Origin: a virus
Lineage: Duplodnaviria > Caudoviricetes
Reading direction: 5' to 3' (one strand)
Virus record (IMG/VR): IMGVR_UViG_3300038673_000220
Location: 1-64,000 of that record
DNA length: 64,000 nt
In this document: piece by piece, positions 1 to 64,000 of the stretch
Layout: every line of letters starts with the position of its first letter
Position numbering within the stretch: the stretch's first letter is position 1
Program-made: the position numbers and the translations under genes
Notes under the pieces: generated by a model
What the model was told of the DNA's origin: nothing
Databases searched by the model: none
The model's input: the letters and a program-made list of their open reading frames with translations, nothing else

Positions 1-1
1 T

Positions 2-487
2 ATCTATTTAACTAAGTCTGATGGATGGTGGAAAGATGAAGTAGCTGAACCATGTCAAGCTATCATGGAAGATCCTGGTGATCGAGCTATGGCTATTAAA
101 TGTGCTAAACGTGATGGTTGGTGGAGAGATCCAAATAAGGATTGTGTAGATGGGTTGAGTAATGATTTATCAAAAATCACCCCTTACAATTGCAATCAAA
201 TTCTTATTGTTAATATACCATCATCTTTAAGAAAGATCTTTTTAAATGACGACGGTATTATTATTTGTAAAGTTATACATTTTAGTATCGAGAACCGGAA
301 GATAACTTTACAACTTAAAGAAGTATATGATTCAGAATTATCAGAATATACTTTGAATTTAAATACCAGTATTGTTTTGTTACCTGACAATACTGAATTT
401 CTTGAAATAAACGATATACGAATTTGTGATTCTAATATAAAATACCTAAGAGGTATAACTGAGAATAAATTTGCTTTTGTAGCTTAA
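2..487 (+). CDS. 5'-truncated repeat protein (GDRAxAIxxAKxxxWW family), paralog of 1253..1816
   Basis: Frame open from base 2 (IYLTKSDGWWKDEVAEPCQAIMEDPGDRAMAIKCAKRDGWW...), so the gene starts before the window; shares its repeat with 1253..1816. Confidence 0.75.
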   Translation: MYLTKSDGWWKDEVAEPCQAIMEDPGDRAMAIKCAKRDGWWRDPNKDCVDGLSNDLSKITPYNCNQILIVNIPSSLRKIFLNDDGIIICKVIHFSIENRKITLQLKEVYDSELSEYTLNLNTSIVLLPDNTEFLEINDIRICDSNIKYLRGITENKFAFVA

Positions 488-490
488 TTC

Positions 491-530
491 AAATAAACAC
501 CCAGCCTTAGAGAGCTGGGTGTTTATTTTT
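491..530 (+). terminator. intrinsic terminator
   Basis: AAATAAACACCCAGC-loop-GCTGGGTGTTTATTT plus T tract just after the stop codon. Confidence 0.85.
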
Positions 531-563
531 TATTTTAAGGTATGATATTATAAAATATTATAA

Positions 564-574
564 ATATATATCAT
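564..574 (+). promoter_or_regulatory. putative phage early promoter motif ATATATATCAT
   Basis: Same 11-mer recurs at 9137, 12099, 27376, 35860 and 38386, each upstream of a + strand gene, mostly after a terminator. Confidence 0.7.
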
Positions 575-623
575 ATACTGATAGAAATAATAAATTATTT
601 TTAACCAATATCAAGAGGAAGAT

Positions 624-905
624 ATGAGAGCTATTAGACATAAGAAAACTGGTAAGATTTATTACATACTCAATGATGAAGTTATTTGCGCCACTAATGA
701 ACATAGTGGTCAAAGAAATGTCCTTTATGTCGGTAAAGAGAGAACAACGAATGAATGGACCTTCTTTGTAAGAGAATTCAATGAATTTTTTGAGAGGTTC
801 GAATTTACTACGGATATAGAAACAACACTAATTGGAGATCTCGATAACTTAAATAAAGCTGTACATTTTGTAACTGAGAGTATCTTTAAGGGTGAGGATA
901 ACTAA
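624..905 (+). CDS. hypothetical protein (DUF1653-like, RHKKTGKxY)
   Basis: RBS GAGG; IRHKKTGKIYYIL...VLY...FVREFNEF pattern. Confidence 0.6.
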   Translation: MRAIRHKKTGKIYYILNDEVICATNEHSGQRNVLYVGKERTTNEWTFFVREFNEFFERFEFTTDIETTLIGDLDNLNKAVHFVTESIFKGEDN

Positions 906-1252
906 TGTCATTACTTAGAATTGATACCATTGATGATTTTGAACCATTAGCTTATTGTAATTATATTACGACGAGTGGTTCAAAGATGAGTATTCCAATC
1001 ATAGATAGCCAGATCGAAGGTATGATTTTATTTGAGGAGGCTTATGATTCGAATATACCATTATTAAAAATAGTGCATACAAAGAATATTGAGACTGTCA
1101 TATTGTGCAATCGTTTTGAGAACATAATAACGATTGAGCATGATTTCCATATAAAAACATTTATTTGTTGTATGATTAAGTACCAGGCCAAAGAATCTGG
1201 TATATTGCCTATACCAAAAGATATCAATTCAATAAACTTCGACATAATCTAG
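905..1252 (+). CDS. hypothetical protein
   Basis: TAATG stop/start coupling with the upstream ORF. Confidence 0.65.
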   Translation: MSLLRIDTIDDFEPLAYCNYITTSGSKMSIPIIDSQIEGMILFEEAYDSNIPLLKIVHTKNIETVILCNRFENIITIEHDFHIKTFICCMIKYQAKESGILPIPKDINSINFDII

Positions 1253-1816
1253 GTGAGAGTCATGAGTGATGTCATTAGTGCGAATGATCTTTTAAAAGGA
1301 GTTGTTGAAGGAATAAAAGAAGAAAACATAAACAATTATTGTAATAGTATTAAAAATGCTTCTGGTGATAGAGCTTGGATCATCTATTTAGCAAAAGAAG
1401 CTAAATGGTGGATCGAAGATGATATCACGACATGTGCATCTATATTAAACGCTTCAGGAAATCAGGCTTTAGCTATATGCTACGCTAAATTATCAGGATG
1501 GTGGATCTATTCAGATGAGCAAACTACACAACAAATCACATTAGCTCCTGGTAATAAAGCTTTAGCTATTGCTACAGCTGTTTCAAGTAATATCTGGACA
1601 TTACCTATAGATGATGCCTGTCGAATGATATTGGAATCATGTGGTGATAGAGCTTTAGCTATTTATCGTGCTAAAAATTCAAAATGGTGGAACCAATCTG
1701 ACGATGATGCGTTTAAAGAAATTTTAAAATCATCGGATAATCAGTACGTTATAAATTGTATCAAAAATGACGGTTGGTGGAATTTAAAATCTGATAATCA
1801 TTTCTCTCAAAGGTGA
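1253..1816 (+). CDS. helical repeat protein (~33-aa GDRAxAIxxAKxxxWW repeats)
   Basis: Four to five imperfect repeats: GDRAWIIYLAKEAKWW, GNQALAICYAKLSGWW, GNKALAIATAVSSNIW, GDRALAIYRAKNSKWW. Confidence 0.75.
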   Translation: MRVMSDVISANDLLKGVVEGIKEENINNYCNSIKNASGDRAWIIYLAKEAKWWIEDDITTCASILNASGNQALAICYAKLSGWWIYSDEQTTQQITLAPGNKALAIATAVSSNIWTLPIDDACRMILESCGDRALAIYRAKNSKWWNQSDDDAFKEILKSSDNQYVINCIKNDGWWNLKSDNHFSQR

Positions 1817-1822
1817 TAAACA

Positions 1823-2134
1823 GTGTTAGATGATAATTGTTTTGATGGTAATGAAGAACGTGTTGAAAAGAAAAGACATGAGGATAAATGCTGCAATCTT
1901 GTATTGAAGCATACTAAGATCATGTCAAATATCGTTGGAGGAATATCATTACGTAGAGCTAGAGTTGAACATAATGTTGACATTGAAATGTTAGCTAAAC
2001 AAGCAGACCTTGATTTAGCTAAGATCGAATCAGTTGATGATGTTATCGATATGATCAACTATCTTCGTGATAAAAACTGTATTGATAATCCTGACGAACG
2101 CATTGGTAATCTAATATCAAATGGAGGACTGTGA
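1823..2134 (+). CDS. hypothetical protein, possible HTH
   Basis: LRRARVEHNVDIEMLAKQADL resembles the start of an XRE-type HTH. Confidence 0.5.
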   Translation: MLDDNCFDGNEERVEKKRHEDKCCNLVLKHTKIMSNIVGGISLRRARVEHNVDIEMLAKQADLDLAKIESVDDVIDMINYLRDKNCIDNPDERIGNLISNGGL

Positions 2135-2385
2135 TGAAATATATCAATATCGATGGAATCGGGATGATAACATTTCCAGATACCATTGATCATTCAAAGA
2201 TGTATGATCTTGTTTCAAAACTTAAACCTGGAGCATCTATAATCGGTGCTGGTAAAATCGGTGGTCAAGGTGATGAACTCGTTCCTGATTATCTCTATTG
2301 CTATGGTGAATCTATAACTTTAGGTTATCGATGTGATGAAGAGAAAGATAATTGGGAATTAGAAAGAAACTTAAGATTGTTTTAA
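2131..2385 (+). CDS. hypothetical protein
   Basis: RBS GGAGG; overlaps the upstream stop. Confidence 0.65.
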   Translation: MMKYINIDGIGMITFPDTIDHSKMYDLVSKLKPGASIIGAGKIGGQGDELVPDYLYCYGESITLGYRCDEEKDNWELERNLRLF

Positions 2386-2419
2386 TCATAATACAAATTC
2401 TGTTAAGGATAAGACCACT

Positions 2420-2791
2420 ATGAATACCATCATTGATAAACTGACAGTTAAAGCTCTCCAGGCTATGACCATAGCTGAATTCACTCAATACGCTAAAGAG
2501 GTTATCGAACCGAAGTTTAAAAATAGGAACGAAGGATTCGGATTTCGGTTTCCTTATGCTCTTAATTGTAGAATGGAAGAGAAGATGGCTGATTGTAGCA
2601 AACAACTACGCTATACAGCATTTTTGAATAACAGTGGGAGACTTTGTCATATCATCTCACCTGATGATAGTGACTTTATTTTAAGGATACGTTTCCATAG
2701 ATCGATCAAGTCTTATTCTGAAAAGAAACAACGGATCGCTATATGGATGAAAGCGCATAAATGGATCGATATTGGAGAATGTCCGAAATGA
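2420..2791 (+). CDS. hypothetical protein
   Basis: RBS AAGGA; in operon. Confidence 0.6.
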   Translation: MNTIIDKLTVKALQAMTIAEFTQYAKEVIEPKFKNRNEGFGFRFPYALNCRMEEKMADCSKQLRYTAFLNNSGRLCHIISPDDSDFILRIRFHRSIKSYSEKKQRIAIWMKAHKWIDIGECPK

Positions 2792-3207
2792 TACAACTAT
2801 CCGAATTAAAAAGCACCCTTGAAGATAATTTTCAAGGGTGCTACACCTTCCCAAAGTTGGAGGATGAGGCTAAAAAATCAACAAGCAATATAACTTGTAT
2901 ATGTCCTCTCCATGGGGAGTTTAAAAAGAGATTATCATATCTCACTAATGACAAAATGGGGTGTCCTCATTGCGCTGATCTTCGAAGAGTTATCGCTATG
3001 AAGAGTGATGTTGATAACGCTCTTAAAGAAATGATAGCTTTTTATAAATACGTTATGAATCCTGTTTATACTGACATGCTTATCGTTAGTACGAGTAGGA
3101 ATGCTTTTCAAAATTATCCAAGACTAGCGAATAATTCTTATCAACTACTGAAGTTTGTTTATTTTAGATACAGACTGATTAGTGGTCATGATGCTTTTTC
3201 ATTGTAA
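2761..3207 (+). CDS. zinc-ribbon protein (DUF723-like, homing-endonuclease-associated)
   Basis: ICPLHGEF...GCPHCA motif; true start probably a downstream ATG. Confidence 0.6.
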   Translation: MDRYWRMSEMIQLSELKSTLEDNFQGCYTFPKLEDEAKKSTSNITCICPLHGEFKKRLSYLTNDKMGCPHCADLRRVIAMKSDVDNALKEMIAFYKYVMNPVYTDMLIVSTSRNAFQNYPRLANNSYQLLKFVYFRYRLISGHDAFSL

Positions 3208-3229
3208 TTAAGTGTAAAAATATACCGAA

Positions 3230-4267
3230 ATGAATATTTTACAAAGTAAACTTAACCTTATTTTAGATGGTGGTTTGGGATCATCGGGTAAAGGCCTCTT
3301 AGCTGAGTATCTTGGATTGACTAACCATGTTGATATAGCGATAACATCAGCAGCAAGTAATGCTGGTCATTCGTTCATCTATCATGGGAAGAAGAATATT
3401 TCCAAATACATCCCAGTATCAGGTATAATAAACAAACGATCAACCATCTATCTTTGTTCTGGAGCTATCATCAATCCAAATATTTTCATAAAGGAGGTCG
3501 AGCATTTCGATATTGCACCTGATAGAATTATCATCCATCCGAATTGTGCTGTTATAGATGATGATGATATTCTTAATGAAAAAGATAAGGATAGCGCTAC
3601 AACGAAGTTGTCATCAACTCAATCTGGTGTAGGGAGAGCTTTATCTCGGAAGATCTTAAGAGAATCTGAATTAGCTGGATCTAATCCTATACTTAAACGA
3701 TTCACTCAAGATTTCGATCTTCAGTATTTATTGGATCAAGGTTGTACAGCTCTTATGGAAATCCCACAAGGTATGGACCTTAGCCTAAATGGTCCTTTTT
3801 ATCCTTATTGTACATCTCGTGATATTTCTGTAAGCTCAGCTTTGAATGATGCTCAAGTTCATCCATTCTATCTAGGAAAGGTATGTTGTGTTATAAGGAC
3901 TTTCCCAATACGAGTTGGGAATATCAAAGATGAGAATGGAAATGAGATCGGGTACAGTGGACCTTTCTATGATGATGCTGAGGAATTGTCATGGAAGGAT
4001 ATTGGTGTTGATCCAGAAATAACAACCGTAACAGGTAGAGAGAGACGAGTCTTTGAATTTTCAATGAAGCAATATCGAAAGATGATTAAGTCATTCCGTC
4101 CTGATTATGTTTTGTTGAATTTTGGTAATTATCTTGAATTAGATCGATTAGATGATCTCGTTAAACGATTACCTAAAGTAACTCACATCGGACTTGGTCC
4201 AGAAGTGAGTGATATAATTACGATTAAAGAATTCAAAAATGCTGTTAAATACTCAAGAATAAAATAA
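3230..4267 (+). CDS. purZ: PurZ-type adenylosuccinate synthetase homolog (N6-succino-2-amino-2'-deoxyadenylate synthase)
   Basis: GSSGKG where PurA has GDEGKG (Asp to Ser); SNAGH, STQSG, YPYCTSRD, RTFPIRVGN, TTVTGRERRVFEFS; LNFGNY where PurA has TKLD; short 345-aa length as in PurZ. Confidence 0.8.
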   Translation: MNILQSKLNLILDGGLGSSGKGLLAEYLGLTNHVDIAITSAASNAGHSFIYHGKKNISKYIPVSGIINKRSTIYLCSGAIINPNIFIKEVEHFDIAPDRIIIHPNCAVIDDDDILNEKDKDSATTKLSSTQSGVGRALSRKILRESELAGSNPILKRFTQDFDLQYLLDQGCTALMEIPQGMDLSLNGPFYPYCTSRDISVSSALNDAQVHPFYLGKVCCVIRTFPIRVGNIKDENGNEIGYSGPFYDDAEELSWKDIGVDPEITTVTGRERRVFEFSMKQYRKMIKSFRPDYVLLNFGNYLELDRLDDLVKRLPKVTHIGLGPEVSDIITIKEFKNAVKYSRIK

Positions 4268-4286
4268 TACTTAAATAGGAATAATC

Positions 4287-4481
4287 ATGGAAAATGTGAA
4301 TGAGATAAGAGCATTTTATCCAGATGGTAGCAATCAATTGGGTCTTGATTACGATGGAGATGAGTGGAATGTTCAAGATCAACAACATCATCGTATGATA
4401 CCTAAAGATATTCGAACTAAACGAAAAAATAAACGTAAACTTACAAAACAATCTCGTCGGAAAAATAGGAGGATGAATTAA
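4287..4481 (+). CDS. small basic hypothetical protein
   Basis: RBS AGGA; K/R-rich C terminus. Confidence 0.6.
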   Translation: MENVNEIRAFYPDGSNQLGLDYDGDEWNVQDQQHHRMIPKDIRTKRKNKRKLTKQSRRKNRRMN

Positions 4482-4822
4482 TGTTGCATAATGATAATAA
4501 TATTCGTGACAATACAGTTAGATATAGTCGTGGGATTATTGCGGGTTGTTTTAATTATGATGATATTTATTCCAGTCTTACGATATTGTCTTCGTTAAAT
4601 GGTATTTTCTCAATAAATAGTGAAACTGGGAAATTAGCACTCACTGTTCGGAAAGGTGATACGGTCGTTTGTATTGATTCTAATCAATCATACGTTAATA
4701 TCATTGGTAAGAGTGATTCCGAAGATGATTGGGTAGAAATTGGGTCTCTGTATACTGATGAAGAATTGGAATTGATTAGTAAATACAATCCAAATATTAT
4801 ATCAGTAGATGGATCTCAATGA
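4481..4822 (+). CDS. hypothetical protein
   Basis: TAATG coupling; RBS GGAGG. Confidence 0.6.
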   Translation: MLHNDNNIRDNTVRYSRGIIAGCFNYDDIYSSLTILSSLNGIFSINSETGKLALTVRKGDTVVCIDSNQSYVNIIGKSDSEDDWVEIGSLYTDEELELISKYNPNIISVDGSQ

Positions 4823-4945
4823 TCTGCAATCATTAAACGTCAATTCAAAATTCGACAAATAGCCAGAAAACAACGACGAAAACAATTCAATCGGTCGGAT
4901 TTGATTATGAGGTTAAAGATATTATGATTAATCATTGTCATTTTA

Positions 4946-5341
4946 TTGGAGATTAAATTTAAGGGGGTTGACCGAATGCATTTTACTATAAGTAGTTTAT
5001 CTGGAAATTATCCTATGATAATAGGGTTACTATCCGTTCTGCTTGCATTAATTATTATAAATGTTATTGTTGTTTCAATAATACTATCTAATAAGTCAAA
5101 AAGAAACAATCGAATATCAGATCTGGATAAGGAATGGTTAATAAAATTACTCATCGAATCGCAATTAGAAGAAATAGATGAAGAAAGTATCGAATTTCTA
5201 ATATCTCAGATGTCCAATGAAACATTGTATGTGATGACTAAACTTTTAGGTGAGAATTCTGATAAAGATTTTCATCAGAATGATCTAATACTTTTTATAT
5301 GCACCACGATCGCGAATGAATCACAATTTCGGTTACAATAA
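4946..5341 (+). CDS. membrane protein
   Basis: One hydrophobic segment; likely start at ATG 4976 after AAGGGG. Confidence 0.55.
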   Translation: MEIKFKGVDRMHFTISSLSGNYPMIIGLLSVLLALIIINVIVVSIILSNKSKRNNRISDLDKEWLIKLLIESQLEEIDEESIEFLISQMSNETLYVMTKLLGENSDKDFHQNDLILFICTTIANESQFRLQ

Positions 5342-5344
5342 TAA

Positions 5345-5386
5345 ATATAAAGTTAGCTAAGCATCTTTGCTTAGCTAACTTTATAT
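5345..5386 (+). terminator. hairpin terminator
   Basis: ATATAAAGTTAGCTAAGCA-TCTT-TGCTTAGCTAACTTTATAT. Confidence 0.8.
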
Positions 5387-5423
5387 ATTTTTAAACGATA
5401 TTAATGATAATTAATTTTTCTAT

Positions 5424-6026
5424 ATGAGGAATATCATCGTGACAAACGCAAAAATTGTAACAAATGGTATTGAACAGTATGAGTCATCTAAGAAAAATAA
5501 TCGAGGATACTCTGAACTTAATAATAATTATTATCGTGATAATCTCAAAAACATCTATGACAATTTGTATAAGAATATAGCTTCCAAAAAGCATTTAACG
5601 ATTATAGGTATATTCAATTATGCTGATACTGAAGAATTTAAACAACTTGGTATAGGTGGACGTAATCATGTACTTATATTCTGCAACATATGTAAAAAAT
5701 TCAGTATAATAACCATCGCATCGTTTCTAAGATCGAAACATAAATGCAAATATTGCTTTTACAATGCGTTGAAAAAGCGTCGACACAATAAACCAGAAAA
5801 AGCTTCATACACTTTCGAAGATTTAGTTAGAAAAGGTAAAGAAGTTCATGGTGATATCTACACTTATATTGGTAAGGATAGACATCATAATGGTGCGTCT
5901 CGTATTATTTATAAGTGTAATATATGCGGTCATATCAATAATCAATTGGCTCATAATCATTTTAAAGGAAGTGGGTGTTATAATTGTAACATCCTTAAGA
6001 GATCTTTAAATACTAGGAGAACTTAA
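5424..6026 (+). CDS. zinc-ribbon repeat protein (DUF723-like), no nuclease domain evident
   Basis: CNICKK, CKYC, VHGDIYTY, CNICGH, HFKGSGCYNC. Confidence 0.6.
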   Translation: MRNIIVTNAKIVTNGIEQYESSKKNNRGYSELNNNYYRDNLKNIYDNLYKNIASKKHLTIIGIFNYADTEEFKQLGIGGRNHVLIFCNICKKFSIITIASFLRSKHKCKYCFYNALKKRRHNKPEKASYTFEDLVRKGKEVHGDIYTYIGKDRHHNGASRIIYKCNICGHINNQLAHNHFKGSGCYNCNILKRSLNTRRT

Positions 6027-6487
6027 TGATGAGTTTGAAATTACTTCTACCATTATTATTACAGATATTAGGTTCTATATTCAAAAAGAAGCATCCTCAA
6101 AATCCACAATCTCTACCTGTTATACAAAAAGTTGAATCTAAGAAAATACCTAATGAACAATTCTTTTTTGAACTTGGCGCTAAGTATTTTGATAATTGGA
6201 TCTTGGGTGAACCCATTATTATAGATCCAAAGATAGAAGATCCTCAATCCATTTATAAATGGATAGATGGCTTTAATTCAAAACTATCATCTGGTAATCT
6301 TGATAATGTCAGAAAATTCAAAGAGAGAGTAGATCTCTTATTTGAATTAGCAACTGTTATTCGTAACGTTGAGGGTATCGCCCCTACTACTGTAGGTGCA
6401 AGCCTTGGACAGCTACTAGTTCGCTTACGAACTATCGATGGGGAAAGGTTTGATAGGGAAGTTTTGAAGATCGTCAAAAAGAAATAA
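6026..6487 (+). CDS. hypothetical protein
   Basis: RBS GGAG; hydrophobic N terminus. Confidence 0.6.
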   Translation: MMSLKLLLPLLLQILGSIFKKKHPQNPQSLPVIQKVESKKIPNEQFFFELGAKYFDNWILGEPIIIDPKIEDPQSIYKWIDGFNSKLSSGNLDNVRKFKERVDLLFELATVIRNVEGIAPTTVGASLGQLLVRLRTIDGERFDREVLKIVKKK

Positions 6488-6500
6488 AAAGGAGAGAATC

Positions 6501-7148
6501 ATGTTTGACTTTATTTTTAACAAGCATCGTATGTCATTTTTCAGGTCGAGTTTGTACATACCGATCATTATGGCTTTTGTATTGATTAATTATTTAAAAC
6601 TTACAGAATTTGAGACGATGTCAACATGCGTAATAGTCGCGTGTATCTCAGTTGTGTCGATAATTTTTAATAGACATTATTTCTGTAAGCTTTTTATTAG
6701 TGAAATATTAATTATTGATATGATAGCATCATTCTTTATAATCTTCTTTTTAGCATCTAAAGTTCATAGCGCTGAAATAGTTTATCCTGATATAACTGTT
6801 AAAATAAATCGAGTGTATGATGGTGATACGATATTCGTTGATGTACCTAATATACCAGATGCTTTTGGTAAAGAACTCGGAATACGTATACGAGGTATCG
6901 ATACTCCCGAAATAAAAGGAACTTGTGATAAAGAGAAACAATTAGCTTTAACAGCTAAGGATCTTGTTGTTAAGCTCCTAGAAAAAGAAAACTTCATAGT
7001 TTTAACGAATATAGGACGTGATAGATATTTTCGATTGGATGCTGATATCATTTTGAAGGACGGGTCAAGCGTTGCTGATATTTTATTGAAAGCTGGTTTG
7101 GCTTATCCTTATGACGGACAAACTTCCAAACAATCATGGTGCGATTAA
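6501..7148 (+). CDS. membrane-anchored thermonuclease (SNase family)
   Basis: VYDGDTI, IRIRGIDTPE, DRYFR, LLKAGLA motifs after three hydrophobic segments. Confidence 0.85.
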   Translation: MFDFIFNKHRMSFFRSSLYIPIIMAFVLINYLKLTEFETMSTCVIVACISVVSIIFNRHYFCKLFISEILIIDMIASFFIIFFLASKVHSAEIVYPDITVKINRVYDGDTIFVDVPNIPDAFGKELGIRIRGIDTPEIKGTCDKEKQLALTAKDLVVKLLEKENFIVLTNIGRDRYFRLDADIILKDGSSVADILLKAGLAYPYDGQTSKQSWCD

Positions 7149-7456
7149 GTATGCGATTTATATCATATTTTGCTGATTTATTATTCATCGTAATGGGAGC
7201 AACATTCCTTTCGAAGGTCATTATGCATAAACAATTCAAAAAAGATGTTGATGTTGATGAAACTCTTCAAGAAGTCGTGTTACGATTGATTTATCACGAG
7301 GATATGAAGAGTATACGAATGATCATAAAATGCATGTCTAGAGATGGTGTCATCCAATTTAGAGCTCATCTTCAAGATCATGTAGATAAATTCAAAGAAG
7401 GATCAAAGATAATGTACTATCATCAAATCATTGAATACATCGATGGTGTATTATGA
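7136..7456 (+). CDS. hypothetical membrane protein
   Basis: N-terminal hydrophobic segment; in operon. Confidence 0.5.
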   Translation: MVRLSMRFISYFADLLFIVMGATFLSKVIMHKQFKKDVDVDETLQEVVLRLIYHEDMKSIRMIIKCMSRDGVIQFRAHLQDHVDKFKEGSKIMYYHQIIEYIDGVL

Positions 7457-7926
7457 GACGGTATTTAGCCTATTTAAAATATATCGTACTTCATAAATAC
7501 TATGTTTTCAAGATCGGTAGAATGATGAAGATCCCCATCGTACAACTTATTTTACACGACTTGAGTAAATTCTACTTATTCGAATTTAAGAATTACGCTT
7601 ATGCGTATTATGATGAACAAGGTAAATCAAATTACGCTTATCATGACGGGCTCGATAGAGCTTGGAATCTTCATCAAAAAAGAAACAAACATCATTGGCA
7701 GTATTGGATATGTTTGAATGATTCTGGCAAAACTACATTCTTAGATATACCCGAGGTTTATTTAAGAGAGATGGTTGCTGATATGCTAGCTATGGATGAA
7801 TGTGACGTAGGTGATAATTCTTTGACTTATTTTAAAAAGATAAAAGATTCTATCATAATGAAATCTTGTGATAAAAACTATATTGAAAAATTGATTATAA
7901 CTTATGGAGGATATGGAGTTGACTGA
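7453..7926 (+). CDS. HD-superfamily protein (DUF5662-like)
   Basis: HKYYV...LHDLSKF...HQKRNKHHWQYW...EMVAD. Confidence 0.75.
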   Translation: MRRYLAYLKYIVLHKYYVFKIGRMMKIPIVQLILHDLSKFYLFEFKNYAYAYYDEQGKSNYAYHDGLDRAWNLHQKRNKHHWQYWICLNDSGKTTFLDIPEVYLREMVADMLAMDECDVGDNSLTYFKKIKDSIIMKSCDKNYIEKLIITYGGYGVD

Positions 7927-8314
7927 TCAAATGACGATTATACCTGTTAAAGATCTGAAGTATCTTATCAAACCTGTATTTGAAAATATCATTCGAGACA
8001 TCATTATAACGAATGTTGAAGATGACGACCTCAAGATGATTAGAGAATCTTTCTGTAAAGAAATAGCATCTATAATCGGTGATCGTCAAATGTTTTTCAT
8101 AGGCGATGTTCGTTACATATTCTTATCAATGCTAGAAGATGAGGATACTTTTGTTAAACATGGTGATATCGTCATTGATCATATAATCCAATGGTGCCAA
8201 AGTTCGAAAACTCATTGGGATTTTGAAAGATTACGTACACCTATAAATGTCATCAAAGCTCTTTTATTAAGTAAACGATGTAAAAGAGAGCAACTGATTT
8301 TGGAGAATACTTAA
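7904..8314 (+). CDS. hypothetical protein
   Basis: RBS GGAGG before the second Met. Confidence 0.6.
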   Translation: MEDMELTDQMTIIPVKDLKYLIKPVFENIIRDIIITNVEDDDLKMIRESFCKEIASIIGDRQMFFIGDVRYIFLSMLEDEDTFVKHGDIVIDHIIQWCQSSKTHWDFERLRTPINVIKALLLSKRCKREQLILENT

Positions 8315-8315
8315 A

Positions 8316-9083
8316 ATGGTAATCATCAATAGTGAGTTTTTACAAAGCGTCTTACCGGAGGTTTCTGGATCAAGGAGTGATAGTCGTTCTGACATCCTAA
8401 GAGAGATAGAACCTCATTTAGATGCTATACTTAAAGAATACGAAATCGATACACCTTTACGTATAGCTCATTTCTTAGCTCAATTGGCTCATGAGAGTGA
8501 TAGTTTTTGTACTACTCAAGAGTATGCATCTGGGACAGCTTATGAAGGTCGTAAAGATCTTGAGAACACTGATCCTGGTGATGGTCGAAAGTACAAAGGT
8601 CGAGGTTTGATCCAACTAACTGGAAAGGCTAATTATCGACAGATGGGTAAGATCTTAGATCTTCCATTAGAATTACATCCATGTATAGCTGCTGAACCAG
8701 TTATTTCTCTAATGATCGCTTGTGAGTATTGGAAAAGTCGTGATATCAATAAAGCTGCTGATACTGACAATATTGAAAAAGTTACAAAGCTTGTTAATGG
8801 TGGTTTGAATGGTATCGATGATCGTAAGAAGTATTATGCGAAATTTAAGAGTGGTTTAAATCAAACTGACAAAATCGAAGATGTGACAGTTGTTTTAAAG
8901 AAAGGGTCACAAGGAGAACATGTGATGAAGCTTCAACAAATTCTCAAAGATAAAGGGTACTCTATCAAACCTGATGGTGATTTTGGAAAGAATACTGATA
9001 GCGTAGTTAAAATGTTTCAGAAAACCAATGGTTTGAATCCAGATGGTGTTGTTGGCAAAAACACTTGGAAGATCTTAGCTTAA
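8316..9083 (+). CDS. endolysin: GH19 lysozyme/chitinase domain plus C-terminal peptidoglycan-binding domain
   Basis: AHFLAQLAHES, YKGRGLIQLTGKANY, VNGGLNG; LKKGSQGEHVMKLQ...DGDFG...FQKTNGL...DGVVG. Confidence 0.9.
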   Translation: MVIINSEFLQSVLPEVSGSRSDSRSDILREIEPHLDAILKEYEIDTPLRIAHFLAQLAHESDSFCTTQEYASGTAYEGRKDLENTDPGDGRKYKGRGLIQLTGKANYRQMGKILDLPLELHPCIAAEPVISLMIACEYWKSRDINKAADTDNIEKVTKLVNGGLNGIDDRKKYYAKFKSGLNQTDKIEDVTVVLKKGSQGEHVMKLQQILKDKGYSIKPDGDFGKNTDSVVKMFQKTNGLNPDGVVGKNTWKILA

Positions 9084-9087
9084 CAAG

Positions 9088-9123
9088 ATAGAGCGTGTCA
9101 GCTTAAATGCTGACACGCTCTAT
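9088..9123 (+). terminator. intrinsic terminator
   Basis: 15-bp perfect stem plus T tract after the endolysin. Confidence 0.85.
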
Positions 9124-9136
9124 TTTTGAAATATAT

Positions 9137-9147
9137 ATATATATCAT
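9137..9147 (+). promoter_or_regulatory. ATATATATCAT promoter motif
   Basis: Recurring motif directly after a terminator. Confidence 0.7.
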
Positions 9148-9176
9148 TAGTAAGATACCTAATGGAAACTTAACAA

Positions 9177-9626
9177 TTGGAGTTATATATGCCTCAATAC
9201 ACTGATCAATTGGATGAATTAGCTGAAAGAGTGCTAGGAGATGATTTTCATAAAGATACTAAATCATCTTCAGAATTAAATAAGATCTTAGATCCATTGA
9301 GAAATTTATTTATAGAAGGAGATATTGTTGATATTGTTTGTACATCATATATTGGAGAATTTATTGGATTCAATACAAAACAAGGTGGTTTGTATCCAGG
9401 GTGGCGATATCCTCTATTAGTGAAGATAATCTCTTCAACTAATAAGCGGTTTGATCGTTGTGTTGGTTCTGTATTCGAATACACTACGGAATTTATCTAT
9501 CATAAAGAGATTTTAACTAAGGGTCTAGATGATTATTGTAATGGTTCTATTGATGAACAATTACAAGAAGATGGTAGATATATCCGATGTTTAGAATACT
9601 GGAAGCGTTTTGACAATAAAGACTAA
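9177..9626 (+). CDS. hypothetical protein
   Basis: ORF; probable start ATG 9189 after GGAG. Confidence 0.6.
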   Translation: MELYMPQYTDQLDELAERVLGDDFHKDTKSSSELNKILDPLRNLFIEGDIVDIVCTSYIGEFIGFNTKQGGLYPGWRYPLLVKIISSTNKRFDRCVGSVFEYTTEFIYHKEILTKGLDDYCNGSIDEQLQEDGRYIRCLEYWKRFDNKD

Positions 9627-9641
9627 TATGGGGGTATAGAA

Positions 9642-9967
9642 ATGTACAAAAAAGAAACGATTTAATCATCCGACAACTGATTGAAGCTTTTTCTGTTGAA
9701 ACTGAGTGTGAGTTATCACGAACAAGAGATATGTTCGTAAGTATTTATGGTATGACATTTGGACAACCGTGTACTGACTGCGCTTACAAACCATGTAGTC
9801 AACTTCATCAATTTATTACTGAGGATAAACTCACTGCACAAGGAGTTCCTGTTAAACCTAATTTAACACTTCTTACAAATAAAGAGATGGCTGATAAATG
9901 CGGGATTTCGAAACGTCAAGTGTCGAAACTTTGTATCCATGGAACCAATGACATTCGAAAGGAGTAA
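9642..9967 (+). pseudogene. small zinc/HTH protein, apparently frameshifted at an A6 run
   Basis: ATG 9642 with GGGG RBS stops after 7 codons; one extra A at 9648-9653 would join it to ORF 9731..9967 (CTDC, KEMADKCGISKRQVSK). Confidence 0.4.
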
Positions 9968-10042
9968 TCGGGTATATAATTTAAAACCTGATGGTAGATG
10001 TTATATCACTCTCTATGAAACATAGTGAAGTTTAATTAAAAA

Positions 10043-10849
10043 GTGTTGACAATGAAAACTAATAAGGAGAAAATCATGGAAGCTATCGATCTAACTAAAT
10101 TGACAAAACTCACCTGTCCGATTTGTGGAAATGTATGGTATGAAGAAGGGATTGAAGAATTCCCAAATAATGTCGTATGTAATAATCATGATATTTATGA
10201 TATAGGATCTATCCACATTGATCCAAAAAGTCAAATGTATCGTGTACTTGAAAATTTTAAAATCAATATCGATGGTAATGATACAATTATCAAAGGAGTA
10301 AGAACTGACATTGCTGGGAAGTCATTCCTGAGGTTCGTCGAACGACTTGATGATCTTCCAAAATCCCCAGTAGTTACAATTGATTCTATGTATGGGAATA
10401 CTTCACCATTTACTTGTGGACATGTGCGTTTATTCCAAATCAATTTTGAGGAATATCAGATAATTAATAACTGTAATGTATTCGAAAAGATTCCTAAAGA
10501 ATTCCCTTTTTTTGATGATTTTCCAGATTTGAAAGAGAAGCTATCGAAACTCAAATTATCTAAATTAAATTTAAATCAAGAAACTGTATTCGGCAGTCGT
10601 TTTCTTGAAAATCATCGAGTTGAAAGTCCTGATGGTAAGCATTATCAATACGATTTCTATATCTTTGGAATAATGTGTAATATGACCGAAGAATGTCGAT
10701 ATAGTATCATATATCCAGAACCAACTTCTGGATATAACAAAGATGGTGTTTTCTATCATAGTAATCCGAAACGTATTCCAAGAAATTCTATCGGGTACCA
10801 TATTAGAATATCTGATATAGATTATTCAATCGAAAAAATCTTGGAGTAA
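10043..10849 (+). CDS. hypothetical protein with N-terminal CPIC zinc ribbon
   Basis: RBS AAGGAG before ATG 10076. Confidence 0.65.
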   Translation: MLTMKTNKEKIMEAIDLTKLTKLTCPICGNVWYEEGIEEFPNNVVCNNHDIYDIGSIHIDPKSQMYRVLENFKINIDGNDTIIKGVRTDIAGKSFLRFVERLDDLPKSPVVTIDSMYGNTSPFTCGHVRLFQINFEEYQIINNCNVFEKIPKEFPFFDDFPDLKEKLSKLKLSKLNLNQETVFGSRFLENHRVESPDGKHYQYDFYIFGIMCNMTEECRYSIIYPEPTSGYNKDGVFYHSNPKRIPRNSIGYHIRISDIDYSIEKILE

Positions 10850-10953
10850 AGTACGTCATCGTTATATGCCCGATATGTGGAAACCATTTTAAATGTCTTC
10901 CAGAAGATTCGTGCCTTGTTAGTAGATCGAGTAGAAAAAATCGTAGGATAAGT

Positions 10954-11532
10954 ATGTGTTCAAAAGAATGCTCTATGATTTATAATACGACAATACGGTC
11001 ACCTAAAAAATATGAAAATCTTCGAAGATGGATTGAGAATAATCAAGCTTATAAATTCATAAGAGTTTGGGATGATGGTAGATCCGTTGACATTGAAATC
11101 ATTAATGAAAATATGCTTAATTTCGATTTCATGAGAGATTATAAGCATCTTATCGATTTTGAATCTGCTAATTATAAACCTGAAATCTACCGTTTAACAA
11201 ATTGCTTAAAATACTACAACGAAGGTAAGAATAAGAGTGAGATAGCTGAATTGATGCACGTTAAGATTGGCTGTGTTTCGAATTGGATAGATAAATTACG
11301 ATCCATTGACTTTGATCTTAACAGATATGATGAGATAAATAGTCTGATAGCTAATAAATCAAAAACTAGATATAATCAAATAACAAATCTTTTAGATGAA
11401 GGGTATAATAATTATCAAGTATCTAAGATTCTTAATATTTCACCATCAACTGTATTGAGAGTTTTGCGAAGATTCAATGACGATCGAGCTAATTCAGCAT
11501 TAATTGTAAGTGAAGCTAATATATCTGAATGA
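10954..11532 (+). CDS. double-HTH DNA-binding protein
   Basis: KSEIAELMHVKIGCVSNW and NYQVSKILNISPSTVLR; the frame stays open upstream (ICPICG at ~10864) with no ATG. Confidence 0.65.
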   Translation: MCSKECSMIYNTTIRSPKKYENLRRWIENNQAYKFIRVWDDGRSVDIEIINENMLNFDFMRDYKHLIDFESANYKPEIYRLTNCLKYYNEGKNKSEIAELMHVKIGCVSNWIDKLRSIDFDLNRYDEINSLIANKSKTRYNQITNLLDEGYNNYQVSKILNISPSTVLRVLRRFNDDRANSALIVSEANISE

Positions 11533-11536
11533 TTCA

Positions 11537-11568
11537 AGATGATAGGTGATTCAGTTCACCTATCATCT
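11537..11568 (+). terminator. hairpin
   Basis: AGATGATAGGTGA-loop-TCACCTATCATCT. Confidence 0.65.
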
Positions 11569-11636
11569 AATATTTTATAAAGCTTGAATATTATTATAGA
11601 GGCTTTCAATAATCAATCAATTTAAAAGGTCCTATC

Positions 11637-12086
11637 ATGTCAAGGCATTATCATATCGGTGAGATCGTTTATGTAGTACGTTTCAATACGAACAAAGGTC
11701 ATAAAGGTTTTGTTCATCCGCTGTATATAAATTCAATCGATGATGTTGAGATTGAGAGATGTCGATGTGAAGAAGATTTTGAAGATTATGCTGTATTCAA
11801 AGATAGTAATGGTGATACTTTATTTCACTATTATGATAGAGTGAGTTATGGAAAACATATCGACTGTATGATATTCATTACTGAAAATGGTGAGGAATAT
11901 TCGGAAGTTGAAAAGTACGTTAGGTTAGTGAGTAAATCTAATAGGAAATTTCGTCGCCATATAAAATACTCAATCATTGTAGATAGGCTTAATGAAAAGA
12001 AACGTATTATAAGAAATCAAATCAATGTTATTCGAGATATAACATTTAAAGTATGCGAGCTTGATGTAGATGAAATCGCCGCATGA
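11637..12086 (+). CDS. hypothetical protein
   Basis: ORF with AAGG RBS. Confidence 0.6.
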   Translation: MSRHYHIGEIVYVVRFNTNKGHKGFVHPLYINSIDDVEIERCRCEEDFEDYAVFKDSNGDTLFHYYDRVSYGKHIDCMIFITENGEEYSEVEKYVRLVSKSNRKFRRHIKYSIIVDRLNEKKRIIRNQINVIRDITFKVCELDVDEIAA

Positions 12087-12098
12087 TTGTATTTTTAA

Positions 12099-12109
12099 AT
12101 ATATATCAT
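12099..12109 (+). promoter_or_regulatory. ATATATATCAT promoter motif
   Basis: Recurring motif about 50 bp upstream of a strong RBS. Confidence 0.7.
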
Positions 12110-12159
12110 TAATTTGATATTTACTTTAGAATTCAGCATATTACTAATAAGGAGAGATC

Positions 12160-12342
12160 ATGAAAGGGAATTCGTCATGCCATACATTTACTAAATCTGG
12201 GGCAGCTAACTATGATCAGATCGAATGGTCGAATGAAGGCTGTCAATTTAAGAAATCTATTGGTAAACGCAGATTCGTCTGTATGAAGAACGACGCTAGA
12301 GATTGTTTGGAATCCCAATGTACCCTCAAAGACCAAAAGTGA
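12160..12342 (+). CDS. small Cys-rich protein
   Basis: RBS TAAGGAG. Confidence 0.6.
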   Translation: MKGNSSCHTFTKSGAANYDQIEWSNEGCQFKKSIGKRRFVCMKNDARDCLESQCTLKDQK

Positions 12343-12348
12343 AATAAA

Positions 12349-13071
12349 ATGACTATAAGACAACTGACTGATAATGAATACGATGAGTATGTTCGACGTA
12401 TCCAAGAACGCTTTACTTCGAATATCAAAGATAGAACCATCTTCAAAACAGATGCTGCAAATCTTTGGTCACGATGTTTTCTAGCTAATATCGATGGGCG
12501 TTTTCGTCAACAGTATAACTGTATCGAGTGTCGAGAATTTATAAAAAGCTATGGATCATTAGTTGTACTTGATCCAGAAATCAAAGGATTTAAATCAGCT
12601 ATCTGGAATGAAGATGATACTCCAATGATATTTAAGGAATCAGTTCGTTCTATGATAGAAGCTATAAATAAATCCTTTATTCAAGGTATCTTTTTCAGTA
12701 GTAATCGTCGCCTTGGATGTTCTCAGTGTGGAGGACTATCTCATCTATCATTGATGTTACCGGAAGATCATGTATCATGTACAGATACTCCAAAAATAAT
12801 GACGTATGAGAAACTTAAAGATAAAATCTACCTCATGAAAGCTATCAAGAAAATAGATGTAGATTTATTCATGGAGATCGATCCACCTGATAATAATCTG
12901 ACAGATAGGCAGAAATGGTTCAATGACATAATTCGAGTGTATTCTGAAAAGGATATTAGTAAATGTCAATGGAATTCATTCATTTGGTGTAAAGTGTCTA
13001 ATTATCCTCATGATTTCTGTAGGATATGTGACACAAATGATTGGAGTTTTTACAAACAATTCGTAGAATAA
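12349..13071 (+). CDS. hypothetical protein with a CxxC motif
   Basis: RQQYNCIECREFIKSYGSLV. Confidence 0.65.
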   Translation: MTIRQLTDNEYDEYVRRIQERFTSNIKDRTIFKTDAANLWSRCFLANIDGRFRQQYNCIECREFIKSYGSLVVLDPEIKGFKSAIWNEDDTPMIFKESVRSMIEAINKSFIQGIFFSSNRRLGCSQCGGLSHLSLMLPEDHVSCTDTPKIMTYEKLKDKIYLMKAIKKIDVDLFMEIDPPDNNLTDRQKWFNDIIRVYSEKDISKCQWNSFIWCKVSNYPHDFCRICDTNDWSFYKQFVE

Positions 13072-13082
13072 AATCTATCACT

Positions 13083-13106
13083 GGGTGCATCATATTTGAT
13101 GCACCC
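13083..13106 (+). terminator. hairpin
   Basis: GGGTGCATCA-TATT-TGATGCACCC. Confidence 0.55.
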
Positions 13107-13111
13107 ATTCA

Positions 13112-13567
13112 TTGGAGAATGTTATGATAACTATCGAGAATATCGGAATCCAGTTTGATTCAAATGTGTTTAATGTAGCTTCAACGATAATCGCTGAAAA
13201 CATTATTGAAGATGATAAAAATTGCATTATTCAATTTTGTTTAAACAAACTCAAAATAGAGCGTTTATCTCCAAAATTAAGTAAGGAGTTAACATTAATA
13301 CTCGTTGATAATTTTGGAGTATTGAAAGCAAGATACGTGAATGGATCAGCTTTTATAAATTTCAAATATGATAAGTTATCCAAACGCGTAATCCTTGATG
13401 ATCCATCATCTCACAACTATCCTGATTATTCTTATATCGCGTCGATTCTCAAAAATAATCATTTCACAATAGCGAGTACTTGTGAAATCATTAAAGAGAT
13501 TTTCATCATAAGTGATGAAGATCTTAAACGTCTAATAGGTGATTACGATGATAAAGAGATTCACTAA
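13112..13567 (+). CDS. hypothetical protein
   Basis: ORF; GGAG RBS favours the ATG at 13124. Confidence 0.55.
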   Translation: MENVMITIENIGIQFDSNVFNVASTIIAENIIEDDKNCIIQFCLNKLKIERLSPKLSKELTLILVDNFGVLKARYVNGSAFINFKYDKLSKRVILDDPSSHNYPDYSYIASILKNNHFTIASTCEIIKEIFIISDEDLKRLIGDYDDKEIH

Positions 13568-14114
13568 CTTCTCTATAGAAATTGATAATAACCACTTTTG
13601 TAAACCGAATATCAAATCATTTGATAATGATTCAGTACTAGCAGATATTGATGTCAACGTTACTGGGTCTATATTAGATGCTATTGAAATAGATGATGAT
13701 GTTTTCTGTATTAACGATGGTGGGTTCAGCTCTCATAAAGATAAAAAACAACCATTCATCTTCAACGACTACTTTGAGCTTGTTAAATTATCTTCAGATT
13801 TCTCAAGCTTCAAAAAGATATCTCGTCATTATGAAAACCTTTATAAGATCCTTGGTATATTTTCTGATGGACGTCAGATATTTATACCGATCATCTTTTG
13901 TAATGAAGGGTTCGTAACTATCGAAGTACATCAATTCTCAAGCGATCTTATTTTTATTAAAAGAAACTTCTGCTTGATGCTGGAAAAGGGTCGTAAACAT
14001 TTCATACCTAATATCCATTTCATAAGACGAAAACGGTGCCTATTTGTTATAAATTTTGCTGATATAGCTATCATCAATAACGTATCTCAAACTGAAATCG
14101 AGGTTGAATTATGA
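13539..14114 (+). CDS. hypothetical protein
   Basis: In operon. Confidence 0.55.
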   Translation: MITMIKRFTNFSIEIDNNHFCKPNIKSFDNDSVLADIDVNVTGSILDAIEIDDDVFCINDGGFSSHKDKKQPFIFNDYFELVKLSSDFSSFKKISRHYENLYKILGIFSDGRQIFIPIIFCNEGFVTIEVHQFSSDLIFIKRNFCLMLEKGRKHFIPNIHFIRRKRCLFVINFADIAIINNVSQTEIEVEL

Positions 14115-14356
14115 TCATCAATGGTGATAAACTGAATAAGAGGGCTAAAAGTACATTCAATCGTCAGCTTTTTGTTAATACACTCTTAGTCCAAATAATT
14201 TGGATTGTAGTAGTTACTGTCAAGATGAATACAACAACTAAGGATATACTATTTTGTATAGCAATCCTTTATGGATTTATTTCTCCGATTATGATATGCT
14301 TAGAAAGGGTACTTATCGAAATCATCAAAGAAAATATCAGGAAGGTTCATTTATAA
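14111..14356 (+). CDS. small two-TM membrane protein
   Basis: Two hydrophobic helices; ATGA overlap. Confidence 0.6.
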   Translation: MIINGDKLNKRAKSTFNRQLFVNTLLVQIIWIVVVTVKMNTTTKDILFCIAILYGFISPIMICLERVLIEIIKENIRKVHL

Positions 14357-14601
14357 TGCTAACAAAGAAAGAGAAGGAGATAGCTAAAAAGAGTAAAGAT
14401 TTATCAATAGCTATGTATATCATTTTCTTGATACTAGCTAATATATACCAATTCTACACAAGGAATACAGATACAGATATTTATCCTTGGAATGTTTTTG
14501 GATTCTTAGTAAACACATTATTCTGGTTATGTCTACTTAACGCTATCTCTTATAATCTGATAGCTGAATTGGTAGTTCGGAAGTTTACGCTAAAAAAGTG
14601 A
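14356..14601 (+). CDS. small two-TM membrane protein
   Basis: TAATG coupling gives start 14356 (MLTKKEK...). Confidence 0.6.
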   Translation: MLTKKEKEIAKKSKDLSIAMYIIFLILANIYQFYTRNTDTDIYPWNVFGFLVNTLFWLCLLNAISYNLIAELVVRKFTLKK

Positions 14602-14604
14602 ATC

Positions 14605-14636
14605 GAAGATCAAGGAGCATCAGCTCCTTGATCTTC
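14605..14636. terminator. terminator between convergent genes
   Basis: GAAGATCAAGGAGC-ATCA-GCTCCTTGATCTTC. Confidence 0.85.
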
Positions 14637-14645
14637 TTTATTTTT

Positions 14646-15884
14646 TTATATTCCGCTGAAACTTGTGAGTGTTATATAAAGAGCTAGGGCGATACCTAAT
14701 CCAGATACAGTACTTTCACGAGAAGATATCTTTAATCTATTACAAAGGTGATTAAAAGAATTCCTTACATCGATAAGCTCTTTATTATTAGTTCTAGCAG
14801 CAGTGAAGAGATTCTTAACATGCGTATAAACACTGATCTTACTGTTAATATTAACAGTTTTACTTTGGATCGCGGTTGAATAGATGATATGGATAAGATG
14901 CTCCATAAACACTTCTATACCAATATACAAATCTTTCTTCGTATCAACTTTCGTAGTTTCACCACGCTCCATCTGAAAACGTGCTTCATCTGATAGAGCT
15001 GAGAGCATCCTTCTGATAATACTCTCATTCAAACGAGGTACATTGCTTTGCACCATCTTGATGAATTTTTCATCTATGAAAGATTGCTTCATGATGATTT
15101 TATCAAAGACGAAAGAACTGATAGAAGAAAATCCACCACTTGTTTCTCGTATGATTTTTTCACCATCGATCGAAGAAGTTGATGAATGTGACGTTATGAA
15201 AGTATTCGTCTTTTTCATCTCGTAATAAGCGGAAGTTATCACCTTGATTTGGCTCCTGATTCGTGTAGACGTATCGCTTATCAGGTAGAGGATATCTTTA
15301 TCAACATTGAACTTTAAAATCGTGTTGTGGTGAGCTTTATTATCGAAAGCTAAAGATTTCGATCTTTCGATGATAACGTTCTTCCAAGATTCATACTGCC
15401 GTATAGAGAATTTGAGATTCAAAGATTCAACAACCGATTGCATGATATCATCACTAGCACCATGAGGATAGTAATGATTCACAACACTACTGATCAATCG
15501 GTATTGCATGTAGTTTAAGATATCAACAACAGCAGCTTCTCTTAATTTCTGATTATTACGATCGTTGATGATAAGATAAGCTAAATAGATCGTTATAAGA
15601 TTAAGAGCATCGCTCGTAACTTTGAAATCGATATTGATTGATGGTATCTTCTTAATAACACTATTAACGAAAACCTCATCGTAACCAATGATATCAAAGA
15701 ACAGCTTTCGATCAGTTGATGTAAAAATGAACTTATTCACACCGATGATCTGTGAGTTTAACGTGAGTGGATGCTCTCCACGTATTTCAAACAAAAGAAC
15801 CATTTTCCTTAATTGATTAAGGAGATCTGGTGTTATTTTGATAGGTATTTCTTTAGATAAGATATCGTAAATATGATGGGTCAT
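14646..15884 (-). CDS. probable core or virion protein in the terminase operon
   Basis: 412-aa ORF in the same orientation, downstream of terminase. Confidence 0.6.
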   Translation of the reverse strand: MTHHIYDILSKEIPIKITPDLLNQLRKMVLLFEIRGEHPLTLNSQIIGVNKFIFTSTDRKLFFDIIGYDEVFVNSVIKKIPSINIDFKVTSDALNLITIYLAYLIINDRNNQKLREAAVVDILNYMQYRLISSVVNHYYPHGASDDIMQSVVESLNLKFSIRQYESWKNVIIERSKSLAFDNKAHHNTILKFNVDKDILYLISDTSTRIRSQIKVITSAYYEMKKTNTFITSHSSTSSIDGEKIIRETSGGFSSISSFVFDKIIMKQSFIDEKFIKMVQSNVPRLNESIIRRMLSALSDEARFQMERGETTKVDTKKDLYIGIEVFMEHLIHIIYSTAIQSKTVNINSKISVYTHVKNLFTAARTNNKELIDVRNSFNHLCNRLKISSRESTVSGLGIALALYITLTSFSGI

Positions 15885-15895
15885 CTAAATCATCC

Positions 15896-17545
15896 TTATT
15901 TTGAATTGATAAGGAATTTGATACGATTCGAGTAATAGAAACTCTTATTACTCAACATATCATCAAGATATTCGAAAAGTTGCGTATATTCCTTATAAGG
16001 ATTATTCTTAGAGAAAATGTTGATTCCTTTCTCAAGAGTCTTAGGTAATATCTCTAAGATGAAACGAAGAGTTTTCTCAATAGCATTGAACTCGAATCGA
16101 CTACGATTATGACTTAAAGCGTTTTCCATGTAATCAATATCGTTCAGAATACTCTGTTTGATATTATCTGGAATATCACGTTGTTTAAGTACGTCGTGGA
16201 GATTGTTAATGTTTCTTCTTAGACGAGTGTTTATTTCTTCATATTCAGATGTCACACCATCGATCTTTAGATTTATCAGATAATTTATAATTATAAATGG
16301 ACTACGAACCGTTACAGAAACGAAACGTAAAAATCTACTGTCTCTGATAGCTTTATTGAACACAGGCTTCATAGAGGGTATTTTTTCTATTTCATCAGCT
16401 ATTCGGTATGAATTTATCAAACCAGAATTGAGATATTTACCCATTTGATATCGACTAACATATTCATCAGCCAATCGTTCTAATAATGAAGTATTTTTAT
16501 TTGTAGCAATATCTCGAGTCATGAATTTATCAACAGATTCTTTGTTTATCATGATAAATTCTCTGGTGCCAAATAAACATAATATATTAAAGATAATCAT
16601 TGAATATAGTGTAAGATAGAATAATATTGAAAGTATTAAAAATGATGGTATACCGGATTTATATTCGCCACTTTCATCAATATTTTCAATATCATTGAGA
16701 TAAGGTTCTATTTTATCAACCAATTTCTTAGAGACATTAGTGAATTTAGCGTACTTCTTTTCTTTATCACGTTTCTCGATTTCTGAAGACATCTTCTTTA
16801 TTTCAGAGATAGTCTTCTTTGGATCATTTTTTACAAGTTCTTTAATATCTCTAAGAGAGTTATTTCCGAAGTAACCAAGATACATACTATCCTTCATGTA
16901 TTCGATGATCGTCATGATGTGACCAATCTCATGCATGAAAATAGCAACGATTTCTTCAGGCTTGAAATTCAGATCTTTTGTGATTATATCGGTTATACAA
17001 AATGCGCCAAGAGGTACATTGATGTTTATCTTCAATGCGTTATTATCGGAAAGCTTACCAGTCTTCTTATCAAGAGATTCGCTCATCTTGATAATATTAT
17101 CAGTTAAATCACCAACCTTACTACTCTTGAAATTAGTTCCTTCAGATTTATAATACAATGATACGATTTCTTCGAGTTCTTCTTCAGGATTAGCGATTTG
17201 CATCCAAAATCCTAAAACACCATTGAAATCTTTAGGAGTACAAACAGTTAATTCATTAACAGTAAATCCAGTATATTTAGTTATAGTCTTTTTGAAAATA
17301 GGGGCAACCTCTTTCAAGAAGTATTCTCTGAATCTGCTGTATTTTAAAGCAGCTTCTCCAGGGTTGTTTATTTTCCCATATTTTTCATCATAACGTCTAG
17401 CGAACTCAAAACACATGTTAATAACGTTTGTTAACTCTTTTGGAAAAGCGCTATTAACTTGAAAATTGATAGCCTCCAATGAACCATCACAACAGTTATA
17501 AAAAACATCGGAACCCATCAATTGTTTAGTCGTATCTAAAAGCAT
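15896..17545 (-). CDS. virion protein with HExxH zinc-peptidase motif (phiKZ gp026-like position)
   Basis: FMHEIGH, ERLADEY; N-terminal SLE head-protease site; directly downstream of terminase. Confidence 0.65.
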   Translation of the reverse strand: MLLDTTKQLMGSDVFYNCCDGSLEAINFQVNSAFPKELTNVINMCFEFARRYDEKYGKINNPGEAALKYSRFREYFLKEVAPIFKKTITKYTGFTVNELTVCTPKDFNGVLGFWMQIANPEEELEEIVSLYYKSEGTNFKSSKVGDLTDNIIKMSESLDKKTGKLSDNNALKININVPLGAFCITDIITKDLNFKPEEIVAIFMHEIGHIMTIIEYMKDSMYLGYFGNNSLRDIKELVKNDPKKTISEIKKMSSEIEKRDKEKKYAKFTNVSKKLVDKIEPYLNDIENIDESGEYKSGIPSFLILSILFYLTLYSMIIFNILCLFGTREFIMINKESVDKFMTRDIATNKNTSLLERLADEYVSRYQMGKYLNSGLINSYRIADEIEKIPSMKPVFNKAIRDSRFLRFVSVTVRSPFIIINYLINLKIDGVTSEYEEINTRLRRNINNLHDVLKQRDIPDNIKQSILNDIDYMENALSHNRSRFEFNAIEKTLRFILEILPKTLEKGINIFSKNNPYKEYTQLFEYLDDMLSNKSFYYSNRIKFLINSK

Positions 17546-17555
17546 TGTTTGAACC

Positions 17556-19697
17556 TCATAGTTGTGAAAAGTATTGGCTTACGTTATAACTCTTTTCAAA
17601 AAGAGTTGTTCCTTGGATAGGTACCTGCTTGGGTTTCAACTGAGAAACTGATTGGATCGATATCAACTTATCATCCATATCCTTAGGTAATTTCTGTTTC
17701 AAAGCATTCGCTTCTTGAAGCAACTCAACCCTAACAGCTGAATTCGTAGCTCCTTTAGCTTGTTTGTTCAGAAGATCTATCCTAGCTTTCATTTCAGTCA
17801 GTATCCCAAGATCTATATTATTTCCAGAGCTTTCCTCATCAACAGGAAGATCGTGCAATATCCTATCAAGATCACCTTTGCAGAAATCGTACATCTGCAA
17901 ATTGTTTCCAAAGAATAAAAGAAACCCTGTTAATATATAAGCGATAACGCTATCATCGTTCCCACCACTCGCATGATCAATCCTACCATTCTTTACTGTT
18001 AACCCACCTATCTGACTGATAAGGGAAATATCATTTACCCTATCACTAGCTATTCCTAATACATGCTTAAATACAGTCTTATAGAGGAAAGGTCTACTTT
18101 GACCAGATGTCCTGAATCCAAATGATGATCGATAATCATTATAAAATCCTGGACGATAAAGTTCAGCTTTCGTTATTTCTTTATTATCAAAGTCTTGAAT
18201 AACTGTATTGTAAATCCTAAAGAAAGGATTGATACCAGCTTGTTCCAATTTCAATAAGCAGTAGTCGACGATAGCGCAACCAACACTGTTTCTCTCAGGG
18301 ATATAAACAATATTGTCATACTCTATCAAATATTTAACGACGAACATGGCGACCTTAATGATATTCGTCGTATTACATACAGCTGTTCCTATAACTTCCA
18401 TATTCCTCGCATCAGTAAAAACGAAACTTGTAAAGTCCCGTCCAACATTCTCAGATGCATCCATACCTAAAGCTATAGGGATCTTACCGAATTCCGATTT
18501 GAGTTTAACAATCTCTTTAGGTATATACCATTTGATCATGAACTCATCAACGTATTGGATATATTTAGGTTCACTCTTGCTTTTATTCAAAGAGTCTAAG
18601 ATTTTCTTTTCAAGAGGGCTCTTTTTACCAGTACCGAATGTCCACATATTCAAATAGTCGTTGGCTATCTTATTATCATCACCAGCGGTTCTTGCAGCTT
18701 TTTCTCTAAACCATTCATCAGTCTTTCCAAGTTGTCTATAGTTGTATTCACAATAAACCATTCCTTGAGGGCTATTCATCTTTACGATCTTCGTAAGTTC
18801 TTCATTATCTTTAAGATCATAAAGCTGTTCATTGAATACTAATGAATTACTTATAAGCTTATGAGTGAATTCACCTTCATCAGTATTCAGAGCTCCAGCA
18901 GTAGTTGTTAGAATATTACCATAAGGTTGATTATTTACTCGAGCTGATTCGATTGCAGCGTTTGTTGTAGAGATAGCTACAGGATAAGTGATGTTGATAT
19001 TCGGGAAAAATGCAGGCTCATCCCAATGTTGACTTGGAACGGTCATACCACGACCAAGACGATCAGCACCTTGTTTTCCTAATTGGGCAACGAATGTTAT
19101 GTATTTGTTATTTAGAGCATTATACGATATACTTTCAGTATTATTTGTATCAGTTCGTTGTTTATTTATAAACCAGTCTGGTAGACAATCTCGGATATTT
19201 TTTAAACGTTCAACGTTCTCTTTACGTAAAGCATCATCTTTAGTTAATAGAGCGAATGTTATGTTTGTTCCAATAACAAAAATGATAGCTGATGTAATTG
19301 ATATACTTCCGATAGTTTTACCTAACTGACGTGGCATGATCAATAGATTATCAGTATGATTAAAGTATAACCAAATCATTGCAAGATTAGCTCTTGATAA
19401 TCTAAACATAGATCCAGTTGATCCAGATTCAGGTATCCTTAATATTGATCGAAAATAATACCACGGATTATTCTTAGCTTCTTGAGCGATCCTTAGTTTT
19501 AATTCAAGTGAGTCGTCTTTAAGATTATGCGGATCTATACCTCGAAGATCTTTATCAAGTAGAACTAGGAAGAATCTATTATTCCGTATACCCATCTTTT
19601 TAAGAATCAGATACATCCTTAAGAAACTTTTGTTATTTGTATCGTAATCAAAATGGTCTGACGATAAAAACAGGTATTCTTGTTCGAATAAAATCAT
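17556..19697 (-). CDS. terL: terminase large subunit (phiKZ gp025-like)
   Basis: Walker A PRQLGKT, Walker B HWDEPAF, TTTAG, nuclease motifs GMDASE, IPERN, NDDSVIA. Confidence 0.92.
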   Translation of the reverse strand: MILFEQEYLFLSSDHFDYDTNNKSFLRMYLILKKMGIRNNRFFLVLLDKDLRGIDPHNLKDDSLELKLRIAQEAKNNPWYYFRSILRIPESGSTGSMFRLSRANLAMIWLYFNHTDNLLIMPRQLGKTIGSISITSAIIFVIGTNITFALLTKDDALRKENVERLKNIRDCLPDWFINKQRTDTNNTESISYNALNNKYITFVAQLGKQGADRLGRGMTVPSQHWDEPAFFPNINITYPVAISTTNAAIESARVNNQPYGNILTTTAGALNTDEGEFTHKLISNSLVFNEQLYDLKDNEELTKIVKMNSPQGMVYCEYNYRQLGKTDEWFREKAARTAGDDNKIANDYLNMWTFGTGKKSPLEKKILDSLNKSKSEPKYIQYVDEFMIKWYIPKEIVKLKSEFGKIPIALGMDASENVGRDFTSFVFTDARNMEVIGTAVCNTTNIIKVAMFVVKYLIEYDNIVYIPERNSVGCAIVDYCLLKLEQAGINPFFRIYNTVIQDFDNKEITKAELYRPGFYNDYRSSFGFRTSGQSRPFLYKTVFKHVLGIASDRVNDISLISQIGGLTVKNGRIDHASGGNDDSVIAYILTGFLLFFGNNLQMYDFCKGDLDRILHDLPVDEESSGNNIDLGILTEMKARIDLLNKQAKGATNSAVRVELLQEANALKQKLPKDMDDKLISIQSVSQLKPKQVPIQGTTLFEKSYNVSQYFSQL

Positions 19698-19711
19698 AAA
19701 AACCTCATTAG

Positions 19712-20290
19712 ATGTCTAGGTGTACTTCACGTACACCTAGACATGATGGTATTAAATGAGAGTTGAATCAAAAACGGTGTCCGGCACAAACACAAAAACT
19801 AGGCGAACATGGCGTGAAGACCTAGTAAAATATTTAAGACCAACTCTCAAGGGTCCTAAAGAGGAATCTAGTTCCTCTCATTTTAAAAAATCATTGGCAT
19901 TACTATGCATAATATAGTTGATTCGATTTTTGCGGTTTTTGTAACACCCAGCAAGCATGTCGTCGACAGACATGCTTGCTGGGTGATTACTCCTAGAAGA
20001 GTTTCTTCAAATGTATTATTATCTCTATAGTGAGATGATCCTTTCGGATTAAAAAGATGAAACCGATCGAAAAATCGTCATCAACGCGAGAACGTTTAAA
20101 CATTTGTTTAATATACGAGTCCGTATGTTAAGTATTATTTCTAATACTTTCTATATTAGAGTCACTCAAAAAGTTGGTACCTTAGCTCAATGAGAGCTAA
20201 GGTACCTTTTGAGAGGAGAAAATGAAAACTATGAACCATCAATGTATTGATTGCCAGTAACGATTAAGCTGGACGAGTTCTTAATCGTAT
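19712..20290. other. intergenic region with several long hairpins, upstream of terL
   Basis: Stems at 19712-19744, 19757-19849, 19860-19878, 19941-19990 and 20176-20206. Confidence 0.6.
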
Positions 20291-20353
20291 CAATAAACTT
20301 CAGATTCACCATTCATAACATAGTAAATAATTAAATATTTTATTCATCTTATA

Positions 20354-20665
20354 ATGGAGGATGAATTTATGCATTATTTAGATAAAGCTGATTTATACGA
20401 GACGATGACGTTTAATAAACTAAAACAATTAGGTTCACAACTCGTCGTTGCCAATGTAACACGATCGAAATATCAACACGTTCTCATCAAACTCATAAAT
20501 GAATTGAGAGAGAATTATGGTAAATTAGAGGAAGCTCTTTTTATACATGACATGATTCAAGAGGTTGATAGTAAGACTATTAATGAGGTTGTTAAACAAA
20601 CAGATAATCTAGCGATAAAGCTTTACGAAGCTGATCAACTCTTTGATGATATGTTTAGCCCCTAA
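20354..20665 (+). CDS. hypothetical protein
   Basis: GGAGG before the second Met. Confidence 0.55.
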   Translation: MEDEFMHYLDKADLYETMTFNKLKQLGSQLVVANVTRSKYQHVLIKLINELRENYGKLEEALFIHDMIQEVDSKTINEVVKQTDNLAIKLYEADQLFDDMFSP

Positions 20666-21353
20666 GAAGATTCTCGATTGTTGAAGGTACATGAGTATTT
20701 TCATCAACCAAAGCTGATGTTATACCTTCAGATAAATACCCACCCATAATACGAGATGTTGTCGAAATAGGTCCATGACTTATCTGATGAAGAGGTACAA
20801 TTATTGGAGGCTTATCCATAAGTGTGTGTCGATAGAACTTGTAAGGATCTTTTGCATCTCTGAAGATATGAGCATAAATCATTTCAAAGATTGAGTGATT
20901 TACTTTGAGATTGATACCACAATGTTCTTGATCGTAATCAAACAATTGATAGATCTCATCGTAATTGAGAAATGGAGGAATCTTACCGTATGCTAAGAAC
21001 ATTACAAATATCTCATAAAGAAGATTACCATTCTTAACAAGTTGTGAGTTCGATATAAAGACACTATCTTTTATAAGCTCGAGAACGATGTATTTGAACC
21101 CATCTTCAGTCACGTTTTTATATGAAGTGAATTCTATATTCAACTTTCCTAAAAACAAGAAATTCGCATAAACGGCATCGTTGATACGGATTTGAAATAT
21201 ACCTAAGCTTGAGGCTATTTCACCAATCGTTAAAAGCTTTCGTTCTTGATAGATTTTAGGAATATAAACTTCTAACTTGTTTCCTTTAAAGATCCATTGA
21301 TTATTAATCAGTTCAAAATACTGAGATACATCATGAGTTCTTATAAGATCCAT
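20655..21353 (-). CDS. conserved jumbo-phage protein, possibly phiKZ gp176-like virion RNAP-associated subunit
   Basis: Size and position next to the prohead protease; LEVYIPK, GGYLSEGITSALV. Confidence 0.5.
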   Translation of the reverse strand: MDLIRTHDVSQYFELINNQWIFKGNKLEVYIPKIYQERKLLTIGEIASSLGIFQIRINDAVYANFLFLGKLNIEFTSYKNVTEDGFKYIVLELIKDSVFISNSQLVKNGNLLYEIFVMFLAYGKIPPFLNYDEIYQLFDYDQEHCGINLKVNHSIFEMIYAHIFRDAKDPYKFYRHTLMDKPPIIVPLHQISHGPISTTSRIMGGYLSEGITSALVDENTHVPSTIENLLRG

Positions 21354-21377
21354 AATTTACCTTACCCTTATTTGTAA

Positions 21378-21689
21378 ATGGATATTGTTTTTGTCAAATC
21401 ATATTATGACGACATTATTCATATTGGGGGTATTATGAGAAAAAACGATTTTCAAAGTTCGAATAATATATATCAAGTAGAATCTAATAAAGAGATCGTC
21501 GGAAATACATTGTATACTATTTGGCCGTATTTTGTGTTAGTATTAATAATAGGATTTTTTCTTTTTTCATTTTTAGTTTATAATAATTGGTTTATAAATT
21601 TGATATTATCAACATTGACAACTTACGAAACTTATATTGTATTAACAAGATTATTCAACAAACTCAATCAAAAAGGTGGTAGAGTATGA
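21378..21689 (+). CDS. two-TM membrane protein
   Basis: Hydrophobic helices; likely start ATG 21435. Confidence 0.5.
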   Translation: MDIVFVKSYYDDIIHIGGIMRKNDFQSSNNIYQVESNKEIVGNTLYTIWPYFVLVLIIGFFLFSFLVYNNWFINLILSTLTTYETYIVLTRLFNKLNQKGGRV

Positions 21690-22576
21690 GTGGTTTTATA
21701 GGAACCCCAGATAACAATGGAATTTATTTCAGTGTTACGACGATGGTCATTGATGATAATCGAACGTTGAAAAAACCGACTGTCGATAAAGATGGTTATT
21801 ATACTAATGTTCCAGCAGCAGTTCTTGGGAAAGTGAGTCGTAATAAAACATGTTACGATCCAGAATACTTCGTTAATCAATTGAAAGGACCTTCAACTTT
21901 TCATAAAAGAATAATCGAAGGTGTTGCAGCTGGAGAACATGGTCATCCATTTATACCTAATCCAAATTCATCAGAAGGACTAGCACGTTTACTTCATATT
22001 GAACCAACGCGTGAGTCTATCCATATTCGATCTGTAAGCGTTAAACACATCGAAGATCTTGGTATCGATGTTGTCCTTATGGACGTCAAACCAAGTGGTC
22101 CTTATGGTAAATATTTTGAAGAATCCATGATCGATCCTTCAAGGAATACTGCTTTTTCTTTAAGAGCCTTATCAAAAGCTCATCAGGATAGTAGAACAGG
22201 TATTATCCATAAGAAGATCGTATCGTTTGTTACATTCGACAGTTGTGTAGTTGGGTCTGGTTTTAAAGAGTCGACTAAACGTTATATGGATGCTTCACGA
22301 GAATTACTCGGGGCTGAAGATAATGAAGATATCAGCTGTGAAATCGTTGATAACATCAGCTGTGGTATTAATCCAGATGATCTCATCGTTTTGAGATCGA
22401 GATCATTTGAAACATTCACCGATGGTGAAATGAATGAAATCATCAAATCAAAACGTGTAACGATTTGTAATACTGAGATCGGTATCGTTAATAAAGATAA
22501 AGGTTTTATTGTCGACAATGAAGGAAACAATAAATCTTTATTTGGTACCTTCATGCAAGTCAAAGGGAGACATTAA
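21686..22576 (+). CDS. prohead (head maturation) protease, phiKZ gp175 / T4 gp21 type
   Basis: SRNKTCY, GEHGHP, HIRSV, PSGPYG, AFSLRA, VTFD. Confidence 0.88.
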   Translation: MSGFIGTPDNNGIYFSVTTMVIDDNRTLKKPTVDKDGYYTNVPAAVLGKVSRNKTCYDPEYFVNQLKGPSTFHKRIIEGVAAGEHGHPFIPNPNSSEGLARLLHIEPTRESIHIRSVSVKHIEDLGIDVVLMDVKPSGPYGKYFEESMIDPSRNTAFSLRALSKAHQDSRTGIIHKKIVSFVTFDSCVVGSGFKESTKRYMDASRELLGAEDNEDISCEIVDNISCGINPDDLIVLRSRSFETFTDGEMNEIIKSKRVTICNTEIGIVNKDKGFIVDNEGNNKSLFGTFMQVKGRH

Positions 22577-23226
22577 TGAAAAAGAAATTGTTTCTTCTTA
22601 ATCAATTCAGTAATATGAGTACTGAAGAAAAACCGATATCTCCAGTAAGTGAAGCTGAAAAAGATACTTCAGGTTTTGTTGCTGATAAATACGTTTCTTA
22701 CAAACTTAATGAAGAAAGAAAACGATTGGATATTTGGATATTCGGCGTGATTCAATCTATCTCTCAATTCACCAAGGTCATTTCTCTTTTTCATACTCTA
22801 ACTGAAGAGTATAAAATAATTATCCATTTACATACGCCAGGTGGTTCTATTGATGTAACTGATCACATCTTAACTGCAATGAGCAGATGTAAAGCTGAGA
22901 TCATTACACATAATCTAGGAATGGCTGCTTCATGCGGATCGCTTATATTGACATTTGGAGACAAAATAGCTATTGAAGATCTATCGATAACTATGTTTCA
23001 TAATGCAATACATGGTGGAAAAGATTCCTTACATAAAGCTAAAGTTCAAGTCGATCATACTGTTAATCGAGTAGCTTTGATTTTCAAACGTCTCATATCT
23101 CGTGGTATTATAACGAAAGATGAAGCCACGCGTATTGTTGATCATGGTGACGAGTTCTTCATTCCAAGTAATATCATCATATCTCGTTTGAAAGAAAACA
23201 ATCTTCTTTATGAAGGGGAATTATAA
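22576..23226 (+). CDS. ClpP-like serine protease
   Basis: HLHTPGGS, GMAASCGS (catalytic Ser), TMFH (catalytic His). Confidence 0.85.
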   Translation: MKKKLFLLNQFSNMSTEEKPISPVSEAEKDTSGFVADKYVSYKLNEERKRLDIWIFGVIQSISQFTKVISLFHTLTEEYKIIIHLHTPGGSIDVTDHILTAMSRCKAEIITHNLGMAASCGSLILTFGDKIAIEDLSITMFHNAIHGGKDSLHKAKVQVDHTVNRVALIFKRLISRGIITKDEATRIVDHGDEFFIPSNIIISRLKENNLLYEGEL

Positions 23227-23966
23227 TGGAAAATTTACAACCATTTGAAGTAGTACAGTTACGAGATGAATTGATGAATGGTAATGATTTGTCTTTAGAA
23301 GGTATCTTTTCGAATCTAGATATCCCCATCGATAATTTGTCAAACATCACCGATTTCAAAACTGGTGTGAGCAAGTTCTCTATGTCAAAGCTTCTTAATG
23401 ATGAAGGTTATGAATATAAAAAGCATATTCCATCGTTCATTGCTGTAGATTCTGATAAAGAACAAACGATCATCATTGATGATTTTCTCATGTTCAACAT
23501 CATGTTTGGAGATTATGAGGTTATCAACAAGTTCTTAAAACAACTCACCGATATTTCTGAAGATAACGTAGTGAATATTATTATAAGTATTTCACTTTGT
23601 CAAGTTAATTTTCAAGCTATCGATGCAGCAACTTTTATTCGAAACTCAATAAGTAATATTAAAGCTAAAAAGATCATGAGTTTTGGATCTGAAACATCAT
23701 TAATTGAACTCCTTATAGGAACTTGTTGTGATGACATCTATATATCGGATTTTGCATCTATCATTATAAATCACTCTGTTAATTTCAATAAGATATCTGA
23801 ATTTTTATCACCCGTATTTCAACAATTCATTGAATTTACATGCGATTTCTGGATGAAACGTGGATTATTCACAGAAGACGAATGTAAACAAATCGTCGAT
23901 AAGAATAATTCTTTTACTGTTAGTATCTTTAGTGACGATATCAAAAACCGAATGCTTCAAAAATAA
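23226..23966 (+). CDS. divergent ClpP-fold paralog, probably inactive
   Basis: LIGTCCDDIYISDFASIIINH aligns by eye with LILTFGDKIAIEDLSITMFH upstream; AAS and PGG motifs missing. Confidence 0.5.
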   Translation: MENLQPFEVVQLRDELMNGNDLSLEGIFSNLDIPIDNLSNITDFKTGVSKFSMSKLLNDEGYEYKKHIPSFIAVDSDKEQTIIIDDFLMFNIMFGDYEVINKFLKQLTDISEDNVVNIIISISLCQVNFQAIDAATFIRNSISNIKAKKIMSFGSETSLIELLIGTCCDDIYISDFASIIINHSVNFNKISEFLSPVFQQFIEFTCDFWMKRGLFTEDECKQIVDKNNSFTVSIFSDDIKNRMLQK

Positions 23967-23968
23967 AT

Positions 23969-24006
23969 AAAAGATCATCTCAGCTTAGATGCTGAGATGA
24001 TCTTTT
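23969..24006. terminator. terminator between convergent genes
   Basis: AAAAGATCATCTCAGC-loop-GCTGAGATGATCTTTT. Confidence 0.85.
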
Positions 24007-26517
24007 TTATAAATAAGAAATCTTTACGTTATCATTATACGTATCAGGTAGTGTTATATTCGCTGGATCGAGAACAATAACATTACCAGTATGAGATAAT
24101 TGCTCAACCATTAACTGGTTATGAATACTTACAAAAAGCTGTTCGATGATTCCAGACTTTTCTAGATTGAGAAGCATTGCTGTTAAACGCTGCTTATGAG
24201 TTTCATCAAGCGTCCTATCGTATTCATCGCAATAGATAGGGAATTTATTGAATTTGAGTTCAATGATCATAGCCAGATTGAAAGCTAGTTGAATGATAGC
24301 TTTTTGTCCTTCAGAACAAGATGAAATATCCTTAGCTGGTACTTCATCTTTAATAATGATTGGAAATTGAAAAGAGCAATCCTCATCTTTCTCTATCGGT
24401 ATGAGCTGAAGACGATACGTCCAAACTTCATTAATGAAATAATTAGCTATTTCAATAATGTTATTTACGAAATTCTTTGTGTACTTAACTGGCAATTCAG
24501 CTAAGCTTTTCTCAACGAATTTAGTTTTCTCAAACTTAGGTTTGATATCAGATATAACTGAATCGATCTCTGTATCTAAACGAGCTAATAAAAGCTCTTG
24601 TTCTTTACAGATATTCGTTATATCTAGAAGTTCAGATCGTACTGTATTTAACTTCGATCCTAAGATGTTTATAAGGTTCGTCAAATACTTACGACTAAGT
24701 ATCATCGATGTCTTATTTTTAAGATCCGATACTCTATACAGGAGATCCTTAGAAGCGTCTTTTTTGATTTTAAAATCGTTGAGTACCTTAAGTTCCTGAG
24801 AGATTTTTTCAATGCTCCCAGATTGGTTCGTATGACGACTTCTTAGGGATGAGAGCTCTTTAGAACGTCTCTCGATAGTTGCTTCAATGGCTTCAACTGA
24901 AACCTGTTTTTTAGATTCGATGGATGCATTCAGAACCTCCAGTTCATGGATACGTTTCTTAATATCTTCATATTCATGGAATAATTGACTATCAGTAACG
25001 TATTTGACGATATCATTATAAACACCCATAGGTGATTGATTCGATCGATCAACGATTTGCTCATAAGAGAATATGTTTTTTAAAAAATCAACACCTCGTA
25101 TTAACACTAATACTTTTTGAAGGATCGCACTTATCTTGATCTGGATATCATATGCTGATTTCTTTTCATCAATACAACGCTTCAACTCCTCAACGATTGG
25201 AGTTTTTTCATTAATGATATTAGAAACATTATCGAGTTCCTGTTTATGAGTTGATTGGTGATCTTGATAACTTTGAAAGAGTTCGCATGAGTTTTTACTA
25301 CAATTATCAGGAATAAAATAATCACGTATTATCTTGAGCAATCTCTCTTTTTTTGAGATAGCTTGATTTAAGATCATAAGTTCATTATCAAGCTTGAACT
25401 TAAGATCTAAGGATTCCTGATAAAGTACTTGGATCTCTTTATCATGTAAGATAGTCTTATATTCCAAATAAGTCATCTCGACAAGGAGTGACATGATATT
25501 TGATAAGGTACTATTTACATGAGGGATTGTGTTTTTATTGATAGGATTAAATCCTTCTACAAAGTTGAACTTATTCACCTTCTCATAAAGATTTTTTAAT
25601 TCAACATTCACATCTGAATCATTCATTATAAGAAGACCTTTCTCTGATTCAGCTTTATCTATAATCTCAACCAATTTACTTATGTTGGATTCAGTCTCAG
25701 CTATGTCGTCAGATATCATAACTATCTTAACACTTAATTCGGTGATGAGTTGTTCGAAGGTTGATCTATCAATATCTCTATACTGAGAAACAGTTTTATA
25801 TAAAGATTGTATCTCTTCTCCAAAAGATTGGTTGTGAACACCGTTAACATCTGGATATTTATCCAATTCAGATCGTACAGAAGTTATCCAAATCAAAAGG
25901 ATCTTCTCTTGATTATCAAGGATGTTTTTTCTCTCAAGCATATCCTTGTATTGTTCTTCAGGGATCTTTTTCGTTAAAAGCTGTTTTTGACGAGCATATA
26001 AACGATCCAGATTATTCCCATATGCGATAACATCTTTATGCACCTTCTGATACTTTTCTAAAAATAAACTGATGTCTATTGGATTCATGTTCATCAGTAT
26101 TTTTTTACGCACAGATGGAGCTATATCACAAATAGGTAAGGAGCATTTCAGAATATTATGGATATCATTCGTTATACCAAAATGCTCTTTGATGAGTTCT
26201 CTTTGAATCTCATTCGTACCACTGATATTGAGATTGGTCTCTTCTTTAAAGAAGCTATGACCATTCTCCATATCGTAGGTTAATCTGTAATTGATACCAT
26301 TGTGACTTAATGATAATGATTTATAACCATGTTTTCCGTAACTTGATTTGATTGGTGGGAATGGGAACAATTCGTGGAGTAGCGTACTTTTACCAGATCC
26401 GTTGGATCCTATGATGAGTTGAATTTCTTGATCCGTATCTATGTCGATTTCGTATATCCTACTTACACGCAAACGGATATGGTCGCATAAAGAAAGGTGA
26501 GTTATTTTCATAGTCAT
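24007..26517 (-). CDS. sbcC: SbcC/Rad50-like SMC ATPase
   Basis: Walker A GSNGSGKS, long coiled coil with central CSKNSC, signature SCSEGQ, Walker B YCDEYD. Confidence 0.9.
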   Translation of the reverse strand: MTMKITHLSLCDHIRLRVSRIYEIDIDTDQEIQLIIGSNGSGKSTLLHELFPFPPIKSSYGKHGYKSLSLSHNGINYRLTYDMENGHSFFKEETNLNISGTNEIQRELIKEHFGITNDIHNILKCSLPICDIAPSVRKKILMNMNPIDISLFLEKYQKVHKDVIAYGNNLDRLYARQKQLLTKKIPEEQYKDMLERKNILDNQEKILLIWITSVRSELDKYPDVNGVHNQSFGEEIQSLYKTVSQYRDIDRSTFEQLITELSVKIVMISDDIAETESNISKLVEIIDKAESEKGLLIMNDSDVNVELKNLYEKVNKFNFVEGFNPINKNTIPHVNSTLSNIMSLLVEMTYLEYKTILHDKEIQVLYQESLDLKFKLDNELMILNQAISKKERLLKIIRDYFIPDNCSKNSCELFQSYQDHQSTHKQELDNVSNIINEKTPIVEELKRCIDEKKSAYDIQIKISAILQKVLVLIRGVDFLKNIFSYEQIVDRSNQSPMGVYNDIVKYVTDSQLFHEYEDIKKRIHELEVLNASIESKKQVSVEAIEATIERRSKELSSLRSRHTNQSGSIEKISQELKVLNDFKIKKDASKDLLYRVSDLKNKTSMILSRKYLTNLINILGSKLNTVRSELLDITNICKEQELLLARLDTEIDSVISDIKPKFEKTKFVEKSLAELPVKYTKNFVNNIIEIANYFINEVWTYRLQLIPIEKDEDCSFQFPIIIKDEVPAKDISSCSEGQKAIIQLAFNLAMIIELKFNKFPIYCDEYDRTLDETHKQRLTAMLLNLEKSGIIEQLFVSIHNQLMVEQLSHTGNVIVLDPANITLPDTYNDNVKISYL

Positions 26518-26589
26518 GTATATTAAAATATTTGTTTACGATATAATGATTTCTTCTACATGATGGATAAATTTTATATTTTTTAACCA

Positions 26590-27363
26590 ATGGAATCAAC
26601 TATGAATACATACAATGTATCTGTTAAAGAAAAAAAATTCATAAAGACGAAAGCTTCCAATATACTTGTCCAGACAGTTATTTACAATGTCAATGATCAT
26701 GATAACATAAATGTACCACTAATGACATCAGCCAATATTATACTTCCAGACATTTTTGAACTTTATACAAAAAGTGAGATAGAGGAAGAATCTGAACAAT
26801 TTGTTATTCAATCGATATCAAGTACTGTTGATAAAATATCCATTAAAAGACATGATTTAGCTGAATGCCCTGTCTGTGGTGCATCAGTAATAGTCATTGA
26901 TAATCATGTAGTGTGTCTTAATCTTGATTGTTGTGCTACAGTTGACCTTATTAAGATACGAATGGTGAATATGTTTCCGAATCTCCCAATGCGGATGATG
27001 ATGGATCTTGTAGAATACGTTTTTAATAACTTCGAATTAGAATGCTCATTCATAGGAGTTATTCGACACATTATGAATCATTGTGATGAATATTTCCATG
27101 AGTTTGAAACTCTAACTAGTATGATAGTTGACAGTCTTCGAGATGTTCATCTTGAATGGTTCTTTTATGCGACTATAGGACGACCTTTACCTGAAGAATT
27201 AAGTCTTATTGTAAAAAAATATTCTGATAAGTTGATATATATGATAGAAGATTACTATAACGACCTTTCCAAAATCAAAAACATGTCTCAAAGATCTTTA
27301 GCTCTTTGTAAGCTATCGATTGCTTCAAATAAGGAATTCGTTGAGCTGGTATCAAATATCTGA
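26590..27363 (+). CDS. protein resembling the zinc-finger region of NAD-dependent DNA ligase
   Basis: IILPDI...CPVCGA...CLNLDC; no KxDG adenylation motif. Confidence 0.45.
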   Translation: MESTMNTYNVSVKEKKFIKTKASNILVQTVIYNVNDHDNINVPLMTSANIILPDIFELYTKSEIEEESEQFVIQSISSTVDKISIKRHDLAECPVCGASVIVIDNHVVCLNLDCCATVDLIKIRMVNMFPNLPMRMMMDLVEYVFNNFELECSFIGVIRHIMNHCDEYFHEFETLTSMIVDSLRDVHLEWFFYATIGRPLPEELSLIVKKYSDKLIYMIEDYYNDLSKIKNMSQRSLALCKLSIASNKEFVELVSNI

Positions 27364-27381
27364 TCCAAAATTCAGATATAT

Positions 27382-28773
27382 ATCATACTAAGAAGATGAC
27401 CCTTTCCTTTAGGTGAGGGGGTACTGAGAATCATAAATTATCCATACAGAACGCATAATCCAAAAGGATCAATCATGAACCTAACAGCTCAGGTAAAACT
27501 GGAGCCTGATGCTGATCAGGCTTTATCATTAACTCGAACCATGCAGCTCTTTAATGATGCTTGCAACTTTGTAGCTAAATTAGCTTTTAAGCGTAAAGTA
27601 TACCATCCAGTAGCGTTGCACAATCTCAAGATCAGCGACAGCACACTTTATTACCATCTTAGAGCTACTTATCCAAAGCTCAATTCGATACAAATCGAAC
27701 TGGTTTTTCGTAAGGTGGCTGATGCTTATAAAACACGCTTAAAACGCTTAAAGAAGAGGAAGAAGCTAAAGCATCCTTGCAGGTTCAAAGAGATGAGCAG
27801 CATTCCTTATAATCATCTTATCAGTAACTATAAGCTTATCGTAGCTTCGGCTGGAGATAGAGCAATCACTCCACACCTTTCAGTCGTTTTAGTTGACGAT
27901 GCTCGATACAAACGTTCTAAGATCGATTACATCGTAGCTGATCATCAGCGTAAGATATTAGCTAACGCTGTTCCTGGAACGTTTGGCGGAGAATCGCGGA
28001 TCTCATTCCGAAAAGGCGCTTTTTATATCAACATCCCAGTGGAGCAATGCGTTGCTCCAGAAGCTATCGATCCGATCAGATCGATTGGAGTGGATCTTGG
28101 AGTAGTGAATATCGCAACTACTTCGTATGGTAAGATCTTCAGTGGAGAGCTTATCGAAAATAAGCGGTTGAAGTTCCAGAAGCATCGATCTTCATTACAA
28201 AAGTGTGGATCGAAATCAGCTAAGCGTCGGTTGAAGTCAGTAGCTGGTAAAGAAGCACGTTTTCGCAAAGATCTCAATCATTGCATCAGTAAAGAGCTCG
28301 TTGTTGCGGCTAAAGGCACAAGTTCACGGATCGTGTTGGAGGATCTCACCAACATCCGAGAACAGACAACGGTTAGGAAGCAGCAACGAGCTCGTCATCA
28401 TGGTTGGAGTTTTGCTCAATTACGTGAGTTCATCGGCTACAAAGCAGCTATGGCTCAAGTGGAAGTTAAGGTTGTGGATCCGAGCTACACGAGCCAAAGA
28501 TGCAATAACTGCGGAAGCATCAGTCGATCGAACCGAAGAAATCAGTTCCGATTCAGCTGCAAAAGTTGCGGTCATGATGCTCATGCAGATTACAACGCCG
28601 CTTGCAATCTAGCTTGGTTAGGAGATAATGGTGCTGAACGATTCGTTAAGGATGAGTTGATGCACTAAAGACTATGTTGGGGCTGTAACTGTCAACCAGC
28701 CTTATGTAGGGGTGCTATCGGAGCAATGATAGAGCTACTTACAAGCCTCTTCCTTTAGGTGGAGGTTGTTGAC
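27382..28773 (+). mobile_element. non-autonomous IS200/IS605 (IS1341-type) element, copy 1
   Basis: Appears identical to 45896..47287; left hairpin CCCTTTCC-TTTA-GGTGAGGG, right hairpin CCTCTTCC-TTTA-GGTGGAGG, ends in TTGAC; no TSD, no tnpA; left end is 27382 or 27384. Confidence 0.9.
27475..28668 (+). CDS. tnpB: TnpB RNA-guided endonuclease
   Basis: RuvC triad GVDLG / VLEDL / ADYNAA; TSQRCNNCG...CKSCG zinc finger. Confidence 0.95.
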   Translation: MNLTAQVKLEPDADQALSLTRTMQLFNDACNFVAKLAFKRKVYHPVALHNLKISDSTLYYHLRATYPKLNSIQIELVFRKVADAYKTRLKRLKKRKKLKHPCRFKEMSSIPYNHLISNYKLIVASAGDRAITPHLSVVLVDDARYKRSKIDYIVADHQRKILANAVPGTFGGESRISFRKGAFYINIPVEQCVAPEAIDPIRSIGVDLGVVNIATTSYGKIFSGELIENKRLKFQKHRSSLQKCGSKSAKRRLKSVAGKEARFRKDLNHCISKELVVAAKGTSSRIVLEDLTNIREQTTVRKQQRARHHGWSFAQLREFIGYKAAMAQVEVKVVDPSYTSQRCNNCGSISRSNRRNQFRFSCKSCGHDAHADYNAACNLAWLGDNGAERFVKDELMH

Positions 28774-28793
28774 CATTTAGTTGATATAAAGAA
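28600..28793 (+). ncRNA. putative TnpB omegaRNA/reRNA; guide CATTTAGTTGATATAAAGAA (28774-28793)
   Basis: Structured right end of the element; the two copies diverge right after TTGAC; 5' boundary approximate. Confidence 0.7.
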
Positions 28794-28894
28794 GATACCA
28801 TTGAGACGATATGGTAGGACTTCTTTGTTTATTATTTTACAAAGATGATGTTAATGTGGCCGAATAAACGGTAAATTCAAATGAGGAGAAAATC

Positions 28895-29329
28895 ATGGCT
28901 GTAAAAGAAAAGGATTACACTGATGTAGCTAACCATATCGAAGGTGCCATGGAGCATGTTGGTACTAAAGATGGTATTGCTACATACAATGTAAAGCAAT
29001 CTGATTATATGGCTTTCATGAAAGGACGCGGTATCACTGAAGATACGATTCGTCAAGTCTCGGAAGCTGATATCGATTACATGAATGGTAATATCGTTGT
29101 TGCCAACAAGCTTCTTCTTGAAGACAATGATCTTAGTCGTGCAGTGATTAAGACTCGTTCACCGATGGGTGTTAAAGAGTTCCGTTACACTCGCAAGGTC
29201 GAAGGTCGTGCTCCAAAGACTGGTGAAGAAACTGTCAAGTTCGGTGTGGCTTCTGTGAATCTCAAGATCAGGACTCGTCTTGACAAAGATCTTCTGCAAC
29301 GTTGTTCAGAAGCTATCGAAAGAGCCTAA
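28895..29329 (+). CDS. probable abundant DNA-binding protein with an HU-like arm motif
   Basis: RBS GAGGAG; biased codon use; EGRAPKTGE resembles HU GRNPxTGE. Confidence 0.5.
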   Translation: MAVKEKDYTDVANHIEGAMEHVGTKDGIATYNVKQSDYMAFMKGRGITEDTIRQVSEADIDYMNGNIVVANKLLLEDNDLSRAVIKTRSPMGVKEFRYTRKVEGRAPKTGEETVKFGVASVNLKIRTRLDKDLLQRCSEAIERA

Positions 29330-29351
29330 GCATCAGCTTAATTAAAACATC

Positions 29352-29390
29352 ACAAGCTCTGATACCTGTGTGTATCAGAGCTTGTTTTCT
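29352..29390 (+). terminator. intrinsic terminator
   Basis: ACAAGCTCTGATAC-loop-GTATCAGAGCTTGT plus T tract. Confidence 0.8.
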
Positions 29391-29417
29391 ACGAATTCAT
29401 ATAAAAAGGACGAAACG

Positions 29418-30941
29418 ATGTCAAATGTATTAAGTAAGATGAAACGTAAAAATAAACGTATCGATAAGAAGACAGTAAAACAACTTAAGACGCAAAGCTC
29501 GAAGATGGATTTCAAATCCAAAGTACTTCCAAATACTCTCTATGTTGATGTTAAGAATTCGATCATTTACATAGGTGATGACACAAACCTCATTGGTAAC
29601 TGTAAACGTCTCGAAGTAGGTACTACGATTGAATCTAATGATCAACTCCTTGAGGATCTGAAGAAATTAGATAAGGATAGTATTAACAAAGTTATCTTAG
29701 ATAATCAGGATAATTTTAAGATCCTTTCATTCGATGAGTTTATTACGAATCTCACTCTCAACATTGACAAATTGAAGAATCATCTTTCATCTCGTATCTT
29801 TCATCTTGATGATAAATTCGGATCATTGATTCTGATGTTGCAACATTCTAGTGGTAATTATTTTTGCGTATCAGTTGATTCAACAAATGAGGAACAGTAC
29901 GTCATCTTAACTAAGTTCAACGAGTTTTTTGAATTCGTAGATACGAAAGAGTATCATGAATTTGGAAATATAACCGTTGTTAAAGAACGTCAGGATGGCA
30001 TGATCGTTTTCATTGGTGTTGATCACGATGGATACAAATCAACTATCGTTATCGTTGATGATAAGCTTAATGTTTTTGTGAAAAATGAAATCGACATAGA
30101 GGATTCATTTGTCGTTGCACGATCTATTGAATTTATTAATGAGGATATCTTCATTATCGGTATTGCTGAGCGACATAGTAAAGGTACTGGATACGGACTT
30201 ATCATTAAGTTTGACAAAGATCTTTACGATCCAGAATTCAAGTTGTTTGAAAACACAGATTCTAATTTCATAGGATTCACTGCATCTACAATTACCGACA
30301 TCTGTAGTGAGAAACAGTTGTTGGTTTCAGGATTGTCTGAGACTAAGATTGGAGATACTGAAAGAATGGTCGTATCATTCTTTTATTTTGATACGGATCT
30401 CAATATCAAAAGATCTGAATCTGTTATCACAAGTGAGTCTGTAGTTATTAATGACATCATCCAAGATGACTCATCTCTTATCGGTTGTGGTATCATATTC
30501 GAAGATGAAGATACACCTATCATTTTCTCAAAATCAGATAATAGCTTTGTCATGTATAAGATCCAGGGTGATGTCTCAGGATTGACTCAAATAACCGTCA
30601 GTGATGATGATCTGATATTCTCTGGAAAAATGTTACCAAATACTCAAAAATCAGATATCGCAACGATCATCGTAACAAATAAAGCTCTAGAGTTTAAATA
30701 CGCTAGAATGTTTGAAGAATCACCGTCGATGATTGTTAATGTAAATAAAACCAATAAAGGTGTTTTAACAACGATATCTTCTGATACATCAACGTTTGCT
30801 CTTGAAGCGAAATCTTTTAAGTCATTAAATTACAATGATAAAAAGATCTTTGGTAATAGGACTGTTAAATACGAAGAGCTATCTAGCCGATTCATTCCAT
30901 TCGGTTTAACAGAGCTTCCTATTGAGATCAACATCAAATGA
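29418..30941 (+). CDS. beta-strand-rich (beta-propeller-like) protein
   Basis: Repeated IIKFDxxL / G...I..I blades; start moved to the ATG after AAGGA. Confidence 0.6.
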   Translation: MSNVLSKMKRKNKRIDKKTVKQLKTQSSKMDFKSKVLPNTLYVDVKNSIIYIGDDTNLIGNCKRLEVGTTIESNDQLLEDLKKLDKDSINKVILDNQDNFKILSFDEFITNLTLNIDKLKNHLSSRIFHLDDKFGSLILMLQHSSGNYFCVSVDSTNEEQYVILTKFNEFFEFVDTKEYHEFGNITVVKERQDGMIVFIGVDHDGYKSTIVIVDDKLNVFVKNEIDIEDSFVVARSIEFINEDIFIIGIAERHSKGTGYGLIIKFDKDLYDPEFKLFENTDSNFIGFTASTITDICSEKQLLVSGLSETKIGDTERMVVSFFYFDTDLNIKRSESVITSESVVINDIIQDDSSLIGCGIIFEDEDTPIIFSKSDNSFVMYKIQGDVSGLTQITVSDDDLIFSGKMLPNTQKSDIATIIVTNKALEFKYARMFEESPSMIVNVNKTNKGVLTTISSDTSTFALEAKSFKSLNYNDKKIFGNRTVKYEELSSRFIPFGLTELPIEINIK

Positions 30942-30946
30942 AATAA

Positions 30947-30977
30947 CTAAGGATCAGAGGATGCCTCTGATCCTTAG
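30947..30977 (+). terminator. hairpin
   Basis: CTAAGGATCAGAGG-ATG-CCTCTGATCCTTAG. Confidence 0.7.
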
Positions 30978-31049
30978 GTTATATCTTATTATAAAAGCTA
31001 ATCATTATGTAGAACGCACCTCTATGAAAAATCTATAAATGGATTTAGT

Positions 31050-32399
31050 ATGAGTGATAATAAAATAATCAACAAGCAGTTCATACATTCATGTTCTATT
31101 CGAACAAAAACTGGAAATGCTGTAATCGTTAAAGAAAAAAACCAATACGAAGATGGAACCATCAAACCGAACCTAGTTTTATATGAGAATCCAAAGAGAT
31201 CCTTTTATATAACTCAACCAAAATACCGGACATACAATTACAAACCTGAATACGAATTAGCTTCAAGGCTTGACAAGATAACGGTTAGTGATCATGAGCT
31301 CTACTCGAAAGTAGCTGAGCTTTTTAATCTTGGTCCTGGGTATCATTCAGCTGATAAGCTTTTCAAATCACCGTATATCTTTGGAGCTGATATAAATGTT
31401 GAAGCTCTTATCAAGATGCGATATATGAATCAATACCCTGATTCATCTTTACTCCCAACTGTTGGATTCCTTGACATTGAGACAAGTATTGATACGAATC
31501 AGATCATCATGATATCTTATCTTCATGATACGACGGTTCATACCGCTATCCTTCGTTCATTCTTTTTTGAAGAAAAAGGTAAAGATCGAGTACCTATCAA
31601 TCTAGATGATCTTGTACCTTTCATCCAAAAGAACCTCGAAGGAAGAACTAAAGATATAAACTTCACTTATGACATTAAGATATTCGACATCGAAATAAAG
31701 CTCATAGCTTGGATCATGCAATGTATCCATATGTCAGAAACTGATTTTATATCTATCTGGAATATGAACTTCGATATCCCAAAGATCTTAGCTACTATTG
31801 TAAAATCAGGTTATCGTCCAGAGGATCTTTTCCATAATCCAAAACTTCCAACGAGATGCAAATACCTTAAGTATCACGAAGATAAGCAGAAAAAAGATCA
31901 CTTCACATTGAAATGGCATTGGCTTTATAGCTCATGTGGAACTCAATGCGTTGATGCAATGGGTCTTTATTCTCAATGTCGAAGAACTCAAGGTTATCTT
32001 GACAAGTATAGTCTTGATAACGTTCTTGATAAAGAGATTCAAATGGGGAAACTCCCACTTATCAGTGGATCTCACGTTATCATGCAACGTCATCATTTTA
32101 AAGAATACATCGTTTACAACATATTCGATGTCATTGGATTGAAGCTTCTTGAAGACAGGATCAATGATTTTGTATCTATGCATGTGCTTATAGGTCCAAC
32201 TCCAGTAAGCAAGTTTGCAACTCAGACCACTCGATCGACAAATGATATGTATTACGACCTTATCAACAAAGGTATGATCCTCTCATCTAAATCAGGTGAT
32301 GATCCTTTTATCAAATTCGATAAGTACTTACCTCGAGTAGGTGGTGCAGTTCTATCTGCGAGTCGAGTACGAGGAGTAGGGATTCCCTTAACCTTATGA
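31050..32399 (+). CDS. family B DNA polymerase, N-terminal 3'-5' exonuclease part (phiKZ gp082-like)
   Basis: ExoI FLDIET, ExoII WNMNFD, YSLDNV, ExoIII YNIFD, then GGAVL, which normally precedes motif A. Confidence 0.88.
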   Translation: MSDNKIINKQFIHSCSIRTKTGNAVIVKEKNQYEDGTIKPNLVLYENPKRSFYITQPKYRTYNYKPEYELASRLDKITVSDHELYSKVAELFNLGPGYHSADKLFKSPYIFGADINVEALIKMRYMNQYPDSSLLPTVGFLDIETSIDTNQIIMISYLHDTTVHTAILRSFFFEEKGKDRVPINLDDLVPFIQKNLEGRTKDINFTYDIKIFDIEIKLIAWIMQCIHMSETDFISIWNMNFDIPKILATIVKSGYRPEDLFHNPKLPTRCKYLKYHEDKQKKDHFTLKWHWLYSSCGTQCVDAMGLYSQCRRTQGYLDKYSLDNVLDKEIQMGKLPLISGSHVIMQRHHFKEYIVYNIFDVIGLKLLEDRINDFVSMHVLIGPTPVSKFATQTTRSTNDMYYDLINKGMILSSKSGDDPFIKFDKYLPRVGGAVLSASRVRGVGIPLTL

Positions 32400-32938
32400 A
32401 CGAAGATTTTTTTCCTATTTCAAAAGATACCGATGTCAAATGCTATCGTTGTAAAAAAGAAAATACTCAATCTGAAGAGCAGTTTTACCTTACAGAGTGG
32501 GAACTTTCTACAGGAGCATCAACTGACGGTATTTATTATTGTCATTCTTGTATAATTAATAGTGGAGAACATACAATGATCACATTGCTTGAACCTAAAA
32601 ATCCAAAGTCAGATAAAAAAGATAAAAACGTACCAGTAACTGTATTCACCTTAACTTTCGCTACAATCGATCTGAATTATTCGAACGTATCGATATCGAA
32701 GAAGGTACCTAATAGCAGGCTTGAATTGAACGAATCTGTATTAAATGATCATTTTGATGATATCATCAGGGATTATAATGATCCAAGTATTTCTACCATT
32801 AAGGGAGTATTTAATGGAAAATACGTTAACGTCGAAAAGAAATACATATCAGGATTCTTCGTTGATGTGCTTCATAAAGTTGAAGGTGAAGCTTGTAATG
32901 GTTTTGATAATGATGGTCTACCTCCTTGGAATCCTTAA
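32396..32938 (+). CDS. zinc-finger hypothetical protein inside the polymerase gap
   Basis: CYRC...CHSC; ATGA overlap with the polymerase stop. Confidence 0.6.
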   Translation: MNEDFFPISKDTDVKCYRCKKENTQSEEQFYLTEWELSTGASTDGIYYCHSCIINSGEHTMITLLEPKNPKSDKKDKNVPVTVFTLTFATIDLNYSNVSISKKVPNSRLELNESVLNDHFDDIIRDYNDPSISTIKGVFNGKYVNVEKKYISGFFVDVLHKVEGEACNGFDNDGLPPWNP

Positions 32939-32959
32939 TCCGATTAAGAGGAAACAATA

Positions 32960-34207
32960 TTGGAATTGTATTTTATCATTACAACTATCATAGATAGATT
33001 CAGAGAATATGCTTCGATAGAAAATTGTATTAGTGAACGATTTATGTATTTAGCTTATCTCTTAGCTAATATCGATAACGATCCACCATCATTCAAACAT
33101 CTCGTCGTTGAAGCGTTATCTCGTCAGGTTCATGGTGATGATTATGAGTATCCGTATGATGAAACTATCTATACTGATCTCATTTTCGTTGAAACTAAAA
33201 TCCCTATCATCTGTAAAACGCATGGTTTATTTTACCTAACATTGAGAGAGCATCTCATACCTCCCATCATAGATGCAGACGAAGCTTTTAAGCTCGATAT
33301 TCGAGATAATTACCCTCACGGATGCTTGACTTGTATCAATGAAATCAAAAACTCGAATGCAAGACGTCGATTAACTACTTCGATGTTCCTCATGCAATTA
33401 GAACAATATCCAGACTCATTAAAGGTTGATTATAGCCTTGTAAGATATGGTATTCCAACTGATGGGTCCTCTAGTGTTGATTCTGATGGTAAAAGGATAG
33501 ATCCTTCAAGTATTCCGATAGCTCTTATCTGTAGAGAGTGTAGCACTCCTGATAATAAAGTCATCTATTATCAGAGACCTTATATCCATATAAAAGGATT
33601 CAAAAAGAATCAAGGAACTGGGTGTAAAGAGTGTCATAAGAAGTTGAGAATTGAAGTTGGTAAAAGAATATGGGAAGATGAAGCTTTTCGTAAGTCTAAA
33701 ACCGAAGCTACTAGAATCCAAATGAATGATCCAATTATGAGAGAAAAATTGCGATCATGGATGACAGAGCGGAATAAGGATCCTGAGTTTAGGAAACTTA
33801 TGAGTTCTGAGGAGGTTCGTAAGAATAGGAGTATATCTAACTCTAATTTTGATAGATCAACTCCATCTGATGTTTATCTTCTTACTGGATATTCATCTGA
33901 ATTTGGATATTTGATCAAGGTTGGATGCAGCTCTAATATCCATAGTAGATTAGCCAATCTCAAGGTTGGTAATGATATCAATTTTGAGTTGATTTGGTCA
34001 AAACATTTCGAAAACGGTATTGAAGCTTTTAAATTGGAGGATTTCATCTTAAATAATGAAACAATTCTGAATCATAAATGGAATGGTGATATGGGGAGTA
34101 TTGTTCGTAAAGGAAGTACAGAAATCCTAACTTTTTCATCAGAAGAAGAACGATCTAAGATCCTCAATTTCATCATCCAAATTTCAGATACTTCCAAATT
34201 CAACTAA
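32960..34207 (+). CDS. putative homing endonuclease (zinc ribbons, NUMOD-like repeats, GIY-YIG/T5orf172-like domain)
   Basis: IICKTHG, GCLTC, GCKEC; DVYLL...IKVGCSSNIHSRLANL...LE...GSTE. Confidence 0.75.
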   Translation: MELYFIITTIIDRFREYASIENCISERFMYLAYLLANIDNDPPSFKHLVVEALSRQVHGDDYEYPYDETIYTDLIFVETKIPIICKTHGLFYLTLREHLIPPIIDADEAFKLDIRDNYPHGCLTCINEIKNSNARRRLTTSMFLMQLEQYPDSLKVDYSLVRYGIPTDGSSSVDSDGKRIDPSSIPIALICRECSTPDNKVIYYQRPYIHIKGFKKNQGTGCKECHKKLRIEVGKRIWEDEAFRKSKTEATRIQMNDPIMREKLRSWMTERNKDPEFRKLMSSEEVRKNRSISNSNFDRSTPSDVYLLTGYSSEFGYLIKVGCSSNIHSRLANLKVGNDINFELIWSKHFENGIEAFKLEDFILNNETILNHKWNGDMGSIVRKGSTEILTFSSEEERSKILNFIIQISDTSKFN

Positions 34208-34319
34208 CCTATTATATAACAAGATTCATTTCAGCATTTTTAGGAAACTTGAAAAATACACCTCTTTTGACAGTTTCCTAAAAATACCATTTTAAACCAT
34301 TCCACATGGAGGTTTAATT

Positions 34320-34613
34320 TTGCAATTAAGCTTCGAAACGATGTTCTCGATACTAGTAGCAGACCTTGATTACTCAAGTCTTTATCCAAGTATTATGAGA
34401 GCGATAAATCAGAGTCGGATGACTCTAACATTTGTACCTATCTTGATTGATGGAATGACTCGAGATGAACTTGATAGGTACTTTAGTAATCTTGTAAATG
34501 TTAGAGAAAACGCTGAAACTCTTTGTTCTGTTTATCACGGATTTCCAGATTACCAAGAAATGTACCAATTAGTTAGGGACTATCAGTATAGAGACCAACC
34601 CTCAATTAATTGA
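34320..34613 (+). CDS. family B DNA polymerase, motif A fragment
   Basis: VADLDYSSLYPSIMRAIN; own GGAGG RBS (34308-34312) and TTG start. Confidence 0.85.
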   Translation: MQLSFETMFSILVADLDYSSLYPSIMRAINQSRMTLTFVPILIDGMTRDELDRYFSNLVNVRENAETLCSVYHGFPDYQEMYQLVRDYQYRDQPSIN

Positions 34614-34629
34614 AGGATAATAAATTATC

Positions 34630-35292
34630 ATGAAATTCATTATGTTTTGTGGAGATGATCGAGTCGGTAAATCGACAATGTCAAGATCATTACAATCATT
34701 GATCCATAGAGGTTTTCGTGTTAAAACATCCATCGTATCTTTTGCAGATGGTGTAAGAGATGAATTAGTTAATCTCTATGGTATTCCAAATGAGATTATA
34801 TATAACAAAACCATCGATAAGAAGAAGTTGAATCTTTGCCTCGGTGATTATACATATGAAGGAATCATACCACAGTTGTGGATGAAATATGGCTTAATTG
34901 GTAAGCTTTCTGACTATTCTGATATAGAGATATCTTTACGGGATCTTTTCGTAACTCATGGAACGAAGATCAGACGTCAAGAAGATGATCTTTATTGGAA
35001 TAAGATCGTTAAAGAAAAAGTAGCATCATTCGATGATATTGAAATATGTATCATTGATGATCCAAGATCACCATCGGATTTTGAATTCGACACGTTGATT
35101 TTTCATCTAAACAACAATCAACCAGCTCATTATAATCTTGAACAACAGAGATTCCATGATTGGTTAAAAAATAACGAACATCGCATAGATTTGAGTGTAG
35201 ATCTACCTGTACATTTACTTGAATTCGATGCAGATAAAATAAATAAACAAATCATCTTACCGTATATTCGTGATAAGATGATTATTAAATAA
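34630..35292 (+). CDS. deoxynucleoside monophosphate kinase-like P-loop protein
   Basis: GDDRVGKST, SFADGVR, GTKIRR, IIDDPR (T4 gp1-like layout). Confidence 0.75.
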   Translation: MKFIMFCGDDRVGKSTMSRSLQSLIHRGFRVKTSIVSFADGVRDELVNLYGIPNEIIYNKTIDKKKLNLCLGDYTYEGIIPQLWMKYGLIGKLSDYSDIEISLRDLFVTHGTKIRRQEDDLYWNKIVKEKVASFDDIEICIIDDPRSPSDFEFDTLIFHLNNNQPAHYNLEQQRFHDWLKNNEHRIDLSVDLPVHLLEFDADKINKQIILPYIRDKMIIK

Positions 35293-35300
35293 GGTGGTTT

Positions 35301-35858
35301 GTGATGCAAAATCAGATATCTTGGCTCTCTTTTGATCTTGGGAGTAATCTCGGTTGGAACAAAAGCGTTTGTACGTTCCGACCTGAGTTAAAAATAAACG
35401 TTGTTGATCATGGTACTATCGATTTGAATCATTTGGCTTCCGAATGGTCTAAGCGTAATTACAGTGAAGTACTCACTCCACGACGTATCAGGATCAATAT
35501 CTTCATGGAGCAAATCAAGAAACTCGTTGATAACTCAAATGCTGACGCTTTTGTTACGGAAGATGTTTTCTGTAATCCTCATCGAGTCGATGCGTTCAGA
35601 GCATTAGTTATCTACATGGATCGATTAGAAAGCTACATCAATAATGAAAAGAACAAACGTTTATACACTATCCCTGCAACTCAGATCAAAAAGCATATCA
35701 GTAATTATGGACATGCTGATAAGTCGTTAGTCATCAAATCTGTTTTGGACAATAACCAAATAACTATGAAAAGGCCTCAAGATGCAACGACTCATGAGTT
35801 TGACAGTGTTGCTGTTGTTTGGGGTTTCATCAGAGAATACCTGATGGTTCAAGTTTGA
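35301..35858 (+). CDS. ruvC: RuvC-like Holliday junction resolvase
   Basis: SFDLG, FVTED, IKKHI...GHADK, HEFDSVAV. Confidence 0.85.
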   Translation: MMQNQISWLSFDLGSNLGWNKSVCTFRPELKINVVDHGTIDLNHLASEWSKRNYSEVLTPRRIRINIFMEQIKKLVDNSNADAFVTEDVFCNPHRVDAFRALVIYMDRLESYINNEKNKRLYTIPATQIKKHISNYGHADKSLVIKSVLDNNQITMKRPQDATTHEFDSVAVVWGFIREYLMVQV

Positions 35859-35859
35859 G

Positions 35860-35870
35860 ATATATATCAT
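35860..35870 (+). promoter_or_regulatory. ATATATATCAT promoter motif
   Basis: Recurring motif upstream of the thyX RBS. Confidence 0.7.
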
Positions 35871-35905
35871 CCTGTAATATCAAATCTACTCATGAGGAGA
35901 AAATA

Positions 35906-37300
35906 ATGTTTCAAGTATCAACTCAGGAAGACCGGACTCCTTCCAGATTAACGCGATATGCTGCTTCTAAATGTTACAATCGTAACAGTGAAGAGTGTTT
36001 GAAGAATTGTGATAAAATAGATATTCCAAATGCTTTAGGTAAAACTGGACATCATACAACGCTTCAACATTCGAGTAACTATATCTCATTCGATATTGAA
36101 AATATACCAGTGAGTCTAGCTACATTCGGTCTCCATCTTACGCATCCATTTTACAATTCGAGTCAACGAAGTGGTCGTTATTGTTTGGATATGTTTGATG
36201 GGGACAACCGTATTCAGCTTGTTGAATACATTCAGCAGTTTAAGAAAAAGTATATCGGTGATACACCTTACGATTTAAAGATCCTTAACTGGTTCTTACG
36301 AGGATTTGATTTCTTTCATGATAATATCGATAAGGTCCAAGCTTTAGCTAAGGACGCTCTCTATAAAGAGCGTCCTCATTATAAACTCGATATCGAACGT
36401 CAATCTTTAAGGATAGCTCAAGACCAACTACGTGTGTTTATCTCAACGATCGTTCCAACCGGAATGGTTTACACGATCAATCATATCGCTCTATTTGCAT
36501 TATATGCTTCAGCTTGGAATGATCCATTAAAAGATCTTACACAGCAGATGATACATCAGATCGAAGATCTTGATATCATACGAACATTTGATTCATTGAA
36601 TCTAAAACAAACTAATGATTATCATCCTCATTTCGAATGTTATGGTGATGAGAATAAGGTCTTTGGTATTTTGAATAAACCAGAAGTTAATGTTCATCTT
36701 ACTAAGATCATTAATGATGATAACTTTGATAAATTTGAATCGCTCTTTAAATCGCACGCTGTTCTTGATACGCTCTATTTTGATCCAAACTGTTATCCAG
36801 AGGATATCGATGATCTTTATTGTACTGAGTTTAAGGCGACTGTCAAAGTACCAGTTGTGACTTTTGGTCAGGATCAACGTCATCGTATGATCTCAAGAAC
36901 GTTAGCGAAGGTTACTGGTGATTTTTACATATCTCCATTACTTGAGAAAGTTCCAGGTGTGATCGATTTTGCAGCAAGATTCGCTAATGAATACAATGAG
37001 TTAGTGAATAATGTTGGACCACGTAATATGATCCATTTTATTCCATATGGTTCAGTTGTTGAATACGCTAAACGGTATGATTATAGAGCGTATGCTCATT
37101 GTATTCATAAACGTATGTGCTTCAATGCTGAAGCAACTATTTGGAAGATGGAGAATGAAACGATCAGACAGCTTTTTGCACTGATGAATCGTGATCGAAA
37201 AGAATCTGTTATAGGACCACCATGTTTAAATGGGAAGTGTCCTGAAGGAAAAAGAAGTTGTGGTAAAGAAAGAAGTTGTTTAACACGTAATCTCATTTAA
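35906..37300 (+). CDS. thyX: flavin-dependent thymidylate synthase, long two-domain form
   Basis: GHHTTLQH, SQRSGRY, QDQRHR; start moved to the ATG after GAGGAG. Confidence 0.8.
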   Translation: MFQVSTQEDRTPSRLTRYAASKCYNRNSEECLKNCDKIDIPNALGKTGHHTTLQHSSNYISFDIENIPVSLATFGLHLTHPFYNSSQRSGRYCLDMFDGDNRIQLVEYIQQFKKKYIGDTPYDLKILNWFLRGFDFFHDNIDKVQALAKDALYKERPHYKLDIERQSLRIAQDQLRVFISTIVPTGMVYTINHIALFALYASAWNDPLKDLTQQMIHQIEDLDIIRTFDSLNLKQTNDYHPHFECYGDENKVFGILNKPEVNVHLTKIINDDNFDKFESLFKSHAVLDTLYFDPNCYPEDIDDLYCTEFKATVKVPVVTFGQDQRHRMISRTLAKVTGDFYISPLLEKVPGVIDFAARFANEYNELVNNVGPRNMIHFIPYGSVVEYAKRYDYRAYAHCIHKRMCFNAEATIWKMENETIRQLFALMNRDRKESVIGPPCLNGKCPEGKRSCGKERSCLTRNLI

Positions 37301-37314
37301 AAGGACGAAATAAA

Positions 37315-38289
37315 ATGGAAGAAAATACTACACCTGAAGTTGTAGATGTTGATACTAATATTACTGATGAAGAATTGGTAGATCTTGGGGGATCGACTGT
37401 AACAGGTATCGTTACTGACCTTAGTGAAGAGCTTGCTGGAGAAAATATCTCTTTGGATACTCAAGAATCTGATATCAGCGAAGCTGAAACTCTACATAAC
37501 AAGGTTATTCAGTACGCTGATCGTCTGAATGAAATCATTAGTGAGAATGGTGAAGGTCTCGTGATGAGAACTTCAGTCACAGACACCAAAGATGATGTCT
37601 ATGTTGGCTGTATCGATCAAAAGGATAATAGCGTTGTTATCATCAAGAAAGGTTCTGAAAGCTTTATGATAAAACTCGATGGTTATAAGGATATCAAGCA
37701 TATCTTTATCGAGGGTGATGATATCATCGTAGCAGCCTTTAATCATCATGATCAGACAGTTATTATTAAGCTAGACAATAGCTTAAATACGGTTTTTCAG
37801 AAACCTATCTTTAATCATCCGATTGAGATTTCATCGATGGTTAAATGGAATGATCAATACCTTCTTGCAACCAATGTTATCAAGACGATTGAGGAGCATA
37901 ATCTCTTTCGTCAAGCAATCATCCGATGCAACGATTTCTTTGCTCCAATCGATATCATCGAATTCGACGATAAGATCATTAATGATTTTGATATCCCAGT
38001 TGAAGGTTCTTTCACGAAGATCGAATGTATGCTACCTATCGAGGATAAGCTCTTTGTAGCCTCCATTGGTGGTAATAATGAAAAAATCATTTCCAATATC
38101 AGTATTATCGACTCCGATTACAAAGTTGAGCGTTCTTCGTATATGAATATCGAAGGATCTAATATGACTAAGATCGGATTGCTTTATCCAACAACTGATA
38201 ATACTATCAACGTTGTTGGTATCTATACTCAAGATACTGATAACAGATCATTCATCAAGAAACTTGATTACAAGTTAAACATCATTTAA
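37315..38289 (+). CDS. beta-propeller-like protein, probable paralog of 29418..30941
   Basis: IIKLDNSLN / IKKLDYKLN blades; same AAAAGGACGAAA leader. Confidence 0.55.
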   Translation: MEENTTPEVVDVDTNITDEELVDLGGSTVTGIVTDLSEELAGENISLDTQESDISEAETLHNKVIQYADRLNEIISENGEGLVMRTSVTDTKDDVYVGCIDQKDNSVVIIKKGSESFMIKLDGYKDIKHIFIEGDDIIVAAFNHHDQTVIIKLDNSLNTVFQKPIFNHPIEISSMVKWNDQYLLATNVIKTIEEHNLFRQAIIRCNDFFAPIDIIEFDDKIINDFDIPVEGSFTKIECMLPIEDKLFVASIGGNNEKIISNISIIDSDYKVERSSYMNIEGSNMTKIGLLYPTTDNTINVVGIYTQDTDNRSFIKKLDYKLNII

Positions 38290-38295
38290 TAATAG

Positions 38296-38334
38296 AAACC
38301 AATCGACACCTATGTTGGGTGTCGATTGGTTTTT
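38296..38334 (+). terminator. intrinsic terminator
   Basis: AAACCAATCGACACC-loop-GGTGTCGATTGGTTT. Confidence 0.85.
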
Positions 38335-38385
38335 AAAAGTATCTTGATGAGTATTTATTTTTTATGCTATTATAAATTTTATCAG

Positions 38386-38396
38386 ATATATATCAT
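38386..38396 (+). promoter_or_regulatory. ATATATATCAT promoter motif
   Basis: Recurring motif. Confidence 0.7.
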
Positions 38397-38437
38397 TTGG
38401 TAACAATAACTGATCTAATAAATTTTGGAGGTTTATT

Positions 38438-38689
38438 ATGCTTGATTACAATTACATTGATAAAGGTTGCAAAGTTGCTGATCACTTTCATAAACCATTC
38501 AACGTTACAATGAATGGTGCAGTTATCGCCAATGGTATCGATGTTACCTATCCTAATGGTCACATCGAGTTGAGGATCTTTAATTACGATCCTCGATTCA
38601 AATCAGCTATTGATGATATGTTCTCATCCATAGTTGGTGTTCAAGAAGTAACTTTCTCCAATCCTTTAATTATTTCACCAAGGGGGTGA
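38438..38689 (+). CDS. hypothetical protein
   Basis: RBS GGAGG. Confidence 0.65.
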   Translation: MLDYNYIDKGCKVADHFHKPFNVTMNGAVIANGIDVTYPNGHIELRIFNYDPRFKSAIDDMFSSIVGVQEVTFSNPLIISPRG

Positions 38690-39045
38690 TCATGTATTTA
38701 TTATACTGTATGCATAAACTTAAGAAGCATCTTGCTCTTTATGATGGTTCTTATGAAACGATGCGTAAGTTGCGTACGTATCTTTCATTTGCTCTGAATA
38801 CCGAAACCAAAGGTATTCAAAATATCTCAATTTTAACTCGAGAATATGGGGATATTATTCATCGAATAATGCTTATATTGGACGAGCATGGACAGAGTAT
38901 CGTGGGTCGTGATAACGGTGTCTGGATCTATACAAAAGATGGAAACGTCTTTGAACCAGTTACTGCAAAAGATGTTCCACTCGTATCTCTTCCTAACCTG
39001 GTGCATTTCCGATTGGAATTCCCAGAATTGGAAGCGTATTTATGA
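38686..39045 (+). CDS. hypothetical protein
   Basis: GTGA overlap; RBS AAGGGGG. Confidence 0.6.
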   Translation: MIMYLLYCMHKLKKHLALYDGSYETMRKLRTYLSFALNTETKGIQNISILTREYGDIIHRIMLILDEHGQSIVGRDNGVWIYTKDGNVFEPVTAKDVPLVSLPNLVHFRLEFPELEAYL

Positions 39046-39061
39046 TCAACCTAAAAGATCC

Positions 39062-39097
39062 TAAGATCAAGGAGCTCATGTAAGCTCCTTGATCTTA
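39062..39097. terminator. terminator between convergent genes
   Basis: TAAGATCAAGGAGCT-loop-AGCTCCTTGATCTTA; stem nearly the same as the one at 14605. Confidence 0.85.
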
Positions 39098-39105
39098 TTT
39101 ATTTT

Positions 39106-40095
39106 TTAACCGCGCCAAGCTCTTAAAAACATGTATTTTCGTGGACCGACGTTTATAGCGTATTGAGTATCATTGTAGAATGTAGCTTCTAGCATACCAA
39201 GTTCAGTTGATTCGAAGATAATGTTCGGATTGTAGCAATTGAGCATTTTGTCAAGATCGATACTGAAAGCGATATCGGATTGGCTTTCGCCGATAGTACC
39301 AACAACATCTTTCATATCAAGATTCATAAGAGGTGCAATTGTCATGATACCATTTTCAAAATCGACAAGTTGCAGTGCTGAAGAAAGTTTCTTGTTATGC
39401 ATCTGTGCAAGTTGATTTTCAACAGCGTCGATAAACTTATTCGCATCATTCTCTTTGACATTCTTATCTGGAGAAATAAGATTGTTGAATATACCAATAA
39501 GCTTTTCTTGATCTTTGGCATTAGGACGTTTAGAGATATTCCAACCATTAGCATAAAATGGTCGAATAACGTCGTATGAATAAAGCTTGCAGAGGAGCCG
39601 TTCTGCTGCAATGTTTCCATTGAAAGATTGATAGTCTGTGTAGATGTCTTCAACCTCGAATCTTCCTACAGTCGTAAGGCTATTGATCTCTTCGTCAGGA
39701 CTCTCACAGATTTCGTTAAAAACAAGACGAATGATCTTGATACGTGGTGCGAGGATATTATGCTTGATGCTCATTTTACCTACGTAAATATGATAACCAG
39801 GCTTAATAACGATCATAGCTTGTTTAACATTCGGAACACGGTTAAGCTTGTTGAATAGAACCGCATTCAGTAAACGATCGTCCGGACCAGCTACGACAGT
39901 TGCTGTTGAAAACGAAGATTCTTTTTTACGTCCACCAGTTTCCCAAATAGAAACGTTGTCATCTTTGATGTTGAGTGGGATTAGAATTGTGTCGCCGATT
40001 GCAACAGATGAATTCAAAAACTCAAAATAGTCAGTATAGACAAATTGTTTTTTATCATCACCAGAAGTTCTAATCCGACAAGCGCTAAATTCCAT
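39106..40095 (-). CDS. hypothetical protein
   Basis: 329-aa ORF with GAGGAG RBS. Confidence 0.7.
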   Translation of the reverse strand: MEFSACRIRTSGDDKKQFVYTDYFEFLNSSVAIGDTILIPLNIKDDNVSIWETGGRKKESSFSTATVVAGPDDRLLNAVLFNKLNRVPNVKQAMIVIKPGYHIYVGKMSIKHNILAPRIKIIRLVFNEICESPDEEINSLTTVGRFEVEDIYTDYQSFNGNIAAERLLCKLYSYDVIRPFYANGWNISKRPNAKDQEKLIGIFNNLISPDKNVKENDANKFIDAVENQLAQMHNKKLSSALQLVDFENGIMTIAPLMNLDMKDVVGTIGESQSDIAFSIDLDKMLNCYNPNIIFESTELGMLEATFYNDTQYAINVGPRKYMFLRAWRG

Positions 40096-40195
40096 TGAAG
40101 CATCTCCTCTAAAATAAGTTTTAAGTTGGACAACAGGTTTGACTACTATAATGAGCTAAATACTTAATATTCCTCATTAATATAGTTTGAACATA

Positions 40196-41749
40196 TTAAT
40201 TTAAACTTCCTAAGATAGATTCGATATCATCTACCGAAGCTTTCTTATCACCATTTGAATAGATATTGCGAGATCCAGTAAAAGATGTTTCTAGATCATC
40301 AACGATACCTAATTCAGGATCGAACTGATAACAAACGAATTTGTGTTTCTCTGGAGTGTTATCGACGTATCGGTGTTTACCCCAATTCATAGTTAACCAA
40401 GAATTACCTGCATCGTCTTTTTCAATCTCCAAATAGATTATCATGTCAACCTCACGGGCTATACCAGTAGCATCAGCAAAATGACGTTCAGAATATCTCT
40501 TAACAGGGTAAGGTATTCCAGAAGCAGCTATATCAGAAGCACCTTTGTTCAACTGATGAGCTGTAACTAAAGTATTGCCAGACGCTTTACAAAAGTTACA
40601 CACATTATTATACAATGACTGCAATAATGCGTGATTACCAGCTTGACTTGTTGAACCGAAATTCGTCAATTTCATTTGGCTCAAGTAATCAACAACAGTA
40701 GTGATGATCTGAAAACCAGCATTCTCGTATTTCTCGATCAGCGTAACGAATTCATTGTATCCAAAATACGCTGGTAAATACCTTTCGATAACGAGAACAT
40801 AATCATTCACATTGAAATAGCTGTATATCTCATTAACGATTTCATCTTCAGTCATATCAGGTGGAGGAACTGAACCTTTGATGGAGATATACATCTCTTT
40901 AAACATCTTGAACATATTCTGATACCCTTCATTTTCTAATGAGATGAAGAGGATCATCGGTATCTTACCAGGAGTTTTTGGTGGATTGTTGTACTTAACG
41001 ATCCATTGTGGTATTTTTGTTAATATGCCGGATTTGTAATTATGCGTCCTTGCAGCGAATATAACACTCTCACCTAGAGCTAATCCACCACTCGGGCCAA
41101 ATAACTGATTCAGTCCTTGTAATCCAGTTTTAATAACATGATTCACACGACGTTCTTGAAAGAGCTTATAAGCACTCCGTATGCTTCCGATATCACTTGT
41201 GTTGATAGTTTCGACAGGACCGCTTTTATTCGTCAAGCTGTTTACATTGTCAACAGTTGATTGGAACTCTGAAATCAGAGAGCGTATATTCCTCAAAGAC
41301 TCTTTCTGACTCTCTATAGAATATGACAACTCGCTTTCTTTAAGATGACCATACAATTTCGCTATATAGCTCTTACTCATGAACCACATAACGATATTGT
41401 TCAATCTGTCCGTGATATCAACGATACGATTCGCTGAAATTTCGTCATTTACAACAGACTTTAAAGCGTCACGAATGTATCCATCTTTCCTGAATATCTG
41501 ATTCGAAAGATGTCGTTTGAATATATTCAAGATATCGATCTTGTTATCTTCGATATTCAATTGATTAGAAATGATCTCTTTGCAGAGCGTTATATATAAT
41601 TCACAATATTTGATATCTGAATCATTGATTGATCCAAGATTATCATTATACGTATTGAATATAGAATCAACAAGCTTATGCATCTTTTCATCGTTACGAT
41701 GAACTAAGACCTTTAATAGATCAAAGAATACAGTTGCGTCCAGTAGCAT
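40196..41749 (-). CDS. DnaB-like replicative helicase (phiKZ gp118-like)
   Basis: KTGLQGLNQL, Walker A variant AARTHNYKSG, ISLEN, VVDYL, TAHQL, GKHR. Confidence 0.88.
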   Translation of the reverse strand: MLLDATVFFDLLKVLVHRNDEKMHKLVDSIFNTYNDNLGSINDSDIKYCELYITLCKEIISNQLNIEDNKIDILNIFKRHLSNQIFRKDGYIRDALKSVVNDEISANRIVDITDRLNNIVMWFMSKSYIAKLYGHLKESELSYSIESQKESLRNIRSLISEFQSTVDNVNSLTNKSGPVETINTSDIGSIRSAYKLFQERRVNHVIKTGLQGLNQLFGPSGGLALGESVIFAARTHNYKSGILTKIPQWIVKYNNPPKTPGKIPMILFISLENEGYQNMFKMFKEMYISIKGSVPPPDMTEDEIVNEIYSYFNVNDYVLVIERYLPAYFGYNEFVTLIEKYENAGFQIITTVVDYLSQMKLTNFGSTSQAGNHALLQSLYNNVCNFCKASGNTLVTAHQLNKGASDIAASGIPYPVKRYSERHFADATGIAREVDMIIYLEIEKDDAGNSWLTMNWGKHRYVDNTPEKHKFVCYQFDPELGIVDDLETSFTGSRNIYSNGDKKASVDDIESILGSLN

Positions 41750-41883
41750 CGTGCAATCCTTTGTTATGATTATTGAAATGATCCCTCATCTAAATGATGG
41801 TTCAGCCTTTTACTATTAAATTTACTCCTAATATGTAATACCATCATATGAAATAAAATAACCTTCACACTAAGGAGATTTCG

Positions 41884-43221
41884 ATGTTTTTCAATATACC
41901 TAGTATTCTTTTTACTCATTCTGATCATCTATCGGTAGATGATCTCAACAGAACTGATAAAGTAGCTGTATCTATCGAGCTTTTCATAAGCTGCATCTTC
42001 TTATCTCTTTATATAAGTAGACTAAGAGGTCATTTTCCTAAAAATAATAAATCTTATAAGCATCTTTTATCATCGATCCTTTTTTGTAAATCATGCGTTA
42101 TCAGGATGCTTTTAGGTAATGTCGAATTAAACGCTATTGAATCTAATACGATCAATAAACTCACAGATCTCTTGAATAACATTCTTTATAAGAATAAAAT
42201 CGATCGTCATATCCAATCTAAAGATCAGATCTTTGCTTCACTTGATCAATCTTCATTCAGCGCTAATCTGATACAAACTGTTAAACGAGAGATCCAATTC
42301 GTTCTCTCTGTAGCTAACCAATTAGATTACACTGACGATGTCATAGTTATACCATACATCAGATCATTCACTTCTCATGAAGCTTTTAACAAAGATACTG
42401 TAACTTTGTCGGATATTCATTTTGACTTAAAGATCGACCAAACTAAGAATACTGCATCAGATCTCTGGTATCGTATTTATCAAGGTATCAAATTCTTTGG
42501 TAATTATGAAGATGTCACGAAAATTCTCCAACATCTTTGTCTCGCTATTAATATAGGGATACTTCCGGATCTCGATTCAGGTCTTGGTTTAACCCTATTC
42601 CCATTTGAATCTTTTTATGTCTCTGATACACTTAAGAAATATATCAGTGAAACAGATATTAACTCTATAGAAAAGCATATCTCTATTTTTGATTACGAAA
42701 CTGTATTTAATACTATCTTATTGAATAATCCAGTTCTTAAAGAAACTCATAGCGCTGCTATGGAAGCTGATTTTACAGACCAAGTCGGTGATTCAGAAGA
42801 AACTACTGATGGTAATGAAGAGGACCAACCAGTGGATGACTCTTTAGATACGGGTGAAGAGGACCAGTTATCTGAAGAACCTGAAACCGATGCATCAACT
42901 GATGACACTCAGGTCGATGCGATGATAAATACAGATAACTCTGAAAATAATTCATCATTCGATGATTCAAATAACCAAGAACAAACTGAAAAAAAATTAC
43001 TAGGGTTTGACGTAAAACTCGTAGTAAATGAAACTTTAGATAGATTTATGTATAAAGTTTCTGTTGCTAAATTCGTCGACAATTTAATCAAATTCAATCA
43101 TGATGACGTACCAACAGAATCAGTTGCGATCCTTCGTAAATGGAAGAATTCGTTTCTGTTTCTAACTGACGCTGATGAAACGAAGCGTCTTCTCAAATCT
43201 TTAAAGATCACCTTAAAATAA
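41884..43221 (+). CDS. virion/head protein preceding the capsid gene (phiKZ gp119-like position)
   Basis: Between helicase and MCP; AME site followed by an acidic linker. Confidence 0.6.
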   Translation: MFFNIPSILFTHSDHLSVDDLNRTDKVAVSIELFISCIFLSLYISRLRGHFPKNNKSYKHLLSSILFCKSCVIRMLLGNVELNAIESNTINKLTDLLNNILYKNKIDRHIQSKDQIFASLDQSSFSANLIQTVKREIQFVLSVANQLDYTDDVIVIPYIRSFTSHEAFNKDTVTLSDIHFDLKIDQTKNTASDLWYRIYQGIKFFGNYEDVTKILQHLCLAINIGILPDLDSGLGLTLFPFESFYVSDTLKKYISETDINSIEKHISIFDYETVFNTILLNNPVLKETHSAAMEADFTDQVGDSEETTDGNEEDQPVDDSLDTGEEDQLSEEPETDASTDDTQVDAMINTDNSENNSSFDDSNNQEQTEKKLLGFDVKLVVNETLDRFMYKVSVAKFVDNLIKFNHDDVPTESVAILRKWKNSFLFLTDADETKRLLKSLKITLK

Positions 43222-43244
43222 AAATATCCTTAAGGAGTTTATAC

Positions 43245-45452
43245 ATGACCGCTCTTAATAACTTTCAAGAGTTTATGGCTGGCCTTGAGTCCATGAATAT
43301 CGATGTTGATGGCGATAGCGTATCCATCTCTGATCAGCAAACCATCGACTCTGTTTTTGGTAATGTTAAGAATTTCATCACCTCTAACAACCTGGTTCAA
43401 CCTGATTACTTCCATTCTCTTGAATCCATCGAGACTCCGACCAGATCTCTGAACAAAGCTGTTGATGTAACCGGCGTTGGTATTGAACCATTGATCACCC
43501 TTTGTCAGAATTGTAACGTTCCGTCCAAGCATCTGAAAGCTGCTGTTGAGTCTGTAGCTCTGTGTATTCACAACTACTGTCAGAATTACAGTGCTAGCCA
43601 GCATTTTGCTAAAGGTTCTGCACCGTCTGGTAGCCATGGTGATTACGAGGTTCGTGGATTCGATGGTGTATTCTCTGACCGTATGAATGCCATGGTCAAA
43701 GGAGAGGCTGCAGCTTCTCTTGAGTCTTTTGGTGCCGATGTATCCAACGTTATCTCCGATGCTAAAGTAGCTGTCACTGTAACGATCCTTCGTTATCATC
43801 GTGGCGTTATCCATCGCCTGATTCCGAACATCCCGACTGATTCCGTAATGGTTTCCTACAAGGTTGACCATATGGAAGTATACGACTTGGCTAAATCTCG
43901 TAGTAATGATGCTGCTGAGCGTTATGATGGCCAACATCGTGTACCGTTTGTTGATCTGTATGGCGATCCCTCCCCAGCCAACACTCAGCTGAAACCGATC
44001 GTTCTTCGTACTTCCAACGATGCAACCGCACCGAATTCCAAGCTGCTTGCTGAGAATGTTGGTAAGATCAATACTTCGATCAACATGTTCGATTACTCGA
44101 TCGACGCCGGTGTAATCGGTTATACTCATATCGATTTCACTGATATCGTTGCTGACAACGTCCGTATCAAAGCGCTGTACTTCAACGTCACCGATGGTAC
44201 TTCCACTGAGCTTTTCCGTTTTGGTGTAAGTGAGTATGCTGGCGCTCGTATGTTGATGAATGCCAACAATCTTGATTCTGGCGATCGTACTTGTAACTTC
44301 AAGGATACCCTCGTCCTTGCCAACGATTCCAAAACTTCCAGCGATGTAGCATCCACCTTGCTTGCTGGTCTTACCGAAGATGCAGTTGTCAAATTGGTAA
44401 CCAATGCATCCGGTTCTGTTAATCTGAAAACTTCTGAGATCATCGTTCTTGGATCCACTGCTCCTGCAATCGGTACCGTTTCTGGTAATGCCGTCATTGC
44501 TGCTGATCAGGCGATCTTTGATGCTCTTACTTTCACCATCGTTGGTTTTGAGCCTGCTGCTGAGTTTTCCGAAGAGAACGTACGTAAGACTACTCGTGCA
44601 ATGCGAATCATGACTAAACAGGTTGGTTATGAGATCCCTGGTTCCCAGAACTTCGTTGTTCAGTACTCCCTTACTCAGACTCGTCCGGAAACTGTTATCG
44701 ATGGTCTTGCTAAGCTTATGGCTATTGGTAATGATGATCGTGGTATCAGACTTATCATGGATACCATGGGCAACGTCAAAGATCGTATCGTTGCTGAGTC
44801 CAAACTTAGTGATGCTAACTATGTAAATAAAGTTGGTCAGGCATTCGTCGCTGGCCAGCGTGTTAAACCGTCGATCTTCTTCCACACCATCACTCTTGAT
44901 GCTGATCTGAAGAATATACGTTCTGCTGATAAATGGGGTGATATCCGTGCATTGACTGAGGAGAATCTGCTGAACATCTTCTCTCGTCTGTATCGTGAAT
45001 CCTACTACTCTCAGGAACTGGGTGATGGTGAGAAACCGGTATTCAACTGCTTGACCTCCATCCCGATCAAGTCTTCTCTGCTTTCTGTACCGCATTATCA
45101 CAATCACCTTGCTGATTCTGCAGCTGACAAAGTAGCTGATGGCGTAATCGAGTTCCGTCGTACTCTTCCGGATGGTACTGTACTGAACGTAATCACCACT
45201 ACGTTCAATTACATGGATGACAAGATGCTGATCGTACCTGTACGTCCTTCTCGTCCTCAGTCCGTCCTGAACTTTGCTCAGAACCGTGAGCGTGGTCAGT
45301 TCCTTGCTCAAGCTACTCCGACTATCAACGATTCGATCTTCAACTCATTAATCGGCAACAGTAGGGAATTTCCCGTGGTCTTGTGCCCCGTGGGTGCACT
45401 TGTTCAGATCAGTGGCCTTCATGCTATCTTTGATACCTTTGGTGCTCTGTAA
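43245..45452 (+). CDS. major capsid protein precursor (phiKZ gp120-like)
   Basis: 735 aa; strong RBS; biased codon use; propeptide GLE/SLE sites (AASLESF); gene order. Confidence 0.85.
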   Translation: MTALNNFQEFMAGLESMNIDVDGDSVSISDQQTIDSVFGNVKNFITSNNLVQPDYFHSLESIETPTRSLNKAVDVTGVGIEPLITLCQNCNVPSKHLKAAVESVALCIHNYCQNYSASQHFAKGSAPSGSHGDYEVRGFDGVFSDRMNAMVKGEAAASLESFGADVSNVISDAKVAVTVTILRYHRGVIHRLIPNIPTDSVMVSYKVDHMEVYDLAKSRSNDAAERYDGQHRVPFVDLYGDPSPANTQLKPIVLRTSNDATAPNSKLLAENVGKINTSINMFDYSIDAGVIGYTHIDFTDIVADNVRIKALYFNVTDGTSTELFRFGVSEYAGARMLMNANNLDSGDRTCNFKDTLVLANDSKTSSDVASTLLAGLTEDAVVKLVTNASGSVNLKTSEIIVLGSTAPAIGTVSGNAVIAADQAIFDALTFTIVGFEPAAEFSEENVRKTTRAMRIMTKQVGYEIPGSQNFVVQYSLTQTRPETVIDGLAKLMAIGNDDRGIRLIMDTMGNVKDRIVAESKLSDANYVNKVGQAFVAGQRVKPSIFFHTITLDADLKNIRSADKWGDIRALTEENLLNIFSRLYRESYYSQELGDGEKPVFNCLTSIPIKSSLLSVPHYHNHLADSAADKVADGVIEFRRTLPDGTVLNVITTTFNYMDDKMLIVPVRPSRPQSVLNFAQNRERGQFLAQATPTINDSIFNSLIGNSREFPVVLCPVGALVQISGLHAIFDTFGAL

Positions 45453-45485
45453 TTTTTAATGCTTGATTAGTTATTTTGATACCAA

Positions 45486-45523
45486 ACCTTCTACCAGTAG
45501 CATAATAGCTACTGGTAGAAGGT
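45486..45523 (+). terminator. terminator after the capsid gene
   Basis: 16-bp perfect stem. Confidence 0.8.
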
Positions 45524-45593
45524 ATTCCTATTTAGGCTTTTCAAGTGAAATATCGCTCAATTGGTAAATATAAAATATTAAAACAAGCTACAA

Positions 45594-45604
45594 ATATATA
45601 TTAT
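45594..45604 (+). promoter_or_regulatory. promoter motif variant ATATATATTAT
   Basis: One mismatch to consensus, upstream of an AAGGAG RBS. Confidence 0.6.
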
Positions 45605-45650
45605 ACTCTAACAAAATAGTAGTTAAACTCAATAATTCAAGGAGTAAAGT

Positions 45651-45905
45651 ATGAAAGGTAGACGTAATCCGAACATTCGTTATGACAGCCCTATTCGTCG
45701 TTGGATTTCTGACAAATTACGTGAAAAAGGAATCAATGATCCTCTTCAATTCAGACAGTTGTGTTATGATTATTTTAAAGAGCATACTGATATTGATCAG
45801 AGTCGTTATATCAGTAAAGCTTCTGATTTGATGAAACCTATTTTAGGTCAATGTGTTCTTGGTAGAAAGACTGCTGGTATCATCATTGAGCATATATCAT
45901 ACTAA
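45651..45905 (+). CDS. hypothetical protein whose 3' end is interrupted by IS copy 2
   Basis: Removing 45896..47287 restores ...IIEHIISLGETHDWWKEPS* with stop at 47331-47333, directly before a terminator. Confidence 0.7.
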   Translation: MKGRRNPNIRYDSPIRRWISDKLREKGINDPLQFRQLCYDYFKEHTDIDQSRYISKASDLMKPILGQCVLGRKTAGIIIEHISY

Positions 45906-47287
45906 GAAGATGACCCTTTCCTTTAGGTGAGGGGGTACTGAGAATCATAAATTATCCATACAGAACGCATAATCCAAAAGGATCAATCATGAACCTAACA
46001 GCTCAGGTAAAACTGGAGCCTGATGCTGATCAGGCTTTATCATTAACTCGAACCATGCAGCTCTTTAATGATGCTTGCAACTTTGTAGCTAAATTAGCTT
46101 TTAAGCGTAAAGTATACCATCCAGTAGCGTTGCACAATCTCAAGATCAGCGACAGCACACTTTATTACCATCTTAGAGCTACTTATCCAAAGCTCAATTC
46201 GATACAAATCGAACTGGTTTTTCGTAAGGTGGCTGATGCTTATAAAACACGCTTAAAACGCTTAAAGAAGAGGAAGAAGCTAAAGCATCCTTGCAGGTTC
46301 AAAGAGATGAGCAGCATTCCTTATAATCATCTTATCAGTAACTATAAGCTTATCGTAGCTTCGGCTGGAGATAGAGCAATCACTCCACACCTTTCAGTCG
46401 TTTTAGTTGACGATGCTCGATACAAACGTTCTAAGATCGATTACATCGTAGCTGATCATCAGCGTAAGATATTAGCTAACGCTGTTCCTGGAACGTTTGG
46501 CGGAGAATCGCGGATCTCATTCCGAAAAGGCGCTTTTTATATCAACATCCCAGTGGAGCAATGCGTTGCTCCAGAAGCTATCGATCCGATCAGATCGATT
46601 GGAGTGGATCTTGGAGTAGTGAATATCGCAACTACTTCGTATGGTAAGATCTTCAGTGGAGAGCTTATCGAAAATAAGCGGTTGAAGTTCCAGAAGCATC
46701 GATCTTCATTACAAAAGTGTGGATCGAAATCAGCTAAGCGTCGGTTGAAGTCAGTAGCTGGTAAAGAAGCACGTTTTCGCAAAGATCTCAATCATTGCAT
46801 CAGTAAAGAGCTCGTTGTTGCGGCTAAAGGCACAAGTTCACGGATCGTGTTGGAGGATCTCACCAACATCCGAGAACAGACAACGGTTAGGAAGCAGCAA
46901 CGAGCTCGTCATCATGGTTGGAGTTTTGCTCAATTACGTGAGTTCATCGGCTACAAAGCAGCTATGGCTCAAGTGGAAGTTAAGGTTGTGGATCCGAGCT
47001 ACACGAGCCAAAGATGCAATAACTGCGGAAGCATCAGTCGATCGAACCGAAGAAATCAGTTCCGATTCAGCTGCAAAAGTTGCGGTCATGATGCTCATGC
47101 AGATTACAACGCCGCTTGCAATCTAGCTTGGTTAGGAGATAATGGTGCTGAACGATTCGTTAAGGATGAGTTGATGCACTAAAGACTATGTTGGGGCTGT
47201 AACTGTCAACCAGCCTTATGTAGGGGTGCTATCGGAGCAATGATAGAGCTACTTACAAGCCTCTTCCTTTAGGTGGAGGTTGTTGAC
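45896..47287 (+). mobile_element. non-autonomous IS200/IS605 element, copy 2
   Basis: Appears identical to 27382..28773 (offset 18514). Confidence 0.9.
45989..47182 (+). CDS. tnpB: TnpB RNA-guided endonuclease
   Basis: Same protein sequence as 27475..28668. Confidence 0.95.
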   Translation: MNLTAQVKLEPDADQALSLTRTMQLFNDACNFVAKLAFKRKVYHPVALHNLKISDSTLYYHLRATYPKLNSIQIELVFRKVADAYKTRLKRLKKRKKLKHPCRFKEMSSIPYNHLISNYKLIVASAGDRAITPHLSVVLVDDARYKRSKIDYIVADHQRKILANAVPGTFGGESRISFRKGAFYINIPVEQCVAPEAIDPIRSIGVDLGVVNIATTSYGKIFSGELIENKRLKFQKHRSSLQKCGSKSAKRRLKSVAGKEARFRKDLNHCISKELVVAAKGTSSRIVLEDLTNIREQTTVRKQQRARHHGWSFAQLREFIGYKAAMAQVEVKVVDPSYTSQRCNNCGSISRSNRRNQFRFSCKSCGHDAHADYNAACNLAWLGDNGAERFVKDELMH

Positions 47288-47307
47288 TATCAGTTTAGGT
47301 GAAACTC
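47114..47307 (+). ncRNA. putative omegaRNA; guide TATCAGTTTAGGTGAAACTC (47288-47307)
   Basis: Right end of the element plus flank; 5' boundary approximate. Confidence 0.7.
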
Positions 47308-47332
47308 ATGATTGGTGGAAAGAACCATCTTG

Positions 47333-47388
47333 ATATAAACAAGGAACGCTACCATCATTGGTAGCGTTCCTTGTTTATATTTATTTTT
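47333..47388 (+). terminator. intrinsic terminator
   Basis: ATATAAACAAGGAACGCTACCA-TCAT-TGGTAGCGTTCCTTGTTTATAT. Confidence 0.85.
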
Positions 47389-47480
47389 TAATGTATTCTA
47401 AAGATGCTTTATTTATATATTAATGAGGTGAATAGTAGAATTAATCAAAAAGATCTGTCATTTTATTTAAGGAGAGTATC

Positions 47481-47687
47481 ATGGATATAAAACAAGGTTT
47501 GGTTGTTGTTGGTATCGTCGTCGGTGTTTTAGGTTGTAGTGTTGGTCTTATCAAAAGACAAATAGTGATAAAAGAATTCAGTAAAATGAATTCTGATTAT
47601 TTGAAAGATCTTAGAGGTGAATTAACTTCTGAAAATCCTATTCAAGGTATCATTACTGGTATCTTGAAAAAGAGAGGTGAAAACTGA
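47481..47687 (+). CDS. small membrane protein, paralog family
   Basis: TAAGGAG RBS; N-terminal TM, KMNSDYL...KKRG. Confidence 0.7.
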   Translation: MDIKQGLVVVGIVVGVLGCSVGLIKRQIVIKEFSKMNSDYLKDLRGELTSENPIQGIITGILKKRGEN

Positions 47688-47920
47688 TGTCCATTCAAGC
47701 TGAATTAGTTGGTGCTGGAATCATTCTTGGATCAGCTCTTCTCTATATGGGTGGATCCAAGATCGTTGTAAAGAGATGCTCTGATGAAGAGCTTCGTCAG
47801 AAGTATTATAAGATGAAGGATCTTGCTGAGAAAGATCATAGGATCTTGAGGGTATTTCCTTTCAGAGTATCTTTTAACCAAATCATTGATGAAATCAAAA
47901 GGAGAGGATTAAATGGATAA
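47687..47920 (+). CDS. small membrane protein, paralog family
   Basis: N-terminal TM, RCSDEEL...KRRG. Confidence 0.7.
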   Translation: MSIQAELVGAGIILGSALLYMGGSKIVVKRCSDEELRQKYYKMKDLAEKDHRILRVFPFRVSFNQIIDEIKRRGLNG

Positions 47921-48278
47921 GTTGGCTTCTTTGTATTTGGCAGGTGCAACTGTAGCATTGGGAAGTTATGCATATTTCTTTATCAAAACCAAGAGGATGA
48001 ATAATCTTGAGTTGTGTGGTCGTTATATGAAAGTGGTAGAACGACTCAACAAAAGAGAATCATCTATCAGTCTTAAAGCTCAATACAGCATTCTTCGTAA
48101 TGAATGCATCAAACGTAATCTCATCGGAGGAGAAAATACTATGTCTATCGTAATCAATCAAGTCAATGATACCTTTAATCAATTAACCATCACTTGTAAC
48201 ATCTGTAGAAAGCTTCGGATCGTTAATCCGATCAAGATCGCTAGAGTGTTCAGTACAGTTAATGCATTTGTTCATTAA
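47913..48278 (+). CDS. small membrane protein, paralog family, with a possible internal start
   Basis: N-terminal TM, RMNNLEL...IKRN; internal GGAGG plus in-frame ATG at 48141. Confidence 0.65.
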   Translation: MDKLASLYLAGATVALGSYAYFFIKTKRMNNLELCGRYMKVVERLNKRESSISLKAQYSILRNECIKRNLIGGENTMSIVINQVNDTFNQLTITCNICRKLRIVNPIKIARVFSTVNAFVH

Positions 48279-48378
48279 TTCATTTATATATTATTAGGTG
48301 AAGAATATGAATAGATGCTATACTTAGGTATATTTCAAAAGTACATCTATGTATGTTATTTAATCATAGGGAGGGATT

Positions 48379-48501
48379 ATGTACATATTAGTTCGGATAG
48401 GTTGTAAATTCGTAGTTTCAACAACGTTGGATATATTGTCAAATCAAACACCTTTAATCGTTAAAGTGTGTAGAGCATTTTCATCAAAGGGTAAGAAATA
48501 A
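48379..48501 (+). CDS. 40-aa small protein
   Basis: GGGAGG RBS; below the ORF-track length cutoff. Confidence 0.45.
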   Translation: MYILVRIGCKFVVSTTLDILSNQTPLIVKVCRAFSSKGKK

Positions 48502-48538
48502 TCCTTACCTAAATTCTTTATCCTAAGGAGGATATACC

Positions 48539-48838
48539 ATGTCTGAGAATATCGACAACACCAACAAGAATACCACCAGTGTTAATGAGAACAACAATAC
48601 TGATAATCCTCAGGTTCCTGAGAATCCCGGATTCTTCGGTCGTATCAAGGGTCTGCCTTGGAAGAAGGTCGGTATCTACAGTGCTGGGACTGCACTTGTT
48701 GTAGTCGGTGGTGTTTTCGCTTACAATGGCCTGATGGAGAAGGTTGTTGAAGTGGCCACGGAAGCCGCTGAGAAGGTTGTTGAGAATGCTGGTAAAGTAG
48801 CTGAAACAGCTGCTGAAGCGATTGACGCTATCGCATAA
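48539..48838 (+). CDS. single-TM protein, probably abundant
   Basis: AAGGAGG RBS; biased codon use; followed by a terminator. Confidence 0.75.
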   Translation: MSENIDNTNKNTTSVNENNNTDNPQVPENPGFFGRIKGLPWKKVGIYSAGTALVVVGGVFAYNGLMEKVVEVATEAAEKVVENAGKVAETAAEAIDAIA

Positions 48839-48848
48839 TATCAAGTAA

Positions 48849-48876
48849 GATGAGGGGTTTTGATTAACCCCTCATC
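48849..48876 (+). terminator. hairpin terminator
   Basis: GATGAGGGGTT-loop-AACCCCTCATC. Confidence 0.75.
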
Positions 48877-48903
48877 CTATCCTTTTATTTTTGGAGGTTC
48901 TTC

Positions 48904-49197
48904 ATGTCAACTGTCAAGATGTTCTTCAACGCATTACGGATTTGGATAGTCTTCGCTTCAGCATCTATCGTAACAGCTATGCTGGTTATGGTGTTCTTAT
49001 CAATCCTTTCCGGCATCCTTGTCTCTATTTCAAATCCTTTCTCACTATGTATCGATATCGCTATTCTCTTCTTACTGAAGTATTATGGCGTATTCGATAA
49101 GATCAAATCGTGGAATATTCCAGGAAAGCTTAAGACTTTCTATGAATGGGTTGGATGGAATTTTCGTGATGTATTTCGGAAAGAAAATGAGCAGTGA
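48904..49197 (+). CDS. two-TM membrane protein
   Basis: GGAGG RBS; hydrophobic. Confidence 0.65.
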   Translation: MSTVKMFFNALRIWIVFASASIVTAMLVMVFLSILSGILVSISNPFSLCIDIAILFLLKYYGVFDKIKSWNIPGKLKTFYEWVGWNFRDVFRKENEQ

Positions 49198-49230
49198 TTA
49201 GAGAGCTTCCTTATTATGGAAGCTCTCTAA
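49198..49230. terminator. terminator between convergent genes
   Basis: TTAGAGAGCTTCC-loop-GGAAGCTCTCTAA. Confidence 0.8.
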
Positions 49231-49235
49231 CCTTT

Positions 49236-50129
49236 TTATTTTTTTGCTGATTTAAGTGTTTCTTCGACAACAGTGTTCAACCAGAATTCGAGATGATGAT
49301 ACTCTTTGACAAGCATAGCGTATTGTTCAATCAATACTCCAGTATCATTCATGATAGCAGCTAATCCAGAGATACGATGAAGATCAACATTATTATTTTT
49401 TGTTTTAATAACGCTATCATGAACTTTACTAAAAGTGTTGTAAAGACGATCCAAGGTTCTACCGATGACGATAGCTTTTTCAAGTTCAGGAGCTTGTGTT
49501 AAAGTGAGGTCGATCGCATCTTTAAAATCCCCAACTGAATCGAAGATCGCACCAAAGGTAGTTTTCTTAGAATCTGTTGAAACGATGTTTAAGAGGTATT
49601 GAGAGACATCACCAGATTTGAATACGTTTAATATATCAATGTTCTTGATACAAGCTTCAACGTTATTCAGATCATTGATAGCTAAAAACGAACCGATCTT
49701 CATGTAGTTATCAATAAGACTTGCCATACGTCGATCCATATCAAACGTAGTGAATGTCTCGATCATGAAATTGATGATATCTAAAGGCGGTTTTCTAAAA
49801 GGGTAACTTGGTACTATCGTATTATTCAAAAGAGAGTATTCTGTTGAATAGAGTCGACTTATTCCGAATTTGTTATTCTGAATAGTTATCGTAAGGACGC
49901 TTCGTTTGATATCCTTGAATGAATCCTTTAGCATGGATGCCATATTATTCTTAATACGAACAATGAAATCAGCAAAGGATATAGCTATATTCTGTAAGAG
50001 TTTACCTAACCCTTCTTCAGAAAGATTGTCATGCGTGAGGCCATAAAGGTTCAAGAGGTTTTCAAGCTCTTGAGCTTCAAGGTTCAAGATAGGTGAATCG
50101 TAAATAGGGTTGATGATCATCTTTGACAT
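49236..50129 (-). CDS. probable internal head protein
   Basis: Helical composition; N-terminal LSEE site fitting S/A/G-x-E cleavage. Confidence 0.55.
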   Translation of the reverse strand: MSKMIINPIYDSPILNLEAQELENLLNLYGLTHDNLSEEGLGKLLQNIAISFADFIVRIKNNMASMLKDSFKDIKRSVLTITIQNNKFGISRLYSTEYSLLNNTIVPSYPFRKPPLDIINFMIETFTTFDMDRRMASLIDNYMKIGSFLAINDLNNVEACIKNIDILNVFKSGDVSQYLLNIVSTDSKKTTFGAIFDSVGDFKDAIDLTLTQAPELEKAIVIGRTLDRLYNTFSKVHDSVIKTKNNNVDLHRISGLAAIMNDTGVLIEQYAMLVKEYHHLEFWLNTVVEETLKSAKK

Positions 50130-50141
50130 CTAAAGTTCTCC

Positions 50142-52040
50142 TTAAGGTATATATTGATCAAGCAAGAATTCGATATTCATTTCTGAGGCAAACACTGAAT
50201 AATACCTGAAATTAAGAACGTATCCTTCAAGGTATTTGTCAGTAGTTGTATTATAACCAAGCTCAAAGACATTAACACCCATATTGATACGATAATCAGC
50301 TTCATTCGCTTGAGTACCTGTGACGATCGTTTCATCTGTATCATCAGGAGTTATGATATCTTGTGGAAGTTGAAGGATCTTCGTTCCAGTCATGTGAACA
50401 GATCCATCATAGATATCTTCAAAGAATGTGATTATCTGATCAAGAACATCAGTTATACCTAATCGAAAAACGTCTGGTTTTTGATCAGTGAAACCGTATC
50501 CTTGAACGCCGATCCCATATGTGAAAACAACACGTTTCATGAATTGTGGATCGTCTGGCGAATACTCTGCTGAATCTATAAGCGTCAATACATCGTTATT
50601 AACGTTGTAAGACGTTATGCGATTACGTTTAGTATTGAATGGATTCGTTTCAATACTTACAGCTGTATGAACTTCAGGAGCATTTTGACCTAGTCTCAAT
50701 AAAGCGCTCTTTGTGCCAAACACTTCAGATATAGGTGATAAGTACTTTAAGAGGATCGTTCCTCGAATAGGATTATAAATACTCGAATAATTTCGGTAGA
50801 GTTTTGTTCCTAGAACTGATTGAGGAGTATCATCTGTGAAAATAGGTGGTACTGGAAGAGGTGTGTTGGTTAATTGATGTTGCCAAAAACCACCAGCATT
50901 GCAAACGACACCTTGATACGTTGTATTAAAGAGATTAGAAGGATCTATAGATAAAAGCGTATTGACATCGAATGATGTGATATTTAATCCAGTAGCATCT
51001 ATCGTAAATGAAAGTCTTCTCCATCCACTTGGAAGATCTTGGATACTTGGAATGAGTTTGGTTATGGATCCAGTATGTTGAGTTTCGTTATTTTCACAAT
51101 CATAAACGATAGAAGCTAGTATTTCAGTTGAAGCTAAAATATCTATACAGACAGCAGTACGTTCGATTGGATAATAATAGAGGACGAAGTTCTGAACACC
51201 AGTTATTTCTTGAGGGAGAGGATCGTTGAATCCATGAGCTCCCATTATAGCTGTTTCTTGAAGAAGGAGGAAATTCGTATCACTTGTTGGTGTGACGATA
51301 AGAAGATTACTTCCAGCGTTACGAACCGAACCATGGTGCGAAACATCAGAAAGAACCTTACTGTTTAGAAGGATATTCTGATGAGGTCCAAATATAGGAC
51401 AAGCTGGTTTATTATAAGAAAAATCGATCGGTAGTTTGTTTGCTTCGATCGTTAAAACACGACCATTGATATCATGATAGTTTATTGGACAGTTTCTATC
51501 AACAGTGAATAAGCTATTGATAGAGATGTTAGGTTCTAAGATATCTGATGGTGGCATCATGATAGGTGTTCCAGGTAATCTAAACCTGAACAATTCACTA
51601 TGAGCATTTTCATCAGTATCATGTTTCGAAATGACGTAGTTGAGTACATCAATATTGATTATACTGTCTTTATGGATACCTTCATCGATATCTTGACGAG
51701 TAGCGAAACGTTTGATATTGATAAGAGCATAACCGAACTCCATGATATCCATATCAACACCAAAGCGAGATATATACAAGCTATACATGATGTTGAGGAG
51801 CTGGAGTTCAGCTAATGACATATTGACTTTATGAGGATTATTGATATCTTCGATATGATCTTTAAAGAGATTCCTTAGAGGTGAAACAGTATTTGCTGTT
51901 TCTTGAAGATCATGAATAATATCTAAAATATCTTGGATATCTTTGGATTTACCAAAGTCCTCATGAAGACCAACACGTATCTCTGATTCGACTTTATCCC
52001 AATTGGATAAGATGCCTTGGATTTGTTGATCATTGTACAT
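50142..52040 (-). CDS. virion tail/baseplate-associated protein with lectin-like C-terminal region
   Basis: VDRNCPINYHDINGRVLTIEANKLP resembles the fibre C-terminal FSRASVANHLDRYGIVRASEANVP. Confidence 0.55.
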   Translation of the reverse strand: MYNDQQIQGILSNWDKVESEIRVGLHEDFGKSKDIQDILDIIHDLQETANTVSPLRNLFKDHIEDINNPHKVNMSLAELQLLNIMYSLYISRFGVDMDIMEFGYALINIKRFATRQDIDEGIHKDSIINIDVLNYVISKHDTDENAHSELFRFRLPGTPIMMPPSDILEPNISINSLFTVDRNCPINYHDINGRVLTIEANKLPIDFSYNKPACPIFGPHQNILLNSKVLSDVSHHGSVRNAGSNLLIVTPTSDTNFLLLQETAIMGAHGFNDPLPQEITGVQNFVLYYYPIERTAVCIDILASTEILASIVYDCENNETQHTGSITKLIPSIQDLPSGWRRLSFTIDATGLNITSFDVNTLLSIDPSNLFNTTYQGVVCNAGGFWQHQLTNTPLPVPPIFTDDTPQSVLGTKLYRNYSSIYNPIRGTILLKYLSPISEVFGTKSALLRLGQNAPEVHTAVSIETNPFNTKRNRITSYNVNNDVLTLIDSAEYSPDDPQFMKRVVFTYGIGVQGYGFTDQKPDVFRLGITDVLDQIITFFEDIYDGSVHMTGTKILQLPQDIITPDDTDETIVTGTQANEADYRINMGVNVFELGYNTTTDKYLEGYVLNFRYYSVFASEMNIEFLLDQYIP

Positions 52041-52065
52041 AAACGTATCCTCTTAAACAGAAAGA

Positions 52066-53661
52066 TTATTGACTGAATCCAGCTATAGCTGCAACTGAAT
52101 CTTCATCACTCAATGGTTTACTAAAGAGCTTCAATGAAGTTATCCTATTAGTTCCATTAAGATAGTTAGCTACTCTTGGGATAACGAATAAAAAGAAAGG
52201 AAAGACATCAAACATCCTATTCGTATTACTGAAAGTGTATTTCGCATAGTTGTCATTTACTTCAATATGACAAACGAGATTACTCTTAGAAATCGAAAGA
52301 ACGACTGATATATGATTAATATCTCCACCTTTTATATTATCAATAAGTGTTTCAGTGAATGCTGGATTATAGTTATCATAAGATATAACGAGTTTGTTTT
52401 TATCTTCTCCATCATTGTAAGGGATAAGACTTAAACAGGCGATCGATTTTGTTAATCCAACTACATTGAATAAGTCAAGGGTCTTTAATGTGACAAGATG
52501 ACTTAAACTTAATGTTGCGTATATAGAGAAATTGTTCTGATTGAGTACTGTGAATATGTTGTATACTTTCGAGTAATTCGTATGAATATTTCCACGTAAT
52601 GTTGTTAGTTCAGCTCGGTATTCAGGAGTCATTGAATCACTTAATACATAATCAAGATGATTCAAATAATAATCAGTGTATTTCTTCTTAAAGATACGAT
52701 CATCCGTTTCTCCACACGCATCTAATAATTCATTATATCCGATGAGCGTCTCTTCTCCACCAAAGAACAGAGCTTCAAGAGAATAGATATCGTATTGAAG
52801 ATTGTAAACGCCATATGTTACGTCGAGATATGGATAGATATTCACAAAGAAATCAGTTGATATCAGTAGAGCTTGTTCGAATCCATGAGTGATGATGAAT
52901 TCTACAGTATCTTGATACGTCGTATAATCGATCGTTTGAGGATTACCCAACGCTATCAATTGATTACTCAGAAGAAGCATGAGTCTTTCGAATGACTCTT
53001 CGTCAAGGATTCGATACGTTGATAAATCAAATGAAATAGGGGACAATACATAAATAGGGAGAACGCTACACATCGTCATAAGTTCATCGAGCTTAACTGA
53101 TAATGTGTTTTCATGAGCATCAACTCGACTATTATGATTCTCCTCGAAGTATTCTTCAGTTACTTTAACTGATAGAGCTGTACCTATCTCATCAGGATCT
53201 TCTGGAATATTTTCTATGTAATATTGAGGATTTTCAATCAGCCAATGAACGAACTTTGTTTCGTCTTCAGGGATAATGAAATCTGTATCGTATTCAGTTC
53301 CAACTTGAAGGACGCGAACATCATTGAAACGTTCGTAACCATCATAGATATCTCTAAAGAAATAGAGGAATTGTTCTTCAGTGATACGATTATTTGTGTA
53401 AAGACCAACTCCTACAAAAGCTCTCCTTAGAGTTTGTATGATTTGACTATGCATCAAATCAAGATTTTCATAATGAGCAGTATCTCCTTCAAGCGCCATA
53501 TGTTGATTTAGAAGATCAACAAGCTCTTGAGTTCCATCGTCATTTAAGACTGATTTAACGTAATTGAGAACTGCTGTTAAGCATTCGATTACGACTGGTG
53601 ATTGTCGTAACTTGGCTTCATGCCTTGATATGGTTTGAAAATTTTTGATAGCTCCTATCAT
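52066..53661 (-). CDS. probable virion structural protein
   Basis: In operon with the previous gene; LamG-like ending ITSLKLFSKPLS. Confidence 0.5.
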   Translation of the reverse strand: MIGAIKNFQTISRHEAKLRQSPVVIECLTAVLNYVKSVLNDDGTQELVDLLNQHMALEGDTAHYENLDLMHSQIIQTLRRAFVGVGLYTNNRITEEQFLYFFRDIYDGYERFNDVRVLQVGTEYDTDFIIPEDETKFVHWLIENPQYYIENIPEDPDEIGTALSVKVTEEYFEENHNSRVDAHENTLSVKLDELMTMCSVLPIYVLSPISFDLSTYRILDEESFERLMLLLSNQLIALGNPQTIDYTTYQDTVEFIITHGFEQALLISTDFFVNIYPYLDVTYGVYNLQYDIYSLEALFFGGEETLIGYNELLDACGETDDRIFKKKYTDYYLNHLDYVLSDSMTPEYRAELTTLRGNIHTNYSKVYNIFTVLNQNNFSIYATLSLSHLVTLKTLDLFNVVGLTKSIACLSLIPYNDGEDKNKLVISYDNYNPAFTETLIDNIKGGDINHISVVLSISKSNLVCHIEVNDNYAKYTFSNTNRMFDVFPFFLFVIPRVANYLNGTNRITSLKLFSKPLSDEDSVAAIAGFSQ

Positions 53662-53760
53662 ATTTATTCACCTTATAGAGAAGATTGTATATATTTATAT
53701 CAAGCAGATATGATATAGCGAATACTACTGATACTGTTTAATATAAGAGGAGAATGACTC

Positions 53761-55119
53761 GTGATTATTAATTCTGTTATGCAAGATTATAAGAGAACAT
53801 TAAAAAATTGTTTTCTTAATACAGGAACTTTATTGGATTTAGCTACAGGTAATTTCTTACCTGGAAAAAACAATAGCATGATCTTGAATGGTGGTTTGTA
53901 TACAACGAACTCATTCGTTGGACGAGAGCAAACCTACAAATCAACGATCGCTGGAGGGTATTTTGGAAGAGCTCTTCATCATTATAAATCATCAGAAGGA
54001 TTAGTTTGGGAGACTGAATTAAGTCTTCAAGGTAAAGGACGTATATTAAGTATCAGTGGTTGTAAATCAAAAGAAGATTTAGCTGATCTTGATAGTCGAT
54101 TTACGTATTATGATAACACTGAAGTATCTCTTGAAGATATGTTTGAGATCATCAAGAAAGTGAGTGCTGAAAAAAGTATCCATATGAAGGATTATATCCG
54201 TGAAACTCCATTTATTGGAGATGATGGAAAACCGATCCTCACAATAGCACCAACGTTTATCTTCATTGACAGTTTCTCAGCAGCGAGTTCGAGTAAAGAG
54301 ATCAGCTTGTATGCTGATAATAAACTTGGCGATTCAAAGAATAACACAGTTGCTATGAATGATGGTCGACTCAAATCAGAATTCGGTCGTCAACTTCCAT
54401 ATCTTTGTGGTGCAAAAGGTATCTATTTGATATCAACAGCTCATGTTGGTGATAAGATCAATATGGATGGTAATCCATACTCATCTCCACCTAAAGATCT
54501 TCCAACGATGAGAGCTTCCGATACGATCAAACGAGTTGGGACACAGTATTCATTTTTATCAACGAACATGCTTGAAACAAGGAAGGTTACTCCTGTTCAA
54601 GATTCTAAGAAAAAGAATTTCTATCCGTCTGGATCAACCTCTTCTGATGTTGAGCTCCAACAAGTAACATCGTATATTACACGATGTAAGAATAATGTTT
54701 CAGGTGATCCTATCGAATTGATCAGTTCACAGTTTTATGGTATCCAGGAATACCTTGAATTTCATAACTTCTTATCATCTCTCAAATGCAATCTTCTTGA
54801 GGGAGTTCAAGAACAAAAACTAGGTATCCATGATCAATCTTTCAATAGAAAGAACATCAGAGAATACATTGATAAAGATCCAACATTCGCTAGAGCTTTA
54901 CAGATCTTAGCTCATTTTGCATTTGTTCGTAATCGTTGGTTTATTCCTGAAATAAACAATATCGGTTATGTCGAATTCTGTAAGATGTTCAATGCGTCAA
55001 AATCCTTAAAAGAGGAGATCCTTAATAGTACTGGAGTGTGGTCTTTCAAAGAAGATAAACCGAGTAGGAATTATCTATCGATATTTGACATCATAACTAA
55101 GATCCGTAGTGCAAAATAA
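53761..55119 (+). CDS. uvsX: UvsX/RecA-like recombinase (phiKZ gp152-like)
   Basis: NTGTLLD, Walker A GREQTYKST, WETE, FIDSFS, TAHVG, RCKNN. Confidence 0.82.
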   Translation: MIINSVMQDYKRTLKNCFLNTGTLLDLATGNFLPGKNNSMILNGGLYTTNSFVGREQTYKSTIAGGYFGRALHHYKSSEGLVWETELSLQGKGRILSISGCKSKEDLADLDSRFTYYDNTEVSLEDMFEIIKKVSAEKSIHMKDYIRETPFIGDDGKPILTIAPTFIFIDSFSAASSSKEISLYADNKLGDSKNNTVAMNDGRLKSEFGRQLPYLCGAKGIYLISTAHVGDKINMDGNPYSSPPKDLPTMRASDTIKRVGTQYSFLSTNMLETRKVTPVQDSKKKNFYPSGSTSSDVELQQVTSYITRCKNNVSGDPIELISSQFYGIQEYLEFHNFLSSLKCNLLEGVQEQKLGIHDQSFNRKNIREYIDKDPTFARALQILAHFAFVRNRWFIPEINNIGYVEFCKMFNASKSLKEEILNSTGVWSFKEDKPSRNYLSIFDIITKIRSAK

Positions 55120-55158
55120 ATAGCCCATTTTAACTATAATATCGGTCCAAACGACCTA

Positions 55159-55380
55159 ATGGAGGGAATAAACATGGCTGATAATATTCAGGAATACGTC
55201 GAATCTTTAACTGATACGAAAGTGAAAGGTTTCGTCCAAGCGGTATCTCAGCGACTTATAGATGCTGAAAAAGAGATAACTGAATTAAAAACTCAGAATG
55301 CTGATTATCAAAGTCAAATAGAAACTTTGAATACTCAGATCGAAGATCTTACTATACGAGTTATTGAGCTTGAAGTGTGA
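55159..55380 (+). CDS. small coiled-coil protein
   Basis: GGAGG RBS before the second Met; heptad pattern. Confidence 0.6.
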   Translation: MEGINMADNIQEYVESLTDTKVKGFVQAVSQRLIDAEKEITELKTQNADYQSQIETLNTQIEDLTIRVIELEV

Positions 55381-55389
55381 AATAATATA

Positions 55390-55425
55390 CCTAATACGAA
55401 CGCTACTATCAGCGTTCGTATTAGG
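55390..55425 (+). terminator. hairpin
   Basis: CCTAATACGAACGCT-loop-AGCGTTCGTATTAGG. Confidence 0.75.
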
Positions 55426-55507
55426 ATTTATAGCGCATTTTATGCAATAGTATAGGGGTAAATGGCCTTTCTGTTTATTTTATTTTTCTTTAAGGAGACA
55501 CAAATTT

Positions 55508-58500
55508 ATGCAGCCGAATATTCCTATTCAATATTCAACTTTACGAGAGTACATTGAAGCTATTTCTGGTGCTCAAGTTACGACGTTGACGCAAACTGTT
55601 GATGCTAATTATGCAACGATGATGGGTTTGGTCAATGATCTTCAAACATCGATCGCTGATATCGAATCATTAAATGCGAATATCAGTGCGAACCCAGACG
55701 TTGTTCTTAACACTTCACATCGTCTGACTATTGCTGGTAACCCACATCATGTAACGAAAGCAGAAGTTGGATTAAGTGAGGTACCGAACTACGACTTTAC
55801 TGCTGAAGTTCAGATCAACAATGCGAAAGTTGGTATAACCCAAGCTCAAGCTGATGCTATCATTATTAACTCAGCGAAAGTTGGTATCACTGTTCAGCAA
55901 GCTGCCGATATCATTTCCAATAATGATCATCGTGCTATCGTATCTGGGAATCCACATCAGGTCACCAAAGCTGAAGTAGGTTTGGGTAATGTCCCGAACA
56001 TCGATTGTACGAATGCTTCGAATATCACTTCGGGTATTTTACCAACGAGTGTTCTTCCTCCATTAGCTATTACTGATACATATTCAGTTGCTAATGAGGC
56101 CGAGCAGTTAGCTCTTACTGTACAAAAAGGTGATATTGCTGTTCGTACAGATCTTTCAAGATCGTATATCAATCAGACTGGTGGTAATGAGGCCATGACT
56201 GATTGGCAGGAGCTCATGACTCCAACTGATCTTGTTCTCTCTGTTAATGGCTATACTGGAACAATCCAACTTGTTACTACAGATATTCCAGAAGGTACCA
56301 ACTTCTATTATACAGAAGCACGTGTATCTAACAATATTGATGTTGCTACCAATACTGCAAACCGTCACACTCACGGAAATAAAGCTATCCTTGATGCAAC
56401 AACTGCATCTTTTACTACTGAGATTTCCAACACCATCGATCTCAACTCCGCTCATCGTGAGACAACTGTAGGTAATCCGCATCAGGTTACTAAAGCTGAT
56501 GTAGGTTTGAGTAATGTACCAAACCACGATTTTACCGATGAGGTTGCCGCCAATACTGCAAAGGTCGGTATCACTCCTGAACAAGCTGCTGACATTGTAG
56601 CTGCTAATGTTCATAGAACTACTACCAGCGGTAATCCTCACGCTGTAACTAAAGCTGAAGTTGGTTTAGGTAATGTACCGAACACTGATTTTACAGCTGA
56701 TGTTCTTGCAAATAATGCCCATCGTGCAATTATTACGGGTAATCCGCATCAAGTTACTAAAGCCGAGGTTGGCTTAAGTAATGTTCCAAATCATGATTTC
56801 ACTGCCGAAGTTGATGCGAATACTGCAAAGGTTGGTATCACTCCTGAACAAGCTGATGCTATCGTAGCCAATACTGCAAAGGTTGGTATCACTCCTGAGC
56901 AAGCTGCTTCTATCGTAGCATCTGACGCTCATATTGCAACTGTTACTGGCAATCCTCACCAAGTAACGAAAGCTGAAGTTGGCTTAAGTGAAGTCCCCAA
57001 CGTTGACTGTACCAATGCGAGTAATATCACTACTGGTACTCTACCAACAAGTGTTCTTCCTGCATTGGCTATCAGTGAAACTTTTGTAGTTGCCGATGAA
57101 ACCGCTCAGTTGGCTCTCACTGTACAGAAAGGTGATGTTGCTGTTCGTACCGATGAAGGAAAATCTTACATCAATGCGACTGGTGATAACACTGCGATGA
57201 CTGATTGGCAGGAGCTCTTAACTCCTACTGACACCATCTTAAGTGTAAATGGTCAAACTGGTAACGTCATTCTAACCACTACGAATATTGCAGAAGGGAC
57301 TAATCTCTATTATACTGAGGCTCGTGTATCTGCGAATGTTGATGTTGCTCTTAATACAGCGAACCGTCATAACCATACCAATAAATCTATTCTTGATGGT
57401 ACTGAAGAATCTTTCACTACTGTATTAAAGAATAATATCTTAACCAATAATGATAAGGTTGGTATCACCACTGAACAAGCTGATGCTATCGTGGCCAATA
57501 CTGCAAAGGTTGGTATCACACCACAGCAAACTGCTGATATTATCTCCAACAACACTCATCGTGCTATCGTATCTGGTAATCCGCATCAAGTCACTAAAGC
57601 TGAAGTTGGATTAGGTTTGGTTCCGAATCACGACTTCACCGATGAGGTTGATGCGAATACTGCGCATAAGAATACTATTACTGGTAATCCGCATCAAGTT
57701 ACTAAAGCTGAAGTAGGATTAGGTAACGTACCGAATACTGACTTTACTGGTGATATCGCTGCATCGAATGCTCATATTGCAACTATCACTGGTAATCCGC
57801 ATCAGGTCACTAAAGCTGAAGTAGGATTGGGTCTTGTACCTAATCATGACTTTACAGCTGAAGTTGATGCGAATACTGCAAAGGTTGGCATCACTCCTGA
57901 ACAAGCTGCTGCAATTGTAGCGAATACAGCACACGCTGCTATCGTAACTGGTAATCCGCATCAAGTTACTAAAGCTGAAGTAGGATTAGGTAATGTTCTA
58001 AACATTGATACGACAAATGCTACGAATATTACTTCAGGTATGCTTCCTTCAAGCGTACTTCCTCCTATTGCTATCACTGATACATATTCTGTAGCAAGTG
58101 AAGCTGAGCAATTAGCTCTTGATATCCAACGTGGTGATATCGCTGTTCGTACAGATATTAATCGTTCGTACATTAATAAACTTGGTGTTAACGAAGCTAT
58201 GTCTGATTGGCAGGAGCTTTTAACACCAATCGACTCCGTTCTTTCTGTTAATGGATTCACTGGAGCTGTCGTTCTGACTACATCCAGTATTTCTGAAGGG
58301 ACTAATCTCTATTACACTGAAGATCGTGTTATCAATAACGTTGATGTTGCTACCAATACTGCAAATCGTCATAATCATGGAAATAAAGCGATCCTTGATG
58401 GAACGACTGCATCATTCACCACTGAGATCTCCAACACCATCGATCTCAACTCTGCGCACCGTTCTACTATCACCGGAAATCCTCATCAAGTAACGAAAGC

Positions 58501-61500
58501 AGAAGTGGGATTAAGTGATGTTCCTAACCACGACTTCACTGCTGAAGTTGCTGCCAATACTGCAAAGGTTGGTATCACTCCTGAACAAGCTGCATCTATC
58601 GTTGATGCAAATACGCATATCGCAACTGTAACGGGTAATCCTCATGCAGTTACTAAAGCTGAAGTCGGTTTAGGTTTGGTTCCGAATCACGACTTCACCG
58701 ATGAGGTTAATGCTGCTACAACTCATATCGCAACTGTTACTGGTAATCCTCATCAAGTTACTAAAGCAGAGGTTGGTCTGAGTGAAGTACCTAACCACGA
58801 CTTCACAGCTGAAGTTGCTGCGAACACTGCAAAGGTTGGTATCACTCAGGAACAAGCTGATGCTATCGTAGCCAATACTGCAAAGGTTGGTATTACAGTT
58901 GAGCAAGCTGCTTCTATCGTAGCATCTGACGCTCATATCGCTACTGTTACCGGCAATCCTCATCAAGTTACTAAAGCAGAGGTTGGTCTGAGTGAAGTAC
59001 CGAATGTGGATTGTACGAATGCTTCGAATATCACTACTGGTACTCTACCAACAAGTGTTCTTCCTGCATTGGCTATCAGTGAAACCTACGTTGTTGCTGA
59101 TGAGACTGAACAGTTAGCCCTTACTGTACAGAAGGGTGATATCGCTGTTCGTTCTGACCTTAATCGCTCGTATATCAACTCCACTGGTGATAACACTGCG
59201 ATGACTGATTGGCAGGAGCTCTTAACTCCTACTGATACTATTCTCACAGTTAACGGCCAGGTTGGTACTGTAGTTCTTACTACTACGAATATCGAAGAGG
59301 GTACAAACCTCTATTACACTGAAGCACGTGTATCTGCAAATGCTGATGTTGCAGCAAATACTGCAAATCGTCATAATCATGCAAATAAAGCTATCCTTGA
59401 TGGTACTGAAGAATCCTTCACTACCGTTTTGAGAAACAACATCCTTACTAATAACGATAAGGTTGGTATCACCACTGAACAAGCTGATGCTATCGTAGCC
59501 AATACTGCAAAGGTTGGTATCACTGCTCAACAGGCTGCCGATATCGTTTCTAACAATACTCACCGTGCTATCGTAACTGGAAATCCGCATCAAGTCACCA
59601 AGACTGAAGTAGGATTAAGCGAAGTACCGAATCACGATTTCACTGCTGAAGTAAACGCCAATACTGCACATCGTGGTATTTTGGAAGGTAACCCGCATCA
59701 AGTTACTAAAGCTGAAGTTGGCTTAAGTGAAGTACCGAATCATGATTTCACTGCAGAAATGCTTATCGCATTAACTCACGTTGAAACAATTACCGGTAAT
59801 CCGCATCAAGTCACTAAAGCTGAAGTAGGTCTCGGTAGCGTTCCGAATCATGATTTCACTGCTGAAGTTGCAGCCAATACTGCTAAGGTTGGTATCACTC
59901 CTGAACAAGCTGCAGCTATCGTAGCCAATACTACTCATGCTGCCATTGTTGCTGGTAATCCTCATCATGTAACAAAAGCTGAAGTTGGTCTGAGTGAAGT
60001 ACCTAACGTCGACTGTACCAACGCCTCGAATATTACTACAGGAACTCTTCCTTCAAGTGTTCTTCCAGCTATCGCTATTACTGAAACTTTTGTAGTATCG
60101 AACGAGCTTGAGCAACTTTCTTTAGATGTTCAAGAAGGTGATATCGCTGTTCGTTCTGATCTTAATCGTACCTTTATCAATATCACTGGTACGAATAACG
60201 CTATGACTGATTGGCAAGAACTCGCTACTCCTACTGATACCATTTTGAGTGTTAATGGTCAGACTGGCACTGTAGTTCTTACCACGACGAATATTGACGA
60301 AGGTACTAACCTTTATTATACAGAAGCACGTGTATCTAACAACGTTGACGTTGCAGCAAATACTGCAAATCGCCATAACCATGCAAATAAAGCTATCCTT
60401 GATGCAACAACCGCCTCTTATACGACTGCGGATGTTGATACGTTAGCTGCTGCTGATGCTCATCGTTTAACAACCACTGGTAATCCGCATCAGGTCACTA
60501 AAGCTGAAGTTGGTTTGGGTAATGTACCTAACTTAGATTTCACTTTAGATATTGCTGCGTCGAATGCTCATATCGCAACTGTAACTGGTAATCCGCATCA
60601 GGTCACGAAAGCTGAAGTAGGATTGGGTCTTGTACCTAATCATGACTTTACAGCTGAAGTTGATGCGAATACTGCAAAGGTTGGCATCACTCCTGAACAA
60701 GCTGCTGCAATCGTAGCGAACAGCGCTAAAGTTGGTATCACTCCTGAGCAAGCTTCTGATATCACTTCTAATAATAATCATAGATTAACTGTTACTGGTA
60801 ATCCGCATAATGTAACAAAAGCTGAAGTTGGATTAGGCTCTGTACCTAACCATGACTTTACAGCCGAAGTTGCTGCGAATACTGCAAAGGTTGGTATCAC
60901 TACTCAGCAGGCTGCTGATATCATTTCTAATAATGAACATCGAGCCATCATTTCTGGTAATCCGCATCAAGTTACTAAGGCTGAAGTTGGGTTGAGCGAT
61001 GTTCCTAATCACGACTTCACAGCTGAAGTTAATGCGAATACAGCTCATACTGCTATCGTAGCTGGTAATCCGCATCAGGTAACGAAAGCTGAAGTTGGTC
61101 TTGGTAATGTACCTAATGTCGATTGCACCAACGCTAGCAATATCACCACTGGTACCTTACCTTCTTCAGTATTACCTCCATTAGCAATCACTGATACTTT
61201 TGTTGTTGCTGACGAAGCTGCTCAACTTGCATTGGTTGTTCAGAAAGGTGATGTTGCAGTACGTACTGATGAAGGTCGCTCGTATATCAACTCCACTGGT
61301 GATAACACTGCGATGACTGATTGGCAGGAGCTCTTAACTCCTACTGATACCATCTTGAGTGTTAATGGCCAAACTGGAACAGTTGTTTTAACTACGACAA
61401 ACGTTGCTGAAGGGACTAATCTCTATTATACTGAGGCTCGTGTATCTGCAAATGCTGACGTAACACTTAATACAGCTAATCGTCACAATCATACAAATAA

Positions 61501-63547
61501 AGCAGTTCTTGACGCTACAAATGAATCGTTTACTTCTTCTATCTTAGCTGAAATCAATATTAACACTGCAAAGGTTGGTATCACTGTTCAGCAGGCTGCT
61601 GATATTGAAGCAAATAATTCTCATCGTTTAACTACGAGTGGTAATCCTCATGCTGTAACCAAAGCTGAAGTAGGTTTGGGTAATGTACCTAACTTAGATT
61701 TCAGTTCTGCTGTTGCTGCTAATACAGCTCACGCTAATACCGTTGCAGGTAATCCGCATCAGGTTACTAAAGCTGAAGTTGGTTTAGGTAATGTACCAAA
61801 TACTGACTTTACAGCTGATGTTGCTCTGAATAACGCTCATAGAACAACTACTACTGGTAATCCTCATCAAGTTACTAAAGCTGAAGTTGGGTTGGGTCTG
61901 GTACCGAATCATGATTTCACTGCTGAGGTTGCTGCCAATACTGCAAAGGTTGGTATCACCACTGAACAAGCTGCCGATATCGTTTCTAACAACGAGCATC
62001 GTGCAATCACCAGCGGTAATCCTCACGCTGTAACAAAAGAAGAAGTTGGTTTAGGTTTAGTACCAAACCACGACTTCACTGATGAAGTTAATGCTAATAC
62101 TGTATTGGCTCATAGTCATGCAAATAAACCTATTCTTGATGCTACAACCTCAGCCTTCACTACTGAACAAGCTGATGAAATCGTAGCATGTCATTCACAT
62201 CGTATTGATACAAGCACTAATCCTCACGGTATCACCCCGATCATGATCGGCGCTGAAACTCCAGAAGGTGCTCAAACTAAAGCTGACACTGCTGAGCATA
62301 ATGCTAATCTGTATACTGATAGCTTTGTTCTTCAATCTCCGAATTCTTTGTTATTTGAAGCTGCATTGAGAAACTCCTTGGCACTTGATAAGGGTGTTGG
62401 TATGATCAACTTCTCAAGAGCCTCTGTTGCAAATCATCTTGATCGTTACGGTATCGTTCGTGCTTCTGAAGCAAACGTTCCTCGTTTTAATAAAGATGGT
62501 TTGTTGATTGAAGGTCGGAGTACTAACTACTTTGTTGGATCTAAAGATGCTAACGTTTTTGATAAAACAAATTGTCGTGTTGAACTCAATAAACAATACG
62601 ATGCATCTTTTGAAGCTACTGTTGATATCATTTCGATCGATGTTCCTGCAACTGATTGGAAACTTTCAAAAGTTATCACTGACATGTATCTTGAAGAAGG
62701 TAAATACGTTACATTCAGTGTTCGTTTAAAATCTATCACTGATACCCAAGTTGAACTTGCTATTCAAGATTCTGCAGGTATCAACGTTGGGGATTTCGGT
62801 GGAACTAAAGTTATCACTCTGAATGAGTATCTGACTCGTTATGATTTCACTATATTCGTTGAAAACGCAACAACTGGTCATCCCGTTGTCGAGGTTCGTG
62901 GTTTAACGAAAACTGAAGGTGAAAGCTTCGGTATCGTCGATATGCAAGTTGAGCCTTTACCGTTCGTATCGAGTGTTATCGAAACTGTTGATGCGCCAGT
63001 TACTCGTGAACCTGATCGTGTTTATATTCCTTATGTTGAGAACTATCCTGGAAGCTTAGTTGATAAAACCATCAGCTTTGATGTAAATGTTATCGGTACT
63101 ACTGAAGATGTTCATCGTTGTTTCTGTTCTGGCGATCTTCAGATGTATATTGGTAACGGTACTCCTGGAAATCATATGACTCGTGTTGGTATGTCTTCTG
63201 GTGAAGAGACTGAATGGGTTGAGAAGATCGGTAAGTTCCGATTCGGTATCACCTATGATGCTACTTTACAGGAATTGAAGATGTTCCATGATGGTGAGAA
63301 AGTTGCAACGAAAACTAATGTAACTAAGGCTGATCCGCCTTTGGTTGATTCAACTTCTTATGATCAATTCCTTGCTGAAGTTTATCCAACTCTTGATCCT
63401 TCTTCTTATGGGTTAGCTATCTTACAGATCCCGCTTGATGTAATGCAAGCTACCATCCGTTTCGATACTGGTAATCCTTTTATGACTATCTCTAATATCA
63501 GGATCACTGACAAAGTGTTGACTGAGAAACAAATGCTTACTTTCTAA
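55508..63547 (+). CDS. giant repetitive tail or head fibre protein
   Basis: About 28 NPHxVTKAEVGL repeats, six WQELxTP...SVNGxTG modules, C-terminal lectin-like domain. Confidence 0.85.
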   Translation: MQPNIPIQYSTLREYIEAISGAQVTTLTQTVDANYATMMGLVNDLQTSIADIESLNANISANPDVVLNTSHRLTIAGNPHHVTKAEVGLSEVPNYDFTAEVQINNAKVGITQAQADAIIINSAKVGITVQQAADIISNNDHRAIVSGNPHQVTKAEVGLGNVPNIDCTNASNITSGILPTSVLPPLAITDTYSVANEAEQLALTVQKGDIAVRTDLSRSYINQTGGNEAMTDWQELMTPTDLVLSVNGYTGTIQLVTTDIPEGTNFYYTEARVSNNIDVATNTANRHTHGNKAILDATTASFTTEISNTIDLNSAHRETTVGNPHQVTKADVGLSNVPNHDFTDEVAANTAKVGITPEQAADIVAANVHRTTTSGNPHAVTKAEVGLGNVPNTDFTADVLANNAHRAIITGNPHQVTKAEVGLSNVPNHDFTAEVDANTAKVGITPEQADAIVANTAKVGITPEQAASIVASDAHIATVTGNPHQVTKAEVGLSEVPNVDCTNASNITTGTLPTSVLPALAISETFVVADETAQLALTVQKGDVAVRTDEGKSYINATGDNTAMTDWQELLTPTDTILSVNGQTGNVILTTTNIAEGTNLYYTEARVSANVDVALNTANRHNHTNKSILDGTEESFTTVLKNNILTNNDKVGITTEQADAIVANTAKVGITPQQTADIISNNTHRAIVSGNPHQVTKAEVGLGLVPNHDFTDEVDANTAHKNTITGNPHQVTKAEVGLGNVPNTDFTGDIAASNAHIATITGNPHQVTKAEVGLGLVPNHDFTAEVDANTAKVGITPEQAAAIVANTAHAAIVTGNPHQVTKAEVGLGNVLNIDTTNATNITSGMLPSSVLPPIAITDTYSVASEAEQLALDIQRGDIAVRTDINRSYINKLGVNEAMSDWQELLTPIDSVLSVNGFTGAVVLTTSSISEGTNLYYTEDRVINNVDVATNTANRHNHGNKAILDGTTASFTTEISNTIDLNSAHRSTITGNPHQVTKAEVGLSDVPNHDFTAEVAANTAKVGITPEQAASIVDANTHIATVTGNPHAVTKAEVGLGLVPNHDFTDEVNAATTHIATVTGNPHQVTKAEVGLSEVPNHDFTAEVAANTAKVGITQEQADAIVANTAKVGITVEQAASIVASDAHIATVTGNPHQVTKAEVGLSEVPNVDCTNASNITTGTLPTSVLPALAISETYVVADETEQLALTVQKGDIAVRSDLNRSYINSTGDNTAMTDWQELLTPTDTILTVNGQVGTVVLTTTNIEEGTNLYYTEARVSANADVAANTANRHNHANKAILDGTEESFTTVLRNNILTNNDKVGITTEQADAIVANTAKVGITAQQAADIVSNNTHRAIVTGNPHQVTKTEVGLSEVPNHDFTAEVNANTAHRGILEGNPHQVTKAEVGLSEVPNHDFTAEMLIALTHVETITGNPHQVTKAEVGLGSVPNHDFTAEVAANTAKVGITPEQAAAIVANTTHAAIVAGNPHHVTKAEVGLSEVPNVDCTNASNITTGTLPSSVLPAIAITETFVVSNELEQLSLDVQEGDIAVRSDLNRTFINITGTNNAMTDWQELATPTDTILSVNGQTGTVVLTTTNIDEGTNLYYTEARVSNNVDVAANTANRHNHANKAILDATTASYTTADVDTLAAADAHRLTTTGNPHQVTKAEVGLGNVPNLDFTLDIAASNAHIATVTGNPHQVTKAEVGLGLVPNHDFTAEVDANTAKVGITPEQAAAIVANSAKVGITPEQASDITSNNNHRLTVTGNPHNVTKAEVGLGSVPNHDFTAEVAANTAKVGITTQQAADIISNNEHRAIISGNPHQVTKAEVGLSDVPNHDFTAEVNANTAHTAIVAGNPHQVTKAEVGLGNVPNVDCTNASNITTGTLPSSVLPPLAITDTFVVADEAAQLALVVQKGDVAVRTDEGRSYINSTGDNTAMTDWQELLTPTDTILSVNGQTGTVVLTTTNVAEGTNLYYTEARVSANADVTLNTANRHNHTNKAVLDATNESFTSSILAEININTAKVGITVQQAADIEANNSHRLTTSGNPHAVTKAEVGLGNVPNLDFSSAVAANTAHANTVAGNPHQVTKAEVGLGNVPNTDFTADVALNNAHRTTTTGNPHQVTKAEVGLGLVPNHDFTAEVAANTAKVGITTEQAADIVSNNEHRAITSGNPHAVTKEEVGLGLVPNHDFTDEVNANTVLAHSHANKPILDATTSAFTTEQADEIVACHSHRIDTSTNPHGITPIMIGAETPEGAQTKADTAEHNANLYTDSFVLQSPNSLLFEAALRNSLALDKGVGMINFSRASVANHLDRYGIVRASEANVPRFNKDGLLIEGRSTNYFVGSKDANVFDKTNCRVELNKQYDASFEATVDIISIDVPATDWKLSKVITDMYLEEGKYVTFSVRLKSITDTQVELAIQDSAGINVGDFGGTKVITLNEYLTRYDFTIFVENATTGHPVVEVRGLTKTEGESFGIVDMQVEPLPFVSSVIETVDAPVTREPDRVYIPYVENYPGSLVDKTISFDVNVIGTTEDVHRCFCSGDLQMYIGNGTPGNHMTRVGMSSGEETEWVEKIGKFRFGITYDATLQELKMFHDGEKVATKTNVTKADPPLVDSTSYDQFLAEVYPTLDPSSYGLAILQIPLDVMQATIRFDTGNPFMTISNIRITDKVLTEKQMLTF
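55700..62250 (+). repeat. hierarchical coding tandem repeat (~1 kb super-unit)
   Basis: Many near-identical aatccgcatcaagttactaaagctgaagt and aatactgcaaaggttggtatcac units. Confidence 0.9.
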
Positions 63548-63569
63548 TACGTGATTTAAACTAGCAAAT

Positions 63570-63612
63570 AAAATCCACACAGGCACCTTGATTGGTGCCT
63601 GTGTGGATTTTT
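63570..63612 (+). terminator. intrinsic terminator
   Basis: 18-bp perfect stem. Confidence 0.85.
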
Positions 63613-63614
63613 AA

Positions 63615-63625
63615 ATATATATTAT
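63615..63625 (+). promoter_or_regulatory. promoter motif variant ATATATATTAT
   Basis: After a terminator, before an AAGGAG RBS. Confidence 0.6.
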
Positions 63626-63669
63626 TATACAGAATGATGTATATAATAGAACTTTCAAGGAGATATCCA

Positions 63670-64000
63670 ATGAGTATTGGTGAAATAGTAAAAGTAATGA
63701 CCGAGGATATGGTTGCAAATAATTGAGTGTGTATGGAGTTAGAAGATTTTGCATATACTACTTTTCATCATAAACCTAATAATACAGAGATATTAGTATA
63801 TTGTGGTGTAAAATACAAATCAGAATCTGAAATCGATAACTTATTCGCTGGAATAATACATACTTTGGTTGTTCATATAATCAAAAACGATTATCCTGAA
63901 GGTATTAATGTAAATAATTGGGTCAAATTCGAAAAGGTTCCAAATACTGATAAAGATCATGTTATGTATCGACAATATTTTAACGATCCTACGTTTGATA
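63670..64000 (+). pseudogene. 3'-truncated ORF with an in-frame TGA at codon 19
   Basis: AAGGAG RBS and ATG 63670; TGA at 63724-63726, after which the frame stays open to the window end. Confidence 0.5.

Follow-up and report, generated by a model that had tools for sequence, protein, structure and literature searches.

PurZ is the enzyme with which small phages substitute 2-aminoadenine (Z) for adenine in DNA. To our knowledge, Z-genomes have so far been proven only for small phages, where PurZ or PurZ0 is accompanied by dATP-removing and dGMP-supplying enzymes. MazZ and DUF550 proteins supply dGMP and/or destroy dATP; T4 gp56 acts likewise on dCTP. The phages with PurZ0 have a Dut-like enzyme (DutZ) that replaces both DatZ and MazZ (PMC12884076). 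In E. coli, PurZ without helpers gives no more than a low level of substitution (PMC8342488), which leaves the selective value of an orphan PurZ in doubt. As far as sequence can tell, large and jumbo phages, one complete 287-kb genome included, have a genuine PurZ as a conserved gene, with no known helper in the available sequence.

The window (the whole stretch of 64,000 nucleotides analysed here) comes from an uncultured giant phage with a 33% G+C genome, of which about 175 kb (~63%) was read. The PurZ-type gene that a preliminary description placed at 3230-4267 is borne out: its product is a short-form adenylosuccinate-synthetase homologue with Ser18 and NFGNY. The gene and its diagnostic motifs are:

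3230..4267, + strand: purZ-type gene, homologue of N6-succino-2-amino-2'-deoxyadenylate synthase; 345 amino acids, ATG start (family, PDB and tree evidence)
3278..3295, + strand: P-loop GSSGKG, residues 17-22, with Ser18 where PurA has its catalytic Asp13 (DNA sequence and alignments)
4022..4048, + strand: aspartate loop TTVTGRERR, residues 265-273, with the Thr265-Thr268 tip, Arg270 and Arg272/Arg273 (alignment)
4115..4132, + strand: ATP-type base-recognition motif LNFGNY, residues 296-301, replacing the GTP motif TKLD (alignment)

The top-scoring model for the 345-residue protein is the NCBIfam PurZ model NF038379, an 'exception'-type model, at 185.8 bits, which falls short of its strict 300-bit cut-off; PHROG 1211 scores 168 bits and Pfam PF00709 77 bits. 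These scores, like those of the structure matches, are well above chance level. The closest solved structures are the PurZ proteins of phiVC8 (6FM1, E 1e-41) and S-2L (7ODX, E 4e-37), with Pyrococcus PurA (4e-30), PurZ0 (7VF6, 9e-24) and E. coli PurA (4e-11) ranked lower. BLASTP identity is 35% with phiVC8 PurZ (residues 8-329) and 22% with E. coli PurA. A megablast search of GenBank phages with the gene returned no match. The G+C content of purZ is that of the genome. That purZ is here no more than an inactive remnant, or an artefact of assembly or annotation, seems very unlikely: no strong Shine-Dalgarno sequence lies 5' of the ATG, and the sub-cut-off score just mentioned could be read the same way, but the frame is full-length and open, the PurZ alignment spans residues 7-330, contigs from JGI and from Logan, assembled independently, encode an identical protein, the catalytic residues are all conserved, and an alignment of 38 homologues has 66 invariant columns. 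The contig, from JGI sample 3300045917, is also present in run SRR24332389.

By alignment, the active site is intact. Ser18 aligns with Asp13 of E. coli PurA and Ser14 of phiVC8 PurZ, and Ser is invariant at this catalytic position (94 of 94 aligned PurZ and PurZ0 rows). In the aspartate loop, Thr265-Thr266-Val267-Thr268 is present, Thr265 being aligned to phiVC8 T262 where PurA has Gly (Gly298); assignment of residue roles in PurZ has the Thr at the loop tip accommodating the 2-amino group (PMC8342488). LNFGNY aligns with LTKLDV of E. coli, Phe298 with Lys331 and Asn300 with Asp333, and the ATP pocket is complete, consisting of Asn297, Phe298, Asn300 and Tyr301 together with the Gly323-Pro324 stacking pair near the C-terminus. 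(The phiVC8 residues corresponding to Phe298 and Tyr301, F295 and Y298, stack on adenine; bioRxiv 10.1101/2025.10.22.683976.) The dGMP, ATP and aspartate contacts of the S-2L and phiVC8 PurZ structures (roles as assigned in PMC8342488) are all identical or conservatively replaced. Those that are kept are G17, S18, G20, N44, A45, G46, H47, S129, T130, R144, Q180, Y193, C194, T195, R228, V229, T265-T268, R272, R273, N297, F298, N300, G323 and P324; S48 stands for T53, S128 for G130 and Leu16 for Tyr21/Phe12. Val229 is present in the alignment, as is the PurZ-type insertion that follows it, and it is their equivalents that block a 2'-OH in PurZ (PMC8342488). Leu16 is counted on the other side, since it replaces an aromatic residue (phiVC8 F12) adjoining the 2-amino group; Leu is also found there in 5 of 25 members of the clade to which the protein belongs.

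Trees were built with IQ-TREE on 48 rows and FastTree on 95 rows, with E. coli PurA alone as root; the comparison with archaeal short-form PurA was made by profile and PDB scores, outside the tree. In the phylogeny with PurA, PurZ0 and PurZ that the preliminary description had called for, the protein groups with ATP-type PurZ (support 100/96 in IQ-TREE), apart from E. coli PurA and from PurZ0, which forms a separate clade (100/100) outside ATP-type PurZ. Within the ATP-type group it sits in a clade of its own (14 rows, 99/99). Forcing the big clade outside all other ATP-type PurZ costs 18.5 log-likelihood units, with a p-AU of 0.179 that does not reject the arrangement, and a nested position within ATP-type PurZ is therefore not claimed. 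By residues, profile scores and phylogeny together, the protein is a true ATP-type PurZ.

Arg270, which aligns with Arg303 of E. coli PurA, had earlier suggested a protein intermediate between PurA and PurZ. That suggestion does not survive: Arg is the commonest state at this position in PurZ (48 of 64 other PurZ proteins, and 24 of 24 aligned clade members, with 1 of 25 gapped), it is also the rule in DatZ-linked PurZ lineages, phiVC8 (Lys) and S-2L (Leu) are the exceptions, and the protein lies inside the ATP-type group. The same residue bears on a different account of the gene, in which PurZ serves the nucleotide pool as an auxiliary purine-metabolism enzyme and puts little or no Z into DNA, for instance by draining the surplus dGMP that host DNA would yield to an AT-rich phage, or after drifting to a substrate such as GMP, dIMP or IMP. 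PurA Arg303 contacts the ribose 2'-OH of IMP (PMC8342488), which speaks for such a role, but an Arg that is usual in DatZ-linked lineages speaks against it, as does the combination of Ser18, Thr265 and Asn300 with the 2'-OH-blocking Val229 loop, which is the signature of a dGMP- and ATP-specific PurZ. We consider a pool role unlikely; further points on both sides are taken up below.

Homologues are numerous: 841 at E<=1e-10, of which the best 120 show 51-70% identity. A motif scan of these 120 finds GSxGKG in 114 and NF.N[YH] in 116, the rest lying outside the scan patterns. Conservation across the clade argues for purifying selection on PurZ chemistry. The clade is large and uncultured, and its members come from AT-rich contigs whose lengths reach 54-512 kb; the median G+C of its loci is 34%, as against 50-53% in other PurZ groups, a bias that is counted for the pool role. 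The expectation that a jumbo-phage PurZ would be unusual is supported by GenBank, where none of the 180 phage records that include a PurZ homologue exceeds 83 kb.

The phage itself had been called phiKZ-like, and part of that description stands. Homologues of the phiKZ non-virion RNAP subunits gp55, gp71/73 and gp74 are present (E 6e-37 to 4e-40), as is one of the DNA polymerase gp50 (with it included, E is of the order of 1e-37 to 1e-41), an RNAP beta Pfam model also matches, and PHROG families for phiKZ-type capsid, helicase and polymerase are matched. The best polymerase matches are to chimalliviruses, at ~28% identity; the capsid protein is almost unmatched among GenBank phages. Within the ~63% of the genome that was read, chimallin gave no match with phiKZ gp54 or with PF25677 (a Phikzvirus-specific model), and PhuZ was not found. 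As to the label of myovirus, no Pfam model for a tail sheath matched in the same sequence. A complete 287-kb relative, G006, has a Peptidase_S80 prohead protease. The literature searched yielded no link between PurZ and phiKZ-like nucleus-forming phages.

The preliminary description saw no datZ or mazZ beside the gene, and the same now holds for ~175 kb of this phage and for G006 in its entirety. In the ~175 kb, profile searches for DatZ, MazZ, DUF550 and PolA are empty even at E<=10. DatZ was sought with Pfam HD_3, YfbR-like and HD and with two custom profiles; MazZ/DUF550 with MazG Pfam models and profiles from S-2L MazZ, phiVC8 p26 and SH-Ab DUF550; and PolA/DpoZ with PF00476 and a DpoZ profile, the replicases present being of the phiKZ type. 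(PF04447, the DUF550 model, matched nothing in this phage and nothing in the control phages either.) In the 149-kb record of the phage there was no match to PurB, MazG, NUDIX or HD Pfam models, and no trimeric dUTPase, of which a homologue is present on 6 of 8 large purZ contigs. G006 likewise has no DatZ, MazZ/DUF550 or PolA/DpoZ. The same searches detected DatZ and PolA in 4 of 4 complete PurZ phages of 59-92 kb, and in 57 of 80 IMG/VR loci DatZ is no more than 10 kb from purZ, often as the next gene downstream. That the clade is consistently an orphan of DatZ, MazZ and DpoZ is counted for the pool role. Palindromes of six nucleotides that contain A/T are not avoided in the genome (5366 observed, 5382 expected); those of G and C only number 0 against 7.8 expected on both strands, a small count for which the phiKZ control trends alike.

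The gene lies in a co-directional block of + strand ORFs from 624 to 5341, and the features that surround it are:

491..528, + strand: terminator-like hairpin, upstream of the block holding purZ
5345..5386, bidirectional: terminator-like hairpin of 19 pairs, closing the block holding purZ
6501..7148, + strand: SNase-domain protein (Pfam SNase match), part of a block syntenic with contig L103
7453..7926, + strand: DUF5662 protein, 157 amino acids, candidate HD-like metal-dependent phosphohydrolase (PF18907, 102 bits)
8316-9083: endolysin, part of the L103-syntenic block

The order SNase, DUF5662, lysozyme is common to the window and L103, a related contig of 132 kb. A longer copy of the contig places a class II ribonucleotide reductase and an NTP pyrophosphohydrolase 6-9 kb upstream of purZ; the latter, of the dimeric-dUTPase family, is 8.7 kb away and matches phrog_173 ('NTP pyrophosphohydrolase'). 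Across the clade, purZ keeps company with genes of nucleotide metabolism (ribonucleotide reductase, dUTPases, ThyA and thymidylate kinase), which again favours a role in the pool.

These neighbours also suggest that substitution might be complete after all, with non-orthologous helpers: the DUF5662 protein as a dATP/dAMP hydrolase in place of DatZ, the NTP pyrophosphohydrolase supplying dGMP and/or destroying dATP, or a Z-selective phage polymerase. The phrog_173 match is counted for such a scheme. A single all-alpha NTP-PPase superfamily takes in the dimeric dUTPases, MazG and T4 dCTPase, and this is counted on the same side. DUF5662 proteins recur near purZ in L103 and in L096; one DUF5662 gene of L103 ends 104 bp before purZ, and a dUTPase_2 gene lies 1.2 kb after purZ there. 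A 512-kb contig has DUF5662 at a distance of 8 kb from purZ, and a 282-kb contig has dUTPase_2 at 8.5 kb. In 49 DUF5662 homologues H14, H35-D36, H74, H80-H81, E106 and D110 are invariant, and this H...HD...H...HH...E...D pattern is typical of HD phosphohydrolases; hhalign puts H14 and H35-D36 on H33 and H65-D66 of DatZ, but at a probability of only 10.6%. No solved structure matched DUF5662 by sequence and the ESM Atlas returned DUF5662 clusters only; the HD-like reading is a candidate one, drawn from motifs. Some phages that lack purZ have DUF5662 too (Moorella phage MTATph1, a PolA phage in which it lies beside dCMP deaminase, and a T4-like region). Neither a DUF5662 nor a dUTPase_2 gene lies within 10 kb of purZ at three further clade loci, in G006 both types of dUTPase are absent and the one DUF5662-like motif scores only 18.7 bits, and the L103 dUTPase_2 gene adjoins thymidylate synthase, as an ordinary dUTPase gene would. 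Complete substitution with such helpers is thus distinctly unlikely, and the DUF5662 protein is a possible lead, and only that, for a dATP-clearing role. A triad of purZ, DUF5662 and NTP-PPase was also considered as a rule for the whole clade and was rejected, being missing at the three further loci and in G006.

The reading that we favour, with some confidence, is that an active, ATP-dependent PurZ leads to dZTP and to partial or condition-dependent A-to-Z substitution, with no helper of the DatZ, MazZ or DpoZ type. PurZ would join dGMP and aspartate, using ATP, to form N6-succino-2-amino-2'-deoxyadenylate (dSMP); adenylosuccinate lyase (PurB) and kinases of the host would carry dSMP to dZTP, which the phage replicase would insert opposite T. 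Since no gene of the DatZ, MazZ/DUF550 or DpoZ type is found, dATP is probably not removed, and substitution in this AT-rich (33% G+C) genome would be partial or dependent on conditions, unlike the complete substitution of S-2L and phiVC8. [quoted passage not shown] Incomplete Z-clusters lead to a lower level of substitution in E. coli (PMC8342488), and this is counted on the same side. Once made, dZMP is reported to be used by cellular kinases and polymerases (PMC8342488); dSMP made without Z entering DNA would therefore need an extra sink, which tells against the pool role. It is plausible, then, that Z is present in the DNA of this phage.

If it is, Z-DNA viruses would span a wider range of sizes and lifestyles, and there would be either natural mixed A/Z genomes or a new route of adenine exclusion. 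Z would also provide a second layer of DNA protection in a lineage related to the nucleus-forming phages, among which modified DNA is reportedly rarer. If there is no Z in the DNA, PurZ would have a role outside DNA substitution, and that would also be new. A more sweeping proposal, that this widespread, AT-rich clade of large and jumbo phages, some with phiKZ-type RNAPs, builds Z-DNA by an orphan PurZ and an undescribed mode of adenine exclusion (a DUF5662 hydrolase, a pyrophosphohydrolase of the dimeric-dUTPase family or a Z-selective phiKZ-type replicase), seems to us doubtful; were it true, Z-genomes would extend beyond the small siphoviruses and podoviruses.

How, finally, does the locus compare with what has been described? 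With the Chimalliviridae the phage shares phiKZ-type non-virion RNAP subunits, a gp50-like DNA polymerase, and capsid, helicase and polymerase PHROGs; it differs in that chimallin and PhuZ were not detected in the ~63% read and in its capsid, nearly unmatched in GenBank phages. With PurA the protein shares Pfam PF00709, the P-loop GxxGKG, NAGH, Gln180, Arg228-Val229 and Arg270 (Arg303), and with the archaeal short-form PurA of Pyrococcus horikoshii (5K7X/2D7U) its length; it departs from PurA in having Ser for Asp13, NFGN for TKLD and Thr265 for Gly298, in its 22% identity to the E. coli enzyme and, for Pyrococcus PurA, in a PDB-search score of 108.6 bits against 146.5 bits for PurZ.

PurZ0 of actinophages (Gordonia phage Archimedes, 7VF6; Ghobes; Wayne-like Arthrobacter phages) has the same Ser at the catalytic position and the same TTVT loop, and its phages likewise have a PurZ-type enzyme without DatZ. 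PurZ0, however, keeps the equivalent of E. coli Asp333 and is without the Phe/Tyr pair, where this protein has Asn300, Phe298 and Tyr301; matches to PurZ0 are much weaker (E 1e-12 to 4e-26), and the 149-kb record has no trimeric dUTPase. From the PurZ of S-2L and phiVC8 the protein is set apart by its separate uncultured subclade (99/99) on AT-rich contigs reaching 54-512 kb, by Arg270 (Lys in phiVC8, Leu in S-2L) and by Leu16 (Phe or Tyr there); Glu276 differs from the Thr or Ser of most PurZ proteins, and datZ, mazZ and dpoZ do not adjoin purZ. What it shares with S-2L/phiVC8-type PurZ is the short form of the adenylosuccinate-synthetase family (343-387 amino acids), Ser for the catalytic Asp, the TTVT aspartate loop, an ATP pocket of the NFxNY type, the Val and insertion that exclude a 2'-OH, an Arg144 that corresponds to the dimer-contributed Arg146 of S-2L, and membership of the same ATP-type clade (100/96).

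The gene of interest, purZ, lies in a block of co-directional genes, delimited from ORF directions, with a terminator-like hairpin at either edge:

491-528, terminator-like hairpin bounding the block
624-5341, the co-directional block holding purZ
3230-4267, + strand, purZ, one uninterrupted 345-codon ORF starting with ATG
5345-5386, terminator-like hairpin at the other edge of the block

Its G+C content is that of the surrounding genome. The zinc-finger and HNH-type endonuclease-like ORFs that flank it (2761-3207 and 5424-6026; phrog_681/559; DUF723 motif) suggest homing-endonuclease traffic in the region.

Profile searches put the product in the adenylosuccinate synthetase family (Pfam PF00709, 77 bits) and match it to PHROG 1211, "2-aminooxy adenylosuccinate synthetase" (168 bits). 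The best NCBIfam model is that of PurZ (NF038379, 185.8 bits), followed by archaeal PurA (163.8 bits), with both scores below the strict cut-offs of their models. Solved structures rank in the order PurZ of phiVC8 (E 1e-41), PurZ of S-2L (4e-37), Pyrococcus PurA (4e-30), the PurZ0 of phage Archimedes (9e-24) and E. coli PurA (4e-11). The three motifs on which the preliminary description had relied are found in the DNA and in alignments, at residues 17-22 (GSSGKG), 265-273 (TTVTGRERR) and 296-301 (LNFGNY).

Classification was referred to the PurZ proteins of phiVC8, S-2L and SH-Ab 15497, five actinophage PurZ0 proteins, E. coli PurA, 80 IMG/VR loci and metagenomic homologues. In a 48-row IQ-TREE tree with E. 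coli PurA as its root, PurZ0 (support 100/100) is separate from all ATP-type PurZ, the window protein included (100/96); within the latter, the characterised trio groups with its close relatives (99/95), and the window protein falls in a distinct clade of 14 rows (99/99). In the best tree this clade is nested among lineages with datZ after purZ; a basal position within ATP-type PurZ is not rejected by the AU test (p = 0.18), and for that reason we make no claim on a nested as against a basal place, only that the protein is a member of ATP-type PurZ. The S-2L PurZ residues that contact dGMP, ATP and aspartate have been listed by Czernecki et al. (PMC8342488); mapped on the window protein nearly all are identical, the exceptions being Thr53 (Ser48), Gly130 (Ser128) and the Tyr21 backbone position (Leu16). 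Ten positions separate PurZ from PurA in a metagenome association study (bioRxiv 10.1101/2025.10.22.683976), and at these the protein is PurZ-like save for Leu16 in place of Phe12 (a Leu common to 5 of 25 clade members), Ser146 in place of Pro144 and Glu276 in place of Ser273. The PurA-like arginine of TTVTGRERR, Arg270, had been taken as the sign of an enzyme intermediate between PurA and PurZ. That reading loses its support because arginine is the majority state in PurZ: R 48, K 9 and L 7 among 64 other PurZ, and R in all 24 aligned members of the window clade (one of 25 rows is gapped there). It is phiVC8 and S-2L that are the exceptions.

The family is large. A collection of 5.8 billion proteins yields 841 homologues at E<=1e-10, the best 120 of which are 51-70% identical to the window PurZ; in a simple motif scan 114 of these 120 have GSxGKG and 116 have NF.N[YH], the rest lying outside the scan's patterns. 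Many homologues are on long contigs (54-512 kb). The GenBank phage records with a homologue, 180 of them, are all <=83 kb and <40% identical. Loci of the window clade are AT-rich, with a median G+C of 34% vs 50-53% in other PurZ groups. One PurZ, 54% identical to the window's, comes from a 7.5-kb contig (L107) whose bin is a low-G+C Campylobacterota MAG, Arcobacter nitrofigilis; this gives a weak hint at the clade's host range. A 1,000,106-bp bacterial contig of an uncultured Micavibrio MAG (L110) has, at 5078-7092, a MazZ-like ORF and, immediately after it, a homologue of PurZ with 44% identity and the motifs GSTGKG and NFVNY; the two may belong to a prophage or form a Z-pathway pair of the cell.

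An IMG/VR record of 149,134 bp, with a CheckV completeness of 54%, begins with the 64 kb of the window; the same contig is 182,610 bp long in its JGI sample. Record positions 7.4-182 kb could be read, which is about 63% of the genome's estimated length. The phage has clear homologues (E 1e-37 to 1e-41) of the phiKZ non-virion RNA polymerase proteins gp55, gp71/73 and gp74 and of DNA polymerase gp50, and phiKZ-type PHROG families for capsid, helicase and polymerase; the best relatives of its polymerase are those of chimalliviruses, at about 28% identity. Chimallin, PhuZ and the Pfam sheath model found no match in that ~63% of the genome. Two IMG/VR phages, both with purZ, have its type of capsid protein (33% identical) and also share its RNA polymerase beta subunit: G006 (286,688 bp, inverted terminal repeats, rated complete) and G007 (199,880 bp). 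In G006 a phiKZ-type prohead protease (Peptidase_S80), a ClpP-like protease and a MYG1/UPF0160 family protein (13224-16906) lie 2-6 kb downstream of purZ. Further features of the window and of the whole record (G000) are these:

window 27378-28668 and 45892-47182, two copies of an insertion element (first 300 nt 100% identical), each with a 397-aa transposase ORF of identical PHROG scores (phrog_506), one copy just past the capsid gene region
window 31050-34613, phiKZ-type DNA polymerase apparently in pieces, a 449-aa N-terminal piece matching positions 11-462 of the 576 of phrog_3011, followed by a 415-aa endonuclease-like ORF
window 55508-63547, a 2679-aa repeat-rich protein whose numerous short repeats match >25 PHROGs of tail, tail-fibre and virion proteins
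G000 142165-144474, - strand, a second, gp50-like polymerase

No tRNA genes were found in the 64-kb window. GC-only 6-mer palindromes are absent from G000 (7.8 expected, both strands counted), those containing A/T being at expectation.

Among the 80 IMG/VR purZ loci, a DatZ homologue lies <=10 kb from purZ in 57, often directly downstream; 55 have a MazZ-2-like gene and 62 a family A polymerase. All three are absent near purZ in the large-contig clade, except for the polymerase in two T4-unlike large phages. Profiles for DatZ, MazZ, MazZ-2, DUF550 and DpoZ built from these loci find no match in the ~175 kb read of the window's phage, at a threshold as loose as E<=10, and Pfam HD_3, YfbR-like, HD, MazG, NUDIX, Lyase_1 and DNA_pol_A are negative there as well. 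The same searches recover DatZ and PolA in each of the four complete purZ phages of 59-92 kb that served as positive controls, and DatZ in none of eight large contigs, among them the complete G006 and the 91%-complete G005. PolA is missing from the three RNAP-bearing jumbo phages (the window's phage, G006 and G007) and present in three other large contigs (G002, G003 and G005). With the controls positive and G006 complete, the orphan state of purZ is thus genuine in a close relative rather than a mere effect of sampling; in the window's phage it holds for the ~63% of the genome that could be read. On a 111-kb phage contig (L010) an intein carrying a LAGLIDADG homing endonuclease interrupts the family A polymerase gene (953-4177); between this gene and purZ, which are a few kb apart, are genes for a trimeric dUTPase and a ribonucleotide reductase.

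Since its active site is intact and strongly conserved, the window PurZ would likely convert dGMP, aspartate and ATP to dSMP. Host enzymes have been shown to finish the path to dZTP for phiVC8 and S-2L, and most polymerases do not tell dZTP from dATP (PMC8342488). With the full S-2L cluster in E. coli, substitution reached 12% of the A in plasmid DNA and 3.9% of that in the chromosome; it was lower with incomplete clusters, the losses of datZ and mazZ being synergistic (PMC8342488); on that ground an orphan PurZ would be predicted to give partial substitution, unless some novel adenine-exclusion step operates. The AT-richness of the clade may fit either of two uses: greater stability of AT-rich DNA, or the turning of surplus G nucleotides into an A surrogate.

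Our literature search found no paper linking PurZ with jumbo phages or Chimalliviridae. [quoted passage not shown] What is added here is a place for the protein in the PurZ phylogeny, the recognition that Arg270 is usual in PurZ, the control by a complete genome, the clade's AT-rich composition and a lead to DUF5662 and an NTP-PPase.

That lead concerns possible replacement helpers. The longer contig encodes, 8.7 kb upstream of purZ and next to a class II ribonucleotide reductase, a dimeric dUTPase family protein of 315 aa (Pfam dUTPase_2 at 36 bits; phrog_173, "NTP pyrophosphohydrolase"). A DUF5662 protein is encoded 3.2 kb downstream of purZ; the residues invariant among 49 DUF5662 homologues (H14, H35-D36, H74, H80-H81, E106 and D110) resemble the pattern of an HD-type metal site. 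Either protein as a stand-in Z helper strikes us as improbable, even though the related 132-kb contig L103 has DUF5662 104 bp upstream and dUTPase_2 1.2 kb downstream of purZ and repeats the window's gene order SNase, DUF5662, endolysin, and though purZ is 8 kb from DUF5662 on a 512-kb contig and 8.5 kb from a dUTPase_2 gene on a 282-kb contig. DUF5662 is also found without purZ and its profile match to DatZ is weak (10.6% probability); three further clade loci lack both genes, G006 has neither dUTPase type, and the dUTPase_2 gene of L103 adjoins thymidylate synthase, as an ordinary dUTPase would. Trimeric dUTPases, widespread in large phages in any case, are found in 6 of the 8 large contigs vs none of the 4 DatZ-bearing controls. 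In this the large purZ contigs recall the DutZ solution of the PurZ0 phages (PMC12884076).

Follow-up and report, generated by a model that had tools for sequence, protein, structure and literature searches.

PurZ is a marker of genomes in which adenine is replaced by 2-aminoadenine (Z), and the characterised cases pair the enzyme with the removal of dATP. The purZ genes of phiVC8 and S-2L, carried by phages of 39–45 kb, lie beside datZ and mazZ, mostly together with a PolA-type dpoZ, and the replacement of A by Z is complete. According to a 2026 survey of NCBI viruses, PurZ phages mostly have DatZ plus MazZ-2 or DUF550, and PurZ0 phages all have DutZ. The residues tied to the use of dGMP and ATP by PurZ have been described (PMC8342488; 10.1101/2025.10.22.683976). 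Here we describe a purZ homologue from the window, that is, the whole stretch of 64,000 nucleotides that was analysed (Table 1). Judged by its sequence and its place in phylogenetic trees the protein is a PurZ, whereas its locus falls outside the definition of a Z-cluster.

Table 1. Positions of the features discussed (window numbering unless a record or another locus is named).
Feature	Position	Strand	Remark
purZ	3230..4267	+	345 aa; ATP-type 2-amino-deoxyadenylosuccinate synthetase homologue
9-bp direct repeat GTAAACTTA, left copy	3246..3254	+	left end of the purZ deletion in X2
9-bp repeat GTAAACTTA, right copy	4435..4443	+	inside ORF 4287-4481; right end of the deletion
64-aa ORF, basic C-terminus	4287..4481	+	no family match; mostly lost with purZ in the X2 strain
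DUF5662 protein, H...HD...H pattern	7453..7926	+	weak candidate nucleotide hydrolase; retained in the purZ-deleted strain
phiKZ-type PolB exonuclease-containing subunit, 5' part	31050..32399	+	
Short ORF with polymerase motif A (DYSSLYPS)	34320..34613	+	sequence read directly
Deoxynucleoside monophosphate kinase	34630..35292	+	phrog_139, E 8e-15; candidate for dZMP to dZDP
ThyX-domain thymidylate synthase	35819..37300	+	
phiKZ-type major head protein	43245..45452	+	marks phage type
Chimallin-fold gene, 499 aa	record 75945-77444 (= L175:12945-14444)	+	beyond the window
Second PolB subunit	record 142162-144423	-	beyond the window
NDT-like protein	L337:12066-12617; L321:14740-15129; L347:12424-13326		candidate DmtZ analogue

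The purZ reading frame and its active site

The purZ frame is uninterrupted from its ATG to its stop codon. The product matches adenylosuccinate synthetase (Pfam PF00709, E 1e-21), and its best PDB sequence matches are the PurZ proteins of phiVC8 (E 1e-41) and S-2L (4e-37), followed by weaker matches to Pyrococcus PurA (4e-30) and PurZ0 (9e-24). The top NCBIfam model is that of PurZ (NF038379), at a score of 185.8 bits that lies below the curated cut-off of 300 bits, probably owing to divergence from the model seeds, and that exceeds the scores of all PurA models (archaeal PurA PRK04293: 163.8 bits, cut-off 368). The AlphaFold model (pLDDT 95.5) superimposes on S-2L PurZ with a Z of 41.6 and an rmsd of 2.0 over 328 residues, and on phiVC8 PurZ with a Z of 41.5 and an rmsd of 1.7; with Z values of 39.5 for Pyrococcus PurA and 39.1 for PurZ0, the modelled fold by itself separates the three types of enzyme only slightly. 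An earlier note on this DNA had proposed an adenylosuccinate-synthetase fold, which the PF00709 match and the structural matches to PurZ enzymes bear out, and the motifs it gave (GSSGKG, TTVTGRERR and LNFGNY) are all present.

On alignment with the reference enzymes, S18 corresponds to D13 of Escherichia coli PurA and S14 of phiVC8 PurZ, such that the catalytic Asp of PurA is replaced by Ser, as had been read from GSSGKG. Residues N297/F298/G299/N300 correspond to T330/K331/L332/D333 of E. coli and N294/F295/C296/N297 of phiVC8, Y301 to phiVC8 Y298 and E. coli V334, and T265 to phiVC8 T262. The replacement of T330, K331 and D333 by N297, F298 and N300 agrees with the ATP-type pocket that the earlier note had recognised in LNFGNY for TKLD, and together with Y301 these residues reproduce the adenine-selecting donor pocket of phiVC8 (N294/F295/N297/Y298). 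Position 300 is Asp in 21 of 81 datZ-linked PurZs, so the site is not absolute; a GTP-type Asp at the position of E. coli D333 occurs in all 14 PurZ0-like cellular rows and in both PurZ0 phages. Contacts to phosphate and aspartate and across the dimer are retained (K21, N44, H47, T130, R144, Q180, T195, R228 and R272), and S18, T265, F298, N300 and Y301 are as in dGMP-using PurZ, with no clade-wide change that hints at a new substrate. An odd residue is G15, which adjoins the dGMP pocket and is Gln in 80/81 datZ-linked PurZs.

In two quick IQ-TREE maximum-likelihood trees, composed without short archaeal PurA, the protein is nested inside phage PurZ (SH-aLRT 100 in one tree and 97 in the other), away from PurZ0 phages, Ser-type cellular homologues and PurA; in the comparison of PurA, PurZ0 and PurZ that the earlier note had suggested, the ORF thus groups with PurZ and not with PurA. 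R270 aligns with R303 of E. coli, K267 of phiVC8 and L278 of S-2L. Among the 81 PurZs with a datZ neighbour, this site is Arg in 65, Lys in 11 (as in phiVC8) and Leu in five (as in S-2L), which makes Arg an ordinary residue for PurZ and, in the sequences compared, the commonest one in full Z-clusters. Because Arg is so common and the protein lies deep inside PurZ, the previous description of the enzyme as intermediate between PurA and PurZ fails. The same residue could be taken to indicate that the protein is an auxiliary PurA, converting IMP to AMP with GTP, as R303 of E. coli PurA contacts the 2'-OH of IMP (PMC8342488) and AT-rich phages need adenylate, but such a role is highly improbable for a protein that has neither the catalytic Asp13 nor a TKLD-type GTP pocket (Ser and N/F/N, respectively), branches apart from PurA, and carries an Arg typical of datZ-linked PurZ. 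By sequence and modelled fold, ORF 3230-4267 is an intact ATP-type PurZ, for which catalysis is predicted.

The PurZ clade and a natural deletion of the gene

The ORF falls in a clade of 28 rows (SH-aLRT 94) that looks derived from Z-cluster enzymes, since most of its sisters are PurZs of small phages that have datZ and dpoZ. The clade is large, with at least 120 homologues listed at 51–70% identity, and spans phage contigs of 80–510 kb, at least five of which have chimallin-like genes; members are also present in large phages without a chimallin match, three of them with PolA. The matches listed include neither a cultured clade member nor a cultured phiKZ-like record, and the best cultured-phage homologue is <38% identical. 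Viral contigs gave no homologue when searched with the single sequence, and an alignment-based scan succeeded. The median GC content of clade loci is 34% vs 53% for datZ-linked loci. The 43 columns that are invariant across 120 relatives show that the clade is under selection, and all 43 are kept in the present protein.

Related genes were also seen elsewhere. PurZ0-like Ser-type genes, mostly retaining Asp333, are found in many bacterial and some archaeal genomes (L103-L172), and a normal PurA is also present in four of five such genomes that were checked. ATP-type PurZ without a nearby datZ is encoded on contigs that were assigned to MAGs of Micavibrio, Bdellovibrionales and other Proteobacteria (L094, L096-L100), some of these contigs being 0.6–1 Mb long. 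The cultured Flavobacterium phage MaF61 (168 kb) has a divergent Ser-type N/F/N homologue and its own adenylosuccinate lyase (L009:11917-13260 and 23601-24956), with no datZ nearby and with strong avoidance of GGCC, CCGG and CGCG.

Public contigs were compared with window positions 1200-9100 in a search at 85% likeness. In a wastewater strain (run X2) the flanks are ~94% identical and covered at a depth of 22–23 on both sides, with no cover over purZ, and the X2 contig joins 3245 to 4435 across a gap of 1189 bp. The gap shows the pattern of a deletion between the 9-bp repeats (Table 1), in which what remains of purZ, its first codons, runs into the end of the small gene that follows; the junction is provisional, with only 32 bases on its short side. 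Run X3, from the same study, has the same hole at low depth and gives a weak hint only, and a landfill run covers pieces of purZ. In X2 and X3 a foreign sequence was also seen just upstream of the purZ start (window 3211-3214), its ends unmatched in this record. As a ~94% identical strain has deleted it, purZ is, on the comparison of these sequences, dispensable, and an obligatory Z genome is unlikely because a phage that destroys its own dATP could not lose purZ. The earlier note had allowed that substitution by dZ might be partial, a hedge that the analysis supports; it had not foreseen the loss of purZ in a close relative.

The deletion, together with the departure of G15, L16 and S19 from the clade consensus Q, F and T, could also mean that the gene is a remnant under relaxed selection that is heading for loss in this lineage. 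This reading is improbable in view of the intact frame, the retention of 43/43 invariant residues, a GC3 of 0.25 that is within the range of the genome, the purZ pieces in the landfill run and the presence of purZ in relatives at 54–58% identity.

Neighbouring genes and candidate helpers

No datZ was detected within 10 kb of purZ (controls positive) and no mazZ near it, in agreement with the earlier note, which had seen neither next to the gene. Across the clade, datZ is present in 0/22 loci with at least 3 kb downstream, vs 67/79 other PurZ loci; the clade-wide absence is probably one loss, so that the 0/22 does not represent 22 independent observations. DatZ was not detected in any of nine large records searched whole, among them G009 (93% complete), G011 (91%) and G012 (100%), whereas 3/3 small controls were positive. 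In the complete G012 (287 kb) there is also no match for MazZ, DUF550, DUF5664, HD, MazG, Pfam NDT, dUTPase of either type or PolA, and G009 has one DUF5664 match. A full-genome search for DatZ and MazZ/DUF550 had been suggested for the present phage; the search covered ~175 kb of a genome estimated at 276 kb and gave no datZ, mazZ, DUF550, DUF5664, DutZ or DmtZ. No PolA is found in this incomplete record or in G009, G012 and G013, the replicase being the split PolB. A DatZ-profile match at 20354-20665 (E 0.011, unfiltered) was rejected, as controls score 1e-46 or better. The existence of a helper-less PurZ clade means that the marker and the full Z system can come apart.

The gene sits among small accessory genes, and no neighbour is conserved across the 28 loci, ribonucleotide reductase and dUTPases recurring in a minority. 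A dimeric dUTPase-like gene (at 9.7 kb) and a class II ribonucleotide reductase are located ~6–10 kb upstream of purZ; the reductase (L001:1322-4498, on the 182-kb contig upstream of the window) is preceded by the dUTPase-like gene and has an apparent intein at its catalytic NPC motif. Together, ThyX and the dUTPase speak for T rather than U in the DNA. DUF5662 was rejected as a general partner of purZ: it is over the cut-off in 1/13 records (in G012 only below it), is widespread in viruses, and is kept in the purZ-deleted strain. Three contigs have it no more than 10 kb from purZ (the present one; L286:9403-9897 and 17724-18188; L287:18983-19441), and in one of them it immediately precedes purZ. 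A small putative nucleoside deoxyribosyltransferase (NDT)-like protein is encoded in three genomes with purZ and chimallin, namely G009, where its gene directly follows purZ, G012 and G013, and is absent from 10/10 tested purZ-negative phiKZ-like records. It occurs in only 10/50,697 phage records and has no match among Pfam, PHROG and PDB sequences; one homologue is annotated as a deoxyribosyltransferase, and the putative enzyme recalls DmtZ (PMC12884076).

These genes would be relevant if the phage had a full Z genome, in which dATP is removed by an unrecognised enzyme of the dimeric dUTPase-like, DUF5662 or NDT-like kind and PolB uses what remains. Such an arrangement would be consistent with the convergent origin of Z-phage helpers, which include repurposed dUTPases and NDT enzymes (PMC12884076), with S-2L, where full Z is attained with a non-selective polymerase (PMC8342488), with three related phiKZ-like contigs that have a dUTPase_2 gene no further than 10 kb from purZ, with the distribution of the NDT-like protein, and with a helper search that covered about two-thirds of the genome. 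It is nevertheless quite unlikely, given that G012 is complete and without either dUTPase type, that no copy of the NDT-like protein turned up in 175 kb of this phage, and that an ordinary dUTPase is expected where ThyX is present. The close strain without purZ, which keeps DUF5662 and the genes flanking the deletion, argues in the same direction, as purZ should be essential if dATP is destroyed.

The palindrome content of Z-cluster loci was also considered. In 37 pooled datZ-linked loci the observed/expected ratio of GC-only 6-bp palindromes is 0.60 (0.09 in the low-GC ones), and that of A/T-only palindromes is 0.95, which makes avoidance of GC palindromes a possible sequence signature of Z-DNA. 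The GC-only ratio is 0.97–0.98 in G009, G012 and G013, and the 0 found vs 3.9 expected in this record are too few to judge. Restriction-site counts were set aside as evidence, because a phage nucleus would remove the pressure anyway.

The phage and the possible roles of its PurZ

The record is 149 kb long with 35% GC (completeness estimate 54%; genome estimate ~276 kb) and the same phage is represented by a 182,610-bp contig that extends it upstream; near-identical DNA has been sampled from a bioreactor, wastewater and landfill. It codes for subunits of virion and non-virion RNA polymerases and for a family B polymerase that is split, and its head, terminase and helicase genes are of phiKZ type. 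This confirms the phiKZ-like jumbo phage and the split polymerase of the earlier note, and both PolB subunits can be placed (Table 1). One PolB subunit gene is split between its exonuclease part and the motif A ORF by an endonuclease-like ORF (32960-34207), and the interruption (31050-34613) is possibly a self-splicing intron. No Rfam match was obtained in the window, the PolB interruption included, and no tRNA in the parts scanned. Other features observed are paralogous proteins that consist of ~28-residue repeats carrying GNRA and GWW motifs (window 65-487 and 1253-1816; record 65089-65892; L001:6293-7258), of which the copy tested had no family match; two 397-aa TnpB/Cas12f-like ORFs (27475-28668 and 45989-47182) that have an identical start sequence and no TnpA seen beside them; a GH19 endolysin with a peptidoglycan-binding domain (window 8316-9083); and a repetitive protein of 2679 aa (window 55508-63547).

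A chimallin search, likewise suggested earlier, led by fold to a 499-aa protein whose gene is directly upstream of a gp55-like RNA polymerase subunit, as is gp54 in phiKZ. Sequence and single-template profile comparisons of this protein with phiKZ gp54 gave no match, and the chimallin fold emerged only from an alignment-based model. Against the chimallins of Goslar, 201phi2-1 and phiPA3 the model has a Foldseek E of 9e-17 and a TM of 0.64, with a Z of 25.2 and an rmsd of 3.8 over 414 aligned residues, the next unrelated structure reaching a Z of 8.3. This short, highly divergent chimallin matches no cultured phage by sequence, and its 34 homologues are environmental. As a chimallin-fold gene occupies the slot of phiKZ gp54, the phage is predicted to form a nucleus. 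Four others combine purZ with a chimallin-like gene, namely a 281,914-bp contig, G009, G012 and G013, and a 132,210-bp contig is probably the sixth case; purZ is absent from 11 other phiKZ-like records, three of them complete. PurZ in chimallin phages was not reported in the literature as far as it was searched, most subscription papers lying outside the search. The clade-wide absence of datZ, the count of Arg at the R303 site and the natural deletion of purZ are new.

In our view the best explanation, to which we assign a probability of roughly one half, is that an accessory, intact PurZ yields dZTP that mixes with dATP and gives partial, condition-dependent Z-DNA. As judged from its family, the enzyme would use (d)ATP to convert dGMP and aspartate to dSMP, host PurB would convert dSMP to dZMP, and phosphorylation by the dNMP kinase of the phage or by kinases of the host would provide dZTP. 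Neither a known dATP-removing enzyme nor a Z-selective polymerase is found, so that dZTP would compete with dATP, and a non-discriminating PolB of phiKZ type would make mixed A/Z DNA. Most polymerases do not discriminate Z from A, and in E. coli the substitution obtained with incomplete Z-clusters is below that with the full triad (PMC8342488). A PurZ without MazZ may be short of dGMP, so that the share of Z could be trivial. The weakest step is the benefit, which we conjecture to be a second route from the guanine pool to an A-equivalent for a genome of 65% A+T, and which would help if dATP runs short or host defence depletes it. Blocking of restriction would matter less, as the chimallin shell would already exclude nucleases.

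The main rival, possible although we hold it to be unlikely, is a counter-defence at the level of the pool, in which the enzyme consumes or converts a nucleotide that is sensed or made by host defence and little Z is placed in DNA. It might return dIMP towards dAMP, use dATP as phosphate donor, or form a product that inhibits a defence system. The PurZ of phiVC8 reportedly accepts dIMP, and phiKZ-like phages, with their chimallin shell, have less need of modified DNA. A patchy, dispensable gene among accessory genes would suit this role. The PurZ of S-2L takes dATP as donor (PMC8342488), and, according to two reports, base-modified nucleotide signalling and dNTP-depleting defences exist (10.1101/2024.12.20.629578, 10.64898/2026.01.15.699771). 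Against these points, the clade has no residue change that would shift the substrate, and any dZTP formed would enter DNA via non-selective polymerases.

If the preferred reading of partial Z is true, the phage would have a natural mixed A/Z genome copied by PolB, otherwise reached only by engineering in the literature examined; if its DNA holds no Z, a second function falls to PurZ, probably one in nucleotide-based conflict. The natural occurrence of purZ-positive and purZ-deleted strains of one phage makes the question testable. A more far-reaching proposal, which we regard as doubtful, is that nucleus-forming jumbo phages copy substantially or fully 2-aminoadenine DNA with PolB and transcribe it with their own RNA polymerases, the helpers being unrelated to DatZ/MazZ (NDT-like in one sub-lineage, dimeric dUTPase-like in another). 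This would be a third Z-DNA architecture, placed atop physical shielding and switchable by gene loss.

Comparison with known systems places the enzyme and its phage in different company. With the short archaeal PurA of Pyrococcus horikoshii (PDB 5K7X) the protein shares its length, fold and aspartate-loop Arg, whereas the archaeal enzyme has the catalytic Asp and uses IMP/GTP, in place of the Ser and PurZ-type donor pocket found here. PurZ0 has Ser at the Asp13 site and the same fold, but retains Asp at the position of E. coli D333 (GTP type) where N300 is found here, is 25–26% identical and forms a separate branch. The PurZ enzymes of phiVC8 and S-2L have in common with it the fold, the Ser at the catalytic-Asp site, the Thr loop, the F/N adenine pocket and the short form without bacterial PurA insertions, at 32–36% identity. 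In contrast to their Z-cluster genes, the present purZ stands by itself; its phage, of ~276 kb, has a PolB and chimallin, and a relative does without the gene. With the Chimalliviridae (phiKZ, 201phi2-1, Goslar and phiPA3) the phage shares the chimallin fold upstream of a gp55-like subunit, two multisubunit RNA polymerases, split PolB, and phiKZ-type head and terminase genes, the core genome of the family being found for representative genes only, not for the full set of 68–72 genes. It differs from them in a chimallin that is only 12–13% identical and has 499 aa vs 626.

Follow-up and report, generated by a model that had tools for sequence, protein, structure and literature searches.

Two copies of a TnpB-only insertion sequence in a phiKZ-like phage

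The window analyzed here covers the opening 64 kb of a viral record of 149,134 bp and carries 2 copies of a 1,390-bp insertion sequence (IS), one lying within a recurrent 11-nt intergenic motif and the other in the last codons of a small gene. The features of the 2 loci are as follows.

27373–27383, + strand: phage-derived 5′ part of the motif, CAG followed by ATATATAT, identical to positions 5405–5415 of contig L101; the ATAT target is at 27380–27383
27376–27386, + strand: rebuilt 11-nt core of the probable promoter, to which the phage contributes 8 nt and the element 3 nt (CAT); exact match to the motif
27384–28773, + strand: IS copy 1, a 1,390-bp TnpB-only IS200/IS605 element without tnpA, with boundaries set by the L101 empty site and by the point at which identity to copy 2 stops
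27396–27419, + strand: left guide ATGA (27396–27399) and left imperfect hairpin (27400–27419), from single-strand DNA folding
27475–28668, + strand: tnpB, 397 aa, with matches to PF07282 (1.5e-21) and PF01385 (5.1e-10)
28593–28773, + strand: predicted omega-RNA-like scaffold overlapping the 3′ end of tnpB, from the consensus structure of 5 relatives and DNA folding
28742–28773, + strand: right guide CAAG (28742–28745), right hairpin (28746–28765), and cleavage site TGAC (28770–28773)
28774–28789, + strand: predicted guide of copy 1, directly 3′ of the right end, made up of the 3′ portion of the original promoter (CAT...) plus adjoining bases
28895–29329, + strand: 144-aa gene from the ORF list, served by the probable promoter before the insertion and now 1.5 kb from it
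45594–45604, + strand: promoter-class motif (T variant), PWM score 25.6, 46 nt upstream of the ORF starting at 45651 and conserved in contig L100
45898–47287, + strand: IS copy 2, identical to copy 1, 3 codons before the stop of the 45651 gene
47288–47303, + strand: predicted guide of copy 2, assigned by its position 3′ of the right end

The record, which is about 54% complete and has a G+C content of 35.5%, encodes a phiKZ-type major capsid protein (MCP), for which the only match among cultured phages is in Proteus phage 10 (23% identity), as well as homologues of 2 non-virion RNA polymerase subunits, PHIKZ071 (1.9e-50) and PHIKZ055 (3.6e-35). The combination of a phiKZ-type MCP at 23% identity with the polymerase subunit homologues identifies the virus as an uncultured, deep-branching phiKZ-like jumbo phage that encodes a multisubunit RNA polymerase of its own. 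No near-identical phage turned up in the phage collection. The genome is 94% coding, with an intergenic share of 5.8%, and the genes flanking the IS could not be assigned a function from PHROGs or Pfam.

The repeats at 27378–28773 and 45892–47287 are 100% identical, and ATATATCATAC, which the initial annotation had recognized as shared by both left junctions, occurs only at 27378 and 45892, where the 2 repeats start. The RuvC residues D207, E289, and D372 of TnpB and the 2 CxxC pairs of its zinc ribbon are invariant in 16 members of the TnpB clade, and the TnpB motifs align to those of solved TnpB/Cas12f chains. The left (27400–27419) and right (28746–28765) hairpins have one architecture, including an internal T/T-G mismatch, which is also that of the hairpins in contigs L007 and L101; there are no terminal inverted repeats. 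The scaffold fold includes 9 pairs with compensatory changes, observed in only 5 sequences, and Rfam returned nothing apart from a HEARO match, which was rejected as a chance hit, being below the threshold and on the wrong strand.

The element carries no TnpA gene and the 149-kb record contains no match to TnpA (PF01797), so the element is non-autonomous; we classify it as a non-autonomous TnpB-only IS200/IS605 element with tnpB, a putative omega-RNA-like scaffold, and no tnpA. No sigma-70-like promoter was detected in the 97-nt left end. The assignment of the copy 1 left flank to the element, suggested by a 9/10 match to part of the left end in L007, was rejected because this flank is present in the empty allele of L101. 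As in TnpB-only (IS1341-type) members of the IS200/IS605 group, TnpB has the RuvC triad and the zinc ribbon, subterminal imperfect hairpins are found at both ends, and both inverted repeats and target duplication are absent. All structural features of the element are canonical for IS200/IS605, and it joins that family.

The interrupted motif is a probable early promoter

The motif in which copy 1 resides stands out from the intergenic sequence of the whole record. In an unbiased count of 9-mers across the intergenic 5.8% of the genome, the top 9-mers were pieces of ATATATAT(C/T)AT. The sequence ATATATATCAT has 6 exact matches in the window, all on the + strand (564, 9137, 12099, 27376, 35860, and 38386), compared to 0.41 expected from shuffles, none of which (0/100) reached 6. 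In the complete record, ATATATAT(C/T)AT is present at 17 sites, 15 of them on the + strand; 14–15 of the sites are intergenic and located 26–141 nt upstream of a same-strand start codon. When a promoter PWM built from 14 native sites was used to score 298,208 positions, 15 promoter-class sites reached at least 21.3, and the next best position scored 14.3. Copies of the motif directly precede both non-virion polymerase genes (the PHIKZ071 and PHIKZ055 homologues) and thyX, and the motif is also present in the related phage contigs L008, L100, and L101. In 14/14 native sites, a purine is located 7 nt after the core and is the probable transcription start site. T-rich sequence often lies upstream of the motif, and there is no conserved −35 partner.

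Every RNA-polymerase-encoding jumbo phage has a conserved, approximately 10-nt AT-rich motif near −10 that marks the early promoters of the virion polymerase (PMC7598289), and the early promoter of phiKZ is an extended −10 element with T-rich sequence upstream (PMC8244752). The phage described here resembles phiKZ, AR9, and other RNA-polymerase-encoding jumbo phages in having such a motif before presumed early genes, including those for non-virion polymerase subunits, and in the T-rich sequence often found upstream; its motif differs from theirs in having a sequence specific to this phage group. Given that it is the dominant intergenic motif, is strand-specific, and lies upstream of genes that include 2 for non-virion polymerase subunits, ATATATAT(C/T)AT is probably the early promoter of this phage, used by the virion RNA polymerase, a role that we infer from analogy and position.

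Under a different interpretation, the motif is a −10-like box for host sigma-70 or a signal for termination or replication, the restored junction has no bearing on transcription, and tnpB is expressed by read-through or from an unrecognized internal signal. This would accord with the many motif copies found directly 3′ of terminator-like hairpins with T runs and with the location of the site 1 motif, the one that received copy 1, between a stop codon and a hairpin. However, the strand bias, which strictly follows gene direction, and the regular spacing to ribosome-binding sites and start codons argue against it, as do the presence of the motif before polymerase genes, the lack of a conserved −35 element, and the agreement of the motif with the class known from every RNA-polymerase-encoding jumbo phage (PMC7598289), and we consider this interpretation very improbable. 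Use of the motif by the host RNA polymerase is possible.

Copy 1 splits the motif and restores it exactly

The state of site 1 before the insertion is preserved in a sister strain from run SRR8327730, which is 97–100% identical around the site 1 locus. At positions 5405–5425 of its contig L101, CAG and an unbroken 11-nt core are joined directly to the sequence that lies to the right of copy 1 in the window, with no element. This empty site places the insertion of copy 1 between ATATATAT and CAT, with no bases gained or lost, and because the element itself starts with CAT, the 11-nt core was restored exactly. The initial annotation had deduced that copy 1 landed inside a motif and had reconstructed the empty site, which L101 now directly confirms; the perfect match that it reported between the copy 1 junction, read as CAG, core, and ACT, and the motif at 564, 9137, 12099, 35860, and 38386 is exact.

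The copy 1 junction has a PWM score of 26.5, which ranks 6th among the 298,208 positions, and the uninterrupted site scores 26.4. Only 3 core bases of the restored junction are derived from the element, which also places an A at the conserved +7 purine position. Since the element begins with CAT and offers a purine at the probable start, the junction is predicted to be as good a promoter as the original. The rebuilt core lies 88 nt upstream of the tnpB start, and in L101 the motif is 118 nt upstream of the 144-aa gene. At the level of the sequence, the junction of copy 1 rebuilds the promoter motif and is in keeping with the earlier proposal of a phage promoter about 90 bp before tnpB; as described below, this proposal fails for copy 2 (score of 6.4).

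Compared to other motif sites, the native context of site 1 is unusual: the motif lies only 12 nt past the stop codon of the upstream gene and is accompanied, within approximately 15 nt, by a hairpin with a T-rich run (z = −2.4). Given this setting between a stop codon and a hairpin, the site 1 promoter may be weak or have another role. In the window, this hairpin and its T-rich run are located at 28788–28835, just past the original promoter and within the leader of the gene for the 144-aa protein, and may represent an attenuator or the terminator of the upstream gene.

Target site and predicted guides

Both copies are directly preceded by ATAT. In IS608, bases 1, 2, and 4 of the guide pair with bases −3, −4, and −1 of the site. 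Following this rule, the left guide ATGA predicts the target AT?T, and ATAT is observed; the relation between guide and cleavage site holds for 4/4 ends considered, namely CAAG/TGAC and ATGA/ATAT in the element described here and AAGA/TTAT and GAAT/TCAA in a second element found in L101 (see below). In IS608, the cleavage site is read by the 4 bases before each hairpin, and altering the left guide redirects both cleavage and insertion in a predictable way (PMC3201880). Comparison of the L101 empty site with copy 1 indicates insertion 3′ of a fixed tetranucleotide without target duplication. CAT is found at the tip of the element and again just after copy 1; since copy 2 is followed by TAT instead, this does not represent a duplication. 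ATAT is the insertion target and the predicted TAM of the element. In its transposition chemistry, the element would resemble IS608, which likewise uses the 4 nt before the left hairpin to pair with a tetranucleotide and inserts on its 3′ side, and, like ISDra2, a TnpB system with omega-RNA, it would have a structured RNA over the 3′ end of tnpB and a guide taken from the right flank; the targets differ, being TTAC for IS608, TTGAT for ISDra2, and ATAT here.

The sequence of the predicted copy 1 guide follows ATAT in the empty site of L101, with a single mismatch at guide position 8. At this position, L101 has G (5423) and the window has T (28781), one of only 2 differences in 120 nt, and the G could be either a chance polymorphism or an escape from cutting by TnpB.

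Copy 2 and a third insertion lack a promoter-class junction

Copy 2 lies 300 nt downstream of the promoter-class motif at 45594, which heads the small transcription unit holding this copy. It resides in the last codons of the ORF at 45651–45905, replaces only the last 3 codons of the gene, and supplies an in-frame stop (45903–45905). Its left junction (45890–45900) matches 9/11 core positions and has a PWM score of 6.4, whereas promoter-class sites reach 21.3 or more. The short motif that the initial annotation noted inside the gene at this junction is present, as the 9-nt ATATATCAT only; elsewhere, ATATATCAT and TATATCAT occur only inside genes and on both strands. In the sister strain (last 40 nt of L100, compared to window position 45889), the left flank of copy 2 has T for C, which changes His to Tyr in the 84-aa protein, improves the core match from 9/11 to 10/11, and raises the score from 6.4 to 11.9. 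We looked for an empty site for copy 2 and found none. Copy 2 makes no promoter-class site and is probably expressed by read-through, the simplest route for a copy located downstream of the promoter-class site at 45594 and upstream of the terminator of the unit.

A repeat unitig from SRR8327730 starts at ATAT plus CAT and is overlapped by contig L100 by exactly 30 nt, from which it follows that at least 1 further copy in this run diverges immediately upstream of ATAT. This third insertion shares only ATAT and, hence, at most 7/11 core bases with the motif; its site is known by the right flank (L005) only, and this flank has no counterpart in the 149-kb record. The 100% identity of the copies, the empty site 1 in SRR8327730, and the occupation of a further site there point to recent mobility.

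There are 1538 ATAT sites in total, of which 157 are intergenic, and 47 of these 157 (30%) fall within promoter cores. With 94% of the genome coding and promoter cores holding this share of the intergenic ATAT sites, the location of copy 1 requires no special targeting. An element that seeks ATAT and whose insertions survive only outside genes should frequently end up in a promoter.

Relatives of the element and a probable helper transposase

The exact TnpB protein was found only in this phage and in 2 short run contigs, and the close TnpB clade (48–68% identity) only on large phage-like contigs. One of these, L007 (231 kb), carries a TnpA together with a TnpB that is 65% identical to the one in the window. 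In IMG/VR and in 185,579 species genomes, TnpB relatives are at most 41–44% identical, and none of them has the shared left end; a left end common among bacterial copies, which would have spoken against a link to this phage group, was not observed in any of the species genomes. Scans of IMG/VR with TnpB, the flanking proteins, and the exact left end recovered no close relative, and scans of JGI metagenomes for the empty site 1 and the left end, in data that may omit close relatives of the window, found nothing.

The relatives share an internal ACTAAGA block and the hairpin architecture and differ in the distance from tip to hairpin, in the guide (AAGA or GAGA versus ATGA here), and in the predicted target (TTAT or TCAT versus ATAT here). 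The junctions of the elements in L093 (predicted target TCAT), L007 (TTAT), and L101 (TTAT) are unlike the promoter motif. The L101 element (3490–5241, corresponding to about position 27210 of the window) is a separate, complete IS605 inserted after TTAT in a 257-aa gene, 170 bp from site 1. It encodes a 132-aa TnpA and a 378-aa TnpB, ends in TCAA, and has hairpins similar to those of the window element. Its TnpB is 22% identical to the window TnpB and its TnpA is 82% identical to that of L007; a TnpA of the L101/L007 type is the probable helper for the element described here. The short region near site 1 is a hot spot for 2 unrelated TnpB elements.

Two side observations concern other members of the clade. 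In L008 (3001–4167) and L094 (2501–3634), tnpB genes with 55–61% identity occupy a single fixed position across many contigs from related phages; these copies lack the left hairpin and part of the right end, and their TnpBs may be stranded or domesticated nucleases. In L007 (4296–4340), the element with TnpA and TnpB lies in antisense orientation between a minus-strand promoter-like motif and the gene presumably served by it. Promoter-proximal insertion recurs in the clade, without a fixed orientation.

How the element may meet phage transcription

The best overall explanation, which we favor with moderate confidence, is that an ATAT-seeking element entered an early promoter, with copy 1 restoring the promoter and copy 2 being read through. 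It starts from what is observed at the locus, namely, the anatomy and boundaries of the element, the empty site, and the restoration of the core at the sequence level. The element would transpose as single-stranded DNA and insert 3′ of ATAT. The probable early promoter core ATATATAT(C/T)AT offers ATAT 3 times, and with 3 targets per core and about a third of the intergenic ATAT sites, promoters would be the likeliest harmless landing places. Copy 1 would have entered one promoter exactly between ATATATAT and CAT, and the restored junction is expected to drive tnpB and the omega-RNA as an early transcript of the virion RNA polymerase. Copy 2, having landed in the 3′ end of a small gene 300 nt downstream of a separate early promoter, which heads the unit, would probably be read through. 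In co-infecting relatives, the complex of TnpB and guide might cut uninterrupted promoters, in which ATAT adjoins a match to the guide, and the element would spread by repair; this step is suggested by the copy 1 guide, which corresponds to the 3′ part of the promoter beside ATAT.

The resemblance of the left end to the 3′ half of the motif invites a stronger reading, according to which the left end has come to act as half of a promoter, so that any insertion beside the ATAT target assembles a promoter for the phage polymerase and each copy activates itself. When the left-end 11-mer of the element is compared with the 3′ half of the PWM, its score of 7.6 falls within the native range of 3.9–9.4 and is equaled by only 0.064% of genome 11-mers; CAT or TAT accounts for 5.2% of trinucleotides, and the next 8 nt are in the top 3.4% of 8-mers, but this left-end statistic was computed post hoc and for a single element. 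The restriction of the close TnpB clade to large phage-like contigs, with bacterial and IMG/VR relatives at no more than 44% identity, also speaks for such an adaptation. Phages of the phiKZ type transcribe their genes without the host polymerase (PMC8244752), and a resident element therefore needs a phage promoter. The C-to-T change next to copy 2 in the sister strain likewise brings the junction closer to the motif. However, the ATAT target guarantees only 7/11 core bases and no upstream context, the copy 2 junction stays at 6.4–11.9 compared to at least 21.3 for the promoter class, the other ATATATCAT and TATATCAT occurrences are intragenic and on both strands, the third insertion diverges immediately upstream of ATAT, and the junctions of related mobile elements are unlike the motif. 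On these grounds, the suggestion in the initial annotation that each insertion switches on its own TnpB is not upheld, and we regard the evolution of a self-activating left end as unlikely; adaptation of the IS to the phage polymerase is possible.

The resemblance might also have been inherited rather than selected: in an ancestor located downstream of an early promoter, a change in the left guide could have shifted cleavage to the ATAT within this promoter, the 3′ half of which (CAT, spacer, and start site) became the tip. The predictable retargeting of cleavage by left-guide changes in IS608 (PMC3201880) provides a precedent, the relatives share ACTAAGA and the hairpins while differing in guide, target, and tip-to-hairpin distance, and the tip resembles the 3′ halves of native promoters, for instance at 79777 and 45594. 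However, no intermediate has turned up, relatives with intact left ends are too few for the history to be retraced, and we give this origin only a slim chance. Under either route, selection or boundary shift, only a target that already has the additional ATAT and the sequence context upstream yields a full promoter. A working junction, if selected for, would be of advantage to the element as well as to the phage gene downstream.

A bolder reading would treat the tip as a portable half-promoter for the virion polymerase. In a TnpB lineage confined to phages that work without the host polymerase, the target (ATAT) and the first dozen bases of the element would be matched to the early promoter, such that the element docks preferentially in promoters, keeps them functional, gains expression within the first minutes of infection, and, guided by the 3′ half of the promoter, converts the intact promoters of co-infecting relatives, thus behaving as a promoter-borne gene drive between phages. 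We consider this reading conceivable, if rather doubtful.

Comparison with known systems and implications

In classical hybrid promoters, an IS contributes an outward-facing −35 and the resident sequence a −10. The copy 1 junction is similar in that it joins a half supplied by the target to a half supplied by the element's tip. Unlike in the classical hybrids, the hybrid described here points into the element, belongs to the promoter class of a phage-encoded multisubunit polymerase, and is complete only when the target is already a promoter. With respect to TnpB-guided homing and transposon retention (Meers et al., Karvelis et al.; PMC8612924), the likeness lies in the match of the copy 1 guide to the TAM-adjacent empty site, and the difference in that the only empty allele found differs at guide position 8. 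Copy 1 might thereby turn the empty alleles of co-infecting phages into filled ones. Should the phage form a nucleus-like shell, TnpB would need access to the DNA within.

The element differs from other IS200/IS605 members in its host, an uncultured phiKZ-like jumbo phage, with the nearest bacterial TnpB at most 44% identical, and in that a likely helper TnpA was seen only in the sister strain and a related phage. What is new is the host, the ATAT target, and the availability of both a filled and an empty allele, which document the splitting and exact restoration of a probable early promoter; our literature search found no published description of TnpB elements in jumbo-phage promoters. With an empty allele alongside the filled one, the locus offers a clear case from nature in which a TnpB element occupies a probable early promoter and has not destroyed it. 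Because phiKZ-type jumbo phages use their own polymerases, the locus bears on how resident selfish elements become expressed, and it yields testable predictions, namely the TAM (ATAT), 2 guides, and the transcription start. If the match between tip and promoter has been selected, the transposon would be tuned to a viral transcription system; if not, a short AT-rich target would make promoters the default safe harbor in a genome that is 94% coding.

Other features of the record

Two repeat-rich features lie apart from the IS. A 2,679-aa ORF at positions 55508–63547 of the window contains many diverged repeats of 51 nt and of about 1 kb and probably encodes a giant repeat-containing virion or fiber protein. 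Outside the window, close to the end of the record (148851–148980), there is a tandem array with a 21-nt unit, which surfaced as an over-represented 12-mer in stretches left intergenic by rough ORF calling.

Follow-up and report, generated by a model that had tools for sequence, protein, structure and literature searches.

A probable TnpB-only IS200/IS605-type element in a phiKZ-like jumbo phage, with a predicted target motif and guides

Two identical copies of what is most probably a non-autonomous, TnpB-only insertion sequence of the IS200/IS605 type (~1390 nt, IS1341-like in organisation) were found in the genome of a phiKZ-like jumbo phage. The window, by which we mean the whole stretch of 64,000 nt that was analysed, is part of a 149,134-nt IMG/VR virus record whose completeness was estimated at ~54%. 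The record was read as a phiKZ-like jumbo phage because copy 2 is closely preceded by a major capsid gene of the phiKZ type, and the element was called non-autonomous because no gene for a Y1 HUH transposase (TnpA) was found either in the element or elsewhere in the 149-kb record (~54% of the genome). For its TnpB, a TAM of 5'-ATAT together with the guides of both copies is the best in-silico prediction, given that the pairs ATGA/ATAT and CAAG/TGAC both fit the rule by which IS608 selects its cleavage sites. What is new is this specific prediction of TAM and guides and the recent intragenomic mobility in a jumbo phage, together with a clade apparently restricted to phage-like contigs and the landing of the element in a promoter-like motif.

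The duplicated block and its TnpB gene

A position-by-position comparison showed window positions 27378-28773 to equal 45892-47287 without a single mismatch in 1396 nt. On either side, the two copies have unrelated flanks apart from ATAT(AT) at the left, and both copies are co-oriented with their flanking genes. The GC content of the element is 43.5%, versus 35.1% for the remaining window. Two features are needed here:

45898-47287, + strand: element copy 2, identical to copy 1
27475-28668, + strand: tnpB of copy 1 (397 aa), with the RuvC triad D207/E289/D372 and a zinc finger formed by C343, C346, C362 and C365 (CxxC...CxxC)

The element was also recovered in other assemblies. Both copies are present on one 182.6-kb JGI contig, and a Logan contig from SRR24332389 is exactly 1396 nt long and corresponds to the shared block. 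A contig from SRR8327730 (L005) starts at the equivalent of 27380 and passes TGAC into a third, different flank (TACGGTAAGTAATC...); contig L006 illustrates that such contigs stop exactly at repeat borders. Two 100%-identical copies and a third site in another sample indicate that the element moved recently within the phage, which would mean that IS200/IS605-type transposition has recently operated within a jumbo-phage genome.

Searches for further copies and for element-free sites returned little. Megablast of the element against GenBank phages gave no match, and nothing was found with the exact right-end and left-end patterns or the third-site flank in viral contigs, or with the left-end pattern in metagenome contigs. 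The third site lies beside a 42-aa gene; a degenerate pattern for this gene found nothing in metagenome contigs, and L005 itself was the only match in an identity look-up. A search for homologues of the 84-aa gene that copy 2 interrupts, meant to reveal the native C-terminus of its product, yielded only the same occupied allele. No empty (element-free) site was recovered in the viral or metagenome contig searches, a result that proves little about the absence of such sites.

The 397-aa protein matches the Pfam families OrfB_IS605 and Cas12f1-like_TNB and scores 176 bits against the NCBIfam model guided_TnpB (cut-off 100). The sequence-only reading had described an intact RuvC D/E/D triad in a compact 397-aa nuclease candidate. 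The triad held up: D207, E289 and D372, as well as the four zinc-finger cysteines, are invariant among 16 relatives, and the triad aligns with the GIDLGV, MEDLTNIR and ADYNAA motifs of AsCas12f; the nuclease looks intact. The length of 397 aa is likewise correct, although as a size it is ordinary for TnpB (ISDra2 TnpB has 408 aa). An AlphaFold2 model (pLDDT 80.7) used as a Foldseek query retrieved AsCas12f at the top (E 9e-20), followed by other Cas12f proteins and then by ISFba1 TnpB and ISDra2 TnpB. With phmmer, the best solved-structure match was again AsCas12f (E 2e-27, ~21-22% identity), and no ISDra2 TnpB was listed at E <= 0.001 in the sequence search of structure chains. The protein is nearer to Cas12f than to ISDra2 TnpB.

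Element ends, pairing rule and left boundary

The features on which the assignment of the ends depends are as follows:

27384-27474, + strand: left end (LE), beginning CATAC, with GL ATGA at 27396-27399 and the imperfect palindrome IPL at 27400-27419
28742-28773, + strand: right-end core, with GR CAAG at 28742-28745, IPR at 28746-28765 and an 8-nt spacer ending in TGAC at 28770-28773
27380-27383, + strand: target motif and predicted TAM ATAT of copy 1 in the preferred placement, fitting the ATnT expected from GL ATGA (alternative placement 27378-27381)
45894-45897, + strand: target motif and predicted TAM ATAT of copy 2, within the 3' end of the 84-aa gene at 45651-45905

Subterminal imperfect palindromes were found at both ends on the same strand; the ends themselves (CATAC... 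and ...GTTGAC) are not inverted repeats, and there is no target-site duplication. The left hairpin (27400-27419) reads CCCTT-T-CC TTTA GG-T-GAGGG and the right one (28746-28765) CCTCT-T-CC TTTA GG-T-GGAGG. The TTTA loop and an internal T.T mismatch are common to the two, and at two stem positions one base pair is replaced by another in a compensatory way (C-G to T-A and T-A to C-G); judged by these shared features, the left-end hairpin is homologous to the right-end hairpin. The stability of either hairpin alone was not above that of shuffled sequence. An alternative register of the left hairpin using G.T pairs (foot A27399/T27422, guide GATG) was rejected, as the alignment with the right hairpin is lost and the TCnC that it predicts is absent.

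In IS608, GL AAAG pairs with CL TTAC and GR GAAT with CR TCAA (PMC3201880), and the pairs C-3/G-35 and T-4/A-34 are given explicitly (PMC3201880; PMC5934647). The rule quoted in the sequence-only reading, by which guide bases 1, 2 and 4 pair with cleavage-site bases -3, -4 and -1, is the published one (PMC3201880; PMC5934647). CAAG before the right hairpin, ATGA before the left hairpin and TGAC at the end of the block, all reported in that reading, were also confirmed at their positions. CAAG predicts TGnC, which agrees with the terminal TGAC, and ATGA predicts ATnT, which agrees with the ATAT found 5' of both copies (27378-27381 and 45892-45895). At the right end, a match at three specified bases has a chance probability of p ~1/64, and at the left end ~2-3/64 placements would match by chance. 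ATAT occurs at 1.07% of positions in the rest of the window; therefore its presence before two independent insertions is not chance.

Relatives of the element provided further tests of the rule. Locus L012 has GL GAGA with TCAT 18 nt upstream, and locus L102 has GL GAGT with TCAA 17 nt upstream; both elements begin TGATA straight after this motif. The change of guide base 4 from A to T is thus matched by a change from T to A at position -1, which supports the rule within the clade. L011 (GL AAGA) has no rule-conforming tetranucleotide at 17-18 nt and only TTAT at 21 nt, which suggests that the length of the left spacer is not fixed. The right ends of L011, L012 and L102 are conserved as ...ACTTACAAG-hairpin-nnGTTGAC, CAAG and TGAC are kept around a shorter hairpin or spacer in L099 and L104, and the right ends of L094 and L105 close with TGAT, which is compatible with a G.T wobble. 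Hairpins and guides were also surveyed automatically at 160 distant loci (35-41% identity), where the hairpin registers proved ambiguous.

The exact left boundary is more delicate, because the text shared by the two copies there (ATATAT followed by CATAC) holds two overlapping ATAT tetranucleotides (27378-27381 and 27380-27383) that both satisfy the rule. A cut after 27381 leaves an 18-nt spacer to the hairpin, and a cut after 27383 leaves a 16-nt spacer. In the earlier reading the element began at A27382 behind an ATAT insertion site; the TAM sequence and the guides derived from it are unaffected, but the element most probably begins at C27384. Several observations point in this direction. 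L005 begins at the equivalent of 27380, the branch point expected if another copy shares only ATAT before CATAC. The motif ATATATATCAT occurs 6 times in the window, always on the + strand (0.41 expected), and each of the five that fall outside the element is followed ~50-75 nt downstream by a ribosome-binding site and start codon. If the element starts at 27384, the sequence of the copy 1 empty site becomes TCAGATATATATCATTT, which is identical to 38384-38400 and contains ATATATATCAT, and the continuation of this empty site resembles the site at 12099 (12/14 bases). A pyrimidine (T or C) also follows all 8 of the 8 other inferred cleavage sites of the clade (six right flanks and the left ends of L012 and L102). 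In IS608 TnpA, a tight +1 pocket disfavours purines (PMC5934647). A pyrimidine after the cut in both the clade and IS608 fits C27384 and does not fit A27382. Against C27384, copy 2 needs a chance AT before its ATAT (found at 7.4% of ATAT sites), and the spacer of 16 nt compares with 17-18 nt in L102 and L012. A boundary at 27383, with TCATA aligned to the TGATA of L012 and L102, was rejected: TATA is incompatible with any of the three pairings, and the promoter-like motif would be disrupted.

We weighed two variants that keep the element and alter its left border or its TAM. A start at A27382 (the same element and TAM, with 1392 nt, the TAM at 27378-27381 and an 18-nt spacer) is unlikely, though it has a certain economy: no chance identity is needed, as the shared block would be exactly a 4-nt TAM plus the element, and the spacer equals that of L012 (18) and is close to those of L102 (17) and IS608 (19). 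Removing 1392 nt would also keep the 84-aa gene of copy 2 in frame, letting it reach a TGA 6 nt before the terminator, a tidy but weak argument. On the other hand, the start of L005 would then lie two bases inside the TAM at 27378-27381, the empty site of copy 1 would be (AT)3CAT, versus (AT)4CAT at all five natural motif sites, and the element would open with a purine, in contrast to what follows the eight other cleavage sites of the clade. It is also improbable, and slightly more so in our estimation, that the TAM of TnpB differs from the TnpA target by being longer (TATAT or ATATAT) or shifted, such that ATAT alone would be insufficient. The six bases ATATAT are indeed common to copies 1 and 2, only two left flanks are seen, and 5-nt TAMs exist among TnpB proteins, as in ISDra2 (TTGAT; PMC8612924). 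Yet the experimental TAM of ISDra2 equals its TnpA target (PMC8612924), the start of L005 implies a copy lacking T at -5, and the promoter-like motif accounts for the AT ahead of the ATAT in copy 1. The reading with C27384 and a 4-nt TAM is retained in what follows.

Target motif, guides and proposed mechanism

The following features describe the predicted guide RNA and the phage sequences downstream of it:

28600-28773, + strand: predicted scaffold of the omega-RNA (reRNA), which takes in the 3' end of tnpB as well as the right end (5' limit approximate)
28774-28791, + strand: guide-encoding flank of copy 1, CATTTAGTTGATATAAAG, the first bases past the identical block, of which ~16 nt are likely used
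47288-47305, + strand: guide-encoding flank of copy 2, TATCAGTTTAGGTGAAAC, the first bases past the identical block
28786-28828, + strand: phage hairpin with a U-rich tail downstream of copy 1 (-13.4 kcal/mol, z -1.95), overlapping the guide from about nt 13
47332-47381, + strand: strong phage terminator hairpin downstream of copy 2 (-43 kcal/mol, z -8.6)

Alignments of relatives revealed three conserved stems in the predicted RNA between the stop codon and the right end: GGGCUG/CAGCCU, UGUAGG/CUUACA (enclosing a variable hairpin) and the terminal hairpin. Compensatory pairs in these stems numbered 8 in four sequences and 5 in eight sequences. This conserved right-end RNA looks like an omega-RNA or reRNA scaffold. 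Rfam held no matching family for it; a match to HEARO fell on the minus (wrong) strand with 20 bits against a threshold of 83 bits and was put down to chance.

The start of the guide directly after TGAC, as proposed earlier, is borne out by three different right flanks (copy 1, copy 2 and L005) and by relatives that diverge exactly past GTTGAC. In ISDra2, ~16 nt at the 3' end of the reRNA are derived from the flank (PMC8612924), and by analogy the guides of the present element are likely the ~16 bases after 28773 and 47287. That the TAM of TnpB equals the TnpA target is assumed for the present protein from the established pattern; for ISDra2, the experimentally recovered TAM equalled the TnpA target, TTGAT (PMC8612924). 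A TAM of (A)TTGA, suggested by copy 2 alone, conflicts with copy 1, which reads TTCAGAT there, and was rejected. No repeat (CRISPR) array was found near either copy, and unique phage DNA follows the right end directly. Within the window, the only sites with <=3 mismatches to ATAT plus guide were the occupied junctions, which carry TGAC instead of ATAT, and no ATAT-plus-guide site was found elsewhere; the element would therefore not cut its own carrier.

These features suggest the following mechanism. A Y1 HUH transposase supplied in trans would bind both subterminal hairpins on the top strand and locate the points of cleavage through DNA-DNA base pairing (left, ATGA with ATAT; right, CAAG with TGAC), and the element would be excised as a single-stranded circle and re-inserted 3' of another ATAT. 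By homology with known systems, tnpB and the right end would be co-transcribed and the 3' part of the transcript would fold into the omega-RNA scaffold, with ~16 nt of the adjoining flank (CATTTAGTTGATATAA or TATCAGTTTAGGTGAA) as the guide. Loaded with this RNA, TnpB would then cut phage genomes in which ATAT directly precedes that flank, i.e., the element-free allele, which may arise by excision or be present in a co-infecting relative, and recombinational repair with an occupied genome as template would re-establish the element or let it spread. Where the element is already present, the site would be protected because TGAC stands in place of the TAM. A retention or homing role has been described for bacterial IS605 elements (PMC8612924; review PMC13565253). 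Since the copies are co-oriented with the surrounding genes and lie just upstream of a hairpin or terminator, transcription could start at phage promoters and end soon after the guide. The junction of copy 1 retains the full promoter-like motif ~100 nt upstream of the tnpB start.

Relatives of the element and comparison with known systems

The closest proteins (P0002-P0016, 48-68% identity) all derive from metagenome assemblies. Relatives with >48% identity are without exception located on metagenome contigs, next to phage-like genes (topoisomerase subunits, an SNF2 helicase, a 2157-aa lysozyme-domain protein and a dNMP kinase), and some of these contigs are 230-246 kb long. No protein with >41% identity to the TnpB was found among cellular genomes (185,579 species representatives) or on IMG/VR contigs other than the phage's own. 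At L011 (65% identity, on a 231-kb metagenome contig), a Y1_Tnp gene lies immediately upstream of tnpB, which indicates that the lineage includes autonomous elements. TnpB genes in large phages have been reported in earlier surveys (PMC12607003; PMC11748809).

Two broader readings can be set beside that of a mobile TnpB-only element. The copies could be a dead or domesticated relic, produced by segmental duplication or recombination, in which TnpB serves a phage function (e.g., as a regulator) and no TAM and guide logic applies. The lack of tnpA in the record would suit such a relic, as would five relatives (L007, L094, L099, L105 and L106) that have no recognisable left-end hairpin and sit tightly wedged between phage genes like immobilised copies; domesticated TnpB regulators are known (bioRxiv 10.1101/2023.11.30.569447). 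We nevertheless consider this reading very improbable, because the duplicated block stops exactly at the cleavage sites predicted by the rule and has unrelated flanks on both sides, a third insertion site exists, the copies are 100% identical with a GC content above that of the phage, and the clade retains an intact, invariant catalytic triad. To our knowledge, the known TnpB-derived regulators are nuclease-dead. More tentatively, and with a low probability in our estimation, the clade (P0001-P0016, at least 48% identical) may represent a phage-adapted OMEGA lineage characterised by promoter rebuilding and inter-phage homing. If so, the left end (CAT...) would have evolved to rebuild ATATATATCAT upon each landing at the last ATAT of the motif, thereby borrowing phage transcription, and TnpB would act as an RNA-guided nuclease in homing or competition among jumbo phages that infect the same cell. 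Its substrate would then be phage DNA, possibly in a phage nucleus and possibly diaminopurine-substituted, in which case TnpB and a phage-borne TnpA would both have to reach and tolerate such DNA.

For the mobile TnpB-only element, the preferred reading, the analysis provides a testable prediction for an uncharacterised 397-aa TnpB: the TAM ATAT, a scaffold and the two guides that occur naturally. A 4-nt TAM made up of A and T only, if true, would be convenient for AT-rich targets. Moreover, as related TnpB genes, one with its own TnpA, have so far been found only on phage-like contigs, RNA-guided homing between phages becomes testable.

Among characterised systems, IS608 is the closest model for the ends. 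Both elements have subterminal imperfect hairpins with a 4-nt guide 5' of each hairpin foot (pairing 1/-3, 2/-4 and 4/-1), A at -2 in both cleavage sites and a preference for a pyrimidine past the cut, and both insert 3' of a tetranucleotide with neither inverted repeats nor target duplication. They differ in target (ATAT here, TTAC in IS608), right cleavage site (TGAC versus TCAA), spacers (16 or 18 and 8 nt versus 19 and 10 nt) and left guide base 3 (G versus A), and unlike IS608 the present element lacks tnpA and lives in a phage. With ISDra2 TnpB it shares an ~400-aa RuvC and zinc-finger protein, an RNA from the tnpB 3' end and right end with a flank-derived guide (here predicted from sequence) and, by assumption, a TAM equal to the transposase target; the donor-joint cleavage model applies. 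The two proteins are 14-17% identical over structural alignments, and ISDra2 differs in its TAM (TTGAT), its autonomous tnpA plus tnpB organisation and the experimental basis of its activity, whereas that of the present element is predicted. As in TnpB-only elements of the IS1341 type, to which we presume the element belongs from the ISfinder groups, tnpB stands alone between the ends and mobilisation is presumably in trans; in contrast to that type at large, the present lineage was found only on metagenome contigs with phage-like neighbours.

AsCas12f (type V-F) is the best match in sequence and fold and has the same RuvC and zinc-finger motifs, but the present system differs from it in lacking a CRISPR array, in taking its guide from the transposon flank and in sequence (~21-22% identity). 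The expected cutting of an element-free allele followed by copy-in through repair recalls the homing endonucleases, free-standing or intron-borne, of T4-like and jumbo phages (review PMC13565253). Unlike those enzymes, however, the target would be set by an RNA and a 4-nt motif rather than by the protein, and the element can move to new sites given a TnpA. Reading a TAM off the left flank is standard practice, and there is no departure from known family logic: the element matches IS608 and ISDra2 in every testable feature, and the only defining feature missing is a TnpA of its own.

Promoter-like motif at the copy 1 junction and a near-cognate guide site

The motif ATATATATCAT occurs six times in the window, on the plus strand only, compared with an expectation of 0.41 occurrences:

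564-574, plus strand: site outside the element
9137-9147, plus strand: site outside the element
12099-12109, plus strand: site outside the element
27376-27386, plus strand: site at the copy 1 junction
35860-35870, plus strand: site outside the element
38386-38396, plus strand: site outside the element

A ribosome-binding site and ATG lie approximately 50-75 nt downstream of the motif at all five sites outside the element. The motif probably marks a phage promoter or the start of a transcript. At copy 1, it was rebuilt by the left end of the inserted element (CAT...). The sequence following ATAT at the 12099 site (12107-12120) matches nucleotides 1-14 of the copy 1 guide (28774-28787) at 12 of 14 positions, with mismatches at guide positions 5 and 7. 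Judged from sequence, the 12099 site is a near-cognate site carrying the predicted TAM within the same genome.

Phage genes in the window

Three further features of the phage were considered:

45651-45905, plus strand: 84-aa gene, with copy 2 inserted in its last codons
55700-62250: very large internally repetitive gene, containing a 1002-nt super-repeat and 51-nt sub-repeats
3230-4267, plus strand: adenylosuccinate-synthetase-like ORF of 345 aa

The 84-aa gene adjoins a phiKZ-type capsid gene, and both its present C-terminus (...IEHISY*) and its stop codon come from the element; no homologues were found among 5.8 billion proteins except the same occupied allele. The repetitive gene probably encodes a fibre protein. 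For the 345-aa ORF, the top NCBIfam match was PurZ, whose score of 186 bits falls short of the 300-bit cut-off. The best PDB sequence matches were 6fm1/6fko (E 1e-41), deposited as adenylosuccinate synthetase and presumably cyanophage S-2L PurZ, followed by 7odx (E 4e-37), the chain of which is named PurZ. Neither a MazG gene nor an HD gene turned up in the 149 kb record. In the DNA of this phage, 2-aminoadenine may take the place of A, in which case the ATAT motif would physically be ZTZT there.

Related elements and the base after the cleavage site

Among metagenome contigs carrying related tnpB genes, two loci were noted:

L011:1976-3795: complete tnpA+tnpB element of IS605 type, on a 231-kb contig
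L007:2517-4500: tnpB, 61% identical, starting 8 nt past the preceding gene

The left hairpin of the L011 element (CTCCTTCC TTCA GGTGGGAG) is similar to the hairpins in the window, and its right hairpin (CCCCTACCT...AGGTAGGGG) to those of L012 and L102; either the element is chimeric, perhaps, or its TnpA may tolerate differing stem sequence. The L007 tnpB looks immobilised: at this locus the left hairpin is absent and the right end decayed, and the gene is bordered by two near-repeats of each other of about 70 nt (paralogous gene fragments). L094 and L097 share the same tnpB and right flank, whereas their upstream sequences differ wholly right up to the ATG; the difference may have arisen by recombination where the gene begins, or one assembly may be chimeric.

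Across six right flanks (window 28774 and 47288; L005:1395, from another sample; L011:3796; L012:3807; L102:1646), the +1 base after TGAC was T in five and C in one, and the elements of L012 and L102 themselves also begin with T. This pyrimidine preference, at +1 in the right flanks and at the L012 and L102 starts, is like that described for IS608 TnpA.
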